The notes under the pieces were generated by a model. The model had not been told where the DNA came from. It did not search any database and saw only the letters and a list, made by a program, of their open reading frames with translations. The position numbers and the translations under genes are program-made. From the IMG/VR virus record IMGVR_UViG_3300029136_000219, positions 56,475-120,474 of that record: a stretch of DNA of 64,000 nucleotides. The stretch is one strand, 5' to 3'. Shown here piece after piece: positions 1 to 64,000 of the stretch (position 1 is the stretch's first letter; each line of letters begins with the position of its first letter). This DNA comes from a virus.

Positions 1-1
1 T

Positions 2-373
2 AAAATTGGAATTAACGATTTAGTTTTTGAGTGTCCTGAAAATGAGTTTTACGATGTAATAAGACACGAATATGCTCACGCTGTTGATGCAGTGAAATAC
101 AAAAACAGAGGACATGGCAAGACTTGGAAACAAATTTGTGAAATTGTCGGCTGTATTCCCTCGGCACATATTTCTAAAAATTCAGAATTGCAAAAGAAAT
201 TTGATAAATACACTATGCAAACTGCAAAATACAAAATTACTTGTTCAAATTGTGGTCAAGTATATTACTATCAAAGAAAAAGTTCTGTTGTAAATGATTA
301 TTATGCAGGAAAAAAACTTATATGTCCTGTGTGTCACAAAAAATTTTCAATTAACACAAACGAGAAAAAATAA
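2..373 (+). CDS. SprT-like zinc metallopeptidase domain protein (5-prime partial)
   Basis: Open frame from the window edge. HEYAH (HExxH) motif, then a C-terminal CxxC...CxxC zinc ribbon (CSNCG...CPVCH). Confidence 0.6.
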   Translation, partial: KIGINDLVFECPENEFYDVIRHEYAHAVDAVKYKNRGHGKTWKQICEIVGCIPSAHISKNSELQKKFDKYTMQTAKYKITCSNCGQVYYYQRKSSVVNDYYAGKKLICPVCHKKFSINTNEKK

Positions 374-394
374 AAAATTTAAGGAGAATTATAC

Positions 395-1030
395 ATGGCG
401 TATTATGCTGTAAAAGTTGGCAGAAATCCCGGCGTTTATGAAACTTGGGATGAATGCAATTCACAAGTAAATGGTTTTCCAAAAGCAATATATAAGAAAT
501 TTTCTACTTTAGAGTTAGAGGAAGCTGAAATATTTGCTGACGTGAAAAACAAATCTTCTGCCAAAAAAGATAAAACAGAAAAGAAAAAATCAAAAAACAG
601 TAAAGTCTCTGCTGAAGAAAGAGCAATTGCTTATACAGACGGCTCCGCAATCGGTAATCATGTGATTGAATGTGGCTCAGGTGCAATTATTATTTGGAAA
701 GATAATGTTGTTAAAATCTGTTCTAAGCTTTCAGGACCTATTGTTACATCAAAAAATGTAACAGGTGAGATTTATGCTGCAATGTCGGCTATGAGTTTTG
801 CAGTACAAAATAACATCAAAGAGGTTGTTATTTATCACGACTATGAGGGAATAGCAAAATGGTGTACAGGTGAGTGGGAAGCTAACAAGCAAGTAACTCA
901 TCGGTACAGGGAATTCTTTGATTTCTGTTCGGGCAAAACAAACATTAAATTCAAGAAAGTCAAAGCTCATTCAGGAGATGTTTATAATGAGATGGCTGAT
1001 GAATTGGCTAAAAAAAGTATTAATTTGTAA
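395..1030 (+). CDS. rnhA: Ribonuclease H1 with N-terminal hybrid-binding (caulimovirus-VI-like) domain
   Basis: AGGAG RBS. N-terminal MAYYAVKVGRNPGVYETWDEC...FSTLEEAE module. RNase H core motifs TDGSA...E...D...HSGDxxNExADxLA. Confidence 0.75.
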   Translation: MAYYAVKVGRNPGVYETWDECNSQVNGFPKAIYKKFSTLELEEAEIFADVKNKSSAKKDKTEKKKSKNSKVSAEERAIAYTDGSAIGNHVIECGSGAIIIWKDNVVKICSKLSGPIVTSKNVTGEIYAAMSAMSFAVQNNIKEVVIYHDYEGIAKWCTGEWEANKQVTHRYREFFDFCSGKTNIKFKKVKAHSGDVYNEMADELAKKSINL

Positions 1031-1047
1031 GAAAGGAATTTTAATTT

Positions 1048-1584
1048 ATGCAAAATAAAATTACATACGAATCAATAATCAATAAAAAGGATATTGAATT
1101 TATAGTGACACAAAAGGTATTTATGGATCCGATACTTTGGATTTCAAGGCTTGTATTTGCTTTAGGTGGTATAGGTTTGATGTTATTCTCAGTATTTGGT
1201 TATATGAAAGATAAAGTTAATCTTCCTCTTGCTCTTGTGTTAGGTATTATCGGTTTTTATCTTCTTATTATTGACCCATTCCTCAATCATAAAATTAAGG
1301 TTAACGCTCAGTCTAAAAATAAAATGAACAATTTTCCACATTATATAGAGGTTGATAATGATTCAATTGATATGGTAATTAAGGACAATTCAAGAAAGCC
1401 TTTGACATATAGATATAAACTCAAAAGAATTGATGTTGCTTTTGAAAAAAATAATAATATTTATATGCACTTGGCAAACAGCAAAATGTTTTTTGTTTTT
1501 CATAATGATGAATTTATTTCAGGTAATATTGATGAACTAAAAAAGATTTTAAATTCTAAAAATATTAAACTTATTTCTAAATAA
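1048..1584 (+). CDS. membrane protein (two TM helices), unknown function
   Basis: RBS AGGAA. Hydrophobic segments. 178-aa ORF. Confidence 0.55.
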   Translation: MQNKITYESIINKKDIEFIVTQKVFMDPILWISRLVFALGGIGLMLFSVFGYMKDKVNLPLALVLGIIGFYLLIIDPFLNHKIKVNAQSKNKMNNFPHYIEVDNDSIDMVIKDNSRKPLTYRYKLKRIDVAFEKNNNIYMHLANSKMFFVFHNDEFISGNIDELKKILNSKNIKLISK

Positions 1585-1585
1585 T

Positions 1586-1617
1586 ACTAAAAAGTCACCT
1601 TTTGGTGGCTTTTTTTA
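1586..1617 (+). terminator. rho-independent terminator
   Basis: GTCACCttttGGTGGC stem followed by a T run. Confidence 0.6.
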
Positions 1618-1632
1618 TTTTTTAAAATACAA

Positions 1633-1703
1633 TTTTGTTAATATTTTGCGAACTTTATGGAAAATTACAAATTTTTCATAAATATTTGCGATTTATATAT
1701 TGG
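1633..1703 (+). promoter_or_regulatory. conserved promoter-like cassette (copy identical to 38149-38216)
   Basis: TTTTGCGAAC...ATATTTGCGATTTATATATTG. Same 68-bp sequence recurs at 38.15 kb, and the family recurs at least 10 times. Confidence 0.5.
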
Positions 1704-1717
1704 GTGGTGAAAAAAAT

Positions 1718-1894
1718 ATGTTTTTTGAGATTATTAACAACGAAAAAAGAACAGTTTTTACAACTGATGATAAGAAGTGTATTCCGATGATTGGAATTTT
1801 AAAACTTCAAAATAAAAATGGTTATAAATTCAAATTGGATGGTAAAAATATTTCATTAAATAACCTAATTAATTATGTAAATGAGGAGGAATAA
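1718..1894 (+). CDS. hypothetical protein
   Basis: ATG 8 nt after a GGGTGGTGA RBS. In frame with the track ORF 1700-1894. Confidence 0.5.
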   Translation: MFFEIINNEKRTVFTTDDKKCIPMIGILKLQNKNGYKFKLDGKNISLNNLINYVNEEE

Positions 1895-1896
1895 CA

Positions 1897-2217
1897 TTGG
1901 ATTACAAGAGTAAATGCAATACCAAAGAAGAACTTGCAGTATTAGAGTTAATCAGAGAAGACCAATATATTACTTCTACTGAAATAAGTCTGCACACAAG
2001 GTTGGGTACACAGCAAATAAGAGAACAGATTAATCATATGAGAACTAACGGTATTCCTATCGTTGCTTGTAATAAAGGTTATAGACTAACTGATAGTGCT
2101 CAAGATGTATCTGACCAAATAGAATCACTGCTTGGCAGAATTAACAGCATATATAATGCAATAGATGGCTTGGAAAAAGCCAAAATCATTTTAAAGGAGA
2201 ATAATACGAATGGGTAA
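1897..2217 (+). CDS. putative winged-helix DNA-binding protein
   Basis: TTG start after GAGGAGGA. Predicted HTH segment (ITSTEISLHTRLGTQQIREQINHMR). Confidence 0.5.
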   Translation: MDYKSKCNTKEELAVLELIREDQYITSTEISLHTRLGTQQIREQINHMRTNGIPIVACNKGYRLTDSAQDVSDQIESLLGRINSIYNAIDGLEKAKIILKENNTNG

Positions 2218-2551
2218 TGAAAACGTTTTAAATGACATTTTAGACGGTAAGAAGGTAAAGGTTGACAGAAAGACCAAAAAGGCTGCAAAAAAGCTTGTAA
2301 AAAATAATTTAGGCGGTATCACTTCTCTTGTGAAGGATCTATCTAATTCCGAATTATCGGATGCTGAAATGCAAAATAAATTTAATGACTTTATGTTTGG
2401 TATGTTGGGTTCACTAAAAAAAGACGATACCAATGGTGCTGATGAAGTATCTGAATTTATACCAGATAAAGAAAATAACAGTGATGGTTCAGAGAATGTT
2501 GAATTATCGGAAATGGTAGGTGAAGTTCTTGAAGAAGTCAGCAAGAATTAA
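2210..2551 (+). CDS. acidic hypothetical protein
   Basis: RBS AAGGAGA. D/E-rich 113-aa ORF. Confidence 0.55.
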   Translation: MGNENVLNDILDGKKVKVDRKTKKAAKKLVKNNLGGITSLVKDLSNSELSDAEMQNKFNDFMFGMLGSLKKDDTNGADEVSEFIPDKENNSDGSENVELSEMVGEVLEEVSKN

Positions 2552-3605
2552 TTACGCCACACCAATTGTAGCACTGATATTACTTGTCGTAATAGGCTTA
2601 TTTACTTATTTTGTGTCTTACAATGTAAATATACATAATTATACTTTTACCTTTGATAAAGCATCTTACGAGTACACAGGGCAACAAATAAAGCCTAAGT
2701 TTGTTGCAAAAACAAAAGCCGGTATAAAAATCAATATGGAAAATTACACTGTTGACTACATTGATAATACAGAAGTAGGCACAGGTACGGTAACACTTAC
2801 TAATAAGAACAAACTCTTTGCTATTGGTAAAGCAAAAGGACAATTTAAAATTGTGCCTGCTGCAATTAAAAACACACGAATCACTTCATCAAAAGCATAT
2901 CCAAACGGTAAATATAAATTTGATATTGAATATAACGGAATGAAACTTGAAGAAGGTAAAGATTATGCTGTGAATTTCAACAAAGATACATTAACACCGG
3001 GTGATATTAATATTTTCGAACTTAAAGGTATCGGAAAACATTATCAATCAACTACTAAGGTAAATGTTTTAACAGCACCAAATACGATTAATAAAACAGA
3101 TTTGATTGTATCTACATCATCAACAATTTCTATTCAATGGGATAAAGATAACAATAATGTCAAGTATGATATTTTTAGATGTAATCAAAGTGGTAATGAT
3201 GCTTATTTAATAAGTACGGTTGATAAAAATACGTACACATTTAAAGAATTGCCTCATTCAACATACATTTACTATTATATCAGACCATTTATTGAATTAA
3301 ACGGACAAAAACTCTATGCAGAAGGCAAAAAGGTACTTTCGCAACATACCACTGCACCGGAGATAATTATAAAAGGCGTTAGCCGAAGTGGTAGTACAGT
3401 CTCGATATATTGGAAAGCAGAAAATTGCAAGTTATATGAAGTTCAGTATTCAAATGATAAAAGTTTTTCAAATGCAAGAACTGTAACAGCTACTAAAAAC
3501 AATATTACAATGAAAAATATGTCTAATCCTTGTTATGTAAGGGTTAAATGTGTAACAAACGATTCAAAAATTATTGGCTATTGGAGCCAAGCACAAAAAG
3601 TATAA
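2529..3605 (+). CDS. membrane-anchored protein with FN3/Ig-like repeats
   Basis: Likely TTG start after AGGTGA. The track start (GTG at 2520) overlaps the upstream gene. N-terminal signal anchor. FN3-like segments. Confidence 0.55.
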   Translation: MKKSARINYATPIVALILLVVIGLFTYFVSYNVNIHNYTFTFDKASYEYTGQQIKPKFVAKTKAGIKINMENYTVDYIDNTEVGTGTVTLTNKNKLFAIGKAKGQFKIVPAAIKNTRITSSKAYPNGKYKFDIEYNGMKLEEGKDYAVNFNKDTLTPGDINIFELKGIGKHYQSTTKVNVLTAPNTINKTDLIVSTSSTISIQWDKDNNNVKYDIFRCNQSGNDAYLISTVDKNTYTFKELPHSTYIYYYIRPFIELNGQKLYAEGKKVLSQHTTAPEIIIKGVSRSGSTVSIYWKAENCKLYEVQYSNDKSFSNARTVTATKNNITMKNMSNPCYVRVKCVTNDSKIIGYWSQAQKV

Positions 3606-3619
3606 GGAGAATAAATATT

Positions 3620-3898
3620 ATGGAAATTCCAAACGTAAATGAAAGAATCTTACTTTCACAAATTGAACCGGAAACAATGACAGAATGCGCAATGTATTGC
3701 AAAGAAGGAAGAATAGCCAGTTGCTTAGCACTTGAAGAACTGGTATGCAAAAAGAAATTCTGTCCTTTCTTTAAACGCAATATGAATGACAAGTCAATGA
3801 GCGTTAAAGAACAGAAAAGATACTTACTTGGCAAAAAGCTACAAACACAGGCAAATGCTAATAACGCAGTTGGTAATCAATCTTCGTTGTTCAAGTAA
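3620..3898 (+). CDS. Cys-rich small protein
   Basis: ATG after AAGGAGA. Multiple Cys residues. Confidence 0.55.
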   Translation: MEIPNVNERILLSQIEPETMTECAMYCKEGRIASCLALEELVCKKKFCPFFKRNMNDKSMSVKEQKRYLLGKKLQTQANANNAVGNQSSLFK

Positions 3899-3905
3899 AA
3901 AATAT

Positions 3906-3931
3906 AAGGCAGAATTACCTACTCTGCCTTA
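3906..3931 (+). terminator. hairpin terminator
   Basis: AAGGCAGAattacctaCTCTGCCTT stem. Confidence 0.5.
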
Positions 3932-3964
3932 TTACTTTAATATTATGTATGTGTGAGGAAAATT

Positions 3965-4426
3965 ATGATAGATATATTATTTAAAGGAAAGACAACTGAT
4001 ACAAAAAGATGGATATATGGTTCTCTTGTTGTAGCAATCGTACATCAATGTAAACATTATTATATTACTTCCGGCAGAACCAACATTAATGACGGTAATA
4101 TTGATTTTGAAAAATTTGAGGTTATTCCTGAAACTGTAAGTCAGTTTACCGGTAAATATATTAATAACACTCGAATCTTTGATGGAGACATTTTAGAGTG
4201 GCGTGATGATAGTTGGGGAATCGCAAATGCTGCTGTAACAAGGACTGTTGTATCTTGGGATGAAAATAACTGCCGTTGGATACTAAAACATGACGGTAAG
4301 GACGAATGCATTTGCACATTCACTGAATATGATAAATCTGAGTGGGAAAATATGAATTTAATCGGAAATATTTATGATAACCCGGAATTGTTATTGGATT
4401 ATAACAAACAGGTTACTACCGTTTAA
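3965..4426 (+). CDS. YopX family protein (paralog 1)
   Basis: C-terminal IGNIYDNPELL signature of phage YopX. An alternative GTG start at 3953 is possible. Confidence 0.7.
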   Translation: MIDILFKGKTTDTKRWIYGSLVVAIVHQCKHYYITSGRTNINDGNIDFEKFEVIPETVSQFTGKYINNTRIFDGDILEWRDDSWGIANAAVTRTVVSWDENNCRWILKHDGKDECICTFTEYDKSEWENMNLIGNIYDNPELLLDYNKQVTTV

Positions 4427-4438
4427 GGAGGCAATAAT

Positions 4439-4615
4439 TTGGAAAAATGGTATTACGAAATTATAGATTCAACTAATAACGAAACAGTATTCTATGTATC
4501 TATTGATTTACCTATCAAGGAAGAAAAGGTGTGTAGTATTCTTGGTTTAGACGGTTTTCAAGCAAAAATGATATCAAAAGATGAATATGAAAAAAATACT
4601 GACGATGAAACTTAA
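4439..4615 (+). CDS. small hypothetical protein (58 aa, TTG start)
   Basis: TAAGGAGG, 7-nt spacer, then TTG. Not in the track because it is under 60 aa. Confidence 0.35.
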   Translation: MEKWYYEIIDSTNNETVFYVSIDLPIKEEKVCSILGLDGFQAKMISKDEYEKNTDDET

Positions 4616-4652
4616 AAATTGTTGATAATTTAAAAATTAAGGAGGAAACGAT

Positions 4653-5156
4653 ATGAGAGTACATTTATATAGAGGTAAACCTCTTCGTAAAGAAGACTAT
4701 ATACTCAAAAAAAATATGCAATATAGTGTTGGATACTTTAAAGACGGATTTGTCTATGGTTCTTTGATTGTAAAACATGATAAATACTTTATCTGTGTAG
4801 GCGTTGCAGGAATTTTATTAAACAGTTTAGTAAACAATGCAACGGCAACTCTGATTGAAGTAATACCTGAAACAGTCGGCGAATATACAAATTTGATCGA
4901 TAAGAACGGCAAAAAGATATTTGAGGGCGATATATTAAAGCCAGATTATGATAACAACTCTTATTATAGAGTTGCTTGGGATAGTGGCAAATTACACTTA
5001 AACATAGAAGAATATTGTTTTAATGATTCTGAGGGAAAAGCTTTATGGTCGTGGTGTGAAAATATAGCAGACTATCAAATTAACGGTTGTGTAGATAATT
5101 GTGAAATTATCGGCAACATATACGATAACCCCGAATTGTTGGAGGTAGACGAATGA
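4653..5156 (+). CDS. YopX family protein (paralog 2)
   Basis: AAGGAGG RBS. C-terminal IIGNIYDNPELL. Confidence 0.75.
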   Translation: MRVHLYRGKPLRKEDYILKKNMQYSVGYFKDGFVYGSLIVKHDKYFICVGVAGILLNSLVNNATATLIEVIPETVGEYTNLIDKNGKKIFEGDILKPDYDNNSYYRVAWDSGKLHLNIEEYCFNDSEGKALWSWCENIADYQINGCVDNCEIIGNIYDNPELLEVDE

Positions 5157-5500
5157 AAGCGTGGGAAGTGAAAAACAAATACGAAGGCTTTAATGCTGAA
5201 ATCGTTTTTGCAACAACAGCAGGTAAAGCTAAAACACTTGCTTTAAGTATAAGTGAAGATAATTTTGATGATAGTAACTTCTGTGATCTTGAAGCTCACA
5301 GAGCACCGGCACTTGACAAATATTATAAGTCGGGCAAAACACACATGGATTGGTGTGAACCAAATGACAGGCTTGTGCTTGTTAAGGAATATGATTATTA
5401 CTGTAGTGATGATTGTTTTAGCGTAAAAGAATGCTACAAGTGTATAGCAAACAAATATTGTCAAAGATACAAAGATTATGTAGAAAGGAATAAGGAATAA
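5153..5500 (+). CDS. hypothetical protein
   Basis: Overlaps the upstream stop codon (ATGA). Cys-rich C-terminus. Confidence 0.6.
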   Translation: MKAWEVKNKYEGFNAEIVFATTAGKAKTLALSISEDNFDDSNFCDLEAHRAPALDKYYKSGKTHMDWCEPNDRLVLVKEYDYYCSDDCFSVKECYKCIANKYCQRYKDYVERNKE

Positions 5501-5501
5501 T

Positions 5502-6272
5502 ATGGATGTGGAAATAGCTGAGAAATGCTTTGAAAACCATAAGGCAACATTAACTGATTACGGAAATATTAAAATTTTGGATTTTAAAAACCCAAAATCT
5601 TCTGAATACAGAATAAGATTTCTTTTTGAAGAAGATTATTGCAGACTACATATATCAGGTGATTTAGGTGAACTGATTGCTACTAATTATTACAATATGA
5701 CTTACGAAAAATTTAATGATATGGTAAGAGATGTAGGCTACTTTGAAGGAAAGATAAATTGCCACAGCAGACCTCTTTACATTTATGATGAAGATGCTGT
5801 AAAAGAAGATGTCCTTGAACTTATAAAGGAAAAGTATGGGCTTGAAGAATTAATAGAAGATTATAGAAATTATGATTTTTATTCTAAAGAAGAAGTTTTG
5901 GAAGAATTTTACAATGATATTTTTTCTGATTTTTCTGATGCAACCGGTATAAGTTCTGAAGCTCGTAAAATCTTAGCAAAGTACATTGGTGAGTATGATG
6001 CCTATTCAGACGATATAGGTAAAAGAAAAACAGATATACTTGATTGGTATATGTTTGCTTTTCAGTTGGCACAAAAACAATTAAATGATGACAATGCAGA
6101 AATTAAAACATATCCGGCAGTTGATACAGTAAAACATGCTTATTGGATTGATGTTACCACAGAAGACGATGACGAACCACTTTTCAAATGTTCTAATTGC
6201 GGTAACAAGGGCGGACAATGGAATTATAACTGTGATTATTGCCCTGACTGTGGTTACAAAATGAAAAAGTAA
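5502..6272 (+). CDS. hypothetical protein with C-terminal zinc ribbon
   Basis: CSNCG...CDYCPDCG near the C-terminus. Confidence 0.6.
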   Translation: MDVEIAEKCFENHKATLTDYGNIKILDFKNPKSSEYRIRFLFEEDYCRLHISGDLGELIATNYYNMTYEKFNDMVRDVGYFEGKINCHSRPLYIYDEDAVKEDVLELIKEKYGLEELIEDYRNYDFYSKEEVLEEFYNDIFSDFSDATGISSEARKILAKYIGEYDAYSDDIGKRKTDILDWYMFAFQLAQKQLNDDNAEIKTYPAVDTVKHAYWIDVTTEDDDEPLFKCSNCGNKGGQWNYNCDYCPDCGYKMKK

Positions 6273-6287
6273 AGGAGAATAACAACG

Positions 6288-7283
6288 TTGAGTAAAGATT
6301 ATTATATTTACAAAGCATTAGAAAGGCATAACAGATTTGCAACAGAAATTGTTAATAATCCTCAAAATATTATTGGCTGTTTTCTTATTGGTAGTCAAAA
6401 CTACCATTTAAGTGATAAAGAGTCAGATGTCGATACGGTTGTTTTAGTTGCACCAACACTCAAAGAAATTACTACTAACAAAAAGCCGATAAGCAAGACA
6501 TATATTCAACCTAACGGTGAACATACCACAATTAAGGATATTCGTCTTTTTGTTGAAGGTGTTAAAAAGGGCAGATTGGAATGCCTTGAAATTTTACATA
6601 CTGTTTACTTTATAATCAATGAAAATTGGCGTAATCATTTTGCCTTTAATTATTTTTTCTTTTATTTTATTAAACAAAACAAAGAAAAAATTGCTCGTCT
6701 TAATGAGAGGGCAGTAATTCAAGCTGCAACCGGAATGATTAAAAGTTGTAATCGTAAAAATGCAAAGCCTAAAGATCTTTACCATTCTATGAGATTAAAA
6801 AGTTTCTTGCAAAAATATATGAATAAAGAACCTTATGAGGTATGCCTTGTTGGTGAACCTGATATGATTACTTGTAAAAGAAAGTCAAATTTAACAAATA
6901 ATGATTTAGTAATTCTTCAAAACAATGCAAAAATGGCTCAGGAAATATTAAACAATTTAGACGATTGTGAATATTCCTTAACAGATGAAGAAAAAAGTGA
7001 AATAAAAAAAGAACTTGATGCTTTTGCAATGAATTTTGTTGAATTTGGCTTAATAGGCAAAAATGAAAAAATTTTTAACATACCCAAAAAAACTATAACA
7101 AAAAATATTGTTTGCGGTGATATGAATTACAAAAGATTCTATTGCCCTAATTGTAAGAAACTTATAGTAACAAAGGTTAGTGATAATTTTAATGAAGATT
7201 TTATCGGAGAAAATGGTTTTGTTATAAAAGAATTACAAAGTTATTGTGGCAACTGTGGTCAGCATTTAGATTGGAATGATTGA
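6288..7283 (+). CDS. Pol-beta superfamily nucleotidyltransferase with C-terminal zinc ribbon
   Basis: TTG start after AAGGAGA. GS-x9-SDVD motif (GSQNYHLSDKESDVD). CPNC...CGNC at the C-terminus. Confidence 0.6.
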   Translation: MSKDYYIYKALERHNRFATEIVNNPQNIIGCFLIGSQNYHLSDKESDVDTVVLVAPTLKEITTNKKPISKTYIQPNGEHTTIKDIRLFVEGVKKGRLECLEILHTVYFIINENWRNHFAFNYFFFYFIKQNKEKIARLNERAVIQAATGMIKSCNRKNAKPKDLYHSMRLKSFLQKYMNKEPYEVCLVGEPDMITCKRKSNLTNNDLVILQNNAKMAQEILNNLDDCEYSLTDEEKSEIKKELDAFAMNFVEFGLIGKNEKIFNIPKKTITKNIVCGDMNYKRFYCPNCKKLIVTKVSDNFNEDFIGENGFVIKELQSYCGNCGQHLDWND

Positions 7284-7471
7284 GAGGTGAAAATATTATG
7301 CTTGGTGTTCTTTTACTGATATTTTTATCAATATTTTTGGTTGTTATTTTACTAATAAGTTTAGTGAATTTTGTTTTTTATAATAACGATTCTATAAAAT
7401 TTGAAAACAAAGTTGAAAATTCAAATATAAAAAACATTGATTTTAAGTACAGAAATGTTTTTAAAAAATAA
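7280..7471 (+). CDS. small membrane protein
   Basis: Overlapping start. Two hydrophobic helices. Confidence 0.45.
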   Translation: MRGENIMLGVLLLIFLSIFLVVILLISLVNFVFYNNDSIKFENKVENSNIKNIDFKYRNVFKK

Positions 7472-7483
7472 GAGGCGATAATA

Positions 7484-7990
7484 TTGCAATCCATATTAGT
7501 TAATGTGAAATCCTTGGAAGCTAATTCTATTTGTGAAAAGAAAAATAATTTTATTGAAAGAAAAAGTCAACCAAAATTAGAGCCACCGTTCACTTGTTAT
7601 TTGTACTGTGGTAAAGCAAAAACAAAAAAAGATATAGTGAGCTTTTGTTACTATACCAAAGATGATTTTATTCTTTTTGATAATATTATTAATGGTAGAG
7701 TTTTTGGCAAATTTACCTGCGATTACATTCAAAAAGAAAAAGATTGTCAGAGAAATGATAAATCAGTATATTTTTGGCATATTAGCAACTTGATAATTTA
7801 CAGACAATCTATTGAATTAAATGCATTTCTGTTTCCTAAATGGAATGAAAAAAGACCTTGTGATTATGGTTATTGTGAATTTGAAAATAAATGTTTGAAG
7901 AAGGGTATTTATTATGACAATTGCCCGAAAACAAAATTAAATAAAGCACCGGTATCATGGCGCTATGTAAATAAGGGGAGTTTATTTTGA
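7484..7990 (+). CDS. Cys-rich hypothetical protein
   Basis: TTG start after AAGAGGCGA. 168 aa. Confidence 0.5.
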   Translation: MQSILVNVKSLEANSICEKKNNFIERKSQPKLEPPFTCYLYCGKAKTKKDIVSFCYYTKDDFILFDNIINGRVFGKFTCDYIQKEKDCQRNDKSVYFWHISNLIIYRQSIELNAFLFPKWNEKRPCDYGYCEFENKCLKKGIYYDNCPKTKLNKAPVSWRYVNKGSLF

Positions 7991-8074
7991 TTTTTATAGA
8001 AAAAGGTATTTCTTACTCGTGAAGAAGCAAAAAAATATAAAATCGTATAAATAAATTAAGGTTCGAAAAGTGAA

Positions 8075-9499
8075 GTGAAATACATGAAATATATAACTGA
8101 AATGTTTTTATATATAAATTATTTTAAGAAAAAATTTAATATAAAAACGCAAACCTTTAATCCGTATTATACTGCAATAGAAGGCGTGAAAAAATATTGT
8201 GAAGACAATGATGTGAATTTAGATAACAGAAACGAAATTGAGGATTACATTATTTCTCTGAATGTTCCGAACATTAAAATCAATATATTCAATCTTTTGT
8301 ATCCAAATGTTAAGCACAATGTTACTGACGAAAGAGTTCAAAAATGTGATTTATCTATGTTGTCGGATTCAATTTTATTGAAATATCTTTTTATAATTTT
8401 TTCTACAATAAATTTTGTTTATAAAGATAATCTAATAGGTCTTAAATACAATGCTGTTATATGGACGACAGGATTTCATAATCTTGCAAAACTCTGCAGA
8501 GGAAAAGTAATAGATATTGAAACAATGACAATAGTTTCATATCCCTTTGATAAATTCTTTAATGTAAACGAAGTGTCGGAAACAAAAGAGGATATTATTA
8601 AAAAACTCGTGAGTGAAAGCACTTATGTATATACAACCGACAAAAAAGATGGTTCTACTATTATAGTTTCACTTTATAAGAACAAACCTCTCATCACTAC
8701 AAATGGCTCTTTTGAAAATGACCAGATTGTATTGGCAGAACAACTTCTAAAAAAGAAATATCCAAAATTTTTAAAGGAAATAAAGGAAGGATATACTTAT
8801 ATCTTTGAACTTATACATCCTGAAAACAGAATAGTAATAAATTACGGTAATGAAAAATCACTTTATTTACTTGCCGTAAGAGACTTAAGAACAGAAAAAC
8901 TTCTTTCACTTGATGAAACTCATATCATTGCAAATGATTTTGACTTTCCTGTTCCTCAAACATTTTCTTTTAAAAATCTTTCTGATATTCTTTATCTTGC
9001 TCATACAGAAAGAAATACTAACCGTGAAGGATGGGTACTTCGTATAGGACAAAAAGATGGTGGAGAATTTATGCTCAAAATAAAATTAGATGAATACTTT
9101 GAACTTCACTCGGCTTTTAGTAAAATTACCCTTACATTTGTATATCGGCATTTACTTGCGAATGACCTTGATGATATTATCAGCATTGTCTCCGAAAATC
9201 AACAAAAAGAAATAAAGGAATATATTAAAGAAATTGAAAATATCAGAGAAAAAATAAAAGAAAATTCTGAAAATTTAACCGAAAATATTTGCAAAAAATT
9301 TGCAACTTCTTTGATAGTTGCAAGAACCGACAGAGAACTTACTGTCAAAATTATAAGTGAAATTATAAAAGAAGAAAGTTTGTACGGAAGTTTTGCTATT
9401 GAATATTTGAAATACGGAGATAGTGTTGAGGATAAAATACGGAAAATCCCTACGAAAATATTCAAGAAATTTGTTGAGGTTTTGAACGAAAAGGTTTGA
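8075..9499 (+). CDS. ATP-dependent RNA ligase-like nucleotidyltransferase (Rnl family)
   Basis: Motif I KxDG (TDKKDGSTI). EGWVLR (motif IV) and FMLKIK (motif V), typical of covalent nucleotidyltransferases and RNA ligases. Confidence 0.6.
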   Translation: MKYMKYITEMFLYINYFKKKFNIKTQTFNPYYTAIEGVKKYCEDNDVNLDNRNEIEDYIISLNVPNIKINIFNLLYPNVKHNVTDERVQKCDLSMLSDSILLKYLFIIFSTINFVYKDNLIGLKYNAVIWTTGFHNLAKLCRGKVIDIETMTIVSYPFDKFFNVNEVSETKEDIIKKLVSESTYVYTTDKKDGSTIIVSLYKNKPLITTNGSFENDQIVLAEQLLKKKYPKFLKEIKEGYTYIFELIHPENRIVINYGNEKSLYLLAVRDLRTEKLLSLDETHIIANDFDFPVPQTFSFKNLSDILYLAHTERNTNREGWVLRIGQKDGGEFMLKIKLDEYFELHSAFSKITLTFVYRHLLANDLDDIISIVSENQQKEIKEYIKEIENIREKIKENSENLTENICKKFATSLIVARTDRELTVKIISEIIKEESLYGSFAIEYLKYGDSVEDKIRKIPTKIFKKFVEVLNEKV

Positions 9500-9511
9500 A
9501 AATAAGGAGAT

Positions 9512-10225
9512 ATGTTATCAATGGATGAATTACTTAATAAGTATGAAACTGCTAAAAGAGTTAATCATTTAATAGCAGAAGAAACAAAAAATATTAACCA
9601 AGATTCTTCACCTAATGAAATGTATCAAACAATTAGAACATTGAGAACTGAAATAGGTGAGGCAATTAAAGATTTCCCAACCATAAAAACATTTGAAAGA
9701 GAAACTTATATAGGTCCAAACGGTAGATGTGAAATCTGTGGTGCAAATTTAAACGAAATTTTTGAATCAAAAAACTGTGTGAAAGATATTTCGTATTGTT
9801 GGAGTTGTGGGCGTAAAATTGATAAAAGAAGAATATTAAAATTATATGATAAACCGTTTACAACTATAGAAGATTTGTCTGATAAATTTGATTGTGATTT
9901 AGTAAACTGTTATTTGATTTATATTAAGGACTATAAGTTGATTTTTGATAAAATTGAAGACGATAACAGAAATTCAATAATCAATGAATTGATGACTAAT
10001 TCTGATTACTACGGTTTAATTGATTTTGATAATAAAAATATTATTTCTTTTGATAAAAACAAATATTTTTTGTCTGAAATTGCTGTTGCTACTTTTTACA
10101 ATGGAATTACAAAAACTTTAAATGTGTTTGTACCGTATGTTTTTGATGAAAAATCTTGTGAAAAGTTGATGCTTTGCAAAACAGATATAGAAAACATGAC
10201 GGAGGATTTTTCTTGTGAAAATTAA
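9512..10225 (+). CDS. hypothetical protein with zinc ribbon
   Basis: AAGGAGA RBS. CEICG...CWSCG. Confidence 0.6.
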   Translation: MLSMDELLNKYETAKRVNHLIAEETKNINQDSSPNEMYQTIRTLRTEIGEAIKDFPTIKTFERETYIGPNGRCEICGANLNEIFESKNCVKDISYCWSCGRKIDKRRILKLYDKPFTTIEDLSDKFDCDLVNCYLIYIKDYKLIFDKIEDDNRNSIINELMTNSDYYGLIDFDNKNIISFDKNKYFLSEIAVATFYNGITKTLNVFVPYVFDEKSCEKLMLCKTDIENMTEDFSCEN

Positions 10226-10229
10226 CATT

Positions 10230-10394
10230 ATGATTGCTGCACTGTTCCTGATTTTTAATATTTCATCTATTCTCACATTTATATATTATTGCAAATTACC
10301 ACAGCCTAAAATGTCTGACGATGAGCACAATTTTAACAAGTGTGATTTCAAAGTGAACAATATTATAAAAAATCAGCAAGTTACCGGCAAGTAA
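10230..10394 (+). CDS. small membrane protein (54 aa)
   Basis: ATG ORF with an N-terminal hydrophobic helix. Weak RBS. Confidence 0.25.
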   Translation: MIAALFLIFNISSILTFIYYCKLPQPKMSDDEHNFNKCDFKVNNIIKNQQVTGK

Positions 10395-10477
10395 AATAAC
10401 AAGTAATAAAGCCAAATAGTTGAAAATATATGCTTTTTAGCAAGTTACAAGCAAGTTAAACTGAAAGGAAAAATAAA

Positions 10478-11053
10478 ATGTTATATGTTCTAATATTGTT
10501 AATTATCAATGCATTATTAACGGCTTTTATGTACTTTTTAACCGAAATTCCAATCGTAACAATTATATATATAGTTTTTCTGTTTGTATATGAAGGATTG
10601 ATATATTTTGCATACAGAGTTGTGAACGGTAACTGTGATGAAAAGTCTATGTGGATTGAAAAATGTGAACCAAAATGGTTTGAAGTGAAAAATGAAGTTA
10701 TATACGATCCTATTGATACTAACATTAATGATATTTACAATCTGAAATTGTATGCTAATTATTATCATAGAAAACGAAACGGTAAACTGATTCAGAAACA
10801 TATTAATTTATATAATGAGTCAAAAAATACTTTGGACTTTTCCGAAAAGTACAGTGAACCACACAAAATCACTTATGTGTGTAGCAATACAAAATTAGCC
10901 GTTAAACCTAATTTTTGGACCACATTGCCACACTTATATTTCAAATATCGTGGCACCAAAGTAGGCTCTTATGTCAATTTCAGTGATGAATACATCAATA
11001 TTGTGTTACCTATGGAATACAGAAAAAACATTTATAAAACTGAAAGGAATTAA
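10478..11053 (+). CDS. membrane protein
   Basis: GAAAGGAAA RBS. N-terminal TM helices. Confidence 0.6.
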   Translation: MLYVLILLIINALLTAFMYFLTEIPIVTIIYIVFLFVYEGLIYFAYRVVNGNCDEKSMWIEKCEPKWFEVKNEVIYDPIDTNINDIYNLKLYANYYHRKRNGKLIQKHINLYNESKNTLDFSEKYSEPHKITYVCSNTKLAVKPNFWTTLPHLYFKYRGTKVGSYVNFSDEYINIVLPMEYRKNIYKTERN

Positions 11054-11058
11054 AAATT

Positions 11059-11622
11059 ATGGATAATAAAAATACAGTACAAATTAATTGGAAAACAATG
11101 TTTATTATTTTAGGTATTATAGTAGCTATTGTAGTAGCATTCTTCTTAACAAAACTTTCAATTAATACGACAGCAATAAACAAGGAAGAACAAATCTTTG
11201 AATCAGCATCGTCAATTAATGTTCAAATGGATACTCGAAACAGAAAAATCAAACAGGTTGCTCAGGTTGTTGAAAAATACTCTGATTATGAAAAAGGCAT
11301 TATGACAGATTTCGCAGAAGCAAGGAAAGAAATCTCCTCCGGCACTGATAAAGCATCTACGGTTCTTAATGCTATTTCTGAGCAATATCCTGCGCTTAAA
11401 GCTGACAAGCAATATGAAAAGCTGAGTAATGAAATTATTTCCTGTGAAAACAAAATATCTGATTACAGAGAAGATTATAACCAACAAGTGAAAAATTATC
11501 GAAAATATTGTAGAAATCCGGTAAATAAGTTTTTCCTTGGAAATTATAAAATGATTAATAATTCGGAATATTTGCAGTTTGATGAAAGTGTATCGGAAGT
11601 AGGGGATGTTTTTGAAAACTAA
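11059..11622 (+). CDS. lemA: LemA family protein
   Basis: N-terminal TM helix. YPALKADKQYEKL...ENKIS...REDYNQQVKNYRKYCRNPVNKFFLG matches the LemA C-terminal signature. Confidence 0.75.
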   Translation: MDNKNTVQINWKTMFIILGIIVAIVVAFFLTKLSINTTAINKEEQIFESASSINVQMDTRNRKIKQVAQVVEKYSDYEKGIMTDFAEARKEISSGTDKASTVLNAISEQYPALKADKQYEKLSNEIISCENKISDYREDYNQQVKNYRKYCRNPVNKFFLGNYKMINNSEYLQFDESVSEVGDVFEN

Positions 11623-12478
11623 AAACGATAATGTACTGATTGATTGTGATACTTTTACGGTAACGAAGCGTGAAGCTCTTGTTTCAATAATAATTGTTAT
11701 TTTGCTAATAGGAATAGGCATATATACAACTTCTTCTATTATCAACAAAGTAGACGAACATAATTCCAAAGTAAATCGTATTCAGTGCTGTGATACTCAA
11801 GATATGTTTGACCATTTGGTTGATACCAATGCAGGAAAAGTAATTGCAAAGGCAAATGTAGTATGTACTAAACCCGTAGCTATGAACGATATAATATCAG
11901 GCGAATACTCTTATATTTATTATCAAAGAGAAAAATATGAAATGAAAACAAGAGTGGTTACAGATACATATACCGATGCTAACGGCAATACTCATACAAG
12001 TTCACATACAGAAACATATTACGAATGGAATACGAAGGATTGGGAATCAAAGTCAAGTGATGAAATTACAATTAATAATCATAAGTACAAACCGGAAAAT
12101 GTAACAAAATATTTCCCATATAAGTATTTAAGTGCTAAAGACTATAAAGGTAAATATTCTTATGAAAGTGGGAATTATATTTACTTGTCATCACACGAAA
12201 GAATATCATTTAAGGTCTATGAATTGACTTCTGCCGGCGTAGTGTATTGTAAACTTGACAATAACAAAATTGATTATGTTCGTAAATATTATCTTAACAA
12301 GACAAGTCCAAAAGAAGTCAAAAAATCAATGTTGAAAAACGCCAATTCTGTTTTAGCTGTATTTTGGATAATTGATGCTTTGCTTATATTGGGCGTTGTA
12401 TTTGTATTTGTTTATTTTGACAACGATTGGCTTTATGGTAAAAAGGAGGAGAAAAGTTTTGATGAGTACGATTGGTAA
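11606..12478 (+). CDS. membrane protein, unknown function
   Basis: Overlapping start. TM helices at the N- and C-termini. Confidence 0.6.
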   Translation: MFLKTKNDNVLIDCDTFTVTKREALVSIIIVILLIGIGIYTTSSIINKVDEHNSKVNRIQCCDTQDMFDHLVDTNAGKVIAKANVVCTKPVAMNDIISGEYSYIYYQREKYEMKTRVVTDTYTDANGNTHTSSHTETYYEWNTKDWESKSSDEITINNHKYKPENVTKYFPYKYLSAKDYKGKYSYESGNYIYLSSHERISFKVYELTSAGVVYCKLDNNKIDYVRKYYLNKTSPKEVKKSMLKNANSVLAVFWIIDALLILGVVFVFVYFDNDWLYGKKEEKSFDEYDW

Positions 12479-12860
12479 AATATTATTTGTGGCAATTATA
12501 GTTTTGTTAATTGTAATTGGTATAATTGTTTTTAAATGTGTAAAAAAATCAAACGATTATTTTAAAAAAAGCGGACAAACCGGAACCGCCGTGATTGTTG
12601 GATACGATAGTGAATCTACAAGCACAAATGTAAGACTTTCTGTTAAGGTTCTTAACTCTGCTGATGAACATTCATACAATTTAAAAGGCATATATAATGT
12701 AAAGAAAATTGACGGCTCGTTAGATGAAAGATATCCACATTTTTCTATTGGTGATGAAGTTAAAGTTATTTATGCAAAAAAGAAAACTTTAGGCATCGAA
12801 ATGCTTGATGTCAGAATTGATCAAAGTCAATATGATTATCCTAAAAAACAGGAAAAATAA
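12462..12860 (+). CDS. membrane protein (DUF3592-like)
   Basis: ATG after AAAGGAGGAG. In frame with the track ORF 12372. Confidence 0.5.
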   Translation: MSTIGKILFVAIIVLLIVIGIIVFKCVKKSNDYFKKSGQTGTAVIVGYDSESTSTNVRLSVKVLNSADEHSYNLKGIYNVKKIDGSLDERYPHFSIGDEVKVIYAKKKTLGIEMLDVRIDQSQYDYPKKQEK

Positions 12861-12980
12861 TTAATGGGTAAAGAATGTCAACTGCCACACACCGTAAAGG
12901 AATGTGGTTTTACGGAAAGCTATTTATATGATTTTCACAATTATATGGTGAAAGATTAATTTCTGTAACCTTTTTTAATA

Positions 12981-13042
12981 AATTGCGAATTTTAAGCAAT
13001 ATTTCAAATTTTTTCAAAATATTTGCGATTAATTATATAGAA
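12981..13042 (+). promoter_or_regulatory. conserved promoter-like cassette
   Basis: AATTGCGAATTTTAAG...AAATATTTGCGATTAATTATATAG. Confidence 0.5.
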
Positions 13043-13068
13043 ACAAAAAACAAAAGGAGATTTTTATT

Positions 13069-13329
13069 ATGACATACGAAGAAGTTTTAGAAAAAGATTT
13101 AGAACATTGTACAGGCTGTGAGAATTTTTATAAAGATGATTGTACAAAAACTTGTGCATATGGTATTCACAGAAATTCTGTACAAAAACAGATACCGGTA
13201 CAAGCAACGGTATATAACTTTCCAAAGGCTCAAATTGCATTTTGTCCTGAATGTGATAACTTACTTGGAAAAGATTCAAAATACTGTGATAAATGCGGTC
13301 AGAGGGTGAGAATTAATGCAGATGCTTGA
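13069..13329 (+). CDS. zinc-ribbon protein
   Basis: AAAGGAGA RBS. CTGCENFYKDDC...CPECDNLLGKDSKYCDKCG. A frameshifted paralog lies at 24071. Confidence 0.65.
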   Translation: MTYEEVLEKDLEHCTGCENFYKDDCTKTCAYGIHRNSVQKQIPVQATVYNFPKAQIAFCPECDNLLGKDSKYCDKCGQRVRINADA

Positions 13330-13699
13330 TTCAATAAGGAAGACAATGCTTGTCTTTCCAAAAAGTTATATTAATTACAATAATGAACTGATTTTAATTC
13401 CAAAATTCAATGTTTATATCTGTTTGGATAATATCATTTCTGACGAAGATTTCTATGTTGAACTTTGTGAATATTTTAGTAGGGAATGTTCATCAGCGTT
13501 AAGGAGTTCATCAAAACCAACACTTTACAGATATTACAATAATAATACAAGAGATTTTAACAAAATTTGCAGCACTTCATTTTCAACCAAAGATATGGAT
13601 ACGATTTATGCAAAGTTAGGCAATGGTATTAATCATCAAATGGCTGTAGATTTTGTTAAATCAGGTTTTGATTTAAGCGTTTTAGGAGAGAATCAATGA
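13316..13699 (+). CDS. hypothetical protein
   Basis: Overlapping start. 127 aa. Confidence 0.55.
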   Translation: MQMLDSIRKTMLVFPKSYINYNNELILIPKFNVYICLDNIISDEDFYVELCEYFSRECSSALRSSSKPTLYRYYNNNTRDFNKICSTSFSTKDMDTIYAKLGNGINHQMAVDFVKSGFDLSVLGENQ

Positions 13700-14175
13700 T
13701 TAAAGAAGATATGGCAAAACTATGTCCGTTCTATTCTTGTGTTGATGATGGTAATGTTAATTGTTTTGACCATCCGGTTTACATACAAACTTGTACTAAA
13801 ACTAATCAAAAAACTTCACTCATTAATTGTAGCCGTTGTAAATGTGGTAATGTTTACAGACAATTAATCGAAAAGGAATTTAAAAAGATACAAAATTTAT
13901 CTGTCGAGACTTTTGCAAATTGGTTATGCAACAATTTGTTACAATGCAAGAACTGCGGACTCAAATACCATAATTGTAAAAAACAATTAGCTTTTAATCT
14001 TAGCCAACCTTTGTCTGGTGTCTATGGTAATAAGCATTACAACGAGTTATCAACAGAGTTATTCTATGAATTTTTAGAAACACAGTGGCTTTTTAATGAC
14101 AGCAATAATATTAACAAAAATTTCAGTAAAAAGTTAATTACGATAATCAAAAAGGAGAAAAATAATGAAAGTTAA
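13696..14175 (+). CDS. Cys-rich hypothetical protein
   Basis: Overlapping ATGA. Many Cys pairs. Confidence 0.55.
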   Translation: MIKEDMAKLCPFYSCVDDGNVNCFDHPVYIQTCTKTNQKTSLINCSRCKCGNVYRQLIEKEFKKIQNLSVETFANWLCNNLLQCKNCGLKYHNCKKQLAFNLSQPLSGVYGNKHYNELSTELFYEFLETQWLFNDSNNINKNFSKKLITIIKKEKNNES

Positions 14176-14857
14176 TAATGCTAAAGAATATTGTATTTTT
14201 CCGGAAATTAACAATAATTTAGAATTAAAACAAACCTGTAAAGAAATAAAGAAGAACAAAAGACAAGATTTTTTTTCTGAATTAAAAGAGACATTTAATT
14301 CAAAAAAGTTTAAATACATAGTTGTTAATATTATATTGGCAATTATTATAGTTCTTTGTAGCTATGCTTGTTCTAATTTTATTAATCCAATTGATTATGA
14401 TTCTGTTCCACCTGATAAAAGAATTATGCTAAAAATTGCTGCTGGGTTTTTATGGGTTCTTTGTGTACCATTAGCAGCACTTGCATTGAGATTGGTCGAA
14501 AGTAAAATTCAAGATTTAATAATAGAAAAAAAGTTAAGTAAAATGTCATATAAGAAAATGCAATATATACCTTTAACCAAATCTGAATTTATCAAATTAG
14601 AAATTCATAACATTACTGATTATGTAACTTTTTTAAATGAATTTTTAAAAGTGAAAACGAAATATCATGATATATATGATTTTGAAACTGTTTATAGAGC
14701 TGTAACTGCCGCACCGCCACAAATGGTTTTAGATAAAATCAATGAATCATTGATATATCTTGCAGAACTACCTGAAAGCGGACAACAAATTGGATTTAAT
14801 GATGTTAATAAATTCATTGTTAAGAAAGGAGAGAATTATGGAACATTACACGACTAA
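14165..14857 (+). CDS. membrane protein (paralog family with 24339 and 34025)
   Basis: Shared segment (L/Y)xPLSxxE...DYxxFxNxFLKVK with the other two. Confidence 0.6.
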   Translation: MKVNNAKEYCIFPEINNNLELKQTCKEIKKNKRQDFFSELKETFNSKKFKYIVVNIILAIIIVLCSYACSNFINPIDYDSVPPDKRIMLKIAAGFLWVLCVPLAALALRLVESKIQDLIIEKKLSKMSYKKMQYIPLTKSEFIKLEIHNITDYVTFLNEFLKVKTKYHDIYDFETVYRAVTAAPPQMVLDKINESLIYLAELPESGQQIGFNDVNKFIVKKGENYGTLHD

Positions 14858-15086
14858 AATTAATAAGATTAAAGTAAAAAATATACCAAGACTATGTACA
14901 ATATTAAGAGGCTGTGACCAATTTGTAATTTCATCCGGTAATTATAGATTGGAAACAGCATCGTTGCTTATGATGAAGTCACTTATCGGTCTTAGAAACG
15001 GTTTTAATCTTGATATTTATAATTATGATACTGAACGGCAAAAGTTCATTATAAGGGAAATTGAGGCTCTTAAGAAAATCCTCTAA
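14838..15086 (+). CDS. hypothetical protein
   Basis: ATG after AAAGGAGAG. In frame with the track ORF 14760. Confidence 0.5.
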   Translation: MEHYTTKINKIKVKNIPRLCTILRGCDQFVISSGNYRLETASLLMMKSLIGLRNGFNLDIYNYDTERQKFIIREIEALKKIL

Positions 15087-15349
15087 CGGCCTTGACAGTT
15101 TTAATTTATTGTGCTACACTAAGTGTATAGTAATTATTATTTATGATTTAATTTTATATATTTTAAATTCAAGGAATGTACTTTTTGAGAAAAGTGCGTT
15201 CCTTTTTTTATTATAAATTTAATAAAAGTAAATTTTGAGCAGATACTTTTGGGTATTTGCTTTTTGTTTTTTCATAATAAAAAATAACAGACATATTAAA
15301 TTTATGCTCAGTTTGTTATTTTGTTGTGAGCACAACAGGAGGTAGAATT

Positions 15350-15670
15350 ATGAAGAACGTTATTACAAAAAATGAGATGCAGTCTATTCAAAATCTTATT
15401 TATGCTATTACAAAATCTTGTGCAATTGATATTCGTAAATATCGTATTTTTGTTGATAAACATGGTACGGAATTTATGGATAAGAAAATGCAAAAGGAGT
15501 TTGAAAAGTATTTGGAAAATTTTGAAGAATCAAAAGATTGGTTACTTGCTTCTGATATTGGTGTTGCAATTTTTGATAAACTTATGAATGAGAGCATTCA
15601 GGAAGCTAAGAAAAATTTGCATAACATGTATACATCAAAATCAGAAGAATACATTGAGGATGTTGCATAA
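15350..15670 (+). CDS. hypothetical protein
   Basis: ATG after ACAGGAGG. Confidence 0.55.
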   Translation: MKNVITKNEMQSIQNLIYAITKSCAIDIRKYRIFVDKHGTEFMDKKMQKEFEKYLENFEESKDWLLASDIGVAIFDKLMNESIQEAKKNLHNMYTSKSEEYIEDVA

Positions 15671-15682
15671 TTTAATCAAACT

Positions 15683-15712
15683 AAAAAGAGCCACCGGAAG
15701 GGTGGCTTTTTT
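15683..15712 (+). terminator. rho-independent terminator
   Basis: GCCACCggaagGGTGGC, then a T run. Confidence 0.65.
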
Positions 15713-15732
15713 TATGCCTTGATTTACTCTTT

Positions 15733-15803
15733 TGTAAACAATTTGCGAAAATTGAGAAAATTTTCAAATTTTTTTGAAATATTTGCGATTAATTATATAG
15801 AGA
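15733..15803 (+). promoter_or_regulatory. conserved promoter-like cassette
   Basis: TGTAAACAATTTGCGAAAATT...GAAATATTTGCGATTAATTATATAGAG. Confidence 0.5.
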
Positions 15804-15823
15804 CTATTTTAGGAGGGGATTAT

Positions 15824-16198
15824 ATGGAATATAACACTAAATTTTTTTCAAAACCATTGCCTGTATTAAGCGAAGTTGTAAAAAACAAGTCAATAGATAA
15901 GGTCTATTTGAGGGTAATGCTTTTAAATGATTATTTTGATGCAGTTGCAAAATACAATTCGTTAAATGTTAAAGATAATTCATTACTTACATATTTAGCA
16001 AATAAATCACATTTTTGGGGCTTATTTGGCGTTAAGAATGGAAAAATCTTTTCACTTGATGGAGATAGTTATTCAGACAAGAATTTAGTTGCAGCAATTT
16101 CGGAATTTAAAGAAGACGACAAACATTGTGCAACAATAATTCTTCCTGCGGTAGAAGAAAGCAATCGGTATGTACAAAAAATATGGAGAGTGTTGTGA
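15824..16198 (+). CDS. hypothetical protein
   Basis: ATG after AGGAGGGG. Confidence 0.55.
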   Translation: MEYNTKFFSKPLPVLSEVVKNKSIDKVYLRVMLLNDYFDAVAKYNSLNVKDNSLLTYLANKSHFWGLFGVKNGKIFSLDGDSYSDKNLVAAISEFKEDDKHCATIILPAVEESNRYVQKIWRVL

Positions 16199-16214
16199 GA
16201 AAGAAGGTTTATAT

Positions 16215-16457
16215 ATGGAAAACAAAGGTTATACAATTGCAACCGGAAACATCAATTGGCTGATAAAAGGCTCACGAGAAGTACCTAAATATGTATCAAA
16301 ACTTGAAGGCTTTTTAGGCGTTCATCCGATGCCACCACAGGGCACATTATGGATATTTGATACTGAGAATAATGCAAAGATTGCAAGAAACAAAATGCGT
16401 GCTATGGGTATTCAGTGTGGTGATAACATCACCGAAATTACATATAGTCTTGATTAA
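16215..16457 (+). CDS. hypothetical protein
   Basis: ATG after GAAGG. In frame with the track ORF. Confidence 0.5.
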   Translation: MENKGYTIATGNINWLIKGSREVPKYVSKLEGFLGVHPMPPQGTLWIFDTENNAKIARNKMRAMGIQCGDNITEITYSLD

Positions 16458-16475
16458 TTGAGAGGTGATTGACTA

Positions 16476-16658
16476 TTGAACAAATTAGCTTTGGTGATGA
16501 ATATTTTAGCAATGTTGTATTCTACTAATTCTATAACATTAGATATTGCAAAAAACAATGTAGACTTTTTAACATTTATATTAATTTTTGGTTGGTTTGC
16601 AAATTTGTATTTTGCAATCTTAAATATCAAATGTATTTATGATAAGGGGGGAAAATAA
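16476..16658 (+). CDS. small membrane protein
   Basis: TTG after GAGAGGTGA. Two TM helices. Confidence 0.4.
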   Translation: MNKLALVMNILAMLYSTNSITLDIAKNNVDFLTFILIFGWFANLYFAILNIKCIYDKGGK

Positions 16659-16661
16659 GAT

Positions 16662-17291
16662 TTGATTAGTAAAAACCACACTGAGGAAAATTTACTTTGG
16701 CAATTGCTGTTGGATATTAAGCAGGTAAGACTTAATGTATTAAAACTTTCAAATAATGGTAAGGAAAAAATTAGTTCTAAAGAAATACTTAATCATTTGG
16801 AATGTTTGCTCCCACCGGAATACAATTATATGGTTGGCGAGCAATGGACTGATTCTTTTCCTGTTTGGATTAAAAGATGCTATATACCGTCATTATTTAA
16901 CACATATCAAAAAAGTGGTATGGAAAAAATTGATAAAAAACATGGTCAAAGAAACGCTTATATAGAATCGTATATTATGACGTATACAAAGATTTTGGAA
17001 ACAATTCTCTTTGATGATTCTAAAAAATTCTATGAATATGATGCTTATCTGAGGTATATGGAAAATTGTGAATTGGAAATTATCAAAAAATACAGAATAA
17101 GAAGCGCTGATAATATCTTTTACAAGCTTTTTTGTGGCACAGAGTTTACACAAACTTATACATATTTGAAAGCATGTCAGTTAGCAAAAAGCTGTCAAGA
17201 AATTATTAAAAATTACAGCAATATTGCTAAAGATATAACAAAAACAAACAAATCAAAAACAGTCAACAAAAATGTTGACCCATTATTATAA
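16662..17291 (+). CDS. hypothetical protein
   Basis: TTG after AAGGGGGG. Confidence 0.55.
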   Translation: MISKNHTEENLLWQLLLDIKQVRLNVLKLSNNGKEKISSKEILNHLECLLPPEYNYMVGEQWTDSFPVWIKRCYIPSLFNTYQKSGMEKIDKKHGQRNAYIESYIMTYTKILETILFDDSKKFYEYDAYLRYMENCELEIIKKYRIRSADNIFYKLFCGTEFTQTYTYLKACQLAKSCQEIIKNYSNIAKDITKTNKSKTVNKNVDPLL

Positions 17292-17307
17292 TACGGAGGA
17301 AAATATT

Positions 17308-17976
17308 ATGTTACTTAAAAAAAATCAAACCATTGCTTATTATGGCGGAGCAAAGAATCTTGGAATTATCGATAAGGATGATGAAGTTCTTGAATCACAG
17401 GGAATTCTTATTTTGGAAAATCAAAATGATGAGAAGCAAGAAAAAATCAAGGTAGGCTTTAATCTTAATTACGATTGTGAAGAAGTTGATATTGATAAGA
17501 TAATTTCTTTAATGTCACCTGAACAGACAAATGTTGATGAAATCAATAAGAAGTTGGAAAACTTGCTTTTAAAAGAGTCTGAATCCTTTTGTAAATATTA
17601 CAAAAATACGAAACAAACATTTTTAAAAAAGACAAAGCAGGAAAATAAGCCAAGTATTATGAAATGTTACACTTATGACTTATGTAAAATTTTAGGAGAC
17701 TTTTTTGGTTCAGGTTTTTGCGTTACCTCACCAAGACATATTGATGGTCATTATCTTCTTTATTCTAATATTCTTAATAATAAGGCTTTACATTTGGAAG
17801 TAAAATACGAAGGAAATAGATTTGATTATTACGATGCTTTAGCTGATTTAAAAAATGGTGATTCAACAAAGTTTACTAACGGCGTTTTATACAATTGGAA
17901 ACCACTTCCGATGAACATTGAAAAAATTGCTGATATTATCAATGAGCAAAGCGGACAGATTGATTGGAGAAGGTGA
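17308..17976 (+). CDS. hypothetical protein
   Basis: ATG after ACGGAGGA. Confidence 0.55.
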   Translation: MLLKKNQTIAYYGGAKNLGIIDKDDEVLESQGILILENQNDEKQEKIKVGFNLNYDCEEVDIDKIISLMSPEQTNVDEINKKLENLLLKESESFCKYYKNTKQTFLKKTKQENKPSIMKCYTYDLCKILGDFFGSGFCVTSPRHIDGHYLLYSNILNNKALHLEVKYEGNRFDYYDALADLKNGDSTKFTNGVLYNWKPLPMNIEKIADIINEQSGQIDWRR

Positions 17977-17978
17977 AC

Positions 17979-18458
17979 ATGTCAAAGATAGATAAAAAAG
18001 AAGTTACAGAAATATTACGAGCGTTTTTAATTCTTTTTATCATCGGACTTCTAATGATTATAGGCATTAGGGCAATAATCTTTAATTTTGGCAATTATGA
18101 TATTGTTAATCCTAAAGAAACAATAATTGCTGCATATTCTAATAGTGATATTTCAAATCAAATTAAAAACAATAAAGAAAACAAATATATTTTTTATGAT
18201 GATGAAAATAATGTCAAACTATTGAATTTGTATAATATGGACGAATATAGTGATTACCATAAATACAAATATGAGATTGATGATACTTTAGGAAATACTG
18301 TTGTTATTAAAGATGTAATTGCAACAGGTAGAAAAGATTTAAGTCAATTAAACAAATTTGAAAGGAAATTGGTCTTTAAAAAAAACAAAAATCAAAGTTA
18401 TTACATTGTAACCGGAAGTAAAGAAAACATTGAAAAAATATTAAGGCAAATTGATTAA
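17979..18458 (+). CDS. membrane-anchored hypothetical protein
   Basis: ATG after GGAGAAGGTGA. N-terminal TM helix. Confidence 0.55.
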   Translation: MSKIDKKEVTEILRAFLILFIIGLLMIIGIRAIIFNFGNYDIVNPKETIIAAYSNSDISNQIKNNKENKYIFYDDENNVKLLNLYNMDEYSDYHKYKYEIDDTLGNTVVIKDVIATGRKDLSQLNKFERKLVFKKNKNQSYYIVTGSKENIEKILRQID

Positions 18459-18498
18459 TATTAACATTAAAATAAATTATTGAAAGGATTTTTAATTT

Positions 18499-19044
18499 AT
18501 GAAAAAACAAAAATATAATTTTCAATTGAACAAAGAAACAAATGGTACATATTCAGTTACTTTACAAATTGATAATACACAATTTAATTCGACCGTTATA
18601 ACTACGTTGCTTTGGCGGTTAAGTCATATTTATTCTTCTTATTATTCCGGTGAAATGTCTTTGTCTTATAATGAGCAAAAGTATGTTGAGCAGTTTAAGT
18701 ATATTACAACAAATGTTGATGATTTTAAGGCTGTATGCAAAATTCTTACTGATTATATCACTAAATATACTGAATTAAAATGTACACCTAACATTAATGA
18801 TAGGCAGTATTTTGACAGTAAAACCATTTTTCAAAAAGATAAGAAATATCAAGAGGATTTTGATAAATATCTTCTCAACAATGTTTATTTGGTTGAAAAA
18901 GATTGTAAAGTTTTCAAACACCCGAATATTATTATCTTAGATAACAACAAGAAAATTTATGCACTGGATTGTGTTTCTGATAAGTTATATGTATCATCAC
19001 ATAAGAGAAAAACACCTATTGTTGTAAACAGAATTTACAATTAA
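18499..19044 (+). CDS. hypothetical protein
   Basis: GAAAGGA RBS. Confidence 0.55.
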   Translation: MKKQKYNFQLNKETNGTYSVTLQIDNTQFNSTVITTLLWRLSHIYSSYYSGEMSLSYNEQKYVEQFKYITTNVDDFKAVCKILTDYITKYTELKCTPNINDRQYFDSKTIFQKDKKYQEDFDKYLLNNVYLVEKDCKVFKHPNIIILDNNKKIYALDCVSDKLYVSSHKRKTPIVVNRIYN

Positions 19045-19216
19045 TCACCCAAAATGTTAAAAAAAGAACTACCTTAATTGGTGGTTCTTTTTCTGTTTGT
19101 AAACAATTTGTGAAAATTACGAAATATTTCAAAAAAAATGAAATATTTGCGATTTATATAGTGAAGGCTGAAAAAGAATAAGTAACTTTTTTGTAATTTT
19201 AGGAGGATTTTTTATG
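19025..19216 (+). repeat. ~190-bp direct repeat, copy 1 (gene 3-prime end, terminator, promoter cassette, RBS, start codon)
   Basis: Near-identical to 20262-20451. Includes the terminator GAACTACCttaattGGTGGTTC and the promoter cassette TGTAAACAATTTGTGAAAATTACG...TTTGCGATTTATATAGTG. Confidence 0.75.
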
Positions 19217-19663
19217 AGAAGTACAAAAATTTTAAAAGAAAATAAAGAAAATATAATTTCTGACGAGACAGAAACTCAAAAAAACAAAAAGCTTAATGTA
19301 AAAATTACTTTGCTAACAATATTCTTTCTGCTATTTGTAATATTTTTAGGAATATTCAACCAAATGTCACAAGTTCCTGAAGGAACAAAACTATACAAAC
19401 AAGATATTGATGTTGTAGTTACAGAAATAAGCAAATCAGAAACACCGAGATATACAGGTATAAGCGTTATATATGATTATGATGTGGATGTAACAGTTTA
19501 CAGTAAAGAATTTAATACAACTGAAAATTTCAGTTACGGTAGTTTATTTCATAACAAATATTTTGACTTGGAAAAGGGCGACATAATCCAAGCTGAGCTA
19601 TATACATACAAAAATGAATCAACAGGGGAAATCGTAAAGAAGGAAATTAATAGACTTTATTAA
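19214..19663 (+). CDS. membrane-anchored hypothetical protein
   Basis: AGGAGGA RBS. TM helix. Confidence 0.55.
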   Translation: MRSTKILKENKENIISDETETQKNKKLNVKITLLTIFFLLFVIFLGIFNQMSQVPEGTKLYKQDIDVVVTEISKSETPRYTGISVIYDYDVDVTVYSKEFNTTENFSYGSLFHNKYFDLEKGDIIQAELYTYKNESTGEIVKKEINRLY

Positions 19664-19678
19664 AAGGGGAGTTTTATT

Positions 19679-20278
19679 ATGAAAATTATAATTGCTTGTG
19701 GAGCTGTTGTGTTGGTTATTATGTGTCTTGTGATAAACCACCAAAAAAATATGAAAAATAAGAAAAAGAAAGATGAAATTGTGAAATTTATTCAAAATTT
19801 ATCTTTAGATGATTTTGATTTTATCTTATCAAAAAAAGAAAATGCAATTGAAATATCAAAATATAATATAAGCAAAATTGTTTATCCTGATAAAAAAATT
19901 CGCTTAAAAATTAGCAATATTATATCACCATGTCGCTCTTTTATGGAAATATTTAATGATATTAAAGAATTAACTATTGATGCAAATGAAAAAGAAATTA
20001 AAGAATTTTATCTTCTTTTGAATGATGCTGATTCTATGAAATTAGATATATGTTATTTAAGAGCAATTGTCAAAAATCAAAAACTAAAAGAAGTAATTAA
20101 AATTATAAACAAAAATTATAACTTTGTTAGGACTCCTAAATATTTTGCGTTTTACAATATTGATTTAAGTCCTTATTTTGAAAGTCAAAAATTTCTATTC
20201 ACAGATAAAAACAAAGAAGCGTTATTGGAAGAAATCAAAAGCTTTTTCTTGGTACGAGTAAACGGAATTTACAATTAA
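19679..20278 (+). CDS. hypothetical protein
   Basis: GGGGAG RBS. N-terminal TM helix. Confidence 0.55.
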   Translation: MKIIIACGAVVLVIMCLVINHQKNMKNKKKKDEIVKFIQNLSLDDFDFILSKKENAIEISKYNISKIVYPDKKIRLKISNIISPCRSFMEIFNDIKELTIDANEKEIKEFYLLLNDADSMKLDICYLRAIVKNQKLKEVIKIINKNYNFVRTPKYFAFYNIDLSPYFESQKFLFTDKNKEALLEEIKSFFLVRVNGIYN

Positions 20279-20451
20279 TCACCCAAAATGTCAAAAAAAG
20301 AACTACCTTAATTGGTGGTTCTTTTTCTGTTTGTAAACAATTTGTGAAAATTACGAAATATTTCAAAAAAAAATGAAATATTTGCGATTTATATAGTGGA
20401 GACTGAAAAAGAATAAACAACGTTTTCGTAATTTTAGGAGGATTTTTTATG
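20262..20451 (+). repeat. ~190-bp direct repeat, copy 2
   Basis: See 19025-19216. Confidence 0.75.
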
Positions 20452-21930
20452 AGAACAACAGGAAAATTAAATTTACACAAAATAATTCAAGATAACTTGA
20501 ATTTATATATCAAAAAAATTAACGAAAAATACATATATCCTATTGATTACGCTTCACCATGTATTATTTTGTTTGACTTAATTATGGATATTATAAGAAA
20601 GAATAAAGATAATTTCTTGTTTTATAATTCATCACATAGTCTCAACGGAAGATTTACCAGTTTTGAATTTATATATTTTAATAAAGATAATTATGATATT
20701 GTAAAACAATTTGCCAAAACTTATGAAGAAATATATAAAACAGGCAAAAATCCGGGCGATGTGGAATTGAAAATAAGGACTATGAGGCTTGAAATAACAA
20801 TTTCAGATTATATTGCAATAACTGTGCAACCTTATCAATGGGTTGAATTATATTGGGATAGAAGTTTTAAAAAACTTAAAATATCTACAACTACAAAAAT
20901 TGGTAATAAACAATTAATGTTAATATACAATGACGGAAGTATATATTCTCAAAAGAAAAATTCAAAACAGTTTTATCCGTCTTCAATACATAAAGTTTTA
21001 GATCTTCCACCTGAAATTGCAGAATTAATATTTAAATTTTGCACATATAAAAATTATTTTTACAAAGATTTTTTGAATGAAAATTATCAATCAACTTTGG
21101 CACTAAATAATTTACAAAAATACCACAGTAAAAGTGAATACATGAATGATGTATTTCCTATCGCTAATTTTCCAAACAAAAGTAACAAACTTGAATTCTT
21201 GAATTTGTATATGATAGGTAGCGCGGCTAAATATATTTTACCGGAGCAAATATCATTATTATTTGAAGATGCATTTTTGTGTGACAATTATGATCATAAA
21301 TTTATGCCGGTCAGAATTAATCAAAAAGTTTGTGCCGAAGAATATTTAAAAGCAATATTAAAAAAGAGGTTTCACGATAAAGGAGATATAGATTGGTATA
21401 ATTCATACTATTATATAATTGATGATTATATAGATATGGCAATAGAACTTGGCGAAAAAATCAATTTAAAGGAAAGAAAAAGAAATATTCTTCAACTTCA
21501 CGATTATTATTGTGATAGGATAGCTGCCAAAAAAGCAGCTAAAGGCAGAAAAAAATTACAAATTCCTGAAACACCATTAAAGTATTTAGAATTGCCTGAT
21601 AACTATAAAAAGCTTGAAAGATATAATGAATTTGTATCAGAAGGCAAAAAACAACACAATTGTGTTGCAAGCTATATAAGCGATGTGGAAGATGGCAAAT
21701 GCATGATTTTTAGTGCAACTGTGAATGATGAACGATTGACAATCGAAATCTGTAAAACAAAGACATCGTTTAAAATTAGTCAGTGCTTAAAACATTTTAA
21801 CGAAAGATGCTTACCTGAAACATTTAAAATCGTAGAAACAGATGTAAAAAATGCAACAGAAAACGCTTATAAAAAATATAACACCATTCAAAAAAGAAGA
21901 AAAAACAAAGAATTAAAGGCAAAATTATAG
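20449..21930 (+). CDS. PcfJ-like domain protein
   Basis: C-terminal segment EFVSEGKKQHNCVASYISDVEDGKCMIFSATV resembles the PcfJ-like domain of conjugative-plasmid proteins. Confidence 0.55.
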   Translation: MRTTGKLNLHKIIQDNLNLYIKKINEKYIYPIDYASPCIILFDLIMDIIRKNKDNFLFYNSSHSLNGRFTSFEFIYFNKDNYDIVKQFAKTYEEIYKTGKNPGDVELKIRTMRLEITISDYIAITVQPYQWVELYWDRSFKKLKISTTTKIGNKQLMLIYNDGSIYSQKKNSKQFYPSSIHKVLDLPPEIAELIFKFCTYKNYFYKDFLNENYQSTLALNNLQKYHSKSEYMNDVFPIANFPNKSNKLEFLNLYMIGSAAKYILPEQISLLFEDAFLCDNYDHKFMPVRINQKVCAEEYLKAILKKRFHDKGDIDWYNSYYYIIDDYIDMAIELGEKINLKERKRNILQLHDYYCDRIAAKKAAKGRKKLQIPETPLKYLELPDNYKKLERYNEFVSEGKKQHNCVASYISDVEDGKCMIFSATVNDERLTIEICKTKTSFKISQCLKHFNERCLPETFKIVETDVKNATENAYKKYNTIQKRRKNKELKAKL

Positions 21931-21943
21931 AAAGGACTAAATT

Positions 21944-22432
21944 ATGGAAGAATTCAAGGTAGAATTAGAAAATTTAACTGATAAAGAAAAGAAAACTTTT
22001 CTTCACTTGGTTAAAAAAAGTAAAAAAAGTCGCAGAAAACATATGAACGAAATATATTACAGTATTGCTGAAGATGGAAATATTGTCGGCAGTGTTGAAA
22101 ACGATACCTTCTACGATGAAAGCTGTTGGAAATTTGGAAATTATTATAACACCAAAGAAGAAGCTGAATTTGCAAAGCAAAAGCAATTAGTATATCAAGA
22201 GTTGAAAAAATATGCCTTAGAACATAATACTGAGAAAATTGATTGGACTAATAATTGTTCAAGCAAATTTTATATTACTTATGGTTATCAAAATAACGAA
22301 TTATTTATTTATAATATGCAGACAGTTAAATGTCCAAACACGGTATATTTTACCTCTGAAAAGATTGCAGAAAATGCAATTAAAGATATTGGTGAAGATA
22401 GAATTAAGAAATATTTATTTGAAATTGATTAA
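21944..22432 (+). CDS. hypothetical protein
   Basis: GAAAGGA RBS. Confidence 0.55.
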   Translation: MEEFKVELENLTDKEKKTFLHLVKKSKKSRRKHMNEIYYSIAEDGNIVGSVENDTFYDESCWKFGNYYNTKEEAEFAKQKQLVYQELKKYALEHNTEKIDWTNNCSSKFYITYGYQNNELFIYNMQTVKCPNTVYFTSEKIAENAIKDIGEDRIKKYLFEID

Positions 22433-22447
22433 AAGGAGACAAAGACA

Positions 22448-22879
22448 ATGCCAATTAAAAACTATACAACAAAAATTGATTGTTACCAGTCAATTGGAGA
22501 AATACAAGGCGCTCTTGCAAAACACGGCGCAAGACAGATAATGATTGATTATGATGAAAACGGTAAGCCTACCGGAATTGCATTTAAGCTTGTAAACGGT
22601 AATCAGTCGCAAGCATTTATATTGCCGGCAAATATAGACGGCGTGCTTGAAACATTTAAAAAACAAAAAATCAAAGTTGATAGGGAACAGGCAGAAAAAA
22701 CAGCTTGGCGTAATGTACGAGATTGGATTCTTGCACAAATGGCATTTATCGAATCGGGTAATGTAGAAGTTGATGAAATATTCTTACCTTATCTGACTGA
22801 CGGTAAAAAAACGCTGTATCAAGCATATAAAACAGGACAACTACTATTAAGTGACGGAGGAAATACTTATAGTGCTTGA
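22448..22879 (+). CDS. hypothetical protein
   Basis: AAAGGAGA RBS. Confidence 0.55.
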   Translation: MPIKNYTTKIDCYQSIGEIQGALAKHGARQIMIDYDENGKPTGIAFKLVNGNQSQAFILPANIDGVLETFKKQKIKVDREQAEKTAWRNVRDWILAQMAFIESGNVEVDEIFLPYLTDGKKTLYQAYKTGQLLLSDGGNTYSA

Positions 22880-23753
22880 ATTTAACAAAATTTATGATAT
22901 GGAAGGCACAGAAGGGCTATATGCACTTGAACCTCACTCGGTTGACCTGATTGTTGCCGACCTGCCTTACGGCGTTACAAAGAACAAATACGATATACCT
23001 ATTCCTTTTCACAAAATGTGGGAAGCAATTGATTATGCACGAAAACCAAATACAGCTATTCTTCTGTTCGGGCAGGGTAAGTTTTATATTAATTTATGTG
23101 CAAGTAATATTGATATGTTTCGATATGACTATTGCTGGAACAAAATACTTACATCAGGTTTTCTTAATGCATCGAGTATGCCATTACGACAGCATGAGAA
23201 TATTGCTGTATTTTACGAACAAAGACCTACATACAATCCGCAATTTACAATAGGTCAACCTTTACATTCGAGGGGCAATTATACTCAAGACAAAGTTAAT
23301 TCAAATTATTCTGATTATAAACTAAACGATAACAGAAAAGGATGTGTAGATAAATATCCTACGGATATATTAAGCTTTCCGATTGCTGATGAAGATGTTG
23401 AATTTTATGTTGACGGCTTGGATTATGAAAATCAAATATTCTATATTAATGACTTTATAGAATTTCAAAAAGTCAATCCAAGCAAAGCTATTCATCAAAC
23501 AGAAAAACCGGCAGGACTTATGGATTTTCTTATTCGTACATATTCTAATCCCGGCGATTTAGTAGTTGACTTTACTTGTGGTTCTGCATCTACAAATTTA
23601 GCTGCAATAAGAAACAAAAGAAAAACAATTGGATTTGATTTCGGTAAATGTTTAAATCCAAAAAGTAAATATTATTTACAAAAATGGGCTGACATCGGAA
23701 ATCAAAGAATAAAAGAGCTGATGGATATGCCTGAACAGATTACATTTGTATAA
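22851..23753 (+). CDS. DNA methyltransferase, beta-class (N6-adenine or N4-cytosine)
   Basis: Motif IV DLPYG precedes motif I (VVDFTCGSAST), which is the beta-class order. The start may be GTG 22872 or ATG 22899. Confidence 0.75.
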   Translation: MTEEILIVLEFNKIYDMEGTEGLYALEPHSVDLIVADLPYGVTKNKYDIPIPFHKMWEAIDYARKPNTAILLFGQGKFYINLCASNIDMFRYDYCWNKILTSGFLNASSMPLRQHENIAVFYEQRPTYNPQFTIGQPLHSRGNYTQDKVNSNYSDYKLNDNRKGCVDKYPTDILSFPIADEDVEFYVDGLDYENQIFYINDFIEFQKVNPSKAIHQTEKPAGLMDFLIRTYSNPGDLVVDFTCGSASTNLAAIRNKRKTIGFDFGKCLNPKSKYYLQKWADIGNQRIKELMDMPEQITFV

Positions 23754-23763
23754 GGGAGAGATT

Positions 23764-24051
23764 ATGATAACAAATTATAACAACAAAGTAGCAAATTACA
23801 TTATTATACCAAATAATTTAAAAGAAATTTTAATAGAAAAATTCAAATCGTTAAATATTGAGAGCACCGTTTTAAGTTCAAGCGGTATCTATCTCAACAA
23901 AGGTCAAACAATGTTTTTGGCTGTGACTAATTTTACTAAGTCGGATGAAATTAAATCAATTCTTACAGAATTTGAAATTGATAATAATGATAAGTTGAAA
24001 CAACATATTATTTTCTTTACCGTACCGGTACTTGATTTTAATGTTATCTAA
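23764..24051 (+). CDS. hypothetical protein
   Basis: ATG after AGGGAGAG. Confidence 0.5.
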   Translation: MITNYNNKVANYIIIPNNLKEILIEKFKSLNIESTVLSSSGIYLNKGQTMFLAVTNFTKSDEIKSILTEFEIDNNDKLKQHIIFFTVPVLDFNVI

Positions 24052-24070
24052 ATTAGAGAGGAAACTTTTT

Positions 24071-24330
24071 ATGACAAATAAAAATTATTAGAACAAAATT
24101 TAGCTCATTGTGAAGATTGTGAGAATTTTTATCAAGATAATTGCAAAGACACTTGTGCATACGGAATTTACAGAACTGCCATGGAAAAGCAAATACCTGA
24201 AGAAGCTATAATATACAACTTTCCTAAAGCAACAGTAGGTTTTTGCCCTGAATGTGGTAATTTACTTGGCAAACACTCGAAATACTGTGACATGTGCGGA
24301 CAAGCTGTAATTAACAGCTAATTATAGGAG
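24071..24330 (+). pseudogene. frameshifted paralog of the zinc-ribbon gene 13069-13329
   Basis: ATG-ACA-AAT-AAA-AAT-TAT-TAG stops after 6 codons. The -1 frame continues as LEQNLAHCEDCENFYQDNCKDTCAYGIYRT...CPECGNLLGKHSKYCDMCGQ, colinear with the 13069 protein. Confidence 0.55.
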
Positions 24331-24338
24331 ATTTTGTT

Positions 24339-24893
24339 GTGGAGAATAATTATAATTTAGAAAACAAAAGTAGACAAAACCGAAGACTAAAAAAACTATA
24401 TTTCAAAGAAAAATTCATCAAAATGATAAAGGATAACAAGACTTCTATAATTATATTATTTGTGTACTTTTTGATAGGATTGGCAGTCGTTCTTATTAAA
24501 AATTACAAACATGAGCTTACAGAAGACTTCTTTTTGGTTTTTGCTACATCTTACTTGGCTTGTGCTATGATTTTTTACGCCTGTTTATCATTGATAATTG
24601 GTTGGATGACGGGGAAAAGGGAATTTAATAAAAAAATGGCTTGTTTACCGTTGTCAAGTGATGAAATTTCTGCAAACAATATTAAGTCTGCTGATGATTA
24701 TATTGAATTTCTTAATAAATATCTTTCAGGTGAAAAAATGCCCGGATATTTAGAAAAAGCAATTGAAGAAGATATAAAAAGTCGTTTTCGTACAGAGGGC
24801 AATCTGTATTATGATTATCGGTATTTCCCAACTCTCCCAATGAAATATTGCTGGAACGGTAAAAAAACTCAAACAGAAGAGGAACAAAAATGA
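24339..24893 (+). CDS. membrane protein (paralog family with 14165 and 34025)
   Basis: GTG after TAGGAG. Shared LPLSSDEI...DDYIEFLNKYL module. Confidence 0.6.
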   Translation: MENNYNLENKSRQNRRLKKLYFKEKFIKMIKDNKTSIIILFVYFLIGLAVVLIKNYKHELTEDFFLVFATSYLACAMIFYACLSLIIGWMTGKREFNKKMACLPLSSDEISANNIKSADDYIEFLNKYLSGEKMPGYLEKAIEEDIKSRFRTEGNLYYDYRYFPTLPMKYCWNGKKTQTEEEQK

Positions 24894-25002
24894 GTTATAT
24901 CATATTTATTCAGAATATAAAAGAACTTATTAAACAATACCCAGTCACATTTATATTCCAAAAAGAACTTCCGGAAAAATGTGAATCAAAAGAGGAACAA
25001 AA

Positions 25003-25392
25003 ATGACATTTGAACATATGACTGCTGAGGAATATCAAAAAGAAATACTTGGCAAATGTAATAATAAAAGTGCTAAATATAAAAACAAATGTATTTGGTA
25101 TGATGGCTTGTATTTTCAATCACAGAAAGAACTTGATGATTATTTGGACCACAAAAGAATGCTTATGGCAGGTGAAATCGCAGGTTTTTTATGGCAGGGA
25201 ACACTTGTACTTGTTGAAGGTGGAAATACCTCAAAAGAACGTGCGGTGACTTATAAACCTGATGTTGTAACACTGTTTAATGATGGTACATACGAAATGA
25301 GAGAAGATAAAGGAAAGAAAACAAAAGACTATATCATCAAAAAGAAATTAATATTAAAAAAATATCCAAGAGTTAATTTCAAAGAGGTGTGA
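25003..25392 (+). CDS. hypothetical protein (possible PD-(D/E)xK-like nuclease)
   Basis: PDVV...EMREDKG pattern. Weak evidence. Confidence 0.45.
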   Translation: MTFEHMTAEEYQKEILGKCNNKSAKYKNKCIWYDGLYFQSQKELDDYLDHKRMLMAGEIAGFLWQGTLVLVEGGNTSKERAVTYKPDVVTLFNDGTYEMREDKGKKTKDYIIKKKLILKKYPRVNFKEV

Positions 25393-25396
25393 TATA

Positions 25397-25558
25397 TGTA
25401 CTTTATTCTTGCAATGCTTTTTACTACATTATATATTGGATTCTATTTTTTTATTTATGGGAAAAAAGAAAAAGATTTCAGAAAAGCTAAAATACTTTTT
25501 TCTTTAACATTATTTTTTTATGCTACTTTTATTATAACTATTATAGTGCAAAAATAAG
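25397..25558 (+). CDS. small membrane protein (53 aa)
   Basis: AAGAGGTG RBS. Two hydrophobic helices. Confidence 0.35.
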
Positions 25559-25587
25559 CGACATTTAAGAAAAGGAGGAAATAATTA

Positions 25588-27564
25588 ATGTTTATAGAAC
25601 ATGAGAATGTAATTGATGTTTTAAAATATTCTATGAAAAGAATGCCAAAATCAGCAGACGATGATGATATTATAAATTTCTTTCCTAAAAAATATATTGA
25701 TTATACGAAATTTCGATATGCAAAACCTGAATGTGTGAATAAAGAAGTTTGCTTAAAATTGCATCTTAAAGATTTTGATATTGGTAGAGCCTCTACCTAT
25801 GTTCAATATTCTTTGGGTCGTTGTGTTGATGAATTTACAAAAAGAAGAGTAAATGTTATGTGGTTCGATCAAGAAGACATAATTGATTTTCTTCGTAATA
25901 GATGCGGAAAAACAATATATGTATGTGGAACTTTGAACTATAGTGAAGAATATAACATTTATTCTATAACAAATCCTAATATAACAACTGAATATGAAAA
26001 TACGGCTTTGACTATTTTTCCGGCGTATGTCGGAGTACCAAGCACGGACTATTTCAATTACAAAGATTACAGAAAAAATTTAAGAGAAATTCTTGATGTT
26101 TATTATTTTGATGAATGGATTCCTGAGTACATAAGAAAAGAATGTAACCTTATGACTTTGGAAGAAGCATATAAGGAAATTCATTTTCCTACAACTTTTA
26201 GAAGATTAAAAAGAGCACTTTCAACAGTAGATTTCAATAAAATGTTGAAGTATTCTATTAATCTTGCAAAACAAAAAGATAGAAATTGTACAACTACAGC
26301 ATTTATTCCTAAAAATTTAAAAATTGTAAGTGAAATTGCTAAAAAACTGCCGTATGAATTAACTAATGACCAAAAGCAAACGATTAATTCTATTCTTTCA
26401 AATATGAAAACCGGTAATTGCGAAACAGCATTGGTCCAAGGTGATGTTGGTTCAGGCAAAACTATTGTAGCTGTTATGCTTATGGCAACAATGGCAAAAT
26501 CAGGCTATCAATCTGTTTTAGTTGCTCCTACTACTGTATTAGCAGAACAACATTATAAAAACATAAAAGAATTATGTGAACCATTTGGAATTAAAACCGT
26601 TTTCTTAACATCAAGTATTAAAACTGCTGAAAAAAGAAAAATTACGAAAGAAATCAATGAAGGCAAATACGATATTATAGTTGGAACTCATTCAGTTCTT
26701 AATGATGATATTGAATATAACAATTTGGCTTTAATTGTAACGGATGAAGAACATAAATTTGGCGTAGCTCAAAGAGAAAAGTTGAGAAATAAATCAACAG
26801 AAAATGTTCATTCAATTTCTATGACTGCCACACCTATCCCAAGAACCCTTGCAACAACACTTTACGGTGATTGGATAAATGTATATACGATAAAAGAAAA
26901 GCCTAAAGGAAGATCTCCTGTAAAAACAATAATTGATAATGATTATGAAAGTAGCTTTGAATTTTTAAACGAGGAAATAAAAAAAGGTCATCAATGTTAT
27001 GTCGTTGCTCCTAAAATTGAAAAGGATACCAAAAGAAAAAGCAGCGTTCTTTCCGTAAAACAATTAACAGAAAAACTTGAAGATTTTTTTGATGAAGTAA
27101 ATCCTTCTGTTAAGATTCAAAGTTTAACCGGAAAAACAAGTGCTGAAAGCAAATCAAATATTTTGAATGATTTTTCAGATAATAAAATTCAAATCTTGGT
27201 TTCAACAACTGTTATTGAGGTTGGCGTTAATATTCCTAATGCAACTGTAATTGCTATTTCAAATGCTGAAATGTTTGGCTTGGCTTCTTTACATCAGCTT
27301 AGAGGTAGGGTAGGCAGAAGCAACTTGCAGTCATATTGTTTGTTGATTTCAGATAAAGGCAATAATGAGCGACTTAATGCTCTTGTTTCAACAAATGACG
27401 GCTTTGAAATTGCAAAGCAAGATTTCTATCAGCGTGGCTCAGGTGATTTGGTAGGTGTTACGCAATCCGGTTTTACGGAAGAAATTGCAATTATGCTCAA
27501 TCGACCAAAAATGTTTGAATTTGCACAAAGGTATGCTAAAAATTTAAAGAATTTGTCTGTTTAA
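25588..27564 (+). CDS. RecG-like ATP-dependent DNA helicase
   Basis: LVQGDVGSGKTIVA Walker A. DEEH box. TATPIPRTLA motif typical of the RecG/Mfd family. 658 aa. Confidence 0.8.
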   Translation: MFIEHENVIDVLKYSMKRMPKSADDDDIINFFPKKYIDYTKFRYAKPECVNKEVCLKLHLKDFDIGRASTYVQYSLGRCVDEFTKRRVNVMWFDQEDIIDFLRNRCGKTIYVCGTLNYSEEYNIYSITNPNITTEYENTALTIFPAYVGVPSTDYFNYKDYRKNLREILDVYYFDEWIPEYIRKECNLMTLEEAYKEIHFPTTFRRLKRALSTVDFNKMLKYSINLAKQKDRNCTTTAFIPKNLKIVSEIAKKLPYELTNDQKQTINSILSNMKTGNCETALVQGDVGSGKTIVAVMLMATMAKSGYQSVLVAPTTVLAEQHYKNIKELCEPFGIKTVFLTSSIKTAEKRKITKEINEGKYDIIVGTHSVLNDDIEYNNLALIVTDEEHKFGVAQREKLRNKSTENVHSISMTATPIPRTLATTLYGDWINVYTIKEKPKGRSPVKTIIDNDYESSFEFLNEEIKKGHQCYVVAPKIEKDTKRKSSVLSVKQLTEKLEDFFDEVNPSVKIQSLTGKTSAESKSNILNDFSDNKIQILVSTTVIEVGVNIPNATVIAISNAEMFGLASLHQLRGRVGRSNLQSYCLLISDKGNNERLNALVSTNDGFEIAKQDFYQRGSGDLVGVTQSGFTEEIAIMLNRPKMFEFAQRYAKNLKNLSV

Positions 27565-27580
27565 TGAAAAGGAGAAAAAA

Positions 27581-28315
27581 ATGAAACCAATTTACGAACC
27601 TAAAGGTGCCGCAAAAGAATATGGCAATTATGCTGTTAATATCTACACAGGCTGTCCTCATAACTGTTTTTACTGCTTCGCACCAAATGTATTGCATAAG
27701 AAAAAAGATGATTTTCACAGCCTTGTAGAACCTCGTAAAGACATTGTAAACGAAGTAAAAAAGCAAATAGAAAGAGAAAAAATAACAGGTAAAACTATTC
27801 ATTTATGCTTCACTTGTGACCCTTATCCATTTGGATATGATTCAACACCAACAAGAGAAATTATTAAAATTATTAAAAATTCCGGCAATCATGTTCAAAT
27901 TCTTACTAAAAACGGCAAAGATGCAATGAGAGATTTTGATTTGCTTGATAGTAATGATTGGTTTGGTGTAACCTACGCAGGTTATTCTGTTCAGGCAAAT
28001 TTAGATATTTCTCCTGATGAACCTAATGCCGGTAAAATTTCAGACAGATTAACAGCTTTAAAAACAGCTCATTCAAAAGGTATTAAAACATGGGTATCTG
28101 CTGAACCGGTACTTAATGCAGAAAGTGTATTAAATTTATTTAAAAAAGCTGATTATGTTGATTTATTTAAAGTGGGTAAGCTTAATTATCATAAGTCTGA
28201 TATTGATTGGAAATCTTTTGGCAAAAGTGCAGTTGAGTTATTGGACCTTAACAAGAAGTTATATGGTTCTGATTACTATATCAAAGATAGCTTAAGAAAA
28301 GAAATGGAAAAATAA
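27581..28315 (+). CDS. radical SAM protein (COG1533/SplB-like)
   Basis: YTGCPHNCFYCFA gives the CX3CX2C cluster in the context typical of SplB-like 'DNA repair photolyase' radical SAM proteins. Confidence 0.65.
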   Translation: MKPIYEPKGAAKEYGNYAVNIYTGCPHNCFYCFAPNVLHKKKDDFHSLVEPRKDIVNEVKKQIEREKITGKTIHLCFTCDPYPFGYDSTPTREIIKIIKNSGNHVQILTKNGKDAMRDFDLLDSNDWFGVTYAGYSVQANLDISPDEPNAGKISDRLTALKTAHSKGIKTWVSAEPVLNAESVLNLFKKADYVDLFKVGKLNYHKSDIDWKSFGKSAVELLDLNKKLYGSDYYIKDSLRKEMEK

Positions 28316-28318
28316 CTT

Positions 28319-28867
28319 ATGGAAACTGAACTTACAAAAACGCTGAAAAAATTAACACATTATTTTAAGCCTATAATGCATACTCAAATGAGAACTTTGA
28401 GATATGCTGACGAAGTTTGGACTCCTACCGGCATTGTTGATAGCATTCGTTTTGAGGATTTTCCGACTAAAGAATTAAACGATTGCAGAAAACTAAAACA
28501 TAACGAGCCTTGTAAATTAGGACAAAAAGAAGTCGGCAAATGTTGCAAAGGGTGTGTATTTTATCAACATGCCGTTTTAGAAACAGGTATTTGTGTTACT
28601 TGCTTTGAAGTAAAAATTACATTTGAAGATTTTAAAAGCCCACACGGACATAATTTTTGTGGTAACAGAAATTATTATGTTGTACCTAAAGAATTAGCTA
28701 CTAAAATAGTGGATTTAGTACCAGATGATATTGGTATTATTACATATCATGGTCATAACTATATGAGGGTTTATAAGGAATGTAAATTTAAGGAAATTAC
28801 TGAAGAATTAAAATGCCGATTGCTATATGACGGACTGAAAAAATGGTGTGATGGAAATCAAAAATAA
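28319..28867 (+). CDS. Cys/His-rich hypothetical protein
   Basis: 182-aa ORF tightly coupled to the radical SAM gene. Confidence 0.55.
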   Translation: METELTKTLKKLTHYFKPIMHTQMRTLRYADEVWTPTGIVDSIRFEDFPTKELNDCRKLKHNEPCKLGQKEVGKCCKGCVFYQHAVLETGICVTCFEVKITFEDFKSPHGHNFCGNRNYYVVPKELATKIVDLVPDDIGIITYHGHNYMRVYKECKFKEITEELKCRLLYDGLKKWCDGNQK

Positions 28868-28884
28868 TTAAGGAGAAATTTAAT

Positions 28885-29076
28885 ATGACAAATACCAAAA
28901 CAGTTTCACCAAGTGTAAAATCCGGCTATTCAGATGATTATAAAAGAATTAGAAACGATGCTGAGCGCAATTGGCCAGAATGGAAAATTGCTGCATACAA
29001 TGAAAACTTTGCAGTTTCTATATATGCAAAAAAACTAACATCAATTAAAGAAATATTGACGGTTACGAAGGAATAA
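28885..29076 (+). CDS. small hypothetical protein
   Basis: AAGGAGA RBS. Confidence 0.5.
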   Translation: MTNTKTVSPSVKSGYSDDYKRIRNDAERNWPEWKIAAYNENFAVSIYAKKLTSIKEILTVTKE

Positions 29077-29221
29077 TAGTAAATACTCTTCTTGGCAGTA
29101 ATCATTCTCAAAATGATAATATTCCTGCTGTACAGAATATTTACATTGAACGAACTGATATTTTAAAAAAATTACACTTATTGGAATTGAAAAATTATAT
29201 GATTGTTTGGAGGTCTAAACT

Positions 29222-29725
29222 ATGAGTAGCACAAAATTATTAGGAATAAAAAAAGAAGGATGGTTGGGAGAGGAAATTAAATCTTATAAAAATGGCATGT
29301 TATTCGTGCCTACTGTTTGCGATAAACTTCTACACAAATATGTGCCGGAAAGTGAAAGAACAAAAATTGATTTTGATTTTTCAATTATTGATTCATATTT
29401 ATTTGTTGGCAATTGGAAAAAACTTAACGACAAGATTAGTGATTCTAATTGTTTTGAAGATCGTATTGTATGGAATTTATGTCGTTCTTGTATTTTCTCC
29501 GCAAAAGATAAAGAAAAGGTAGCTAACTGTATTATTAAGTTTATGAATGATAATTCTTCTGATGATTATTTACTTGATGTTAAAAGAGCCAAAGAAATTG
29601 CTGAGGATATACGAAATCTTGATGAAAAATATAAATATTTTTGTATTCATTCCACTTCTTGTGATGATTTTGTGGTAATTACATCAGATAATAAAATTTC
29701 ACATATTAATACTTCTATAGGATAG
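29222..29725 (+). CDS. hypothetical protein (tandem paralog A)
   Basis: Upstream AAAAATTATATGATTGTTTGGAGGT is shared with paralog B. About 60% identical to 29802. Confidence 0.6.
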   Translation: MSSTKLLGIKKEGWLGEEIKSYKNGMLFVPTVCDKLLHKYVPESERTKIDFDFSIIDSYLFVGNWKKLNDKISDSNCFEDRIVWNLCRSCIFSAKDKEKVANCIIKFMNDNSSDDYLLDVKRAKEIAEDIRNLDEKYKYFCIHSTSCDDFVVITSDNKISHINTSIG

Positions 29726-29801
29726 TAACAAAATTTTATATATAAATAATTGAAAATAAAGAAATAATAAAAATTATATGATTGTTTGGAGGTATGAAAA
29801 T

Positions 29802-30431
29802 ATGAGTTATACTGAACTTTGGGGCATTAAAAAAAATTGGTACGGTGAAGAAATCAAATCGTATCAAAACAGCTATATATTTGTGCCTGTTATTTGTGAC
29901 AAACTACTTTGTGAATACATATCGGAAAGTGAAAGAAGAAAAATGATCGGCTTCGATTCGGAAGCTATTAATTCTTATTTGTTCTTTTGTTTTATCGGTA
30001 TTGGTAATTGGGAAAAGCTTAACAATAAGATTAATGATTCTGATTGTTTCACTAACCGTATTATGTGGGATTTATGTAATTCAGGTATTTTTTCTGCAAA
30101 AGACAAAGAAAAGGTGGCTGACTGTATTATCAAATTTTCTGAAAAATATTTTTCTGATGAAGAATATGCCATTACTGCCAAAAGACTTCACGAAGTTGCA
30201 GAAGATATACAAAATCTTGACAAAAAATATAAATATTTTTGTATTCATGGAACTTCTTGTGATGATAATGTTGAGCGTTGGTTTTACGACTTGGAAGGAG
30301 AAGCAGCACCACTATCTGATTGCTGTGACCCCGAATGTTGTTTTGTGACAATTTCAGATAATAATGAAATTTCATATAAGAATTGTTCGGAAGTGACAAA
30401 AAGAATTAAATTAAGGTGCAAAAATATATGA
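29802..30431 (+). CDS. hypothetical protein (tandem paralog B)
   Basis: ATG after TGGAGGT. WGIKKNWYGEEIKSYQN...VADCIIKF...KYKYFCIHGTSCDD parallels paralog A. Confidence 0.6.
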   Translation: MSYTELWGIKKNWYGEEIKSYQNSYIFVPVICDKLLCEYISESERRKMIGFDSEAINSYLFFCFIGIGNWEKLNNKINDSDCFTNRIMWDLCNSGIFSAKDKEKVADCIIKFSEKYFSDEEYAITAKRLHEVAEDIQNLDKKYKYFCIHGTSCDDNVERWFYDLEGEAAPLSDCCDPECCFVTISDNNEISYKNCSEVTKRIKLRCKNI

Positions 30432-30454
30432 GAAAAAAGATAGAATGGAAAATA

Positions 30455-30492
30455 GATAAAAGGCAGCAGGTAAATATATCTGCTGCTTTTTT
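30455..30492 (+). terminator. rho-independent terminator
   Basis: GCAGCAGgtaaatatatCTGCTGC, then a T run. Confidence 0.65.
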
Positions 30493-30495
30493 ATT

Positions 30496-30565
30496 TGTAA
30501 ACAATTTGTGAAGATTTAAGAATATTTCAAATTTTTCCGAAATATTTGCGATTTATATAGTGAAG
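30496..30565 (+). promoter_or_regulatory. conserved promoter-like cassette
   Basis: TGTAAACAATTTGTGAAGATT...GAAATATTTGCGATTTATATAGTGAAGGC. Confidence 0.5.
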
Positions 30566-30611
30566 GCTCAAAAAAATGGGTCGAAGTTTCATATTATAGG
30601 AGGAATTTTTT

Positions 30612-30926
30612 ATGGAAACTACAATCTTAGAAATCAAAAGAAACAAAGAAACAAATCAAATTACTGACAAAATTGAAATTCGTAATTCTTTCACATTTGG
30701 CATTCAAGAAATTACATATTTCACAACAAACAAATCAAAGTTTAGAAAAGCTTTGATTATACTTAATGAAATGGCATTGCCTAACTTGATTTGTAAAGAA
30801 CTAAGAACAACTGAAGGATATACAATTATGTGTTATTCAAATGATACAGATATTGAAAAGACTGTGCATTGCGTTTTTTCTGATTGCCTTCAAGGTAAAA
30901 AAGTTAAGATTATTAAAATAGGTTAA
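30612..30926 (+). CDS. hypothetical protein
   Basis: AGGAGGAA RBS. Confidence 0.55.
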   Translation: METTILEIKRNKETNQITDKIEIRNSFTFGIQEITYFTTNKSKFRKALIILNEMALPNLICKELRTTEGYTIMCYSNDTDIEKTVHCVFSDCLQGKKVKIIKIG

Positions 30927-30942
30927 AAAAGGAGAAAAAAAT

Positions 30943-31539
30943 ATGAACACATTTTTAGTTGGAATAGGAATAGCATTCTCTATTATTATTGGCGTTTTGG
31001 CAATTATTTTTATCATTAGTCAAACGATTGAAAATTATGAATACAACGACTTTGGTACGTATTTATTAGATGGAATGATAATTATATTCATTATTTCTGC
31101 GGTTATTGTGGGTTGTTTAGGCATTTATGAATTAAAAGATGATAATAAAGCTGAAATTACTCCATATTATTCACAAGGTCATATTGTCGGTGGGAAATTT
31201 GTTAGTTCTAATGAATTATTACCGTTTGAGGACGGTTCGTATGTAAAAAAATCAGAAGTTAATGATTTTTCTGAAAATTCTGATACATATTACATTCGTA
31301 TTTATATCAATGACAGTGGTGATTTCGTTGAGCAAACAATAGAAGGTGAACTTACTTATTCTTATACAACGGATAAGCCACATATTGAAAAGTATTTGTC
31401 TAAAGAAAAAACAATTATAAGTGATGAAGAATATTCGTATAAGATTTATATTCCCAAAACTGAAAAATCAACAGAAACAACTCAGAGTACCACTAATACT
31501 GAAACAACTACTGATAATGCAGTAGAAAATAATAATTAA
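30943..31539 (+). CDS. membrane protein
   Basis: AAGGAGAAA RBS. Two TM helices. Confidence 0.55.
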   Translation: MNTFLVGIGIAFSIIIGVLAIIFIISQTIENYEYNDFGTYLLDGMIIIFIISAVIVGCLGIYELKDDNKAEITPYYSQGHIVGGKFVSSNELLPFEDGSYVKKSEVNDFSENSDTYYIRIYINDSGDFVEQTIEGELTYSYTTDKPHIEKYLSKEKTIISDEEYSYKIYIPKTEKSTETTQSTTNTETTTDNAVENNN

Positions 31540-31556
31540 AAAAGAAAGGAAAAATT

Positions 31557-32468
31557 ATGAGGAAGATAGAACAAAACAAGTATTATAACAATTTTGATGA
31601 GGACAATGATGAGATGTATGTTGTACATAACAACGGAAGTTTTACAAAAAAATGGATAATCATCGGAGTTATTGCGTTTCTTTTTGTTGTTTTAATCGGA
31701 ACAAGTATGACACAAGTAAGAGCCGGTCATACAGGTGTTGTATCAACATTTGGTAAAATTAGTTCAAATGTATTGCAGGAAGGTTTACACTTTAAAGCAC
31801 CTTGGCAAAAGGTAACTAAGGTTGATAACCGTATTGTTAAACTTGAAATTGAAACAGAATCATCTACAAAGGATTTGCAGACTGTATCGGCAAAGTTAGC
31901 AACAAGTTATCGTATTAATACCAATATGTCATATTCGATTATTAAGAATGTCGGTAAGAACTATGAAGATGTTTTGGTAACACCGGCAGTAAATGAGGTC
32001 CTTAAAGCCGTAACAGCTAAATATACAGCAGAAGAATGTATTTCATCAAGAAGTAAAGTATCAAAAGAACTTGTTGATGAGATTAATAAAAAGCTTAACG
32101 CTCAAGGTATTTATGTAAATGATGTAAATATTATTAATTTTGATTTCTCTGAGGCATATAATAAGGCAATTGAGGACAAGCAGGTTGCAGAGCAGAAATT
32201 AAAGAAAGCTGAAACAGATAAGCAGTCGGCAGTTGTAAAAGCACAGGCTGAGGCTGAAAAGAAAAAAATTGCTGCTGAGGCAGAAGCCGCTGCTACAAAG
32301 GTTAAAGCAGATGCACAAGCTGAGGCAAACGAAAAACTTAACAAATCAATTAATAAAAGCCTTATTGATTATGAAATTGCTAATAAGTGGAACGGTGAAC
32401 TTCCTAAAGTATCAGGTTCAAATGGTACACTTATTAATTCAGACAGCTTGTTAAACGGCAAAAACTAA
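31557..32468 (+). CDS. SPFH/band-7 (prohibitin/HflC-like) domain protein
   Basis: N-terminal TM helix. SPFH core (GHTGVVSTFGKIS...LHFKAPWQKV). A/E/K-rich coiled-coil tail. Confidence 0.7.
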   Translation: MRKIEQNKYYNNFDEDNDEMYVVHNNGSFTKKWIIIGVIAFLFVVLIGTSMTQVRAGHTGVVSTFGKISSNVLQEGLHFKAPWQKVTKVDNRIVKLEIETESSTKDLQTVSAKLATSYRINTNMSYSIIKNVGKNYEDVLVTPAVNEVLKAVTAKYTAEECISSRSKVSKELVDEINKKLNAQGIYVNDVNIINFDFSEAYNKAIEDKQVAEQKLKKAETDKQSAVVKAQAEAEKKKIAAEAEAAATKVKADAQAEANEKLNKSINKSLIDYEIANKWNGELPKVSGSNGTLINSDSLLNGKN

Positions 32469-32477
32469 CAAAAAAAC

Positions 32478-32506
32478 AGCCAAGATATTATTTTTCTTGG
32501 CTGTAC
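32478..32506 (+). terminator. hairpin terminator
   Basis: CAGCCAAGAtattatttttCTTGGCTG. Confidence 0.5.
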
Positions 32507-32517
32507 GAGGATTTTTT

Positions 32518-33198
32518 ATGTCAAACGATATGTATAAAAATAATTTAAAAAATTGGGTTGATAATTTTGACGAACAAACAAAGATTGAATCAGGCAAAGC
32601 TTTTAATACTTATTATAAGATGAAATCACAAAATGTTATTTATCCAAACAGTGCTGATATTTATAACGCTTTTATGAAAACTTCTTATGATGATGTTAAG
32701 GTTGTAATTTTAGGTCAAGACCCATATCACGAAGAAGGACAGGCAAACGGTTTGGCTTTTTCAGTCAACAACGGTGTGAAAATGCCACCTTCATTAAAGA
32801 ATATTTTTAAAGAACTTCAAGATGATATTGACGGTGAACTTCGTACTAATACTGATTTGACCGATTGGGCTAAGCAGGGTGTATTTCTTTTGAACTCGTC
32901 TTTAACTGTTATAGAGGGTAGACCTAACTCGATGGCTGATATTTGGAATACTTTTACCGACAGTATCATTAAACTACTGAACGGTAAAGAAAAGCCTATT
33001 GTATTTGTTCTTTGGGGCAAAAATGCAAGAGATAAGAAAAAGTTAATTGATACAAATAAACATTTTATTATTGAATCTGCACATCCAAGTCCATTATCGG
33101 CATACAGAGGTTTCTTTGGTTCAAAGCCGTTTTCAAAAGTAAATGAATATCTTATTTCTACCGGTCAAGTACCGATTGATTGGGTAGGTGAATGCTAA
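32518..33198 (+). CDS. ung: uracil-DNA glycosylase (family 1)
   Basis: GQDPYHEEGQANGLAFSV and HPSPLSAYRGFFGSKPFSKVNEYL match the UNG water-activating and leucine-loop motifs. Confidence 0.85.
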   Translation: MSNDMYKNNLKNWVDNFDEQTKIESGKAFNTYYKMKSQNVIYPNSADIYNAFMKTSYDDVKVVILGQDPYHEEGQANGLAFSVNNGVKMPPSLKNIFKELQDDIDGELRTNTDLTDWAKQGVFLLNSSLTVIEGRPNSMADIWNTFTDSIIKLLNGKEKPIVFVLWGKNARDKKKLIDTNKHFIIESAHPSPLSAYRGFFGSKPFSKVNEYLISTGQVPIDWVGEC

Positions 33199-33199
33199 A

Positions 33200-33865
33200 A
33201 TGGATTTGCGTTTACAATTGTTCATTTTGGGTATTGGTATTGGCTTATTACTAAATTTTAGTATTAAGAGCCTTTATAATTTGCTGAAATATAAGCCTGA
33301 AAATAATAAGAAAGCAAGTGCAAAAATCATTGATAGTTCATACGACTATGTTTACATACACGAAGCAGGGCATGCGTTTCTTGCACACATGTTTTGCAAT
33401 GAATATTCCGTTGAGGCTGATATATCTAAAGATAAAAGTCCTTGTGTTACATATAGCAAAGAAATTTGTACAAAAGATGATGTTAAAAATCTAATTCTTA
33501 TATGTTATGCAGGGGCGGCGGCAGAAGAAGTTATTTTAGGTGAATTTAGTGCCGGTTCTATAATCAGTAACAAATATAATGATAGTGATTTTGTAAAGTG
33601 TGTTGATTTTTTAAAAGCATATATTCTTTTAGAAGAAAATAATTCTTCACATCCTAAAGAATCAAGACACAGTAAAACAATGCTTGACAGTGATTTTAAC
33701 GATTTAATAGTTGAAAAAAGCAAGCTATTTTATAATGAAACACTTAAAATCATTGAACAGAACAAAAAAGTGATTATAGAATTTGCTAATTTGATTAAAA
33801 AGAAAAGACAATTGTCAAAGGATGAAATTGATGAATTTCTTATCAAAAAGGATTTGAACTTATGA
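33200..33865 (+). CDS. stand-alone FtsH-type (M41) zinc peptidase domain protein with N-terminal TM helix
   Basis: HEAGHAFLA (HExxH) and a downstream AGAAAEEVILGEFSAGSIISN block resemble the FtsH protease domain. No AAA ATPase domain. ATG after AGGTGA. An alternative GTG at 33188 is possible. Confidence 0.6.
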   Translation: MDLRLQLFILGIGIGLLLNFSIKSLYNLLKYKPENNKKASAKIIDSSYDYVYIHEAGHAFLAHMFCNEYSVEADISKDKSPCVTYSKEICTKDDVKNLILICYAGAAAEEVILGEFSAGSIISNKYNDSDFVKCVDFLKAYILLEENNSSHPKESRHSKTMLDSDFNDLIVEKSKLFYNETLKIIEQNKKVIIEFANLIKKKRQLSKDEIDEFLIKKDLNL

Positions 33866-34024
33866 TATATTTTGTGATTATAATTTTTGTAATCGTAGTT
33901 GTTTGTTCAGCATGGTTTTTGATTGAAGATTATAAACTAACTAAAGAATTTAACAATGAAATACAAAAATTAAGTGATAATTTAGATTCTGTTATAGAAA
34001 AATTAACTAAAGGAGAAAATAATT

Positions 34025-34810
34025 ATGAAGAATAACACATACAATTTTGAGAAAAAACAATCTGTTTTTGGATTGTTGAAAATGATAATTAGCATATATA
34101 AGGTATTTGATGCCGGAATGATTATCATAAGTTTTGCTTTATCTGTACTGTTTAATATATTCCTTAATAATCAATACTTTAAGGAAAGTGAGACTTGGAC
34201 TAATACATTAAAATATGAACGACTATTTACTAACATTATATATTCTTTTATATTTGTAGTAAGTTTTTTCATTATCTTATTTGCTTTGTCTTGGATTGTA
34301 AGAGGCATTACATACGGCTGCGCAAAAATTAAGTCATTCTTAAAAATGAGATACTTACCATTATCAAGTAAGGAAATCGAAGAAACTCTTGGTGAAAAAT
34401 CTAAATATTATGACTATATTAATTTTATCAATGATTTTCTTAAGGTGAAATTATTCTATTTTGACTCATCTGTAATCTCTACTTTTACTTTTATAAATGA
34501 ATGGAGCAAAAAATATTGTATAATTAAAATCCCAAGTGAATTATTTGATCAAATTGCGGAAAGTGCAGTTAAATATTACAATTGTACTAAAGACGAATTT
34601 ATTGATTCTTTTGAATATGAGAAAGCAAAATATGAGATGATAGATGATAGTAAGGACCTTTATATTGGCAAAATTTCTTTTGCAAAAAACGGCGAAATAA
34701 TAACCCTTATCGAGTATAATAGCTGTAATGATATTAAAGTGCAATTTAAGGATGGAACTATTGTTAGCACAACATATTATAAATTTATAATCGGGGATAT
34801 TGACAAATAA
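34025..34810 (+). CDS. membrane protein (paralog family) with C-terminal repeat module shared with 38233
   Basis: RYLPLSSKEIEE...YYDYINFINDFLKVK. C-terminal ...IIEYNSCNDIKVQFKDGTIVSTTYYKF. Confidence 0.6.
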   Translation: MKNNTYNFEKKQSVFGLLKMIISIYKVFDAGMIIISFALSVLFNIFLNNQYFKESETWTNTLKYERLFTNIIYSFIFVVSFFIILFALSWIVRGITYGCAKIKSFLKMRYLPLSSKEIEETLGEKSKYYDYINFINDFLKVKLFYFDSSVISTFTFINEWSKKYCIIKIPSELFDQIAESAVKYYNCTKDEFIDSFEYEKAKYEMIDDSKDLYIGKISFAKNGEIITLIEYNSCNDIKVQFKDGTIVSTTYYKFIIGDIDK

Positions 34811-34824
34811 TGCAGGAAAAAAAT

Positions 34825-35586
34825 ATGATTTATGTAACAGGTGATTGTCACGGCGATTGGAGAAGATTTCAACCAAACTGTTTCCCCGAACAGAAAAATA
34901 TGAACCGTAACGATTATGTAATTGTATGCGGTGATTTTGGTATATGGCATGATACATATGGCAAAGAAACAGAAGAACTTAACAAACTTGCAAAGTTGCC
35001 ATTCACTATTCTTTTTGTGGATGGCAACCACGAAAATTATGACCGTCTTGAAAGTGAATTCCCTGAAGTTGATTTTCATGGCGGTAAAGCACATAAGATA
35101 AGAGAAAATATATATCATCTTGAAAGAGGATATGTGTTTGACCTGCAAGGTAAAAAGTTTTTCTGCTTTGGTGGTGCATCTTCTCACGATATAAGTGATG
35201 GTATTCTTGATCCAAATAATTATGAATCAAGAGAAGATTTCGTTAAGGTGTATAACGAATATGATTTATCCGGTAAAATGTTTAGGGTAAAAAATATATC
35301 TTGGTGGGAAAGAGAATTACCAAGTGAAGAAGAAATGCAACGAGGGTTAGATAATCTGAAAGAAAATAACAATAAGGTCGATTTCATAATATCTCATTGT
35401 GCTCCACAATCTATTGCAGATATTATAGGCTGTGGACTGTATCAAGAAGATATTCTTACAGATTATTTTGAAAAAATCAAAAATACGGTCCATTTTACAA
35501 AATGGATATTTGGCCACTACCATGATGATATTAAATTTTTAGATGATTATATCTTATTGTATTATCAATTTGTGAGAATTGTATGA
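34825..35586 (+). CDS. calcineurin-like metallophosphoesterase (PPP-type phosphatase)
   Basis: GDCHGD, GDFG and GNHE motifs. ATG after AGGAAA. The track start 34810 is in frame. Confidence 0.75.
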   Translation: MIYVTGDCHGDWRRFQPNCFPEQKNMNRNDYVIVCGDFGIWHDTYGKETEELNKLAKLPFTILFVDGNHENYDRLESEFPEVDFHGGKAHKIRENIYHLERGYVFDLQGKKFFCFGGASSHDISDGILDPNNYESREDFVKVYNEYDLSGKMFRVKNISWWERELPSEEEMQRGLDNLKENNNKVDFIISHCAPQSIADIIGCGLYQEDILTDYFEKIKNTVHFTKWIFGHYHDDIKFLDDYILLYYQFVRIV

Positions 35587-35605
35587 CGGAAAGAAGGTAG
35601 ATATA

Positions 35606-35800
35606 TTGACGATTGTTCATTACAAAGGCTATTCGGGGGAAATTCATTTTTCTAAAAAAGATAATCTGTTTGTCGGTCAGGTGATAAATATTGTTGACTC
35701 AATCAATTTTCACGGAAAAACAATCGAAGAATGTATTAAGTATTTCCACAAATCTGTTGATGAGTATATATTAATTCAGAAAGATTGTGCACAACGGTAA
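35606..35800 (+). CDS. HicB-like antitoxin-family protein (orphan)
   Basis: HYKGYSGEIHFSKKDNLFVGQVINIVDSINFHGKTIEECIKYFHKSVDEYI matches the HicB/UPF0150 N-terminal domain. TTG after GAAAGAAGG. An alternative TTG at 35579 is possible. Confidence 0.55.
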   Translation: MTIVHYKGYSGEIHFSKKDNLFVGQVINIVDSINFHGKTIEECIKYFHKSVDEYILIQKDCAQR

Positions 35801-35866
35801 AAACAAATATTTACTTTTTTATAAAAAAAGTGTAATATAAACACAAGAAAATATAAGAGGAAAATT

Positions 35867-36190
35867 ATGGAACAGAAAAGTATCAAAGAAAAATTACATA
35901 ATCACATTAAACCGTTAGGCACCGGCGATTTGTACTTTTTGTATTATAAAATATATGGGCTTAGTGAGGTATCAACTACGGCATTTCTTAACGACATATA
36001 TAATCATTTTACTATTTTTGTAAAGAAATATGATTGCACTTGTAAAAAATCGAATCTTTTAAAGCCCCAAAAAAATGAAATTGGTTTTGCGGTAAAAGTA
36101 GAAGGTGCTCCTGAGAAGATTAACAAATTAGCGTATGCTATTGCTGATATTTTGCAACAAAACTCAATTGAGGATTTTAGTAATGCGTAA
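35867..36190 (+). CDS. hypothetical protein
   Basis: AGAGGAAAA RBS. Confidence 0.55.
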   Translation: MEQKSIKEKLHNHIKPLGTGDLYFLYYKIYGLSEVSTTAFLNDIYNHFTIFVKKYDCTCKKSNLLKPQKNEIGFAVKVEGAPEKINKLAYAIADILQQNSIEDFSNA

Positions 36191-37142
36191 AAAATTAACA
36201 TTAAAAATACTTACGATTTTAACTTCATTCCTGCTGCTGTTTGGTTGTTCAGCTAATGTAGTTAATAATACAACACAGCAAAGTATATCTGATACTTTAT
36301 CAACTACAAACAGTCAAAATAGTAGCAAAAATAACATTACAAGTAGCACGACAACACAACAGACTTTTGATATTTCTTCGATACCTGAATACAATGGTTC
36401 ACCTTATGTTGAAATTAATGACAATGTACCGCAATTTACAAAGAGTGAGATTACTACATCATCATTTGAGATATATGGTAGTTTAGACGGTCTTGGACGG
36501 TGCACAACGGCTTTTTCCTGTATAGGTAAAGACTTAATGCCAACAGAAAAAAGAGAAGAAATAGGCTCAGTAAAACCGACAGGCTGGCACCTTGCTAAAT
36601 ATGATTTCATTGACGGCAAATATCTTTACAACAGGTGTCATTTGATAGGTTATCAACTTACAGGTGAGAATGCTAATGAAAAGAATCTGATTACAGGCAC
36701 GAGATACCTTAATATTCAAGGTATGCTGCCTTTTGAGAACGAAGTAGCTGAATATATTAAAAATACAAACAACCATGTTATGTACCGTGTAACACCTATA
36801 TTTGAGGAAGATAATCTTCTTGCCGATGGTGTGCAAATGGAAGGATATTCAGTTGAAGATAAGGGCAGAAGTATTTCATTCAATGTATTCTGTTACAATG
36901 TTCAACCCGGCGTGAATATTAATTATGTAACCGGCGATAATTCTACATCAGGAGAATATACAACAACGACTGATAAAGATATAACGGACACATATATTGT
37001 AAATCTCAATACAAAGAAATTCCACAAACCAAGTTGTAGTTCAATATCTCAAATGAGTAAGAAAAATAAAAAACAATACAAAGGAAAAAGAAGCAGTTTG
37101 ATTAACAATGGTTACGAGCCTTGTAAAAACTGCAATCCGTAA
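36183..37142 (+). CDS. secreted lipoprotein DNA/RNA non-specific endonuclease (EndA/NucA-like)
   Basis: Lipobox LLLFGC. YNRCHLIGYQL(x)N active-site-like block. C-terminal Cys motif KFHKPSC...GYEPCKNCNP. Confidence 0.55.
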   Translation: MRKKLTLKILTILTSFLLLFGCSANVVNNTTQQSISDTLSTTNSQNSSKNNITSSTTTQQTFDISSIPEYNGSPYVEINDNVPQFTKSEITTSSFEIYGSLDGLGRCTTAFSCIGKDLMPTEKREEIGSVKPTGWHLAKYDFIDGKYLYNRCHLIGYQLTGENANEKNLITGTRYLNIQGMLPFENEVAEYIKNTNNHVMYRVTPIFEEDNLLADGVQMEGYSVEDKGRSISFNVFCYNVQPGVNINYVTGDNSTSGEYTTTTDKDITDTYIVNLNTKKFHKPSCSSISQMSKKNKKQYKGKRSSLINNGYEPCKNCNP

Positions 37143-37145
37143 GAT

Positions 37146-37385
37146 ATGACGAATTATACATCATCTAATAAAACAAAAAGTACAGAATATACATATTTTG
37201 TTGCAACAGCAGTGAATAGTAAGGATAATTCTACAAGCAAACAGTTATTCAGAGAACAGTTTGCTACTGTTGAGGTATATAATATACATAACGGTCATTT
37301 CGTAGAAAATACTAATTATGTTCCTATTAGAACACATTTCATTTCATCTTCCTTTGATTCTGCTTTGTCATATCACTTACGGTAA
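37146..37385 (+). CDS. hypothetical protein
   Basis: 79-aa ORF. Confidence 0.4.
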   Translation: MTNYTSSNKTKSTEYTYFVATAVNSKDNSTSKQLFREQFATVEVYNIHNGHFVENTNYVPIRTHFISSSFDSALSYHLR

Positions 37386-37461
37386 ACTACCACATATCTA
37401 AAGAAATATAGTTTTGCGGATAAAAATTTATAAATAAAAATTTTTAGGAGAGAAAGCAGAT

Positions 37462-37941
37462 ATGGAACAAAATATATTTAGAGGCAAACCTGTGAATGAA
37501 GAAGATTATTTCTATTTCAAAAAGGTTTGTTCATACAGTGATGATTATTGCAAAGAAGGTTTCTTCTTTGGCACATTAGTTGTAAACAACGATAAATATT
37601 ATATTTGCTTGAATATGAATATAAATATGTCAGGTAGTCTTTTAAAAAACAAAATTGGTAATGTGACTGCAACAATGGTAGAGGTAATACCTGAAACAGT
37701 AGGAAAATTCACCAAAATTACGGATAAAAATGGTAAAAAAATTTTTGAAGGAGATATTGTAACGTACAACGGTGTTAAAGAAAATTATAATGAAGAATTT
37801 TCAAACTGTGGTGAAATCGAAATTTCAATGAAGAACAAAATCACTTTTTCAAACAGAGAAACCATTGATATGGATGATTTATATGAAAGTGACACAATTG
37901 CTAATTGTGAGATTATTGGTAATATTTATGAGAAGCATTAA
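37462..37941 (+). CDS. YopX family protein (paralog 3)
   Basis: TAGGAGAGAAAG RBS. C-terminal EIIGNIYE. Confidence 0.7.
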   Translation: MEQNIFRGKPVNEEDYFYFKKVCSYSDDYCKEGFFFGTLVVNNDKYYICLNMNINMSGSLLKNKIGNVTATMVEVIPETVGKFTKITDKNGKKIFEGDIVTYNGVKENYNEEFSNCGEIEISMKNKITFSNRETIDMDDLYESDTIANCEIIGNIYEKH

Positions 37942-37943
37942 TT

Positions 37944-38102
37944 ATGAGATATAAAGTAATTTGTAATGGTAAAATCAGTTATCATACACAAAAAGAAACA
38001 AAAAAATTAATACAAGAATGGGGCAAAAAGAATAATGATCCAATCTATTTACTCGATGAGACTTGGATATTGAGAGATACAATATATTTGAACAAAATAT
38101 AA
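37944..38102 (+). CDS. small hypothetical protein (52 aa)
   Basis: ATG overlapping the upstream TAA (TTAATTATG). Below the track cutoff. Confidence 0.35.
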   Translation: MRYKVICNGKISYHTQKETKKLIQEWGKKNNDPIYLLDETWILRDTIYLNKI

Positions 38103-38110
38103 TATTTTTT

Positions 38111-38140
38111 AGAGTAACCTTTATGGTTGCTCTTTTTTTA
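38111..38140 (+). terminator. rho-independent terminator
   Basis: GAGTAACCtttatGGTTGCTC, then a T run. Confidence 0.55.
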
Positions 38141-38148
38141 TGCCCTTT

Positions 38149-38216
38149 TTTGTTAATATTTTGCGAACTTTATGGAAAATTACAAATTTTTCATAAATAT
38201 TTGCGATTTATATATT
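38149..38216 (+). promoter_or_regulatory. conserved promoter-like cassette (identical to 1633-1703)
   Basis: 68-bp exact repeat. Confidence 0.5.
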
Positions 38217-38232
38217 GAAAGGAGCGTTTATA

Positions 38233-38994
38233 ATGCCTTATCCAAATAGACTTTATGAAACAAATATTTCTAATCGAGGTCAAAAAATGAGAATTGTTGC
38301 ATATCGAAGTGCAACTGATATTGACGTAGAATTTGAAGATGGTACTGTTGTTGAACATCGAACATACAGAAGATTTAAAGAAGGCCATATTTCTAACCCT
38401 AATTATAGCGACTACGACAAAGTGGGAGAGGAAAATATATCAAATTACGGTCAGAAAATGAAAGTAATTGCCTGCCATAATCTTAACAACGTTGATATTC
38501 AATTTGAGGACGGCACTATAGTTACCGGAAGAAGATATTCTTCATTTAAAAAAGGAAGCATTTTTAATCCAAATTTGAAAAGATTATATTTGAATCAAAG
38601 CCAAAAAGCAAATAACGGTCAGTTGATGAAAATAATTGAATACAAAAATGCTAATGATATTGTCGTTGAGTTTGAAGATGGCACTATAACAAAAACATCA
38701 TATCGTGCTTTTAGGAAAGGCAGTGTTGCAAATCCTAATGTTAAAACAAAATATAATAGAAGCTTTTGGAACAATATGGCAAAAAGCAGAATCGGCGAAA
38801 CAAACATTGCTTCTTGTGGTATGGAAATGACAATTGTTGAATATAACGGAGCAAATGATATTATCGTTGAATTTAAAGACGGCGCAAGAACTCATACCAC
38901 ATACAGTAATTTTAAAAGCGGTATAGTGAAAAACAAGAATATCAGTAAAACTAATTATGCAAAAAAAAGATATTCGTCTTGTTTTAGTAAATAA
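38233..38994 (+). CDS. protein made of four tandem ~55-aa repeats
   Basis: Four repeats of NxSNxGQKMxIVxYxxAxDIxVEFEDGTxxxxxYxxFKKGxIxNPN. ATG after AAAGGAGCG. Confidence 0.65.
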   Translation: MPYPNRLYETNISNRGQKMRIVAYRSATDIDVEFEDGTVVEHRTYRRFKEGHISNPNYSDYDKVGEENISNYGQKMKVIACHNLNNVDIQFEDGTIVTGRRYSSFKKGSIFNPNLKRLYLNQSQKANNGQLMKIIEYKNANDIVVEFEDGTITKTSYRAFRKGSVANPNVKTKYNRSFWNNMAKSRIGETNIASCGMEMTIVEYNGANDIIVEFKDGARTHTTYSNFKSGIVKNKNISKTNYAKKRYSSCFSK

Positions 38995-39013
38995 TAGAAA
39001 GGAAATTTGTTTT

Positions 39014-40129
39014 TTGAAAAAAATATTATCAATTATTATATCAATCATGTGTTTTACAGCTTTATGTACCATTGCTGTTGTATCTTATGCAGATGAAATA
39101 GAGCCGTTGTTGAATATTACAAATTATTCAAGTGAAAGCAAAGAAAATCAAAATTTATCACCAACCTCAAATGATTATTCATTACAATGCTATTATTTAA
39201 ACAACAGTATTAAAGTTAATGCATCGTCAATTTATGATAATCAAATATTAACTTGCAGTTTGTATGAGGATAATTTTGATACAGATATTAATATGGATTC
39301 ACTTGTAGTTAAACCGGCAATTGATAGCACACAAATAACTTCAAATTGCTGTTTTGAATTTAATCTTGATAAATTACACAGTGAATATACAGTTATTCTT
39401 ACCAAGTTAATAAATAATCAGGAAACTATTGTTGCGCAGTCAACTGTAAAAGTAAATATAGAAACGCCTAAAATTGAAATAAAGGAAATAAGTGGTAAAT
39501 CAGTAGTGCTTCAGTTCTCTAATGAAAATACCGAAGGCTATGAGTTATATAGAAATGATAAATTGGTTGCAAACTTTAATCAAAATACTTATGAAGATAC
39601 TGATTTACAGCCTGAAACTTCTTATACATATAAAGTAAGAAGTTACAAAAAAATTGATAATAAAAAGGTATATTCTGACTTTTCTAAAGAAGTTGAAGTA
39701 AGAACATTAAGCCAGTATGGTTTACCTGATGTATCAGGTGAATGTAAAACTTATGCATATTACACAGCCGTAACAGCAACAGGAAGCCCACAGTATAAAC
39801 TACTTAACGGACCGAATTGCTATACAGATACCAAAACAGGTATTCGTATGGTTGATGATTGTTATTGTATTGCTCTTGGCTCGTATTATGGTTCTACAAT
39901 CGGTACTAAATATAAAATAAGACTTTCATCAGGAAAGTCGTTCAATGCAATTCTATGCGACCAAAAGTCTAATAGACACACAGATGACAATCATCAATAC
40001 GCTGTGAAAAATAAAGATATTATCGAATTCTATGTTCAGGGAGGATATATACCTTCATCAGTAAATGGTTCATATAATACTATATTTAGTGGTTCTGTTG
40101 TAAGTATTGAGCAATTATCAATTATGTAG
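39014..40129 (+). CDS. secreted FN3-domain protein
   Basis: Signal peptide. FN3-like segment (VVLQFSNENTEGYELYRND...YTYKVRSY). TTG start inferred. The track ATG at 38957 is in frame. Confidence 0.5.
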   Translation: MKKILSIIISIMCFTALCTIAVVSYADEIEPLLNITNYSSESKENQNLSPTSNDYSLQCYYLNNSIKVNASSIYDNQILTCSLYEDNFDTDINMDSLVVKPAIDSTQITSNCCFEFNLDKLHSEYTVILTKLINNQETIVAQSTVKVNIETPKIEIKEISGKSVVLQFSNENTEGYELYRNDKLVANFNQNTYEDTDLQPETSYTYKVRSYKKIDNKKVYSDFSKEVEVRTLSQYGLPDVSGECKTYAYYTAVTATGSPQYKLLNGPNCYTDTKTGIRMVDDCYCIALGSYYGSTIGTKYKIRLSSGKSFNAILCDQKSNRHTDDNHQYAVKNKDIIEFYVQGGYIPSSVNGSYNTIFSGSVVSIEQLSIM

Positions 40130-40157
40130 TTTTTATTTACAAAAATATTTTAAATTT

Positions 40158-40180
40158 TCTTGCGCGATAAATATATAGAA
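40158..40180 (+). promoter_or_regulatory. short promoter-like motif (TTGCGCGATAAATATATAG)
   Basis: Shares the TTGCGCGAT-(A/T)-TATA core with 53.2-53.6 kb. Confidence 0.35.
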
Positions 40181-40230
40181 AGACTTTTTTTAAAAACAAG
40201 TCAAATATTAAAGAAAAGGAGGAAATTTAT

Positions 40231-40566
40231 ATGGACTTAGATAATAAGGTCGGTGAAACTGTTGAAAATGCATCTGTAGAAGCAGACGGAAAAGATGTTA
40301 CTAATACATATGTCACAGAATCAGCACAATACACCGAGGAGCAAGATGCTTCAAAAGAAAAAATGGCAAATATGGCACTTGGTTTTGGCGTCGCTTCGTT
40401 GTTTATTGTTTTATTTGCTATTCCAAGTCTGATTTATGGATACGAGTATAAGAAACAATCTGCAATAACGGAAAATGGTCTAAAAAAAGCAAAAGCCGGT
40501 ATTATTATCAGCTATGTTGCCATTGGCATTGTCTTGCTCACTCAATTTGCTAAACTTTTGGTTTAA
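40231..40566 (+). CDS. DUF4190-like small membrane protein (paralog 1)
   Basis: Two TM helices. LIYGYEYKKQSAITENGLKKAKAGIIISYV parallels 44884. Confidence 0.6.
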   Translation: MDLDNKVGETVENASVEADGKDVTNTYVTESAQYTEEQDASKEKMANMALGFGVASLFIVLFAIPSLIYGYEYKKQSAITENGLKKAKAGIIISYVAIGIVLLTQFAKLLV

Positions 40567-40667
40567 ACAACAAATACGTTTCACAATGTACGGCAAAGAA
40601 ACATTGTTTAGAAAATAAGGTAAACATTATTGTTTGCCTTATTTTCATACAAAAATATTTAGAAAGG

Positions 40668-43475
40668 ATGATTTATATTGAAAAAATATTGTCAATTGTA
40701 CTTGCAATGGCAGTTATGCTTAGCACTGTTGTTATAAGCGGAACTGCATTTGCGGAAGAAAGTACAGAAAAAATCTACACTATGGTGTCAGGTAGACTAA
40801 ATATTAAAACCGGAGTCGAAACAATACCTTCAAATTTTTTGGATAAAGACGATGTTAATAATGTTATAAGTATTACAATGCCTGATACTGTTACCGATAT
40901 TGGTTCAAGAGCCTTTAAAAACTGTGCTAATTTGTCTTATGTTAAATTATCAAAAAACATTACACAAATTAATGACAGTACGTTTTATGGATGCTCACGA
41001 TTAACAGACATTACAATTCCGGCAAAAGTAGAATGTATTGATAAATATGCATTTTATGGTTGCACCAATTTATCAAATATGAATTTTGAATCAAATACAA
41101 CACTAACACAAATTTTATCATACGCATTTTATAATTGTATCTCTTTATCTAACTTTAGTATACCTGATTCGGTTACAACATTGGGAACATATGCTTTTTA
41201 TAATTGTTCTTCACTTACTAATATAACGATTCCTGACAGTGTAAGCGTAGTGCCGGAAAAATGTTTTTATGGTTGTATTAATGCAACTGATTTAAAATTG
41301 TCAAAAACATTAACAGAAATAGGCAATAATGCATTTGAAAATTGTAAAACAATTAAAAGTATAAATATGCCTAATACTGTTGAAAAAGTAGGCGTGGCCG
41401 CATTTAACGGATGTAAGAATGTTAGAAATATTCATATTTCAACGAATCTTGGAAGTTTATCTAAGTCAGTATTTAAAAGTTGTTCAAGTCTAACTTCGTT
41501 AACAATTCCAAATAATATTTACGTAATTAACAGCAATGCATTTACTGATTGCAAATCACTCTTAAATATTATCGTTCCGGAAAATGTTTATATACTTGAC
41601 AATGAAGCTTTTAAAGGATGTACAAATCTTAAAACTTGCCAGTTGCCAACAAAACTCACTTCGATACCGTCAGGATTATTTAGTGGTTGTACTTCACTTG
41701 AAGCTATAACAATTCCTAAAACTGTTAAGTCAATTTCGGCATCGGCATTTTATAATTGTCAATCACTCAAAAATATTGATATTCCTGATACTGTTAAAAC
41801 AATCGGTTCAAGTGCATTTTCAGGTTGCAAGAATATTGAAACATTAAAATTATCAAATAATTGTGAGACAATAGGTGCAAATGCTTTTTACAATTGTTCC
41901 AAAATTCAAAATGTTGAATTGCCTGAGACTGTTAATACAATCGGCGAAAGTGCATTTGCTTATTGCTCTTCACTTTCTGATGTTACTGTAAAATCAAACC
42001 TCGATGCAATAGGTAATAACGCATTTAGCAAAATTAATCGAAATTGTGTATTTCATTGTTATTCAAATGGATATTCGTTTAATTATTTCAAATCTCTTGG
42101 CTATAACGTTGAATGTATAAATCATGACAAAGGCTCATATCAAGTTATAAAGGCAACTCCAAATACAAATGGCTCTTATGGTATTAGATGTAATGCTTGT
42201 GGTGCTATTCTTGAAGATAATAAAGTGATTTTAAGACCTTCATCAATTCATCTATCAACCAATTCTACACCGTATACAGGTAATGAGATAAAACCTGATG
42301 TAACTGTATATGATGCAAAAGGTAATGCTATTAGTAAATCTAATTATGAAGTTGTTTACAATAATAATGTTCATCCCGGTAATGCAACAGTAACAGTTAA
42401 TTTCAAGGGAAAATATTATGAGGGTTCAATGACCTCTGAATTTACAATTAGAACAACTGCAAATATTAATAATCCAATTTATGATTGGGATAATGCTACA
42501 GTAGTTGATTTTTCAAAATCAAAAACATACAAATATACAATTACAAATGATAATTCACTTTCTTATTTTAAAATTAATTCAGCAGATGCAGGATATTATG
42601 AAGTAAGAATATCGGGATATTATCCGGCAACTCCAGATTACAGTTGCTCTATGTTTATTAATAATACTCCTTTTGCAAACAATGCATCATATATTACAAA
42701 CAACGGAATTATAAATGTAAATTCAGCTAATTCAAACGGTGTACTTAAAAGTATTATGCGGTTAGAGCAGGGAAACAACTATGGTGTAATTAATGTTCAA
42801 TATGCTGCTAATAAAAATGCAGGGAAAACTATAACAGTTTCATTTACAAAACATACTTCACATTCAACAGTTGAAAATATAATACCGGCAAGTACAAGCA
42901 CTAACGGTGCAATAGTTAAAAAGTGTAAGGTATGTGGTGAAACAATATCAACTACCGTAATACCCCGAATAAGAAATGTTTCTTTAACTAAAACGAAATT
43001 TGTATATGACGGTAATTCAAGAACACCGTATGTAACTGTTTATAATACAAACGGTAATAAAATTTCATCAGGTTACTATGATGTTACATATAAAAATAAT
43101 AAAAATGTGGGTAAAGGTACAGTGATTATCACTTTAAAAGGTAATTATTCCGGTACTATTACAAAAACATTTAAAATTGTACCAGCAAGCATCAATATTT
43201 CAAGACTTTCGGTCAAAGGAAAGACAGTTACCGTTAAATGGAAAAAGCAGAAAAAACAAGTCACAGGCTATCAAATTAGGTATTCAACTAAATCTAATAT
43301 GAAGTCTTCAAAAACAATTACAATATCTAAAAAATCTACGTCTTCTAAAAAAATTTCTAAACTAAAAAAGAAAAAGAAATACTATATCCAAATAAGAACA
43401 TACAAAAAGATTGGTAAAACTAAGTATTATTCTAATTGGTCTAAAAAAGGTGTAGCTAAAATCGGCAAAAAATAA
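40668..43475 (+). CDS. BspA-like leucine-rich-repeat surface protein with Ig/FN3 modules
   Basis: Signal peptide. At least 15 repeats of IPxxVxxIGxxAFxxCxxLxxI. C-terminal K-rich FN3 module (GYQIRYSTKSN...YYIQIRTYKK) like the 52152 protein. Confidence 0.75.
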   Translation: MIYIEKILSIVLAMAVMLSTVVISGTAFAEESTEKIYTMVSGRLNIKTGVETIPSNFLDKDDVNNVISITMPDTVTDIGSRAFKNCANLSYVKLSKNITQINDSTFYGCSRLTDITIPAKVECIDKYAFYGCTNLSNMNFESNTTLTQILSYAFYNCISLSNFSIPDSVTTLGTYAFYNCSSLTNITIPDSVSVVPEKCFYGCINATDLKLSKTLTEIGNNAFENCKTIKSINMPNTVEKVGVAAFNGCKNVRNIHISTNLGSLSKSVFKSCSSLTSLTIPNNIYVINSNAFTDCKSLLNIIVPENVYILDNEAFKGCTNLKTCQLPTKLTSIPSGLFSGCTSLEAITIPKTVKSISASAFYNCQSLKNIDIPDTVKTIGSSAFSGCKNIETLKLSNNCETIGANAFYNCSKIQNVELPETVNTIGESAFAYCSSLSDVTVKSNLDAIGNNAFSKINRNCVFHCYSNGYSFNYFKSLGYNVECINHDKGSYQVIKATPNTNGSYGIRCNACGAILEDNKVILRPSSIHLSTNSTPYTGNEIKPDVTVYDAKGNAISKSNYEVVYNNNVHPGNATVTVNFKGKYYEGSMTSEFTIRTTANINNPIYDWDNATVVDFSKSKTYKYTITNDNSLSYFKINSADAGYYEVRISGYYPATPDYSCSMFINNTPFANNASYITNNGIINVNSANSNGVLKSIMRLEQGNNYGVINVQYAANKNAGKTITVSFTKHTSHSTVENIIPASTSTNGAIVKKCKVCGETISTTVIPRIRNVSLTKTKFVYDGNSRTPYVTVYNTNGNKISSGYYDVTYKNNKNVGKGTVIITLKGNYSGTITKTFKIVPASINISRLSVKGKTVTVKWKKQKKQVTGYQIRYSTKSNMKSSKTITISKKSTSSKKISKLKKKKKYYIQIRTYKKIGKTKYYSNWSKKGVAKIGKK

Positions 43476-43477
43476 CC

Positions 43478-43517
43478 AGTTCGTCCTCCGGATTGCTTCG
43501 GCACCGGGGGCTTTTTT
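43478..43517 (+). terminator. rho-independent terminator
   Basis: GC-rich hairpin CCGGattgcttcggcaCCGGGGGC, then a T run. Confidence 0.55.
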
Positions 43518-43519
43518 AT

Positions 43520-43588
43520 TAACATTTTGCGAATTTTGGCAAAAACAGCAAATTTTTTTGAAATATTCGCGATTAATAATATAGAACG
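43520..43588 (+). promoter_or_regulatory. conserved promoter-like cassette
   Basis: TTTTGCGAATTTTGGC...GAAATATTCGCGATTAATAATATAGAAC. Confidence 0.5.
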
Positions 43589-43629
43589 ACTGAAAAAAGT
43601 CTGAGTTTTAATAGGAAGGGTGGAATTAA

Positions 43630-44862
43630 GTGGAGTATAAAATCGCAAAACCGGTAAGACTAATTGAGCTTTTTGCAGGTATTGGAAGTCAAGCTAAAGC
43701 ACTTGAATTACTTGGTGTTGATTTTGAACATTGGAAAGTTTGTGAATTTGATGATTATGCTATGAAAAGCTATAACGCAGTTCATAATACAAATTTTAAA
43801 ACATCAGATATTCAAAATCTTACCGCATCCGACTTGGAAATAAAAGATAAAGATAAATATGAATATATAATGACTTATTCATATCCCTGTACTGATATTT
43901 CGATTGCCGGCAAGAAAGAAGGTATGGAAAGAAACAGTGGTACTCGTTCAAGTCTATTATGGGAAGTCGAAAGACTTTTGAAAGAATGTGGTGATAACAA
44001 ACCTCAAATTCTATTGATGGAGAATGTAAGAGAATGCCATAACGGAAAAAATGCTCCATTGTTTTTTGAATGGACTTCATTTCTCCGCTCTATAGGATAC
44101 AAAAACTTTTACACAGATATGGATGCTAAAAATTATGGTATTCCACAAACAAGAAAAAGATGTTTTATGTTATCTATTCTTGATGAAAATGCTTATTATG
44201 AATTTCCACAAGCTTGTGATTTAAACTATTCAGTAAAAGAATTTCTCAAAGATAAAGTTGATAAAAAATACTATGTAAAAGAAGAAACGGCATTACCACT
44301 TATAAAAAAGATGGAAAAAGAGTGCCCCAGTGCAACTATCATTGATGATACATACGGCTTTGATAACAGTGAGGTAAGATTTTTTCCTAATGTGTGCCCG
44401 ACACTTAGAGCTGCAAAGGCTAACTTAAAATGTATTGTCGCTATGAGAGGAAGAAATTCTGATAGCCTAAATCAAACACCCGGTGCTTCTACTGAACAAC
44501 GGCTTGAAAAAAATAAAACCAATTGCTGTAATACAATTACAACAGTACAAAAAGATAATCTTATTTTTGAAAACAAACAGTTGAGAACTCTTACACCAAA
44601 AGAAGTATGGAGATTGTTTGGTTTTGAGGATAAAGATGTAGAAAATGCATCTGAATTTGTTCCTGATACACAATTATATAAACAGGGAGGTAATTGTATT
44701 GTTGTCAATTGCCTTGTTGCCATATTAGGACAGCTATTTAAAGGTAAAGAAAGCGTATATCGTGAAATTGCCAAAAAGCCTTTATTTGATGTTGATTCTC
44801 AGAGTCAATTGACTTTTTCAAATGATTCTGATGACATAAATTTATTTAATTTAACAGCTTGA
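43630..44862 (+). CDS. dcm: DNA (cytosine-5)-methyltransferase
   Basis: GTG after AGGAAGGGTGG. Motif I ELFAGIGS, motif IV YPCTDIS (PC), motif VI LLMENV, motif X QGGN. Confidence 0.8.
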   Translation: MEYKIAKPVRLIELFAGIGSQAKALELLGVDFEHWKVCEFDDYAMKSYNAVHNTNFKTSDIQNLTASDLEIKDKDKYEYIMTYSYPCTDISIAGKKEGMERNSGTRSSLLWEVERLLKECGDNKPQILLMENVRECHNGKNAPLFFEWTSFLRSIGYKNFYTDMDAKNYGIPQTRKRCFMLSILDENAYYEFPQACDLNYSVKEFLKDKVDKKYYVKEETALPLIKKMEKECPSATIIDDTYGFDNSEVRFFPNVCPTLRAAKANLKCIVAMRGRNSDSLNQTPGASTEQRLEKNKTNCCNTITTVQKDNLIFENKQLRTLTPKEVWRLFGFEDKDVENASEFVPDTQLYKQGGNCIVVNCLVAILGQLFKGKESVYREIAKKPLFDVDSQSQLTFSNDSDDINLFNLTA

Positions 44863-44883
44863 TAAGAAAGGAGGAAAAACATA

Positions 44884-45324
44884 ATGGATGTTGAAAAAAA
44901 TGCTCAAATTAACAGCCAAAACAGCGTAAATAATGAAAATCAAGGTAACGTCTACTATTCTCCACCTCAACAAAATAGGGACATCAATAATGATCAATAT
45001 GTCGAAGTAAAAGGAAGTGCTGTTAATAACAACTCACAAAGCACATGTTCTGTTTCGGACAATGAAAATACATCTAATGACGGCTTGTCAATCACTTCAT
45101 TGGTATGTGGTATTCTATCGCTCTTTTTTGTACTTTTAGCAGTACCCGGTCTTATTACAGGTTACTTATATAAGAATAAGCCAATTACTTCTACTCAAGG
45201 AAGAAAATATGCAAAAGCAGGAATTATTTGCAGTTGGATTTCTTTTGGAATCTATATTCTATTATATATTTTGTTGCTAATATGCTTTCTTTTTCCATTG
45301 TTCCATGATGAGGTGATATTTTGA
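44884..45324 (+). CDS. DUF4190-like membrane protein (paralog 2)
   Basis: LITGYLYKNKPITSTQGRKYAKAGIICSWISFGIYIL. Confidence 0.6.
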   Translation: MDVEKNAQINSQNSVNNENQGNVYYSPPQQNRDINNDQYVEVKGSAVNNNSQSTCSVSDNENTSNDGLSITSLVCGILSLFFVLLAVPGLITGYLYKNKPITSTQGRKYAKAGIICSWISFGIYILLYILLLICFLFPLFHDEVIF

Positions 45325-45641
45325 CTGAACTCGAAAAAAATAATTTAGATATTGCAGTAGATAATATTATCTGTTTGTGCGACAAAGAAAGATGGAATTA
45401 TTTCTTTTTTGGTTACACGTTTTTTGTGTTTACACCATTCTCCGGTTGGAAGTTTGACCTTGATGCAAACAAAATTGAGCTTTACCATAAAAATTCTCGT
45501 ATTGAGCCAAATGCTGAAAAGCATAAACAAGAATATCATAACCAAAATAAATCTTTTTCCATTAATGATTTGTTCAGCTATATCAAAAATCATGATAATG
45601 TCTATTTACATAAGAAAAAAAGAGGTTTTGGCGCAATATGA
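45321..45641 (+). CDS. hypothetical protein
   Basis: TTG after GAGGTGA. Confidence 0.5.
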   Translation: MTELEKNNLDIAVDNIICLCDKERWNYFFFGYTFFVFTPFSGWKFDLDANKIELYHKNSRIEPNAEKHKQEYHNQNKSFSINDLFSYIKNHDNVYLHKKKRGFGAI

Positions 45642-46429
45642 AAAGCAAAAAGTTTAAAATTGCAATAGTGATACTCATTATATCTATATTAATAGGTATA
45701 GTAAGTGGAAGTTATTTGGTATACAAACATAATCTGTTAAATGATTACAACACAACAATTTCTCAAATTAAGGATAAAACTACTGACGAAGATAAAAAGT
45801 CTATTTCAAAGAAAAAGCTGAATTTTAAATCTTTAAAGAAAATTAATTCAGATGTAAAAGGATGGCTTTCAATTCCTAATACATATATTGATACACCGGT
45901 TACACAAACTAAAAACAATACATTTTATCTTAAACATAATTTTTATAAAAATTATAGTTTTTACGGAAATGCATTTCTTGACTACCAATGTAATGATAAA
46001 TCTCATTTGAAAATCATTTACGGTCATAATATGAGAGATAATGCACAATTTGGAACTTTGCATGATTTATACAAAAATCCTAATAAAGCAAAAAGCAATT
46101 CCATGATTACTTATGAAACTTCATCCGGAAAATCAGAATGGATTGTTGTTGGTGCTTATTATACAAACGGCACTGAGTTTGCACAAACCAGTGAACAATT
46201 ACGTAATGCTCTTGATAGCAATAGTGTTAATTCTATTGAAAACAAAACGAAACAACTTGATAAGCTTAAAAATAAATTTATTTATACTTCAGATGTTATA
46301 TTTGATGAATATGACAACTATATGGAGCTATACACTTGCTCTTATCAGGTTAAAGGTCAGCGCTTTGTCGTTGTTGCAAGAGAAAAACGTGAAAATGAAC
46401 TTATAACAAACATTGATTACAAAAAATAA
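45638..46429 (+). CDS. sortase (class B-like)
   Basis: N-terminal TM helix. GWLSIPNTYIDTPV, YGHN, LYTCSY (TLxTC-like catalytic Cys), RFVVVA. Confidence 0.7.
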   Translation: MKSKKFKIAIVILIISILIGIVSGSYLVYKHNLLNDYNTTISQIKDKTTDEDKKSISKKKLNFKSLKKINSDVKGWLSIPNTYIDTPVTQTKNNTFYLKHNFYKNYSFYGNAFLDYQCNDKSHLKIIYGHNMRDNAQFGTLHDLYKNPNKAKSNSMITYETSSGKSEWIVVGAYYTNGTEFAQTSEQLRNALDSNSVNSIENKTKQLDKLKNKFIYTSDVIFDEYDNYMELYTCSYQVKGQRFVVVAREKRENELITNIDYKK

Positions 46430-46442
46430 GGAGATTGTTACT

Positions 46443-46607
46443 ATGGAAAAAAATGAAATTATTGAACAAATCGAAAAAATGTCGGATAAACAAAAGGCTA
46501 AGGTTTTAAGTATAGTTTTGGATGAATATCAACATTCAAACTCTAATGATGATTTTGGTCAAAAAGCTGCTGCCGCATTTGAATCGGCTGTAAGATGGTT
46601 ACTCTAA
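46443..46607 (+). CDS. small hypothetical protein
   Basis: ATG after TAAGGAGA. Confidence 0.5.
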   Translation: MEKNEIIEQIEKMSDKQKAKVLSIVLDEYQHSNSNDDFGQKAAAAFESAVRWLL

Positions 46608-46640
46608 TATAGTTTTGAGGGCAGTAATTTATATTACTGC
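46603..46640 (+). terminator. rho-independent terminator
   Basis: GGGCAGTAATttatATTACTGCC, then a T run. Confidence 0.6.
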
Positions 46641-46664
46641 CTTTTTTTATTGTGTTTTTTCTTC

Positions 46665-46735
46665 ATTCTGCGAACTTTTTGCGAATATTGACGATTTTTT
46701 CAAATTTTTCTGAAATATTTGCGATTATATAATGT
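46665..46735 (+). promoter_or_regulatory. conserved promoter-like cassette
   Basis: TCTGCGAACTTTTTGCGAATATTG...GAAATATTTGCGATTATATAATGTAAGG. Confidence 0.5.
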
Positions 46736-46750
46736 AAGGAGAAAAAAGCA

Positions 46751-47371
46751 ATGGGATCAAGCTTTAATAAGTTCAAAATTGTTGATAAAGAAACAACAAT
46801 AGTTTACACACAAGATGTAAATGGAAACATCAATGGTAAATTCTATATTGATACTGAAGATTTGTCAAAAGTCCTTATGGTTAAATGTCGTATTTATAAC
46901 GGCAGAGTAATCTACGACCATCCGGCTGAGGATGGAAAATGTAGGGGGCAAAGACAACTTAGTAGATACATTATGGGTATTGCCGAAGATTACGATGTCA
47001 ATGACAGAAAAAGCTCAGTAGTTGTGGACCATATAGACCACAATCCTTTTAACAATAAAAAATCAAATTTAAGAATTATTACATATAAAGAAAACTTAAA
47101 AAATAGAACAAATGCAAATGATTGTGAATTTTTTAAAGGCATAGCTTTTCGTAATAATTATTATATTGTGAGTATCTGTTACAAGAAAAATTCTGTTTAT
47201 TTAGGACAATACAAAAAATTTCATGAGGCTCTTTTTGCTCGTTTTTTTGCGGAAAAAATGATTTTCGGTGAAGTTAAACAAATGGAAAGACCTACAAAAT
47301 TGAGTGAAGATAGAGAAAAGGAAATAGCTAATAAGGTTATTGCCAAGGTTGTGCTCCTCCAAACTGCCTGA
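46751..47371 (+). CDS. HNH homing-type endonuclease
   Basis: VVVDHIDHNPFNNKKSNLRII gives an HNH motif (DH...N...N). Confidence 0.65.
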   Translation: MGSSFNKFKIVDKETTIVYTQDVNGNINGKFYIDTEDLSKVLMVKCRIYNGRVIYDHPAEDGKCRGQRQLSRYIMGIAEDYDVNDRKSSVVVDHIDHNPFNNKKSNLRIITYKENLKNRTNANDCEFFKGIAFRNNYYIVSICYKKNSVYLGQYKKFHEALFARFFAEKMIFGEVKQMERPTKLSEDREKEIANKVIAKVVLLQTA

Positions 47372-47382
47372 AATTGTTAATG

Positions 47383-47444
47383 TTTTGTAAACACTGAGAA
47401 AAATCACAAATTTTTTTGAAATATTCGCGATTTATATAATGTAA
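47383..47444 (+). promoter_or_regulatory. conserved promoter-like cassette
   Basis: TTTGTAAACACTGAG...GAAATATTCGCGATTTATATAATGTAAGG, directly upstream of the TnpB/Cas12-like gene. Confidence 0.5.
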
Positions 47445-47467
47445 GGCGGTAAAAAGGAGGAATTACT

Positions 47468-49264
47468 GTGCCGGAAAAAGAAAAAAAGAATCAATATATT
47501 TTATCAATGGGCTTAGAAATTAATGCTGATGATAAAATTTATCTTGATAAGTATTTTGAATTTGTAAGAAAAATGCAAAATTATTTTATTTCTTATCAGC
47601 TAAAAAAATATAACAAAATGGTAAGAGAAACAAATTATCAAGAATTAAAAATTCAAATTGATAATATTGATAAAGCTATTTCTAATTTTTACAGACAAAT
47701 TATAAACCGTCAAAAAGTTATTGATGAAGGTGAAATATCTAAATGTGAAATCACTTCATACAAGAATGAAATTGCAGAATTGAAAAAAGATATTTCTTCT
47801 TTGAAAAAAGAAAAATCAAAATATCAAAAGCAAATTTATGAACTTTTGAAAGAATACAGGTTTAGTGATTTAAGTTTTAAATCCGATGTAGCTATATTTG
47901 ACAAAATTGATTATTTCACAAAACCTTGTTACAAAACAAAGAATGGTAAGCTTGCAAGAGATAAAAATGGTAACAAAATTCCTATTCTCGATGAAAACGG
48001 AAATGTAAAAAGAAAATGTTTTGTCTCTTCATTAGTGAGAAAATATTCTATTGCTGCACCGATTTGGTCAGCATTTGATAAAAAGTTCAAGGAAAACGGT
48101 GCAGTCCATTTTAAAAGCTTTTTTAATAAAAAATCAGTCAGCTCTATTGCATTCCCAGTTGGTAATTCTTTCAAAGGTAACAATGCTTTTGTTATTCCTT
48201 CTGTAGGCAAAATAATTAAATATAAAATACCAAGAACCCAATACGAAAAGGAAGTATTTAACAAAGAAAATGTTAATGTTATCCGAATTAAAAGGATTTG
48301 GAAGAATACAAAATACAGCTATTCGGTTCAGTTTACTATAACAGGTGAACCTGTGTTAAGGAAAGACAAAGATAATTGTGTCAAACATCCACTTGGCACT
48401 GGTGTAGCAGGTGTAGGTATAAGTTTAAATGAATGTTGGATTTGCACTGAGAACACATTAAAAAGAGTTTCTTTAGTTCCACCTGATGCTTATGAGTTTG
48501 ATAATGAAATAAAACAAATTGAAAGAGCAATGGATAGAAGTAAGCGTGCTACTAATCCAAATAATTTTGATGAAAAGGGTAGGGCAAAGAGCTTTTACGA
48601 AACGCCTGACCCTGATAACCCAGACAAAATCATCAAGTCAAAGCTCCGTTGGAGATTTTCAAAGCATTACAGAAAACTAAGTCAAAGAAAAGCTTATTTG
48701 GAAGGTATTAATGCCAGAAAGCGTAAGCTTTATGACGAAAACCTTGTGAATGAATTATTGCTGTATTTCAATGAAATCAATATTCAAAAGAATGATTTCA
48801 AGAGAACTCAAATGAGTAAACAAAAAGTCGGTGACAGCGCCGATGAAAAGAAAAAGGCTGGTTTACATATTAAAGAAGCATCACCTTCACAGTTCGTTGA
48901 AATTCTTAAAAGAAAAGTCATCAGCCACGGTGGTAAAGTAAATATCATTACTAAAAAGGAATGTCAAGCAACAGAATTCAATCATATAGACGGTAAGTTC
49001 TATGATATGCCTGTTTCTAACAGGTGGTTTGGTATGAGTGATGGTAATGTTCTTCAAAGAGATGCTCATACGGCTTTTAATCTATTGACACTTAATGATA
49101 TAGAAAAAAGCAACAAACTTTATGATGACTTTTTAAAACAACATTCTGCCGAACTTGAAAAGTTTAATGTTGTTGCACCTGAACAGGTAAATATGGTTAC
49201 TTGCAGTCAGGCAAAAGAAAAAAGAAAGTCAGCAAGAAAAACAAAAAAGAAAAATATTGCATGA
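47468..49264 (+). CDS. TnpB/Cas12-like RuvC-fold protein (candidate compact type V effector)
   Basis: GTG after AAAGGAGG. C-terminal QRDAHTAFNLL matches the RuvC-III RDxNAAxNI motif. GVGISLNE occupies the RuvC-I GIDLG position, and NELLLYFNEINIQKND the RuvC-II position. Beta-rich WED-like block (NTKYSYSVQFTITGE). N-terminal coiled-coil. Degenerate zinc-finger region. Confidence 0.55.
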   Translation: MPEKEKKNQYILSMGLEINADDKIYLDKYFEFVRKMQNYFISYQLKKYNKMVRETNYQELKIQIDNIDKAISNFYRQIINRQKVIDEGEISKCEITSYKNEIAELKKDISSLKKEKSKYQKQIYELLKEYRFSDLSFKSDVAIFDKIDYFTKPCYKTKNGKLARDKNGNKIPILDENGNVKRKCFVSSLVRKYSIAAPIWSAFDKKFKENGAVHFKSFFNKKSVSSIAFPVGNSFKGNNAFVIPSVGKIIKYKIPRTQYEKEVFNKENVNVIRIKRIWKNTKYSYSVQFTITGEPVLRKDKDNCVKHPLGTGVAGVGISLNECWICTENTLKRVSLVPPDAYEFDNEIKQIERAMDRSKRATNPNNFDEKGRAKSFYETPDPDNPDKIIKSKLRWRFSKHYRKLSQRKAYLEGINARKRKLYDENLVNELLLYFNEINIQKNDFKRTQMSKQKVGDSADEKKKAGLHIKEASPSQFVEILKRKVISHGGKVNIITKKECQATEFNHIDGKFYDMPVSNRWFGMSDGNVLQRDAHTAFNLLTLNDIEKSNKLYDDFLKQHSAELEKFNVVAPEQVNMVTCSQAKEKRKSARKTKKKNIA

Positions 49265-49280
49265 CAGCAATGTTGATATA

Positions 49281-49427
49281 GGTAGACTTAGCTACCTAAA
49301 ACTACCGGTAAACGCATTTTTGTGTTTGGTAGTAATGAAATAATTAAGGTTAAGCAGTTAGTTGGTTTGCGTTTGTCAGAACTTAATAGAGCTGTTTGAC
49401 AAGATTATACAGTGTAATTAATTTGAG
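49281..49427 (+). promoter_or_regulatory. conserved structured leader 1 (~147 nt) with sigma70-like promoter TTGACA-17-TAATTT abutting the first repeat
   Basis: Three copies (49281, 50588, 51416) about 90% identical. Hairpin GGTAGacttagCTACC, which shows compensatory change to GGCTG/CAGCC in copy 2. Confidence 0.6.
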
Positions 49428-49529
49428 GTTTTGGTACTGTAGTAGATTACACTACTCTAAAAGAAATATATTGGGAGTGTCTGAAAAATCCATGTTTTGG
49501 TACTGTAGTAAATTACACTACTCTAATTA
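49428..49529 (+). CRISPR. mini CRISPR array 1 (2 repeats, 1 spacer)
   Basis: 36-bp repeat GTTTTGGTACTGTAGTAGATTACACTACTCTAAAAG. 30-bp spacer AAATATATTGGGAGTGTCTGAAAAATCCAT. Second repeat is degenerate at its 3-prime end. Confidence 0.7.
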
Positions 49530-49578
49530 CACCATTTGGTGTGTTTTATATAAAAAATAATTTAGGAGGAAAAAATAT

Positions 49579-49680
49579 ATGTCATTCAATATGGTTATGG
49601 TTATTATTTGTGCTGTAATTCTTGTTGCTTGCATTATTGCTCTTATTGTAAGAGGCATTAAGAGTAAGCGCAATAAGTAA
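49579..49680 (+). CDS. tiny membrane peptide (33 aa)
   Basis: TAGGAGGA RBS. MSFNMVMVIICAVILVACIIALIVRGIKSKRNK. Paralog at 53224. Confidence 0.4.
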   Translation: MSFNMVMVIICAVILVACIIALIVRGIKSKRNK

Positions 49681-49735
49681 TTAAGTACAAATACAGCATC
49701 CCCGGATACGCTGATTAAACATTATCCGGGAATGT

Positions 49736-49823
49736 GACAATGTAGTTTAACGGTAAAACACAAAAGTTGTTTTTTTGATCCTCCTTCGACTTTTGGATGT
49801 AAGTTCAAATCTTACCATTGCCA
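49736..49823 (+). tRNA. atypical tRNA-like gene (class-II-like long variable arm, anticodon loop GTTGTTT, no encoded CCA)
   Basis: Acceptor stem GACAATG/CATTGCC with one mismatch. D-stem GTTT/AAAC. Anticodon stem CAAAA/TTTTG. Variable arm ATCC...GGAT. T-arm GTAAG-TTCAAAT-CTTAC. Anticodon identity ambiguous. Confidence 0.4.
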
Positions 49824-49832
49824 ATAAGATAT

Positions 49833-49915
49833 GCTGATGTGATGGAATGGCAGACAGAAGAGACTTAAAATCTCTTGGTGGAAACATCGTGTGAGTTCGA
49901 CTCTCACCATCAGCA
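49833..49915 (+). tRNA. tRNA-Leu(TAA)
   Basis: Acceptor GCTGATG/CATCAGC. Anticodon stem-loop AGAGA-CTTAAAA-TCTCT. Long variable arm. T-arm GTGAG-TTCGACT-CTCAC. CCA encoded. Confidence 0.75.
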
Positions 49916-50266
49916 CCACTGCAGGGCCCAAGTGAAAGGTCTAAGAAGTTTCACAACGGTATAAGATATTTCTTGGCTGGTTTTTGCCGTGTGCTGGAAT
50001 GCACTGAATCAATAACCTTACAGACAGTATCAAAAAAGTTAGGACTTTTTGTATTGGAAGGGTTGCTGACCTTTCCGTAGTTTTTCTAATGATTTAAAGG
50101 AAGTTAAGCAAAAGTGTACATATTACTTTACTGAATTTAATCACCGTATTAACACGCTGATAGACAGTATTTCTCCCACAATTCGGGAAGTAAAGAGATC
50201 TATTGGTTGAAAGTAAATGGATACGGCAGAACAGTGCACATCTGCCGTATCACGATTATTAAATAC

Positions 50267-50338
50267 GCAGATATGATGTAATCGGTAGCATACAACTCTT
50301 CCACAGTTGGTGTGCGAGTTCAAACCTCGTTATCTGCT
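50267..50338 (+). tRNA. tRNA-Gly(TCC)
   Basis: Acceptor GCAGATA/TATCTGC. Anticodon stem-loop CAACT-CTTCCAC-AGTTG. T-arm GCGAG-TTCAAAC-CTCGT. CCA encoded. Confidence 0.75.
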
Positions 50339-50347
50339 CCAAAATAT

Positions 50348-50420
50348 TCTCCATTAGTTCAGAAGGTAGAACGGTAGACTGTTAATCTATATGTCATTGG
50401 TTCAAATCCAATATGGAGAG
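50348..50420 (+). tRNA. tRNA-Asn(GTT)
   Basis: Acceptor TCTCCAT/ATGGAGA. Anticodon loop CTGTTAA. T-arm ATTGG-TTCAAAT-CCAAT. CCA encoded. Confidence 0.75.
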
Positions 50421-50426
50421 CCAAAC

Positions 50427-50499
50427 GGACCGTTAGCTTAGTAGGTAAAGCAACCGGCTCATAACCGGTAAACCATGGGTTCAAATCCTATACGGTCCA
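50427..50499 (+). tRNA. tRNA-Met(CAT), elongator-type (or Ile-lysidine)
   Basis: Acceptor GGACCGT/ACGGTCC with base-paired 1:72. Anticodon stem-loop ACCGG-CTCATAA-CCGGT. CCA encoded. Confidence 0.75.
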
Positions 50500-50505
50500 C
50501 CATAT

Positions 50506-50578
50506 GTGTCATTAGCTCAGTAGGTAGAGCAACAGACTTTTAATTTGCAGGTCAAGGGTTCAATTCCCTTATGACACA
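50506..50578 (+). tRNA. tRNA-Lys(TTT)
   Basis: Acceptor GTGTCAT/ATGACAC. D-arm GCTCAGTAGGTAGAGC. Anticodon loop CTTTTAA. T-arm AAGGG-TTCAATT-CCCTT. CCA encoded. Confidence 0.75.
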
Positions 50579-50587
50579 CCACTTAAT

Positions 50588-50736
50588 AGGGCTGAATTAG
50601 CAGCCTGATGCTACTGGTAAACACATTTTTGTGTTTGGTAGTAATGAAATAATCAAGGTTAAGCAGTTAGTTGGTTTGCATTTGTCAGAACTCAATAGAG
50701 CTGCTTAACAAGATTATATAGTGTAATTAATTTGAG
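50588..50736 (+). promoter_or_regulatory. conserved structured leader 2 with promoter TTAACA-17-TAATTT
   Basis: See leader 1. Hairpin GGCTGaattagCAGCC. Second stem AAACAC/GTGTTT, where copy 1 has a G-U wobble. Confidence 0.6.
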
Positions 50737-50904
50737 GTTTTTGTACTGTAGTAAATTACACTACTCTAAAAGCGCCGCAGAATTGCTTCCACGGTGGTCT
50801 TTGTTTTGGTACTGTAGTAAATTACACTACTCTAAAAGGACAGCTACAGTTTTAGGCACGGTTTTCTTGTTTTTGTACTGTAGTAAATTACACTACTCTT
50901 AACG
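50737..50904 (+). CRISPR. mini CRISPR array 2 (3 repeats, 2 spacers)
   Basis: Repeats GTTTTTGTACTGTAGTAAATTACACTACTCTAAAAG, GTTTTGGTACTGTAGTAAATTACACTACTCTAAAAG and a degenerate terminal repeat ...CTCTTAACG. Spacers CGCCGCAGAATTGCTTCCACGGTGGTCTTT and GACAGCTACAGTTTTAGGCACGGTTTTCTT (30 bp each). Confidence 0.75.
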
Positions 50905-50967
50905 TTGTTTGTTTTGAGAAATGCAAGACAAAGAGTAGTAAATTTCATTTAAAAGAGGAAAAAATAA

Positions 50968-51408
50968 ATGCATTTAGATACAGCAGTAATATTTTTTATT
51001 GGTGTTCCTGTATATTTGCTAATGGCATTATTATCAAGAAAATTTGCGTATGTTGAAGCATCAATTGGATTGCTAATATGTTCAATTGTTAGCCTATTTA
51101 CAGAAAACACAGGAATAATTTGTTTGGTGATATATTTTGGACCATTCATTGTTTCAGCTATTATGAAACCAATAGAAAATAGGATAAATAAAAAGAAACA
51201 AGAAAAAGAATTGCATAAATTTGCGGATATGCAAAAAGGAAAGGTGGGTGTTATCCATGAATTAGAAGATGGCAACTTATATTTATTCCTCTCAGGTAGA
51301 TATTGGCAAATATCCGAACAGTCGAGAATTAAATATAATTGTGAGGAACAAGATGCCGTTAAGGTATTAGATATTAATACAGATAGACTTATCGTTAAGC
51401 CTATTTAG
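50968..51408 (+). CDS. membrane protein
   Basis: AAGAGGAAAAAA RBS. Three TM helices. Confidence 0.55.
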   Translation: MHLDTAVIFFIGVPVYLLMALLSRKFAYVEASIGLLICSIVSLFTENTGIICLVIYFGPFIVSAIMKPIENRINKKKQEKELHKFADMQKGKVGVIHELEDGNLYLFLSGRYWQISEQSRIKYNCEEQDAVKVLDINTDRLIVKPI

Positions 51409-51415
51409 TATATAT

Positions 51416-51563
51416 GGGTAGACTTAGCTACCTGAAACTACCGGTAAACGCATTTTTGTGCTTGGTAGTAATGAAATAATCGAGATTAAGCAGTTAGTTG
51501 GTTTGCATTCGTCAGAACTTAATAGAGCTGTTTGATAAGATTATGTAGTCGTAATAATTTGAG
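51416..51563 (+). promoter_or_regulatory. conserved structured leader 3 with promoter TTGATA-17-TAATTT
   Basis: See leader 1. Coordinates +/-1. Confidence 0.55.
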
Positions 51564-51727
51564 GTTTTAGAACCATATATAACTACACTACTCTAAAAGG
51601 ACGAGGCTTATGTTGATTTCGGCGGCACGGTTTTAGAACCATATATAACTACACTACTCTAAAAGGTCTGAGATAGTTGCAACAATAAAAAACTTTGGAA
51701 CTGTATTATATTACACTATTTTTTAAA
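51564..51727 (+). CRISPR. mini CRISPR array 3 (2 good repeats plus a degenerate third, 2 spacers)
   Basis: Repeat GTTTTAGAACCATATATAACTACACTACTCTAAAAG. Its 3-prime 18 nt are shared with arrays 1 and 2; the 5-prime part is divergent. Spacers GACGAGGCTTATGTTGATTTCGGCGGCACG and GTCTGAGATAGTTGCAACAATAAAAAACTT. Coordinates +/-1. Confidence 0.65.
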
Positions 51728-51744
51728 AAAAGGAGATAAAAATT

Positions 51745-52149
51745 ATGCTAAAAATTGCAAAACCAAACTTCTTCGTAAATGAAGAAAAGAGAACAATCGT
51801 TGGTAAGTTGATTATGCCGGATGATAAAGAATTATTTGATGTTGCTCAATTAGTTGACGAGGTTGACGAAGATTTCTGTTATGAAAATCTTAAAAATTCC
51901 TATGACTTTACTATTTTTGAAGCAAAGGCAAAGTGCTGCCCCGAAGACAAGTGGGATGTAGAAAAAGGAAAGGCCATTGTTAATGAACGATTGGGTAAAA
52001 TGATTATTCAAAGAGTTAAACGTCAGGCTAAAGAAGAAAGAACAAAAATTATTAATCGTATCAGTGAACTCGATGAAATCATAAAGCATTGTGATAAAAG
52101 CATCGACAATTCAAACAAACATATTGATAAAATTATCAAGGGGGAATAA
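51745..52149 (+). CDS. hypothetical protein
   Basis: AAGGAGATAA RBS. Confidence 0.55.
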   Translation: MLKIAKPNFFVNEEKRTIVGKLIMPDDKELFDVAQLVDEVDEDFCYENLKNSYDFTIFEAKAKCCPEDKWDVEKGKAIVNERLGKMIIQRVKRQAKEERTKIINRISELDEIIKHCDKSIDNSNKHIDKIIKGE

Positions 52150-52151
52150 TT

Positions 52152-53102
52152 ATGAGTTTAGCTAAGAAAGTATTATCGGTTGGTATTGCTTCTATTATGG
52201 CAATGTCAGCTATTGGAGTTGGCACTACTGCACTTGCCGAACCAATTAATTCTGTTCAGTCGGCTACTTCAATTTCACTAAATGAGAGTAAAACTGTGAC
52301 CTTGAAATATGGTGATATTGGTAATTATGATGACATCTCGGAAGATACTGTTTACTATAAGTTTACTGCTCCGACCACTAATTATTATGAATTTACCTTA
52401 ACAGGTTACAAGACAAGAATTGATAATAATGACCCAAGTGCTTATATTGATATAACAGATGAATATGGCGTCAATGCATCGTCAAGTGGGGGCTTATTTA
52501 ATCCGTATTTTAATGATGTAAAATCAATTGCCTATTTGGAACAAGGAAAGTCATATATAATCAATGTCTTTTACTCACCAATTGGTACTCAAGAGTACAA
52601 TTCAAAGGACTATGCCGAAACAGCAATTACACTAACTGTTTCTCCACATACACATGACATTACAAGTGTCGTTAATGACGGATATACAGACTACACCTGC
52701 AAGCGTTGCAATTATTCATATACCGAATTTAAACCGTTACCGACATCTCCTTCACAGCCTACACAGGCTCCTACAAGCACTGTTACTCCAATAACAGCAA
52801 GTAAGGTATCAAAGCCAAAAAAGACTAAAATTAAAAAGGTAAAGGCTGCTAAGAAGGCATTGGCAGTTACTTGGAATAAAGTATCCGGCGTAAAAGGTTA
52901 TCAAGTACAGGCTGCAACAGACAAAAAGTTCAAAAAGAACAAGAAAACTGTTACAATCAAGAAGCAAAAAACTACTAAGACAACCGTAAAGAAACTTAAA
53001 GCTAAGAAAAAGTATTACGTAAGAGTAAGAACTTACAAGACCATAAATGGAAAAAAGGTTTACTCGGCTTGGTCAAGTGTAAAAAATGTAAAAACTAAAT
53101 AG
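52152..53102 (+). CDS. secreted protein with C-terminal K-rich FN3 module
   Basis: Signal peptide. C-terminus KGYQVQAATDKKF...YYVRVRTYKTINGKKVYSAWS parallels the LRR protein tail. Confidence 0.65.
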   Translation: MSLAKKVLSVGIASIMAMSAIGVGTTALAEPINSVQSATSISLNESKTVTLKYGDIGNYDDISEDTVYYKFTAPTTNYYEFTLTGYKTRIDNNDPSAYIDITDEYGVNASSSGGLFNPYFNDVKSIAYLEQGKSYIINVFYSPIGTQEYNSKDYAETAITLTVSPHTHDITSVVNDGYTDYTCKRCNYSYTEFKPLPTSPSQPTQAPTSTVTPITASKVSKPKKTKIKKVKAAKKALAVTWNKVSGVKGYQVQAATDKKFKKNKKTVTIKKQKTTKTTVKKLKAKKKYYVRVRTYKTINGKKVYSAWSSVKNVKTK

Positions 53103-53117
53103 ACTTTTTTGTAAATC

Positions 53118-53160
53118 TAAAAAGCACCATAGAATTTTGATTTTCTATGGTGCTTTTTTA
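53118..53160 (+). terminator. rho-independent terminator
   Basis: AAGCACCATAGAAttttgattTTCTATGGTGCTT, then a T run. Confidence 0.7.
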
Positions 53161-53175
53161 TTTTTCTAAAAATAA

Positions 53176-53600
53176 AAAACTTGCGCGATATATATATTGA
53201 ACGAAGCAGTTAGGAGGAATGTTATGACACTTACAGGAAACATAATTTTGCTGATTGTATGTTCAATTACATTTATTGCAAGTTTGACGGCTCTCATTTT
53301 GAGAAGTGTCAAAAAACACAAAAAATGAAAAAATTTAATATTCAAAAATTTTAAAAAGTTGCGCGATATATAAAGTGAAAGGTGAATAACACTCATTTGA
53401 TATTAGAAATTTGGAGCTTGATTATAACCTTTCTGAAAATAAAAAAATTGCGCGATATAGAAAATGGTGAGGTTAAACCGCACTGGCGTAAATATCGTAT
53501 TGAAAATTATAAAAAATCAAATAGAACCTGCTTTGAGTGTATATTTTGAGGATTTGTATTTGATTTTATGAAAAAAAATTTTCTTGCGCGATATCTTAAG
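53176..53600 (+). repeat. four short promoter-like repeats (A/T-run + TTGCGCGATAT + A/T) within 430 bp
   Basis: Copies at about 53176, 53357, 53443 and 53578. Core shared with the long cassette (TTGCGATTTATATAG). Confidence 0.5.
53224..53328 (+). CDS. tiny membrane peptide (34 aa)
   Basis: AGGAGGAA RBS. MTLTGNIILLIVCSITFIASLTALILRSVKKHKK. Paralog of 49579. Confidence 0.4.
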   Translation: MTLTGNIILLIVCSITFIASLTALILRSVKKHKK

Positions 53601-53843
53601 TGACAGCACTAATAATCGAGCTGTTCAAAAGGCTGGATAAGCCGTTATTATGATTGTTTTAGTCTGAATATTACATAAAAATACTTGAATTAAAGGGCTT
53701 ATACAAACATTGTTATTTACTCTTCGGGCAAAAATAATTCACTTTTTTGATGATATCAGGCTTGAACATATATCTATTCAATGCATCTAAACAAAATACT
53801 ACTTTCCGCATTGGAAATCTAATGAAAGGAGAACATATAGTAC

Positions 53844-54011
53844 ATGAAAACTATTTTCGAGGAATACGGTACAGTAATCATCGTTGCAATTGCTATCGTT
53901 GCTCTTATTGCTATCGTAACATTTATCCTTGGCGATGACCAGATTAAGGGCAAGTTCAAGGATCTTGTAACAAGCTTCTTCAATCAGGTTAAGTTTGACG
54001 CAGCAGCTTAA
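53844..54011 (+). CDS. Flp-family pilin-like peptide (leaderless)
   Basis: MKTIFEEYGTVIIVAIAIVALIAIVTFILG resembles the Flp mature N-terminus (AIEYGLIAxxIAV...LG). AAAGGAG RBS. Confidence 0.55.
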   Translation: MKTIFEEYGTVIIVAIAIVALIAIVTFILGDDQIKGKFKDLVTSFFNQVKFDAAA

Positions 54012-54049
54012 TTAAATTGATTTGAAAAGGTTTTAAGTCTTGAACAGAC

Positions 54050-54097
54050 ACGTGCCACACCTTGTTTCTTGATGGACGAGGTGTGGCTTTTTCTTTG
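54050..54097 (+). terminator. hairpin (terminator/attenuator)
   Basis: GCCACACCttgtttcttgatggacgaGGTGTGGC, then a T run. Confidence 0.5.
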
Positions 54098-54123
54098 AAA
54101 ATGATTTTTGTGGGTGAATTTAT

Positions 54124-55419
54124 ATGGGAATTTTTAGTAAGAAAAATAATGATTTAGAGAATATAGAAAATACAGAAATCGTTACTCTGATAGAAGAAAA
54201 GAAAGAGAAAACGGAATCTCAGATTATAAATGAGATGCAAAAGGATTATTTATCTAAAAGAGAAAATCTTGGCGATTGGGATTTAGAGCCTAAAGATTTC
54301 GGACCGGTATGGAGTTATGTTGCAGATGAAAATGTCACAGATATTAACTTGAATATGGACGGTCACGATTTGTGGATTACTGATTTAAACAAGGGTAAAT
54401 ATCGAGTTGAACCGGAAACATTTAAACAAAAATGTGATGAATGGTTAGAAACACAGGATGCACTTGAATTTGGAAATACAGAGCAGCAGGATTCAAACAG
54501 TTTATTTGTAAAGCAATTCGTACACAGAGTTGGTAATAAGCAAAGTAGGCAATTTAATAAACAAAAACCGTTACTTGAAGCAGAAACAGGAAATCTTCGT
54601 ATATCGTGCGTTCATTCATCTGCGGCAGTATCCGGTATATCAATATGCATAAGAAAAACACCACCTGTAATGAGAATTACACCTAAAAAAGCATTAGAGC
54701 AAAAATATTTTACAGAAGATATTTTGTGTTTGCTAACCAATTGCGTTAAGGCAAAAATGAATTTTGTCTTTTGTGGTGAACCGGGTGTAGGTAAAACAGA
54801 ATGTGCAAAATTCTTTTCCCAATTTATTAATGCTGAGGATAGAGTTATTACAATCGAAGATAACCCTGAATTACACTACAGAGAAATTAATCCCGGCAAG
54901 GATTGTGTTGAATTGAAAGTATTTGAGCCTATGTTTACATACAGTACAGCTATTAAGGCTTGCCTTCGTCAAAACCCTCAATGGATTATGCTTTCTGAGG
55001 CACGTTCAACAGAAGTTAAATATCTTCTTGAATGTTGGTCAACCGGTGTATCAGGTTTTACTACACTTCATACTGATGATGTAAGAAAAATCCCAGACCG
55101 TATTCAAAACATGATGGGAGATAGCAGAGATGCCGAAAGACTTGAAAATGATATTTTTTCTTTCGTAAATATTGGAATACTACTTCGTAAAAAGAAGGAT
55201 GAAAACGGCAATACATATCGTTATATTGATCAAGTTTGCTTTTTTGATAGAAGTAATGGTAAAAACAATATTGTGATGATGGTTGAAAACGGACAGATGA
55301 TTAACAACAATGGAGAAAAACCAAAAATTCCTGACTATATTTTAAAGCGGTTAAGCTTTGTAGATATAACTGATCCTTATTCGGGATTAAACGAAATTTT
55401 GAAGGGAGAAAAAGATTAA
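54124..55419 (+). CDS. CpaF/TadA/VirB11-family secretion ATPase
   Basis: Walker A GEPGVGKT. Asp box RVITIEDNPEL. RQNPQWIMLSEARSTE (His-box region). Confidence 0.7.
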   Translation: MGIFSKKNNDLENIENTEIVTLIEEKKEKTESQIINEMQKDYLSKRENLGDWDLEPKDFGPVWSYVADENVTDINLNMDGHDLWITDLNKGKYRVEPETFKQKCDEWLETQDALEFGNTEQQDSNSLFVKQFVHRVGNKQSRQFNKQKPLLEAETGNLRISCVHSSAAVSGISICIRKTPPVMRITPKKALEQKYFTEDILCLLTNCVKAKMNFVFCGEPGVGKTECAKFFSQFINAEDRVITIEDNPELHYREINPGKDCVELKVFEPMFTYSTAIKACLRQNPQWIMLSEARSTEVKYLLECWSTGVSGFTTLHTDDVRKIPDRIQNMMGDSRDAERLENDIFSFVNIGILLRKKKDENGNTYRYIDQVCFFDRSNGKNNIVMMVENGQMINNNGEKPKIPDYILKRLSFVDITDPYSGLNEILKGEKD

Positions 55420-57275
55420 TGGATAAACGTGAAAAAATCGAAAAGAAAAAGGAACGTCTTGAAACTAAAATCAAAGATTGTGATGACCAAATTGCGGAAA
55501 TCGAAAAAGCAAAAGCTTTAAAAGCAAAAATTGAAAAGATGAAACAAGAGGAACGTCTTGAAAAAGCCGAACAGAAAAAATTAAAGCAATTGCAAAGAGA
55601 ATATGCAAGAGAGCAGGATAAAATCCGTAAGAAGAACGAACAGATTGCTCAAAAGAATAAAGTTGTTGAAAAACGTGAAGCTGAAAAAGAAACAAAGGTT
55701 AAAAAAGATTTCAACAAAAGAGAAAAGTATCTTAAATACGGCGTTGATCCTAATATAAAAACATTACCAAAAAAGAAAAAAGTAAATGTTTTTAAAATGC
55801 TTGATTACAATCAATTGCAGATGGAAGTAAATAAATACGGATATCATTATTCGTTTAAGAAAATTCTTATGCATTACCTTATTGCAGTTATTCTTGCTGT
55901 TGCAGTCGGTATGGTATTTAAACTCAAATTCTATCTTATCGGAGTCATTGTCCTTGCCGCAATTATCTTTACACCGTCAATAATTCTTACTTCTGTAAAA
56001 GGAATGTATGAAGGTAAACGATTTTATGACGTAGCAAATTATATTGAAACTCTCTTATATTCTTTCAGACGTAAGGAAAAAATCCTTGATGCACTTGAAG
56101 ATACATATACGTCATATGAAAAAGACAAAGGTAAAATGGGTGACTGTATTGCAAAGGCAATAAATCATATTAAATTTTCCAACTCTGTCGGTGATGTTTC
56201 AAAAGAAGCTTTATCAATCATTGAGGATGAATATGAACATAATGAAAGAATGGTTAATGTTCACAACTTCCTTATTGCTGTTGAAAATAACGGTGGTGAT
56301 GTTCGTAGACCGGTTGATTTACTTCTTAAAGAAAGAAATATGTGGGATGAAAGAAACCATTCGTTCCAGAAAGAAAAGACAACTGTAAGAAGAAATATTG
56401 CTATTTCAATTATATGCTCAGTTGGACTTTGTGTATTCCTTCTTTATATCCTTGGAACAGGACAAATGGCTGAACTTGATATTATTCACAATAATCTTGT
56501 TCAAATTACATCAACCGTTGCAATTATTGCAAGTATGGGTATGTATGTAATGGCTATAAACAAATTATCTCAGAGCTGGTTGGCTAAAAATACTAAATAC
56601 AGTGATTATCAGGTATTAAGAAACTACTTTAATGCAAAAGATTTTGACTTTGTTTCTGAAATGAAATCAAGCTTATTGTTTTCTATAATTGGTATATTAC
56701 TGATTGTCCTTGGTATTTCAAGAGGAATTAAAATTACGATTATTCTTGGTGCTGCACTGACAATTTTCTTTATTTGTGCACCTCTTATTGCTCATTCAAC
56801 AGCAAAGAAAGTAACAAACAAAGAAATTACAAAAGCGTTCCCTGAATGGCTTATGAACGTTGCACTTCTTATGCAACAAGATAATGTTCAGGTGGCTATT
56901 GCTAAGAGTGTTAATACTGCACCTGCAGTATTAAGACCTGATCTTACAAAACTTGTTAAAGATTTCTACAAAGAGCCTAACAGTATTAAGCCATACCAAA
57001 ACTTTTTATCGGATTTTGACTTTCCTGAAATTCAGGGTGCTATGTGTATGCTTTATTCAATAACCGAAACAGGTGACGATGCCGGTGGAGAGCAAATTAA
57101 CGACCTTATTGATAAACAAAATATTCTTATGGATAAGGCAGAAAGAACGGCAAATGAAGATACCATAGCAAGCTATTCGGCATATCAAATGATGCCTATG
57201 CTTATATGTATATTCAAAGCTCTCCTTGATATGACAGTCCTTGTAATGGGATTGATGTCATATATGAATAATTAA
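55419..57275 (+). CDS. GspF/TadB-TadC-like inner-membrane platform protein (fused, with N-terminal K/E coiled-coil)
   Basis: Start overlaps the upstream stop (TAATGG). Two blocks of 3-4 TM helices separated by a cytoplasmic domain. 618 aa. Confidence 0.5.
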   Translation: MDKREKIEKKKERLETKIKDCDDQIAEIEKAKALKAKIEKMKQEERLEKAEQKKLKQLQREYAREQDKIRKKNEQIAQKNKVVEKREAEKETKVKKDFNKREKYLKYGVDPNIKTLPKKKKVNVFKMLDYNQLQMEVNKYGYHYSFKKILMHYLIAVILAVAVGMVFKLKFYLIGVIVLAAIIFTPSIILTSVKGMYEGKRFYDVANYIETLLYSFRRKEKILDALEDTYTSYEKDKGKMGDCIAKAINHIKFSNSVGDVSKEALSIIEDEYEHNERMVNVHNFLIAVENNGGDVRRPVDLLLKERNMWDERNHSFQKEKTTVRRNIAISIICSVGLCVFLLYILGTGQMAELDIIHNNLVQITSTVAIIASMGMYVMAINKLSQSWLAKNTKYSDYQVLRNYFNAKDFDFVSEMKSSLLFSIIGILLIVLGISRGIKITIILGAALTIFFICAPLIAHSTAKKVTNKEITKAFPEWLMNVALLMQQDNVQVAIAKSVNTAPAVLRPDLTKLVKDFYKEPNSIKPYQNFLSDFDFPEIQGAMCMLYSITETGDDAGGEQINDLIDKQNILMDKAERTANEDTIASYSAYQMMPMLICIFKALLDMTVLVMGLMSYMNN

Positions 57276-57291
57276 TGTGAGGTAAACAACT

Positions 57292-57609
57292 ATGAGTAGT
57301 GTTATCAAATCTTATACTTCAATCATTTTTATCATTATTGCTTTTGTTGTGTCAATTGGTGTTATTTCAATGAGTGTTGATATTCAAAACGCAAGAAATT
57401 TTTATAGCACTGCTGTTACCGAAATCGAAAACAGTGATGCTAACGACAAAGTTATTGAAGCGTTACAAAATGATGCCAAGAAAAATAAGTACAAACTCAC
57501 AGTCACTAAAACAACCGGCGGTACAGCTAAAGTTGTTCTTGAATACAAATATTCCTTCAGATTTTTAAATATATCAAATAATCAAAAAATTGAAGGATAT
57601 GCCCGATAA
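57292..57609 (+). CDS. TadE-like pilus-assembly protein (N-terminal TM helix)
   Basis: AGGTAAACAAC RBS. SIIFIIIAFVVSIGVISM anchor. Confidence 0.4.
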   Translation: MSSVIKSYTSIIFIIIAFVVSIGVISMSVDIQNARNFYSTAVTEIENSDANDKVIEALQNDAKKNKYKLTVTKTTGGTAKVVLEYKYSFRFLNISNNQKIEGYAR

Positions 57610-57621
57610 GGAGGTAAAGCA

Positions 57622-57720
57622 ATGCGTTTAATTATTGAAGAATATGGACTTGCTGTTGTTTTTACTATCTTTATCGGGGGATTAATCGGCTTGCTTTTTA
57701 AATTAGTGACTCAATTGTAG
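57622..57720 (+). CDS. Flp-family pilin-like peptide (32 aa)
   Basis: AAGGAGG RBS. MRLIIEEYGLAVVFTIFIGGLIGLLFKL. Confidence 0.5.
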   Translation: MRLIIEEYGLAVVFTIFIGGLIGLLFKLVTQL

Positions 57721-57732
57721 GGGGGATTGTTT

Positions 57733-57876
57733 TTGAAAGATATATTTGAAGAATACGGAGATTTCATATTACAGATTATCGGAGGTTTTGCCGTATTGGG
57801 AATTGTATTCTCACTTTTTTCAAAAAACGGTTTGCTCAACGAAGCACTTGCCTCAGTCTTTAATTCTGTTACATAA
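57733..57876 (+). CDS. Flp-family pilin-like peptide (47 aa)
   Basis: TTG after AGGGGGG. LKDIFEEYGDFILQIIGGFAVLGIVFSLF. Confidence 0.5.
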   Translation: MKDIFEEYGDFILQIIGGFAVLGIVFSLFSKNGLLNEALASVFNSVT

Positions 57877-57889
57877 GGAGTGATTTGCT

Positions 57890-58093
57890 TTGAAAATAAT
57901 TTTTAGTGAATCTGGTAAAACAATTATTGCTATTTTGGTAGCACTAATAATGATTGGTACATTTGCTATGGGCGGTTTCTTTGCCGACTTGCTATCTGAT
58001 TATGGTAATAAAAATAATAATGTATCATATTCAGATAGTGATAAAGCTTTTGCCGATTATATTCCGGATGAAAGTACAACATCAAATACTTAA
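57890..58093 (+). CDS. Flp-like/pseudopilin-like peptide
   Basis: TTG after AAGGAG. MKIIFSESGKTIIAILVALIMIGTFAMGG. Confidence 0.45.
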   Translation: MKIIFSESGKTIIAILVALIMIGTFAMGGFFADLLSDYGNKNNNVSYSDSDKAFADYIPDESTTSNT

Positions 58094-58109
58094 TAGGGGG
58101 TAACTTAAA

Positions 58110-58757
58110 TTGAAAAACGCAATTATTTCGGTTGGACTTGTTATTATAATGATATTATCCTTATGTGGTATTCTCAGTGTTGTTACAAACATAACAAGGA
58201 CTAATGAATTGGAAGAAAATATTAATACAGCAACATATCAAACTATGGATAAATTCTTTATGGATACAACGGTTGAATCAAATCAAGAAAATGAAAATAG
58301 ATTTGTATCTGAATTTACGGCAAATTTAATGAATTTAATTGATAGCGATTCTGAAATCAATGTAAAAGTCGTTAAAATTGACCTCTCTAACGGCGTATTT
58401 CGTGTAAACGCTACAGAAAAATACAAAGGTATGTTTAAAATAAAAAAGTCAATTAAAGCTGACAGAACAATGATTTTGGACTTTGGTTCAAGTGATGTAT
58501 ATAAAAAGAATAATATTACTGTTACGTTCTATTGGGATAAGGATAAAGTTGTGAAAAAAATAAGAGCAACGGCAGGGGATAGCGTTTCGGCACCAAATGA
58601 ATACATTTATGTAGATAATGCTGATTATCTGATTCCTAATGGCTTTCATGATTTTAAAGGTTGGACCAAAAATAAAGAAACAAATGAACTTGTTGAATTT
58701 GAAGACGGAAAAGAAAGAGTAACCGAAGATACGGTTTACTATGCTGTATTTGAGTAA
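58110..58757 (+). CDS. TadE/TadG-like membrane-anchored protein
   Basis: TTG after AGGGGGG. N-terminal TM helix, then a beta-rich domain. Confidence 0.45.
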   Translation: MKNAIISVGLVIIMILSLCGILSVVTNITRTNELEENINTATYQTMDKFFMDTTVESNQENENRFVSEFTANLMNLIDSDSEINVKVVKIDLSNGVFRVNATEKYKGMFKIKKSIKADRTMILDFGSSDVYKKNNITVTFYWDKDKVVKKIRATAGDSVSAPNEYIYVDNADYLIPNGFHDFKGWTKNKETNELVEFEDGKERVTEDTVYYAVFE

Positions 58758-58761
58758 GAGC

Positions 58762-58792
58762 AAGGAGATGTCAAGATGGCATCTCCTTTTTT
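58762..58792 (+). terminator. rho-independent terminator
   Basis: GGAGATGtcaagatggCATCTCC, then a T run. Confidence 0.7.
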
Positions 58793-58908
58793 GACAAATA
58801 AATTGTATGATTACAATTATAATGTTGATAGACAAATATACAACAATTGTCGAATAATGTAGAAAAAACGTAAAAAATATTGTATTTTGGAAAGGTTTAT
58901 GGTAAATT

Positions 58909-59745
58909 ATGGATGTAAAGGTATATATATTTACACACGATGATAGCAAAAACAGGAGAATTAAATTGAATAACCCAATAGCAAAAATTAATAATGATTT
59001 ATTGAAAGATAATAAAAATGACGATTTTGAGAAGTTATACAAGCAATTATTTAATATCTTTGACAGCACTAATTTAACTGTTGATGAATTATGTGCTCTG
59101 CTTAATGAACGCCAAAATAGAGCATCACAAAAAAGCAATAATATTGACGAATCAAAATATTATGTAAAGAAAACAAGCGATATTGACAAGGTATCATTAT
59201 ATGCCAACTATGTTGTGGATTTATTTTCATATTTTAAAGATAAGAATGGCATAACTTTTAATTGTCCGGAAATTAAAATTCATAAGATGATTTTGATTTT
59301 ACAAATTGCTCAAGCTTATAATTACATAGATTTTTTCAATCTGAATTATCAAATCGAAATATGTCCTTGCGGATTTAAAATTCCTAATTTAGCTATACAT
59401 ACAGAAAAATTTGTTAATAATGACTGTTCTGATAAAGAAGTTGATTTTACCTTTGAGGAAAAATATTTATATATAGAAAATTCAGGATGTTTCAATAACA
59501 GCCTAATAACAAATGAAAACAAAAAGAAACTATTTGTATTGTTTAAAAACTTTGCTAATTCTAATCCGCTTGTGTTAGGACAATTCCTTGATACGATTAA
59601 AACAGATACAATGAAAGAGGAAATAGGTAAGAAAATATCTTCAAAAGATTTTGAAAAATTAGCTACCGATGGAAAAGAAAAAGTGAAAAATTTTAATGGC
59701 TTAAATGTATTTTCATTCTTTAAGGAATTGGAATCAACAAAGTAA
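58909..59745 (+). CDS. hypothetical protein
   Basis: 278-aa ORF. Confidence 0.55.
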   Translation: MDVKVYIFTHDDSKNRRIKLNNPIAKINNDLLKDNKNDDFEKLYKQLFNIFDSTNLTVDELCALLNERQNRASQKSNNIDESKYYVKKTSDIDKVSLYANYVVDLFSYFKDKNGITFNCPEIKIHKMILILQIAQAYNYIDFFNLNYQIEICPCGFKIPNLAIHTEKFVNNDCSDKEVDFTFEEKYLYIENSGCFNNSLITNENKKKLFVLFKNFANSNPLVLGQFLDTIKTDTMKEEIGKKISSKDFEKLATDGKEKVKNFNGLNVFSFFKELESTK

Positions 59746-59765
59746 CTAAAATTGGAAAAGAACTT

Positions 59766-61070
59766 ATGAGTAGGATTGATAATAAATATTTACAAAGTTT
59801 TATAGATATAATCAGTGAAGAAAACAGAGTCTTTTCGGTTTTAAATGACAATGATAAAACATTTTGTAAACGACTTTTTGAAAATTATAGTGAAGTACAG
59901 AAAATATCAAGTGGTGAAGATATTTTTTCTTTTCATTACATATATCTATTAGATGAATTAATAATAAACAAACTAAAATGTAACAATTCACTTTGCATAG
60001 ATGAATTTGAATGCAAATTGTCTGTTGATTATTACAAGTTGCTAAAAGATTATTCAAATACACTTGCTGAAAATAATATAAAAGAGCCAGATAAACCTGC
60101 GAATCCTTCAAATGATACACAGCCTTCAAACCAGACTGGTACAACAAAACCAAGTGAATATTCAGATATTTCAATGACAGAAGAAACTTTTGACTTGGAT
60201 AATATTCCTTGGGTATTGGAAACATTAAAATACATTGACATAAAGTGTGAAATGCTTTCTCATGCAAGTTCTTTAACAAATGTATATACCGATGATGCTG
60301 TATCTCAAAATTTAAAAAACTTAAATGAAGTAAATAAAAAAATCACTGATGTTAATGGCTATATTGATGAAATTGCCAATAATTCTGCTCAAAAGATCAC
60401 TGAAATTGAAAAACAATACAATACTCTCGATAATCAAATTAAATTACAGAAAAAATCGTACAAAAAACAAAATGAAAAGTTAAAGCATCAAGAACAAAAA
60501 GCAACAGAAAATTATATTACTATTTTAGGTATATTTGTTGCAATTGTAACAGTTTTAATTGCTGGTGTGTCATTCACCGGACTTGTTACTAAAGAATTGC
60601 TAATGGCAAACCCAATAAAATCCTTAATGTTTATTGGAATGATTAGTATTATTTTATATGATGCTTTGCTATCTTTATTTTACTATTTATCAAAATTAAC
60701 AGGCAAACCGATACATAATACAGATTATTGCAATTTTTGCTGTTCAAAAAACAGTTTAAAAAAATTGATTTGTCCGATTGCTCATAATTATAAATTTGCT
60801 TTTTGGTCAAATGTGATTCTTGGTTTATTTATGTTGTTTTTATTTAATCTTTATTTATTAACCAATAACCATATAAATATAGGCTTTACTTCAAATGGAA
60901 TTTCGTTTATGAATGTTTTTATTTCAATGTCAATTCCTGTGTTAATCATAATTTTGTTACTTATTTTTACAAGACCTTGCCAAGAACATATTGATGAATT
61001 AAATTCTTCAAAACAATCAAGTAAAATTCATGTTAAAAAAAGTGAAAAGTCAAATAAAAATGAACAATAG
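59766..61070 (+). CDS. membrane protein with coiled-coil and C-terminal multi-TM region
   Basis: 434-aa ORF. Five C-terminal TM helices. Confidence 0.55.
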   Translation: MSRIDNKYLQSFIDIISEENRVFSVLNDNDKTFCKRLFENYSEVQKISSGEDIFSFHYIYLLDELIINKLKCNNSLCIDEFECKLSVDYYKLLKDYSNTLAENNIKEPDKPANPSNDTQPSNQTGTTKPSEYSDISMTEETFDLDNIPWVLETLKYIDIKCEMLSHASSLTNVYTDDAVSQNLKNLNEVNKKITDVNGYIDEIANNSAQKITEIEKQYNTLDNQIKLQKKSYKKQNEKLKHQEQKATENYITILGIFVAIVTVLIAGVSFTGLVTKELLMANPIKSLMFIGMISIILYDALLSLFYYLSKLTGKPIHNTDYCNFCCSKNSLKKLICPIAHNYKFAFWSNVILGLFMLFLFNLYLLTNNHINIGFTSNGISFMNVFISMSIPVLIIILLLIFTRPCQEHIDELNSSKQSSKIHVKKSEKSNKNEQ

Positions 61071-61077
61071 ACCTTAA

Positions 61078-61106
61078 AAAGCAGCAGGAATTCTGCTGCT
61101 TTTTCT
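61078..61106 (+). terminator. rho-independent terminator
   Basis: GCAGCAGgaattCTGCTGC, then a T run. Confidence 0.7.
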
Positions 61107-61206
61107 TTCTTTTTTAATTGTAAAACATATGCGAACTTATTCATATCAACATTGACACTATGTACTCCGTGCGGTATAATTTAAGTATAGAAAGGAACGA
61201 AAAATT

Positions 61207-64000
61207 ATGAAGAAAACGTTGAGTTTTTTACTTGCTTTTGCATTGATATTTTCAACTGTAATTGTACCGGTTTCAGCAATGGCAGATACAACCAATACAA
61301 ATGATTTTGAAAAATATGTTTATAATTCTGATACAGATGAAATTGATTATAATAAAGTTGCTGTATTTGAGGATGGATATGATTTAAAAAACTATATAAA
61401 ATCACTTAATCTTAGATTAAATAATACACCAGAGCTTATTGATGGACTTGTTTGCTATTTGAAATCTCCTTTACAAACTTCTCCTTACGGCAAAGACGGA
61501 AAATTAGAAGAATCGTTTTTATATATGGATGACCATAGTGGATATTCCGGTCCGTATAAAATCAAAGCTCACTGGCTTGGATTAAATACTGAAATGTATA
61601 GAACTTGTCACTTACTTCGTTTGGAAGTTACACATGACTATACAACCGAACAAATTAACGAATATTATAAAACAATTAACAGAGCTTTTGATGAAATGAA
61701 CCTTTATGATAAGTCTGATTATGCAAAGGCTACTTCTATTGTTTCTTGGATTGGTAATAATATTAGTTACAACGGTGATAATTATCAAAATGTTGCAACG
61801 GCTATGCTTATCAACAAAGACGGTATCTGTTCTGGCTTTACAAGTTTAGTAAATTATTTTTGTAACATAGCAGGAATTGAAAGCTATATAATGGGTAGTA
61901 TAGGTCATGAATGGAATGTAATAAAAATTAACGGTAAATATTACTATGCAGACTGTTCTAATACTATTAATGCAAGGCTTATGTCAGCTAAAGTTTATGG
62001 ACGTGTAGATGAAAAAACTTGGGTTGGTGGAGATTCAAATAATTATTATATTGAAATGACAAATTCAGCACCATATGCTACATTACACATTGTAGATGAG
62101 GAAGCATGGAACGATTTTAAAAGTCAAAAGCAGTTTGTTCTTGACTTTATGGATAATCTTACGTTAGTTGGTATTGATACTATAGGCCTTGTTGGAGATG
62201 TTCGTTATCACACACATTCATCTCCATATGCAATTAGTAAAACTCAAATAAAAAAATCAAATACATCTTCAAATAATTTAATTTCTGATGATAATTGTAA
62301 TCTTAAATATGAAAACATTGACGAGAAATTTACTCAAACCAGTAAAAGTAGTGTCAATGGCTATATGACAGGCTATTTTACCAATAGAACAGCATATTAT
62401 ACTGACAATGATGTTATAACAGAAAATGCACGTCCTATTAAGGATTGTATCCTTAACGGTAATACCGGTGATAAAGCAGTTAAACTTATCACAACAGAAA
62501 CTCAGGTTGACCAGTTTGATAACCCAACCAATAAGACTGTTAATTTCACGGAAAACCGTGTAATTGAAACCGGTAAAGTTATAAAGAACACCAAAACTTC
62601 TCATAATTATTACAAGAGGACAATCAAAAATTATACTTGTGATAAAGATACCGTAATTGAATTTGTATGTAAGGATTGTGGTGAAAGATTTTGTCTTGTA
62701 AAATATTGTGACAATCATCAGTTTAAAACTTATGTTGACGTTACACCAAATACATGTACTTCTGACGGCAAAATTAACATTTATGACGGAAACGCAACGG
62801 ATTATGATTTTAAGTCGAAGTCTTTTAAAGGTGTTTCATTGAACAAGCTTAATCATAATATTAAGACTGAGGTTGTTGATAATGGCACATTAGAAAGAAC
62901 TTATTGTGATAATACTTCTAATGAAATTACATTAACAACCGATGATATTAAAAATAATCTTATGAATTGCTTGTCTTCCAGTGATTATGACGGTGTAGAC
63001 GATTTAAAGTGGAATAAAACTCAAGACCGTAGATTTTGGGAATTTAATTGTGATAATCAAAACGGTCAAACACCGACTATTACAATGAAACTCCTTGCTA
63101 AAGGTATCAGTGACGGTGTAAGCAATTATGGCACATCTCTTTATTTTACAATTAAAGATGATGAAACAAATGAAGTAAAGACATATAATTTCTGTTATAA
63201 CGACAAAACGAAAGTAGCAACTCTTACCAATGTAAATGATAAGACGGATGTATTACCGGCTGAAGCAAAAATTGAGGGTGTAACCATTACCCTCAGTGTT
63301 AAGGCTAATTCAGTATATAAAGGATATGGTTATAGTTACTCTTATCTTAACGGAAGATTTTACGAAATAAGAACCAATGGTGCATTTTCGGATATGTTTG
63401 GTTCAAACTGCTATATCAAATTTACATACGATAATTGTAATTATGAAACTACTAAAGAGTTAGATCATTTTTATCAGGAAAGTAACAGAACACCTGCTTC
63501 TTGTATCAAAGAGGGTACAGTAGAGTATACTTGTAAGCACTGTGGTGCTAAGAAATATGATACTTTACCATTAGCAGAACATACTGCTATAATTCAAAAT
63601 AAAAAGGATTCTACGTGTGCTGAGGAAGGCTATACAGGTGATACTGTTTGTAGTGTATGTGGTAAAACACTTAAAAAGGGAACACCAGTTCCTAAAAAGG
63701 ACCACACGTATAAAATCACAACCGTAAGTGCTAATTGTACTTCTCAGGGTTATGATGAATACACTTGTATTTATTGCGGCTATTCGTATAAAACAAATTA
63801 TGTAGAACCTAACGGTAAGCACGTTCCTAAATATGGCGTAAACAAAAAGGAAGCAACATGTACCGAAAAGGGCTACACCGGTGATACAGTTTGTACTGTT
63901 TGTAACAAAGTAATTGAAAAGGGTAGTGAAACAAATCCTAAAAATCACAGCTATGTTCTTACAACTGTATCTGCAACGTGTGTATCTGAGGGATATGACC
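61207..64000 (+). CDS. secreted transglutaminase-like cysteine peptidase with C-terminal CxxC repeat modules (3-prime partial)
   Basis: Signal peptide MKKTLSFLLAFALIFSTVIVPVSAMA. DGICSGFTSL...GHEWNVIKINGKYYYADCS is a Cys-His-Asp transglutaminase-like core. At least four repeats of CxxCG(x)n...TGDTVCxVC. The ORF continues beyond the window end. Not in the track because it has no stop. Confidence 0.65.
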   Translation, partial: MKKTLSFLLAFALIFSTVIVPVSAMADTTNTNDFEKYVYNSDTDEIDYNKVAVFEDGYDLKNYIKSLNLRLNNTPELIDGLVCYLKSPLQTSPYGKDGKLEESFLYMDDHSGYSGPYKIKAHWLGLNTEMYRTCHLLRLEVTHDYTTEQINEYYKTINRAFDEMNLYDKSDYAKATSIVSWIGNNISYNGDNYQNVATAMLINKDGICSGFTSLVNYFCNIAGIESYIMGSIGHEWNVIKINGKYYYADCSNTINARLMSAKVYGRVDEKTWVGGDSNNYYIEMTNSAPYATLHIVDEEAWNDFKSQKQFVLDFMDNLTLVGIDTIGLVGDVRYHTHSSPYAISKTQIKKSNTSSNNLISDDNCNLKYENIDEKFTQTSKSSVNGYMTGYFTNRTAYYTDNDVITENARPIKDCILNGNTGDKAVKLITTETQVDQFDNPTNKTVNFTENRVIETGKVIKNTKTSHNYYKRTIKNYTCDKDTVIEFVCKDCGERFCLVKYCDNHQFKTYVDVTPNTCTSDGKINIYDGNATDYDFKSKSFKGVSLNKLNHNIKTEVVDNGTLERTYCDNTSNEITLTTDDIKNNLMNCLSSSDYDGVDDLKWNKTQDRRFWEFNCDNQNGQTPTITMKLLAKGISDGVSNYGTSLYFTIKDDETNEVKTYNFCYNDKTKVATLTNVNDKTDVLPAEAKIEGVTITLSVKANSVYKGYGYSYSYLNGRFYEIRTNGAFSDMFGSNCYIKFTYDNCNYETTKELDHFYQESNRTPASCIKEGTVEYTCKHCGAKKYDTLPLAEHTAIIQNKKDSTCAEEGYTGDTVCSVCGKTLKKGTPVPKKDHTYKITTVSANCTSQGYDEYTCIYCGYSYKTNYVEPNGKHVPKYGVNKKEATCTEKGYTGDTVCTVCNKVIEKGSETNPKNHSYVLTTVSATCVSEGYD

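What the first reader, a model, noticed from the sequence alone, without database searches (positions are those of the whole stretch)
49281..51563. Three copies of a ~147-nt conserved, structured leader with compensatory base changes and a consensus-like promoter aimed at the first repeat
Copies at 49281, 50588 and 51416 are about 90% identical. The 5-prime hairpin is GGTAG/CTACC in copies 1 and 3 and GGCTG/CAGCC in copy 2, a double compensatory change. A second stem, AAACGC/GTGTTT in copy 1, has a G-U wobble that becomes A-U (AAACAC) in copy 2. The 3-prime end of each copy carries TTGACA (or TTAACA or TTGATA), 17 nt, then TAATTT, positioned so transcription would start at about repeat nucleotide 1. 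Covariation implies selection for structure. That is unusual for a plain CRISPR leader. The element may be a tracrRNA-like or scaffold RNA, a Cas-binding site, or a processing signal. The segment CAGTGTAATT in leaders 1 and 2 is complementary to AATTACACTG-like sequence in the repeat (9 nt).
Basis: seen in the sequence. Interest (0 to 1): 0.65.

Follow-up and report, generated by a model that had tools for sequence, protein, structure and literature searches.

The report
Transposon-derived guide scaffold before phage CRISPRs
The three conserved "leaders" most likely encode the RNA scaffold of a transposon-type guide RNA, still joined to the first repeat of three tiny CRISPR arrays in a large phage, next to a Cas12-like protein that has probably lost its DNA-cutting site; this looks like a living intermediate between transposon guide RNAs and CRISPR.

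Summary
Three ~152-nt blocks (49276, 50585, 51412; 87-91% identical) each precede a mini-array of 36-nt repeats and 30-nt spacers.

The blocks are more than plain leaders. A covariance model built only from the phage leaders finds its best hit 5-15 nt after the stop codon, same strand, in 9 of 10 loci of related active IS200/IS605 TnpB genes. That is where omegaRNA lies. A structure-blind alignment recovers hairpins 1 and 2, with compensatory changes in 13 of 16 pairs.

The adjacent 598-aa protein has a TnpB/Cas12f fold. Two of its three RuvC carboxylates are replaced (D to G317, E to Q440), yet dN/dS is 0.12.

Best reading: leader plus first repeat is an omegaRNA-derived scaffold with three stem-loops. 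An anti-repeat pairs with repeat nt 18-27, and 9 linker nt precede the guide.

The arrays turn over at the leader end. One spacer matches 28/30 an intergenic site in a gut prophage- or ICE-like element (5' flank TTGAC).

The proposed promoter is unverified: its -35 hexamer lies in a helix and its variants are compensated.

All leaders end in ATTTGAG|GTTTT, the type II-A leader-repeat junction. No cas1/cas2 was found in the window.

New variant of a known kind (TranC / TldR-like).

The parts
47468..49264 (+). Gene for a 598-aa TnpB-family (compact Cas12-like) protein that is probably nuclease-dead: RuvC-I D replaced by G317, RuvC-II E replaced by Q440, RuvC-III D532 kept.
   Evidence: No Pfam, NCBIfam or PDB sequence hit. 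Homologs are TnpB 'transposases' at 25-33% identity, E down to 1e-35. AF2 pLDDT is 82.9. Foldseek top hits are TnpB 8h1j (4e-11), Cas12f, Cas12p, Cas12m and LaTranC. dN/dS is 0.116 against the L005 ortholog.
49276..49427 (+). Scaffold ('leader') copy 1. H1 49280-49297, H2 49301-49333, H3 49340-49408, anti-repeat 49410-49419 (CAGTGTAATT), junction motif ATTTGAG 49421-49427. It starts 12 nt after the effector stop codon.
   Evidence: Homology to omegaRNA of TnpB relatives.
49428..49529 (+). Mini-array 1: repeat 49428-49463, spacer 49464-49493, second repeat 49494-49529 with a degenerate 3' end.
49528..49552 (+). Terminator-like hairpin plus T-run that closes array 1.
49735..50581 (+). Six tRNA genes. 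tRNA-Lys ends 3 nt before scaffold copy 2, so copy 2 is likely co-transcribed with the tRNA cluster (inferred).
   Evidence: No terminator is predicted between 50581 and 50585.
50585..50736 (+). Scaffold copy 2. H1 50589-50606 (GGCTG/CAGCC variant), H2 50610-50642, H3 50649-50717, anti-repeat 50719-50728 (TAGTGTAATT; 10 bp with the repeat), ATTTGAG 50730-50736.
50737..50904 (+). Mini-array 2: repeats at 50737, 50803 and 50869 (the last is degenerate); spacers 50773-50802 and 50839-50868. Spacer 50773-50802 matches 28/30 a site in L024/L025.
51412..51563 (+). Scaffold copy 3. H1 51416-51433, H2 51437-51469, H3 51476-51544 (GC to AU compensated pair), variant anti-repeat around 51545-51555 (GTAGT[C]GTA), ATTTGAG 51557-51563. 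It starts 3 nt after the end of ORF 50968-51408.
51564..51729 (+). Mini-array 3 with a variant repeat (GTTTTAGAACCATATATAACTACACTACTCTAAAAG) at 51564 and 51630 and a degenerate third repeat near 51694. Spacers are 51600-51629 (unique to this phage) and 51666-51693 (shared by all related phages).

Best explanation
Each ~152-nt 'leader' is the DNA for a guide-RNA scaffold descended from the omegaRNA of an IS200/IS605 TnpB.

It is read on the + strand, together with the upstream gene or tRNA cluster. It folds into three stem-loops (H1, H2, long H3) and ends in a short anti-repeat that pairs with nt 18-27 of the 36-nt repeat. Scaffold, first repeat and first spacer therefore form a natural single-guide RNA: scaffold, terminal helix, 9-nt linker CUCUAAAAG, 30-nt guide. 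The leader-repeat junction sits in the enlarged loop of what was the terminal omegaRNA hairpin. Later repeat-spacer units would have to pair with a scaffold in trans, as a tracrRNA:crRNA pair.

The RNA loads the adjacent 598-aa TnpB-like protein. That protein has lost two RuvC carboxylates, so it probably binds DNA next to a 5' motif (candidate TTGAC) and blocks it rather than cutting. Its targets are competing mobile elements.

The last 7 nt of the leader (ATTTGAG) plus GTTTT probably act at the DNA level as the spacer-integration site.

Shown here: homology and covariation with omegaRNA, the fold and residue changes of the protein, purifying selection, spacer turnover, and one protospacer. 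Inferred: transcription, loading, use in cis versus trans, binding without cutting, and who inserts the spacers.
For: 1. Model R1 was built only from phage leaders. Its best hit lies 5-15 nt after the stop codon, + strand, in 9 of 10 loci of active TnpB relatives: L023, L026-L031, L033, L034 (10.6-22.1 bits). Several of these loci carry Y1 TnpA. Copy 1 starts 12 nt after its own stop codon.

2. A structure-blind MAFFT plus RNAalifold run on 12 sequences recovers H1 and H2. Of 16 pairs, 13 show both-side changes. On the model-fitted alignment, 42 of 54 pairs have both-side changes and 94% of cells are paired, against 72% in shuffles and 30-50% when the partner is slid.

3. Within the phage clade, 44 pairs are about 99% paired, with compensated changes at pairs 8-19, 9-18, 74-125 and 37-50. 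Many G-U pairs are present, so the structure exists only on the + strand.

4. Leader divergence from the L005 ortholog is 15%, against 37% at synonymous sites of the neighbouring gene.

5. The layout matches the published operational definition of Cas12f / Cas12n / TranC guide RNAs: 3-5 stem-loops, an anti-repeat pairing within the last 16 nt of the repeat, and a short unpaired stretch before the guide. The IS copies L029 and L030 show the omegaRNA ending exactly at AGTTTCAG|guide. The model aligns that end with CUCUAAAAG|spacer.

6. The 3' 16 nt of the repeat are identical in all arrays, while positions 6-20 differ between arrays 1/2 and 3. This is the pattern expected for a type V handle.

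7. The protein has a TnpB/Cas12f fold, with D to G317 and E to Q440 and dN/dS 0.116.

8. The arrays are live. Leader-proximal spacers differ among phages whose effectors are 97-99% identical, while the distal spacer is shared. One spacer has a 28/30 match in an intergenic site with 5' flank TTGAC.
Against: - There are no expression data, so transcription of the scaffold and its binding by the protein are inferred.
- The anti-repeat helix is only 8-10 bp. In copy 3 it is not better than chance (6 contiguous nt, P = 0.9).
- Homology of H3 and of the terminal helix to omegaRNA rests on an alignment fitted to the model. The model's E-values are rough.
- One relative (L015) gave no hit.
- The 55%-identical sister clade of dead proteins (L003) has no leader or array within 2.2 kb downstream.
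- A TTGACA-17-TAATTT promoter inside the scaffold, if it were the only promoter, would give transcripts that lack the scaffold.
- The TAM rests on one protospacer, seen in two related contigs.
- Loss of nuclease activity is inferred from residues only.
Confidence: 0.72

Rival explanations
1. Ordinary CRISPR leader. The block carries the array promoter (TTGACA-17-TAATTT) and integration signals. Its hairpins are an evolutionary relic of an omegaRNA, or incidental, and have no present RNA function. The three copies are simply segmental duplicates.
For: A perfect -35 hexamer in copy 1, with 17-nt spacing to TAnnnT, is conserved in position in all copies. ATTTGAG|GTTTT is a known leader-repeat junction. 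Spacer turnover is polar.
Against: The scan does not call the promoter. The -35 variants are compensated in the opposite arm of H3 (pairs 74-125 and 76-123). Compensated changes in H1 and H3 arose between the paralogs, that is, after the element had become a leader. The 5' 78 nt, far from any proposed promoter, diverge 15% against 37% at synonymous sites. The G-U pairs are strand-specific.
Confidence: 0.12
2. Structured 5' processing or insulator element. The RNA is transcribed and folded, but it only defines ends or stabilises pre-crRNA cut out of long polycistronic or tRNA transcripts. The effector does not bind it.
For: Each copy abuts an upstream gene or tRNA with no room for a terminator or promoter. 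Of 75 ORFs, 71 are on the + strand.
Against: The element is homologous to omegaRNA scaffolds, which in characterised TnpBs are bound by the protein (PDB 8h1j and 8exa titles). Its 3' end pairs with the repeat as in compact type V guides.
Confidence: 0.08
3. Host-Cas9 hijack. The arrays are type II-A-style mini-arrays that feed the host's Cas9 and use host tracrRNA. The neighbouring TnpB-like gene is functionally unrelated.
For: The ATTTGAG|GTTTT junction, the 36-nt repeat and the 30-nt spacers are typical of type II-A. No cas genes were found in the window.
Against: The 5' half of the repeat, which a Cas9 crRNA keeps, differs at 9 of 15 positions between arrays, while the 3' half is invariant. 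The repeat ends in G, not the C reported as universal for type II-A first repeats. The leader is homologous to the omegaRNA of the neighbouring protein's own relatives. No type II-style anti-repeat exists elsewhere in the window. The gene-leader linkage is kept in all related contigs and in L005.
Confidence: 0.05

Closest known systems
omegaRNA (reRNA) of IS200/IS605 TnpB
   Same: Same position (a few nt after the stop codon), strand and length (about 170-250 nt). Homologous H1 and H2 with covariation. An H3-like long hairpin, a terminal helix, an 8-9 nt linker, then the guide.
   Different: There is no TnpA and there are no IS ends. The terminal hairpin loop is expanded to 25 nt and holds a leader-repeat junction. 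The guide is a replaceable spacer followed by further repeats. The scaffold exists in three copies, two of them away from the protein gene. The protein lacks two catalytic residues.
TranC (transposon-CRISPR intermediates; Jin et al., Cell 2025, as cited in PMC13565253 and bioRxiv 10.64898/2026.03.27.714800)
   Same: A TnpB-sized effector inside a TnpB clade, linked to short CRISPR arrays with 32-38-nt repeats and no adaptation genes. The guide derives from an omegaRNA by a break in its 3' part. LaTranC is a structural match.
   Different: Here the scaffold is still covalently upstream of the first repeat, in the same transcript orientation and 8 nt away. It is repeated for each mini-array. The RuvC site is degenerate, so no nuclease activity is expected. 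Clade membership could not be tested.
tracrRNA of Cas12f / Cas12n
   Same: It lies between effector and array. It has 3-5 stem-loops followed by an anti-repeat that pairs within the last 16 nt of the repeat, then a short unpaired stretch before the guide. The family profile's best PDB sequence match is RdCas12n (E 1.7e-7).
   Different: It is not a separate gene with its own visible promoter or terminator. The anti-repeat is short (8-10 bp). There are three copies.
TldR and dCas12f (nuclease-dead TnpB/Cas12f-derived RNA-guided transcription factors)
   Same: A TnpB-fold protein with an inactivated RuvC, under purifying selection, sometimes phage-encoded, using an omegaRNA-like single guide. 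dCas12f loci with CRISPR arrays and covarying RNAs upstream of them are reported.
   Different: The guides here sit in arrays whose leader-proximal spacers turn over between near-identical phages. The known target is another mobile element, not a fixed host promoter. There is no sigma factor or HTH partner next to the gene. Sequence relatedness to TldR clades was not tested.
Type II-A CRISPR leader (group 1, ATTTGAG/GTTT)
   Same: Identical 7-nt leader end and repeat start, a 36-nt repeat and 30-nt spacers.
   Different: The repeat ends in G, not C. There is no cas9, cas1, cas2 or csn2 in the window. The rest of the leader is an omegaRNA homolog.

Membership tests
TnpB omegaRNA (IS200/IS605) | Encoded at or just after the 3' end of a tnpB-family gene, on the same strand | tested here: met
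   Copy 1 starts 12 nt after the stop codon at 49264. Relatives' hits start 5-15 nt after their stop codons. Copies 2 and 3 are detached from the gene.
TnpB omegaRNA (IS200/IS605) | Sequence and structure homology to omegaRNAs of related TnpBs | tested here: met
   R1 hits in 9 of 10 loci. H1 and H2 are recovered by structure-blind alignment, with 13 of 16 covarying pairs. The 3' half is supported only by the model-fitted alignment.
TnpB omegaRNA (IS200/IS605) | Part of a mobile IS with TnpA and LE/RE ends; the guide is the DNA flanking the right end | tested here: not met
   No Y1 transposase among the 75 window ORFs. The guide is a CRISPR spacer that differs between phages.
Compact type V tracrRNA (Cas12f / Cas12n / TranC) | Anti-repeat between effector and array, pairing at least 6 of 10 nt within the last 16 nt of the repeat | tested here: met
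   Seven contiguous bp (UACACUA) fall in the last 16 nt for copies 1 and 2; 8 bp with a bulge for copy 3. Statistical support is modest: P = 0.05, 0.01 and 0.9.
Compact type V tracrRNA (Cas12f / Cas12n / TranC) | 100-200 nt with 3-5 stem-loops 5' of the anti-repeat | tested here: met
   H1, H2 and H3 lie within 134 nt.
Compact type V tracrRNA (Cas12f / Cas12n / TranC) | Expressed small RNA that acts in trans with crRNA and is bound by the effector | not testable with these tools
   Needs RNA-seq, RIP-seq or reconstitution.
TranC / type V effector nuclease | Intact RuvC D-E-D triad (RNA-guided DNA cleavage) | tested here: not met
   G317 replaces D and Q440 replaces E; D532 is kept. The sister clade is also degenerate.
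TranC / type V effector nuclease | TnpB-fold protein linked to a CRISPR array | tested here: met
   Fold. Arrays directly downstream in the window and in five related phage contigs. In L005 the contig ends inside the leader, so only the gene-leader link is seen there.
TldR-like nuclease-dead RNA-guided DNA binder | TnpB homolog with a mutated RuvC, kept under purifying selection | tested here: met
   (dN/dS 0.116).
TldR-like nuclease-dead RNA-guided DNA binder | Guide complementary to a promoter region, with binding that represses transcription | tested here: inconclusive
   One spacer matches a 140-nt intergenic region upstream of a gene in L025/L024. No promoter was mapped and repression was not tested.
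Generic CRISPR leader | Directly upstream of the first repeat, with new spacers added at that end | tested here: met
   the proximal spacer differs in each phage and the distal one is shared.
Generic CRISPR leader | Contains the array promoter | tested here: inconclusive
   TTGACA-17-TAATTT is present but is not called by the scan and overlaps helix 3.
Type II-A CRISPR array | Leader end ATTTGAG followed by a repeat starting GTTT; repeat about 36 nt, spacer 30 nt | tested here: met
   (three leader sites; 0.1 expected in the window).
Type II-A CRISPR array | First repeat ends in C; cas9-cas1-cas2-csn2 and a tracrRNA adjacent | tested here: not met
   The repeat ends ...AAAAG. No such Pfam families appear among the 25 listed of 30 families hit by the 75 ORFs. 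No type II-style anti-repeat in the window.

The most novel reading that the evidence does not exclude
The modules are chimeric. An omegaRNA whose terminal hairpin loop was opened has been joined to a type II-A-style leader-repeat junction (ATTTGAG|GTTTT). This would let a phage-borne, nuclease-dead TnpB-type system have its guides renewed by the host's type II-A Cas1-Cas2(-Csn2-Cas9) machinery.

If so, this is an 'unsplit' intermediate in the birth of type V CRISPR: a single-guide omegaRNA that has already gained a repeat and an exchangeable spacer. It would also be a case of adaptation borrowed across CRISPR types by a virus.
Probability: 0.2. Interest if true: 0.9.

Novelty: new variant of a known kind. 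Interest (0 to 1): 0.72.

Why it matters
[quoted passage not shown] Here the scaffold is still fused to the first repeat, and its homology to the omegaRNA of living IS elements can be traced base pair by base pair. The position of the split, in the loop of the terminal hairpin, can therefore be read directly and tested.

The locus also shows a rare, selected, probably non-cutting TnpB derivative in a large gut phage, with guides that turn over and at least one that targets another mobile element. This would extend RNA-guided silencing (TldR, Cas12m, Cas12c, dCas12f) to conflict between viruses and other mobile elements.

The type II-A-like junction gives a concrete, testable idea for how arrays without adaptation genes get their spacers.

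Practically, the system offers a ~600-aa programmable DNA binder with a defined natural single-guide design.

Tried and rejected
- Rfam (E up to 1) finds nothing on the leaders, only tRNAs.
- Pfam, NCBIfam and PDB sequence searches of the protein give only coiled-coil noise.
- The leader and repeat were not found outside one phage clade. Viral and metagenome pattern scans return only five related contigs plus one chance hit, L010. The 3' half of the repeat has no match in 185,579 species genomes.
- The window has no near match in GenBank phages.
- Sixteen spacers have no match in the phage or plasmid collections. Five spacers scanned in IMG/VR gave no protospacer: four matched only their own arrays and one matched nothing. 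There is no self-target in the window.
- Only one spacer found a target, in genome contigs.
- A second profile search found no further members of the dead clade.
- L003 (55% homolog) and L015 (P0010) gave no convincing model hit.
- No other anti-repeat exists in the window.
- A terminator role for H1 or H2 is rejected: no T-run follows them.
- A coding role is rejected: all three frames of the leader contain stop codons within the first ~25 codons (read).
- A first, gapless dN/dS attempt was wrong because of indels. It was redone on a codon alignment.


Full report
**1. Observation**

Reading 48000-53500 and running a repeat search confirm three copies of a conserved block at 49276-49427, 50585-50736 and 51412-51563. 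They are 87-91% identical over 188 nt when the first repeat is included.

Each block is followed by a mini-array of 36-nt repeats and 30-nt spacers: two, three and three repeats, the last one degenerate in each array.

- GGTAG/CTACC versus GGCTG/CAGCC in hairpin 1;
- AAACGC/GTGTTT versus AAACAC/GTGTTT in the second stem;
- TTGACA / TTAACA / TTGATA, 17 nt, then TAATTT;
- a 9-10 nt complement between the leader's 3' end and the repeat.

The + strand folds better than shuffles: z = -3.05, -4.88 and -2.17.

**2. Context**

The window has 29.9% G+C, and 71 of 75 ORFs of at least 80 aa lie on the + strand. Phage-type genes are present: YopX, T4-type RNA ligase, RNase H, DNA methylases and an HNH endonuclease.

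Six tRNA genes lie between array 1 and copy 2. tRNA-Lys ends 3 nt before copy 2. Copy 1 begins 12 nt after the stop codon of a 598-aa ORF. Copy 3 begins 3 nt after ORF 50968-51408. No terminator is predicted in these short gaps, so transcripts of the upstream genes should run into each block. This is an inference.

No Cas1, Cas2, Cas4 or Cas9 family appears among the Pfam hits of the 75 ORFs.

The same three-module layout occurs in five related contigs of 11-413 kb from IMG/VR and metagenomes. There is no near match in GenBank phages.

**3. The neighbouring protein**

It has no Pfam, NCBIfam or PDB sequence match. Its homologs outside a tiny clade (P0001-P0008) are TnpB 'transposases' at 25-33% identity, with E-values down to 1e-35. 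Several of these sit next to a Y1 TnpA.

An AlphaFold model (pLDDT 82.9) matches ISDra2 TnpB (E 4e-11), Cas12f, Cas12p, Cas12m and LaTranC.

In the family alignment, anchored by a profile match to RdCas12n, the residues change as follows:
- RuvC-I Asp (GIDIG) is Gly317;
- RuvC-II Glu (VETM) is Gln440;
- RuvC-III Asp532 is kept.

The 55%-identical sister clade is also degenerate at these positions.

The gene is not decaying. Against the 88.6%-identical ortholog in L005, dN/dS is 0.116 with dS 0.51. I infer an RNA-guided DNA binder that does not cut. This is not shown.

**4. Structure within the phage clade**

On 13 distinct leader-plus-repeat sequences, RNAalifold gives three hairpins with 44 pairs. 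About 99% of cells are paired.

Both sides changed at pairs 8-19 and 9-18 (H1), 37-50 (H2, in L005) and 74-125 (H3). Most one-sided changes are G-U to A-U or G-C switches. The many G-U pairs mean the structure exists only in + strand RNA.

Pair 74-125 involves the C of 'TTGACA', and pair 76-123 its G. The variants TTGATA and TTAACA are thus matched by changes in the opposite arm.

The first 78 nt of the L005 leader differ from copy 1 by 15%, while synonymous sites of the adjacent gene differ by 37%.

**5. Homology to omegaRNA (the decisive result)**

A covariance model was built only from the phage leaders (R1). It was run without filters over loci of active TnpB relatives.

In 9 of 10 loci the best hit lies directly after the tnpB stop codon on the coding strand:

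| Locus | Hit | Bits |
|---|---|---|
| L023 | 1536-1662 | 16.9 |
| L030 | 2523-2685 | 19.9 |
| L029 | 2523-2685 | 18.0 |
| L028 | 2455-2618 | 15.1 |
| L027 | 2494-2667 | 12.3 |
| L026 | 1664-1757 | 10.6 |
| L033 | 2263-2446 | 22.1 |
| L034 | 2327-2489 | 13.4 |
| L031 | 2097-2225 | 11.4 |

The single E-values are rough. But a top hit starting within about 15 nt of the stop codon, on the right strand of a ~3-kb locus, has a chance of about 0.003 per locus.

A structure-blind MAFFT alignment of the first ~80 nt, followed by RNAalifold, again gives H1 and H2. Of 16 pairs, 13 have compensatory changes. The shared linear motifs are UAU(R)CUA(Y)CG(Y)UAA and UUG(R)UAGU(R)A.

On the model-fitted alignment, 42 of 54 pairs change on both sides and 94% of cells pair. 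The controls give 72% in shuffles and 30-50% when the partner is slid. That alignment leans towards the structure.

Two copies of one IS (L029 and L030) show that the omegaRNA ends exactly at ...GGCGTGGGAGTTTCAG|flank, with TTAC at the left end. The model aligns the terminal hairpin of these omegaRNAs with the leader's anti-repeat:repeat helix, and AGUUUCAG with CUCUAAAAG.

Leader plus first repeat therefore corresponds to a whole omegaRNA scaffold. The terminal loop (4-6 nt in the IS copies) has grown to 25 nt and now holds the leader-repeat junction.

**6. Fit to known compact type V guides**

A recent survey defines Cas12f / Cas12n / TranC tracrRNAs operationally:
- an anti-repeat between effector and array;
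- pairing of at least 6 of 10 nt within the last 16 nt of the repeat;
- 120-200 nt with 3-5 stem-loops upstream;
- a short unpaired stretch before the guide.

The phage element fits this definition. The 3' 16 nt of the repeat (TACACTACTCTAAAAG) are identical in all arrays, while positions 6-20 differ at 9 of 15 sites between arrays 1/2 and array 3. That is expected if the 3' part is the handle.

The anti-repeat itself is the weakest link. Perfect complements of 9 and 10 nt in copies 1 and 2 have shuffle P of 0.05-0.07 and 0.01. Copy 3 has only 6 contiguous nt (8 bp with a bulged C), P = 0.9.

**7. The promoter claim**

The consensus scan does not report TTGACA-17-TAATTT, because the second hexamer matches only 3 of 6 and no TG extension is present. 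The -35-like hexamer is part of H3 and covaries with its partner.

An embedded promoter remains possible and would not contradict the scaffold reading. It is not needed, given co-directional upstream transcription. It is unverified.

A terminator-like hairpin closes array 1 at 49528-49552.

**8. The arrays are in use**

There are sixteen distinct spacers across six phages. In array 3 the leader-proximal spacer differs in every phage, while the distal one (51666-51693) is shared by all. The window and L001 have 99%-identical effectors yet differ in one proximal spacer.

Several spacers have 43-57% G+C (read), well above the 30% of the phage.

Spacer 50773-50802 matches 28 of 30 nt a site in two MAG contigs, L024 and L025, which are 88% alike over 1.5 kb. 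The site lies in a 140-nt intergenic region after a regulator-like gene. The element carries an excisionase-type HTH gene and resembles human-gut phages. The 5' flank is ...TTTGAC in both contigs, so TTGAC is a candidate TAM. The related IS has TTAC.

**9. An unexpected junction**

All leaders, in all phages, end with ATTTGAG followed by a repeat that starts GTTTT. The window contains ATTTGAGGTTT four times, three of them at the leaders, against 0.1 expected.

This is the group-1 type II-A leader-repeat junction, found in 87 of 167 loci (PMC5382924). Sequences within 10 bp of this junction are required for adaptation in S. thermophilus CRISPR1 (PMC4330368). From memory, the array-2 repeat also shares its first 11 nt with the S. 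thermophilus CRISPR1 repeat.

The repeat, however, ends in G, not the C reported for all type II-A first repeats. I treat borrowing of a host type II-A adaptation module as a hypothesis (probability about 0.2).

**10. Mechanism proposed**

- Shown: the block is an omegaRNA homolog under selection for + strand RNA structure. The adjacent TnpB-fold protein lacks two catalytic carboxylates but is under purifying selection. Spacers turn over at the leader end, and at least one targets another mobile element.
- Inferred: scaffold, first repeat and first spacer are made as one RNA that acts as a natural single guide. Further repeat-spacer units use a scaffold in trans. The complex binds DNA next to a 5' TTGAC-like motif and blocks it. 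ATTTGAG|GTTTT directs spacer integration by machinery encoded elsewhere.
- Supporting the cis arrangement: most arrays hold only one or two spacers, and each array keeps its own scaffold.

**11. Rivals**

- A plain leader with relic hairpins (0.12) is disfavoured by compensated changes that arose between the paralogs and by the low divergence of the 5' part.
- A mere processing or insulator element (0.08) does not explain the homology to protein-bound omegaRNA scaffolds.
- Host-Cas9 use (0.05) conflicts with the conservation pattern of the repeat and with the leader's ancestry.

**12. Comparison and novelty**

The element works like an omegaRNA or a compact type V tracrRNA. It is not a member of an IS, since TnpA and IS ends are absent. 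Its effector fails the nuclease criterion of TranC and Cas12.

It resembles TldR and dCas12f systems in having a dead effector, and the hybrid loci noted for dCas12f, where CRISPR arrays lie near full-length guide RNAs (PMC13472631; PMC10691335).

New here:
- a scaffold still fused to the first repeat;
- triplication of scaffold-plus-mini-array modules, one of them directly behind a tRNA cluster;
- a rare phage clade of dead effectors, with only eight 90%-identity cluster representatives (P0001-P0008) among the 5.8 billion clusters searched;
- a type II-A-like junction.

I rate it a new variant of a known kind.

**13. Limits**

There is no expression or binding evidence. The TAM rests on one protospacer. 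Homology of the 3' half rests on a model-fitted alignment. Clade placement relative to the published TranC, V-U and TldR groups was not possible. The complete phage genomes were not searched for adaptation genes.

Noticed in passing
window 46677-47432: The HNH endonuclease ORF (46751-47371) lies between two copies of a 50-nt direct repeat (46677-46726, 47383-47432). In related phages L001 and L002 the same repeats are 252 nt apart instead of 706. The HNH gene therefore looks like a mobile insertion just upstream of the effector gene.
   Followed up: partly
window 53156-53604: Four copies of a ~46-nt motif with the core AAAAA-N-TTGCGCGATAT, each ahead of a small ORF. They are conserved in L001 and L002 and are candidate phage-specific promoters.
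   Followed up: no
window 49735-49824: ARAGORN calls a tRNA-Thr(tgt) that is 90 nt long (Rfam tRNA 48.8 bits). This is unusually long for a Thr tRNA.
   Followed up: no
window 49919-50266: A 340-nt non-coding gap between the two tRNA groups, with a terminator-like hairpin at 50055-50077.
   Followed up: no
window 49580-49681 and 53225-53328: Two small ORFs with good ribosome-binding sites encode ~33-aa hydrophobic peptides (MSFNMVMVIICAVILVACIIALIVRGIKSKRNK and MTLTGNIILLIVCSITFIASLTALILRSVKKHKK). The first lies right after array 1.
   Followed up: no
L003 2476-2900: The 55%-identical, also RuvC-degenerate homolog P0006 has no leader or array within 2.2 kb downstream. Instead it has two promoter-like sites, each followed by a hairpin and a T-run (about 2497-2600 and 2798-2890). 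These may be small RNAs; its guide RNA is unknown.
   Followed up: partly
L024 1334-1363 and L025 4515-4544: The protospacer for window spacer 50773-50802 (28/30) lies in an intergenic region between a regulator-like gene and the next gene of an element with an excisionase-type HTH gene. The element is distantly similar to human-gut phages, and the 5' flank is TTTGAC.
   Followed up: partly
L029 / L030 453-2681: Two copies of one IS200/IS605 element (TnpA plus TnpB P0036) in different contexts give exact ends: TTAC at the left, and ...GGCGTGGGAGTTTCAG at the right. The LE and RE hairpins are alike.
   Followed up: yes
L004 194-3371: The homolog P0008 (443 aa) is truncated relative to its relatives. 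It is followed by an IS200/IS605 element (tnpB plus Y1 tnpA) on the opposite strand, so an IS insertion may have cut it.
   Followed up: no
window 43999-44009 (- strand): A fourth exact ATTTGAGGTTT lies inside the DNA methylase gene, with no repeat-like sequence after it. It is probably chance.
   Followed up: no

What the first reader, a model, noticed from the sequence alone, without database searches (positions are those of the whole stretch)
53844..58792. Tad/Flp-pilus-like secretion module with four essentially leaderless Flp-like peptides
The module contains a CpaF/TadA/VirB11-family ATPase (GEPGVGKT, RVITIEDNPEL) and a 618-aa fused GspF-like platform protein with an unusual K/E-rich coiled-coil N-terminus. 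It also has TadE-like TM-anchored proteins and four small peptides beginning M-(K/R)-x-I-F-E-E-Y-G followed by a hydrophobic helix. These resemble the mature Flp pilin N-terminus (AIEYGLIA...) but lack the G/XXXXEY prepilin-peptidase cleavage context. No prepilin peptidase gene is seen. A Tad-like apparatus on a phage or plasmid-like element of a Gram-positive host with leaderless Flp-like subunits is unusual. It may serve adhesion, DNA transfer or cell-to-cell spread.
Basis: partly seen in the sequence, partly recalled or inferred. Interest (0 to 1): 0.7.

Follow-up and report, generated by a model that had tools for sequence, protein, structure and literature searches.

The report
Tad-like pilus genes with leaderless pilins
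A giant mobile element of human-gut Clostridia carries a stripped-down Tad/type IV pilus gene set whose small pilin-like subunits have no leader peptide and no processing peptidase nearby, and similar unexplained genes sit inside conjugation operons of Bacillus and Listeria plasmids, which are thought to lack pili.

Summary
Window 53844-58757 encodes, on one strand:
- a terminator-flanked 55-aa peptide;
- a T2SSE/VirB11/CpaF-family ATPase;
- a 618-aa membrane protein;
- a 105-aa protein;
- three more small peptides;
- a 215-aa anchored protein.

All four peptides start M-[KR]-x-I-[FI]-[ES]-E-[YS]-G followed by a TM helix. Each has an in-frame stop 2-4 codons upstream, so a leader is impossible.

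The FEEYG pilin set is conserved in 25-50%-identical relatives, some carrying LRR adhesin domains. No A24 peptidase, TadZ or CpaB lies in the window, and no A24 peptidase within 10 kb of any related locus with gene calls.

The same gene order (ATPase, two TM proteins, DUF4320, small TM peptides) occurs as function-unknown genes 37-41 of pLS20-family, pXO2-like and Listeria conjugative plasmids.

The host element (at least 192 kb, Clostridia) also encodes a VirD4 coupling protein.

Verdict: a peptidase-independent Tad-derived filament system, probably for adhesion or mating. It is a new variant of a known kind, and no experiment has tested it.

The parts
53119..53158 (+). Intrinsic terminator that ends the upstream fn3 surface-protein gene. 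It marks the left border of the pep1 transcription unit.
   Evidence: 16-bp stem followed by a T-run.
53181..53594 (+). Four exact copies of TTGCGCGATAT in the 690-nt non-coding stretch upstream of pep1. Each follows an A-rich tract. This is a candidate element-specific promoter or regulator site.
   Evidence: Chance expectation is 0.45. A fifth copy at 40160 lies upstream of the LRR/fn3 surface-protein gene.
53844..54011 (+). pep1: a 55-aa leaderless Flp-like peptide (MKTIFEEYG + TM helix + amphipathic tail). Candidate major subunit.
   Evidence: In-frame stop 2 codons upstream and an AGGAG Shine-Dalgarno sequence. Flp_Fap E=0.068, matching the mature part of the profile only. Orthologues lie upstream of the ATPase in relatives and are duplicated or triplicated there.
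54054..54087 (+). Strong intrinsic terminator between pep1 and the ATPase gene. This is a pilin-gene-like arrangement.
   Evidence: 14-bp stem with 7 GC pairs and a T-run.
54124..55419 (+). Secretion/pilus motor ATPase (431 aa) of the T2SSE/VirB11/CpaF/FlaI superfamily.
   Evidence: Pfam T2SSE 3e-18. NCBIfam VirB11 92 bits, TrbB 73 and TadA family 64, all far below the equivalog cut-offs. PDB matches to afGspE, VirB11 and CpaF at about 1e-13. BLASTP 5e-41 to the pLS20-family 'VirB11-like' ATPase and 9e-39 to the Priestia CpaF/VirB11 protein.
55419..57275 (+). Platform protein (618 aa). It has a variable K/E-rich cytoplasmic helix (residues 1-~110) followed by a TadB-like repeat (~125-390) and a TadC-like repeat (~391-618).
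57292..57609 (+). p105: a leaderless, N-terminally anchored protein with a type IV pilin fold. It is a minor pilin or pseudopilin in the DUF4320 position.
57622..57720 (+). pep2: a 32-aa leaderless peptide, MRLIIEEYG + TM.
   Evidence: AAGGAGG Shine-Dalgarno sequence and a stop 4 codons upstream. 35-aa orthologues occur in relatives.
57733..57876 (+). pep3: a 47-aa leaderless peptide, MKDIFEEYGDFILQIIGG... The ORF opens at 57727, but the second TTG fits the Shine-Dalgarno spacing and the motif.
   Evidence: 47-aa orthologues MK[AMI]IFEEYG[DS].[IL]LQI[IL]GG occur in relatives.
57890..58093 (+). pep4: a 67-aa leaderless pilin-like protein, MKIIFSESGKTIIA... It is a shortened version of the 167-232-aa FEEYG minor pilins of relatives.
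   Evidence: AAGGAG Shine-Dalgarno sequence and a stop 3 codons upstream. Positional orthologues MK.IFEEYGKTII... occur in relatives.
58110..58757 (+). p215: an N-terminally anchored extracellular protein whose C-terminus is Flg_new-like. Candidate pilus-associated adhesin or assembly factor.
   Evidence: Flg_new E=0.018 in the window protein, and 3.5e-7 and 5.5e-6 in orthologues. It is conserved as the last gene of the module.

Best explanation
The module is a minimal machine derived from the Tad family of the type IV filament superfamily.

Proposed mechanism:
1. A hexameric T2SSE-type ATPase docks on a single-chain TadB::TadC platform in the cytoplasmic membrane.
2. It drives polymerisation of small bitopic subunits into a surface fibre. 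pep1 is the major subunit. pep2-4 and the pilin-fold p105 are minor subunits that prime the fibre or form its tip.
3. p215, and in relatives LRR-bearing FEEYG pilins, supply binding modules.

The subunits are made directly in a 'mature-like' form. After Met-Lys/Arg come the conserved acidic-aromatic E-E-Y-G and the hydrophobic helix. No class III signal peptide has to be removed, and the system works without a prepilin peptidase.

The fibre most likely serves cell-cell or cell-surface attachment. One candidate role is mating-pair formation for the giant, VirD4-encoding element that carries it. The homologous gene block inside pLS20, pXO2 and pLM80-type conjugation operons points the same way.

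Shown:
- gene content;
- the leaderless starts;
- homology of the ATPase and the platform;
- the pilin fold of p105 (predicted);
- conservation of the pilin set;
- absence of a peptidase nearby.

Inferred:
- that a filament is built;
- that pep1 is the major subunit;
- independence from a peptidase;
- the adhesive or mating role.
For: ATPase family.

Platform as a TadB::TadC fusion:
- internal duplication;
- hhalign 96.8% and 98.3% to the Priestia T2SSF-family protein and its neighbour, in a locus that also has RcpC/CpaB, a TadZ-like protein and DUF4320;

Leaderless starts are proven by upstream stop codons and Shine-Dalgarno sequences.

The motif M-[KRQ]-x-[IVF]-[FLI]-E-E-[YF]-G plus a TM helix is conserved in loci whose platform is only 25-50% identical. 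There it occurs in 3-6 paralogues per locus, 35 to 232 aa long. One carries an LRR_5 domain at E=8e-13. This is the classic pattern of one major pilin plus a set of minor pilins.

Flp_Fap is the only Pfam family hit by more than one peptide, and it aligns from profile position 12, the mature part.

pep1 is a terminator-flanked unit of its own, and its orthologue is tandemly duplicated in relatives.

No Peptidase_A24 is on record in any neighbourhood that has gene calls, and no candidate exists in the window.

The same gene order occurs in Gram-positive conjugative plasmids next to a TED adhesin and VirD4. The pLS20-family genes g38 and g39 are homologous to the two platform halves.

VirD4 and a TED-SpaA adhesin lie on the same 192-kb contig as the module.
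Against: - There is no experimental evidence of a filament.
- The Flp similarity is below every curated threshold (13.4 bits against a cut-off of 32.2). NCBIfam pilin models give nothing.
- The p105 model rests on an alignment of 4 sequences.
- Every characterised type IV filament system needs a prepilin peptidase, so peptidase-independent assembly has no precedent I could find.
- The rest of the element (at least 192 kb) and the host chromosome could not be searched for a peptidase.
- Homology of the FEEYG peptides to the small peptides of the Bacillus and Listeria plasmids is not significant.
- The module is about 86 kb from VirD4 rather than in a T4SS operon, so a role in mating is conjecture.
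Confidence: 0.6

Rival explanations
1. The block is an energising and membrane sub-assembly of a Gram-positive conjugative type IV secretion system and builds no extracellular filament. On this reading the ATPase acts as VirB11, and the membrane protein and small peptides are channel or scaffold subunits.
For: - The best NCBIfam model is VirB11 (92 bits).
- The homologous block in pLS20, pXO2 and Listeria plasmids lies between the adhesin and VirD4, VirB6 and VirB4, and is annotated VirB11-like.
- The element encodes VirD4.
- The literature states that Gram-positive T4SSs seem not to make pili (PMC8092201, PMC11730352).
Against: - VirB11 systems have no GspF-type platform, whereas this one has a clear TadB::TadC fusion.
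- p105 has a pilin fold.
- There are multiple paralogous subunits with a shared N-terminus, some carrying adhesin domains.
- The score is far below the VirB11 equivalog cut-off of 250 bits.
- No VirB4, VirB6 or VirB8 lies in the window, and VirD4 is about 86 kb away.
Confidence: 0.2
2. The module builds a short pseudopilus or piston, as in T2SS or the Com system, that spans only the thick cell wall. Its job would be to expose or secrete the neighbouring large surface proteins, or to take up DNA, rather than to form a long adhesive pilus.
For: - The components are the same as in the best explanation.
- Large fn3, LRR, transglutaminase-like and Flg_new surface proteins flank the module in all relatives.
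- The subunits are very small.
Against: - The flanking proteins that were inspected have ordinary N-terminal signal or anchor sequences.
- Tandem duplication and a terminator-flanked, own transcription unit for the major peptide suggest that bulk subunit production is needed.
- No DNA receptor or channel genes (ComEA or ComEC type) lie in the module.
Confidence: 0.12
3. This is a canonical Tad system whose prepilin peptidase (TadV or PilD) is encoded elsewhere on the element or by the host, and that peptidase still acts on the peptides.
For: - Only 64 kb of an element of at least 192 kb was visible.
- Pilin and peptidase genes need not be linked (PMC3244431).
- Clostridial hosts usually have PilD.
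Against: - There is nothing to cleave. Stop codons lie 2-4 codons upstream, only M-K/R precedes the conserved core, and there is no Gly or Ala at -1.
- The same holds in all relatives.
- TadZ and CpaB are also missing.
Confidence: 0.05

Closest known systems
Tad/Flp (type IVc) pilus systems, such as Caulobacter Cpa, Aggregatibacter Tad and Gram-positive tad loci (PMC3244431)
   Same: - A CpaF/TadA-type T2SSE ATPase.
- TadB-like and TadC-like platform repeats, with profile homology to a Priestia Tad-like locus.
- Very small (about 50-60 aa) subunits with an E-Y-G motif at the start of a hydrophobic helix.
- Extra pilin-fold minor subunits.
   Different: - The subunits have no class III leader. 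Only M-K/R precedes the core, and E-Y lies at +7/+8 from Met1 rather than +5/+6 of a processed pilin.
- No TadV, TadZ or RcpC/CpaB.
- TadB and TadC are fused into one chain with a variable N-terminal extension.
- Curated Flp, TadE and T2SSF models do not reach threshold.
Genes 36-41 of the conjugation operon of pLS20-family plasmids, and the equivalent blocks in pXO2/pAW63-like Bacillus and pLM80-like Listeria plasmids (PMC8557374)
   Same: - The same order: ATPase, two TM proteins, a DUF4320-type protein, then small single-TM peptides that are often duplicated.
- The ATPase matches at 31% identity, E=5e-41.
- g38 and g39 align collinearly with the two halves of the 618-aa protein (hhalign 84% and 89%).
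- A thioester-domain adhesin is associated. It lies directly upstream in the 33%-identical relative L015, and about 90 kb away on the contig of this element.
   Different: - There the two platform genes are separate and the block is embedded between the adhesin and VirD4, VirB6 and VirB4.
- Their peptides begin MLDQN[AT]DR... rather than M-K-x-I-F-E-E-Y-G, and no significant sequence similarity could be shown.
- In the literature the genes are listed as 'unknown', with a 'putative VirB11'.
Thin type IVb pilus of IncI conjugative plasmids (R64, TP114; PMC9045228)
   Same: It is the functional analogue: an accessory type IV pilus encoded by a conjugative element, with minor pilins that carry adhesins. 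It stabilises mating in liquid and in the gut.
   Different: It is Gram-negative. It has PilS prepilins with leaders, a dedicated prepilin peptidase (PilU) and a secretin, and it has no close sequence relationship to this module.
SpoIIIAA-AB of the sporulation feeding-tube complex
   Different: SpoIIIAB has a single repeat. That system has ring-forming AG and AH proteins and no pilin-like subunits.

Membership tests
Tad/Flp pilus (type IV filament superfamily) | TadA/CpaF-type secretion ATPase (T2SSE domain) | tested here: met
   Pfam T2SSE 3e-18, 66 bits against a cut-off of 24.9. CpaF structures match at E=3e-13. The protein is equally close to VirB11, FlaI and archaeal GspE, so subfamily assignment is open.
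Tad/Flp pilus (type IV filament superfamily) | Polytopic platform with two GspF/T2SSF repeats (TadB + TadC) | tested here: met
Tad/Flp pilus (type IV filament superfamily) | Prepilins with a class III signal peptide (charged leader, Gly/Ala at -1, cleavage before the hydrophobic helix; G/XXXXEY for Flp) | tested here: not met
   In-frame stop codons lie 2-4 codons upstream of each start, and only M-K/R precedes the core. The same is true in relatives.
Tad/Flp pilus (type IV filament superfamily) | Flp motif: acidic residue followed by Tyr at the start of a hydrophobic stretch of about 20 residues; membership of Pfam Flp_Fap | tested here: inconclusive
   E-E-Y-G plus a TM helix is present in 3 of the 4 peptides. 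Flp_Fap E=0.068, 13.4 bits against a cut-off of 32.2, matching profile positions 12-46 only. 3 of 13 family peptides hit it, all below threshold. There are no NCBIfam hits.
Tad/Flp pilus (type IV filament superfamily) | Dedicated prepilin peptidase (TadV/PilD, Peptidase_A24) | tested here: not met
   There is no candidate in the 64-kb window. No Peptidase_A24 is on record within +/-10 kb of the related loci that have gene calls. The rest of the element and the host genome could not be searched.
Tad/Flp pilus (type IV filament superfamily) | TadZ (ParA-like localisation ATPase) and RcpC/CpaB (SAF domain) | tested here: not met
   No module or flanking protein in the window hits these families. 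Both are present in the Priestia comparison locus.
Tad/Flp pilus (type IV filament superfamily) | Pseudopilins or minor pilins (TadE/TadF type) | tested here: inconclusive
VirB/D4-type T4SS (VirB11 component) | VirB11 equivalog, genetically linked to VirB4, VirB6, VirB8 and VirD4 | tested here: not met
   TIGR02788 VirB11 scores 91.8 bits against a cut-off of 249.95. No VirB4, VirB6 or VirB8-like gene is in the window. VirD4 is on the same contig but about 86 kb away.
pLS20/pXO2/pLM80-type conjugation-operon block (genes 36-41) | Gene order: ATPase, two TM proteins, DUF4320, small single-TM peptides; homologous ATPase and TM proteins | tested here: met
   Synteny is shown. The ATPase matches by BLASTP at 5e-41. 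g38 and g39 match the N and C halves at hhalign 84% and 89%. In the window the two TM proteins are fused.
pLS20/pXO2/pLM80-type conjugation-operon block (genes 36-41) | Homology of the small peptides and of the DUF4320 protein | tested here: inconclusive
   A peptide HMM scored against the plasmid small ORFs gives E of 0.1-1.2, although the syntenic peptides rank first. BLASTP of p105 against g40 finds no alignment. Both hit DUF4320 only weakly.

The most novel reading that the evidence does not exclude
This gene set and its homologues in pLS20, pXO2 and pLM80-type plasmids may encode the long-missing 'sex pilus' of Gram-positive conjugative elements. It would be a type IV filament assembled from leaderless mini-pilins without any prepilin peptidase, presenting TED, LRR or Flg_new adhesins to capture recipient cells. 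If so, the prepilin peptidase would no longer be a universal component of the type IV filament superfamily.
Probability: 0.3. Interest if true: 0.9.

Novelty: new variant of a known kind. Interest (0 to 1): 0.72.

Why it matters
Two textbook statements would need revising.

First, every type IV filament system is held to depend on a prepilin peptidase that removes a class III leader. Here the subunits are encoded already 'mature', and no peptidase is linked to them.

Second, Gram-positive conjugation systems are said not to make pili (PMC8092201, PMC11730352). [quoted passage not shown]

pLS20 is genetically tractable, so how Gram-positive donors find recipients in liquid becomes directly testable.

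The fused-platform family is also large: 971 clusters at 50% identity in metagenomes. It rides on giant, poorly understood mobile elements of human-gut Clostridia, where it could influence colonisation and gene flow.

Tried and rejected
- DNA searches of the module against INPHARED phages and PLSDB plasmids found no match.
- Profiles of the 618-aa family against PDB sequences gave only noise.
- Foldseek of the full model against the PDB gave nothing significant, because the long N-terminal helix dominates. The afdb50 library was unavailable.
- A k-mer-based homologue search returned only 5 close relatives for pep1 and 4 for p105, so deep alignments were not possible.
- An HMM of FEEYG peptides against all small ORFs of three Bacillus and Listeria plasmid loci gave the right genes at the top but no significant E-values.
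- BLASTP of p105 against pLS20-family g40 found nothing.
- PHROGs gave no informative hit for any module protein except weak ATPase families.
- Rfam on the 690-nt leader of pep1 found no riboswitch, only sub-threshold noise.
- Literature searches for leaderless pilins, DUF4320, or Tad-like pili in Gram-positive conjugation found nothing relevant.
- I rejected the reading of the peptides as Sec signal peptides, holins or bacteriocins. They have an acidic n-region and a helix of more than 20 residues. They also form a conserved paralogous set, some with large extracellular domains, that is always linked to the ATPase and platform.
- I considered the 'phage' label (IMG/VR UViGs) and judged it doubtful. 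The same contig carries VirD4 and a TED-SpaA adhesin. Relatives sit next to Rep_3 and ParA. No virion genes were seen in the window apart from a weak scaffold-like hit.

Full report
**Observation**

The region 53844-58757 holds eight co-directional genes:
- pep1, 55 aa, MKTIFEEYG...
- an ATPase of 431 aa
- a membrane protein of 618 aa, whose start overlaps the ATPase stop by 1 nt
- p105
- pep2, 32 aa, MRLIIEEYG...
- pep3, 47-49 aa
- pep4, 67 aa, MKIIFSESG...
- p215

Each peptide ORF has an in-frame stop 2-4 codons upstream of its start and a good Shine-Dalgarno sequence. A longer leader is therefore impossible. For pep3 the second TTG (57733) fits the Shine-Dalgarno spacing and gives MKDIFEEYG.

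The motif [FLI]EE[YF]G occurs three times in six frames of the 64-kb window, all inside the module, against 0.07 expected in shuffles.

pep1 is a unit of its own. Strong intrinsic terminators lie at 53119-53158 and 54054-54087.

**The motor and the platform**

The ATPase matches Pfam T2SSE at 3e-18. It is about equally distant from VirB11, TrbB, TadA, FlaI and ComGA models, and all of these scores fall far below the equivalog cut-offs. Among solved structures it matches archaeal GspE, VirB11, CpaF and FlaI.

The 618-aa protein hits no Pfam, NCBIfam or PDB sequence profile. Four lines of evidence identify it nonetheless:
- It belongs to a large family, with 971 clusters at 50% identity and a usual length of about 500 aa.
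- Its two halves are homologous to each other (hhalign 90%, E=1.5e-6, 202 columns).
- tblastn links its C-terminal half to a Priestia koreensis plasmid.

That Priestia locus reads DUF5411, SAF/RcpC (CpaB), a TadZ-like ParA protein, a CpaF/VirB11 ATPase, a T2SSF-family protein, a hypothetical protein, then DUF4320. Profile comparison aligns residues 125-300 of the window protein with the T2SSF-family protein (96.8%, E=2.6e-10). It aligns residues 423-589 with the next, TadC-position protein (98.3%, E=2.3e-14).

The 618-aa protein is therefore a TadB::TadC fusion. Its first ~110 residues form a K/E-rich helix, and this extension is variable among relatives.

**The subunits**

The four peptides match Pfam Flp_Fap only below threshold. 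pep1 scores E=0.068, and the alignment starts at profile position 12, the mature part. Flp_Fap is the only family hit by more than one of 13 family peptides.

Conservation is the stronger argument. In loci whose platform is 25-50% identical (L015, L017, L018, L024-L026), the same N-terminus, M-[KRQ]-x-[IVF]-[FLI]-E-E-[YF]-G plus a TM helix, heads 3-6 paralogues per locus:
- a 54-75-aa form upstream of the ATPase, present in 1-3 tandem copies;
- 35-aa and 47-aa forms orthologous to pep2 and pep3;
- 167-232-aa forms in the position of pep4;
- in two loci, a ~200-aa form. The L018 copy was scanned and carries an LRR_5 domain (E=8e-13), and the gene at the same position in L024 has an LRR_5 hit on record.

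p215 orthologues carry a Flg_new domain.

One abundant small subunit plus a set of minor subunits that share its N-terminus, some with grafted binding modules, is the hallmark of type IV filaments (established knowledge of T4P, T2SS and Com systems).

**What is missing**

No Peptidase_A24 candidate is in the window. None is on record within 10 kb of any related locus with gene calls. TadZ and RcpC/CpaB are also absent.

By the published definition, Flp prepilins are cleaved by TadV to expose E at +5 and Y at +6 (PMC3244431). Here E-Y lies at +7/+8 from Met1. Because Lys, Arg or Gln follows Met1, methionine aminopeptidase should leave the Met in place (established MetAP specificity). The proteins are thus encoded in a form only two residues longer than a processed Flp.

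**Relatives in known plasmids**

The ATPase finds 'ATPase, T2SS/T4P/T4SS family' or 'VirB11-like' genes in Bacillus, Listeria and other Firmicutes plasmids (31% identity, E=5e-41 to pBatNRS213).

Three plasmid types share one gene order: pLS20-family, pXO2-like and Listeria plasmids. The order is TED adhesin, a ~130-aa anchored protein, ATPase, two ~250-280-aa TM proteins, a ~115-120-aa DUF4320-type protein, small single-TM peptides that are often duplicated, further genes, then VirD4.

- The two TM proteins align collinearly with the two halves of the window platform (hhalign 84% and 89%).
- g38 also matches the Priestia T2SSF-family protein directly (E=7e-7).
- The small peptides (MLDQN[AT]DR...) are positional analogues only, since similarity is not significant.

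The pLS20 family paper lists genes 36 and 38-47 as unknown and gene 37 as a putative VirB11 (PMC8557374). Two pLS20 papers state that Gram-positive conjugation systems seem to lack pili (PMC8092201; PMC11730352).

I found no paper describing leaderless pilins or a Tad-like pilus in Gram-positive conjugation. The library is open-access only, so this is absence of evidence, not proof.

**The carrier element**

- The window has about 30% GC, all large ORFs lie on one strand, and there is a six-tRNA array.
- Genes identical to those of the window lie on human-gut metagenome scaffolds of 265-795 kb.
- The module also lies on IMG/VR 'viral' contigs of 115 and 192 kb.
- Window genes include RecG-like helicase, RNA ligase, methyltransferase, PcfJ, YopX, sortase-like and LRR/fn3 surface proteins. 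No clear virion genes were seen.
- A Logan contig fuses the N-terminus of a VirD4-like gene to the ATPase. Following that lead showed an intact VirD4/TraG coupling protein (T4SS-DNA_transf 9e-48) and a 1954-aa TED + 13xSpaA adhesin. Both lie on the same 192-kb contig, about 86 kb upstream of the module.
- Relatives at about 50% identity sit 5-8 kb from Rep_3 and/or ParA genes.
- Binned hosts are Clostridia: Candidatus Fimenecus and Agathobacter MAGs.

I therefore regard the carrier as a giant plasmid-like, possibly conjugative, element rather than a proven phage. This is unresolved.

**Mechanism proposed**

The ATPase hexamer on the TadB::TadC platform extracts the bitopic subunits from the membrane and stacks them into a fibre.
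- p105 and pep2-4 would prime or cap it.
- p215, and in relatives the LRR-pilins, would bind targets.
- Glu6 or Glu7 would play the role of Glu5 of processed pilins (inference).
- No peptidase is needed, because no leader exists.

The likely role is attachment to cells or surfaces, including mating-pair formation for the element. The closest functional analogue is the accessory type IVb thin pilus of IncI plasmids (PMC9045228).

**Rivals**
- A VirB11-type T4SS sub-assembly without a filament.
- A short cell-wall-spanning pseudopilus.
- A canonical Tad system with a remote peptidase, which is unlikely because there is nothing to cleave.

**Verdict**

By the membership tests this is not a canonical Tad system: leader, peptidase, TadZ and CpaB all fail. 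It is clearly Tad-derived and most likely works as a type IV filament. It is a new variant of a known kind, and its interest is high because it challenges the universality of the prepilin peptidase and points to an overlooked pilus-like module in Gram-positive conjugative plasmids. Everything functional remains inference.

Noticed in passing
window 53181-53594 and 40160-40170: Four exact + strand copies of TTGCGCGATAT lie in the 690-nt non-coding stretch upstream of pep1, each after an A-rich tract and before a TATAAAGTGAAAG-like sequence. A fifth copy with one mismatch lies upstream of the 935-aa LRR_5/fn3 surface-protein operon. Chance expectation is 0.45. Among the fetched loci the motif occurs only in copies of this same element, including upstream of the gene block that leads to VirD4 (L005 15-24). 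It is a candidate element-specific promoter or regulator site for surface genes.
   Followed up: partly
L005 3025-5397 (Logan contig SRR32130083_1550): An in-frame fusion joins the first ~435 residues of a VirD4-like coupling protein to residue ~69 of the module ATPase. On the 192-kb IMG/VR contig the two genes are intact, on the same strand and about 86 kb apart. The fusion is therefore either a real ~86-kb deletion variant or an assembly chimera.
   Followed up: partly
L028 1021-6885 and 9950-12097 (IMGVR_UViG_3300045988_183299): The 'viral' contig that carries the module also encodes a 1954-aa thioester-domain adhesin with 13 SpaA repeats and a full VirD4/TraG coupling protein. These are plasmid-conjugation hallmarks that cast doubt on the viral classification.
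   Followed up: partly
window 49735-50581: An array of six tRNA genes (Thr-TGT, Leu-TAA, Gly-TCC, Asn-GTT, Met-CAT, Lys-TTT) lies on the same strand as all other genes. A T4 Rnl1-like RNA ligase (8075-9499) and a nucleotidyltransferase (6288-7283) lie elsewhere in the window.
   Followed up: no
window 45638-46429, 40668-43475, 52152-53102 and 61200-64000: The element encodes a weakly sortase-like protein, a 935-aa LRR_5+fn3 surface protein and a 316-aa fn3 protein with a Lys-rich tail. Downstream of the module it encodes a ~1250-aa transglutaminase-core+fn3 protein. The region as a whole looks devoted to remodelling the host cell surface.
   Followed up: no
window 53225-53328: A small ORF with a strong AGGAGG Shine-Dalgarno sequence encodes a 34-aa single-TM peptide (MTLTGNIILLIVCSITFIASLTALILRSVKKHKK). 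It lies directly after the first TTGCGCGATAT copy. It lacks the FEEYG motif, and its function is unknown.
   Followed up: no
L003, L022, L023 and L027 (Bacillus atrophaeus pBatNRS213, Listeria pLIS25, Bacillus sp. pl192, Priestia koreensis plasmid): The 'VirB11-like' genes of Gram-positive conjugative plasmids are followed by TadB/TadC-like proteins and a DUF4320-type protein. In the pXO2-like plasmid a TrbC/VirB2-family gene follows the block. The Priestia plasmid has the fuller Tad-like set, with RcpC/CpaB and TadZ. Together these form a graded series from canonical Tad to the minimal module studied here.
   Followed up: partly
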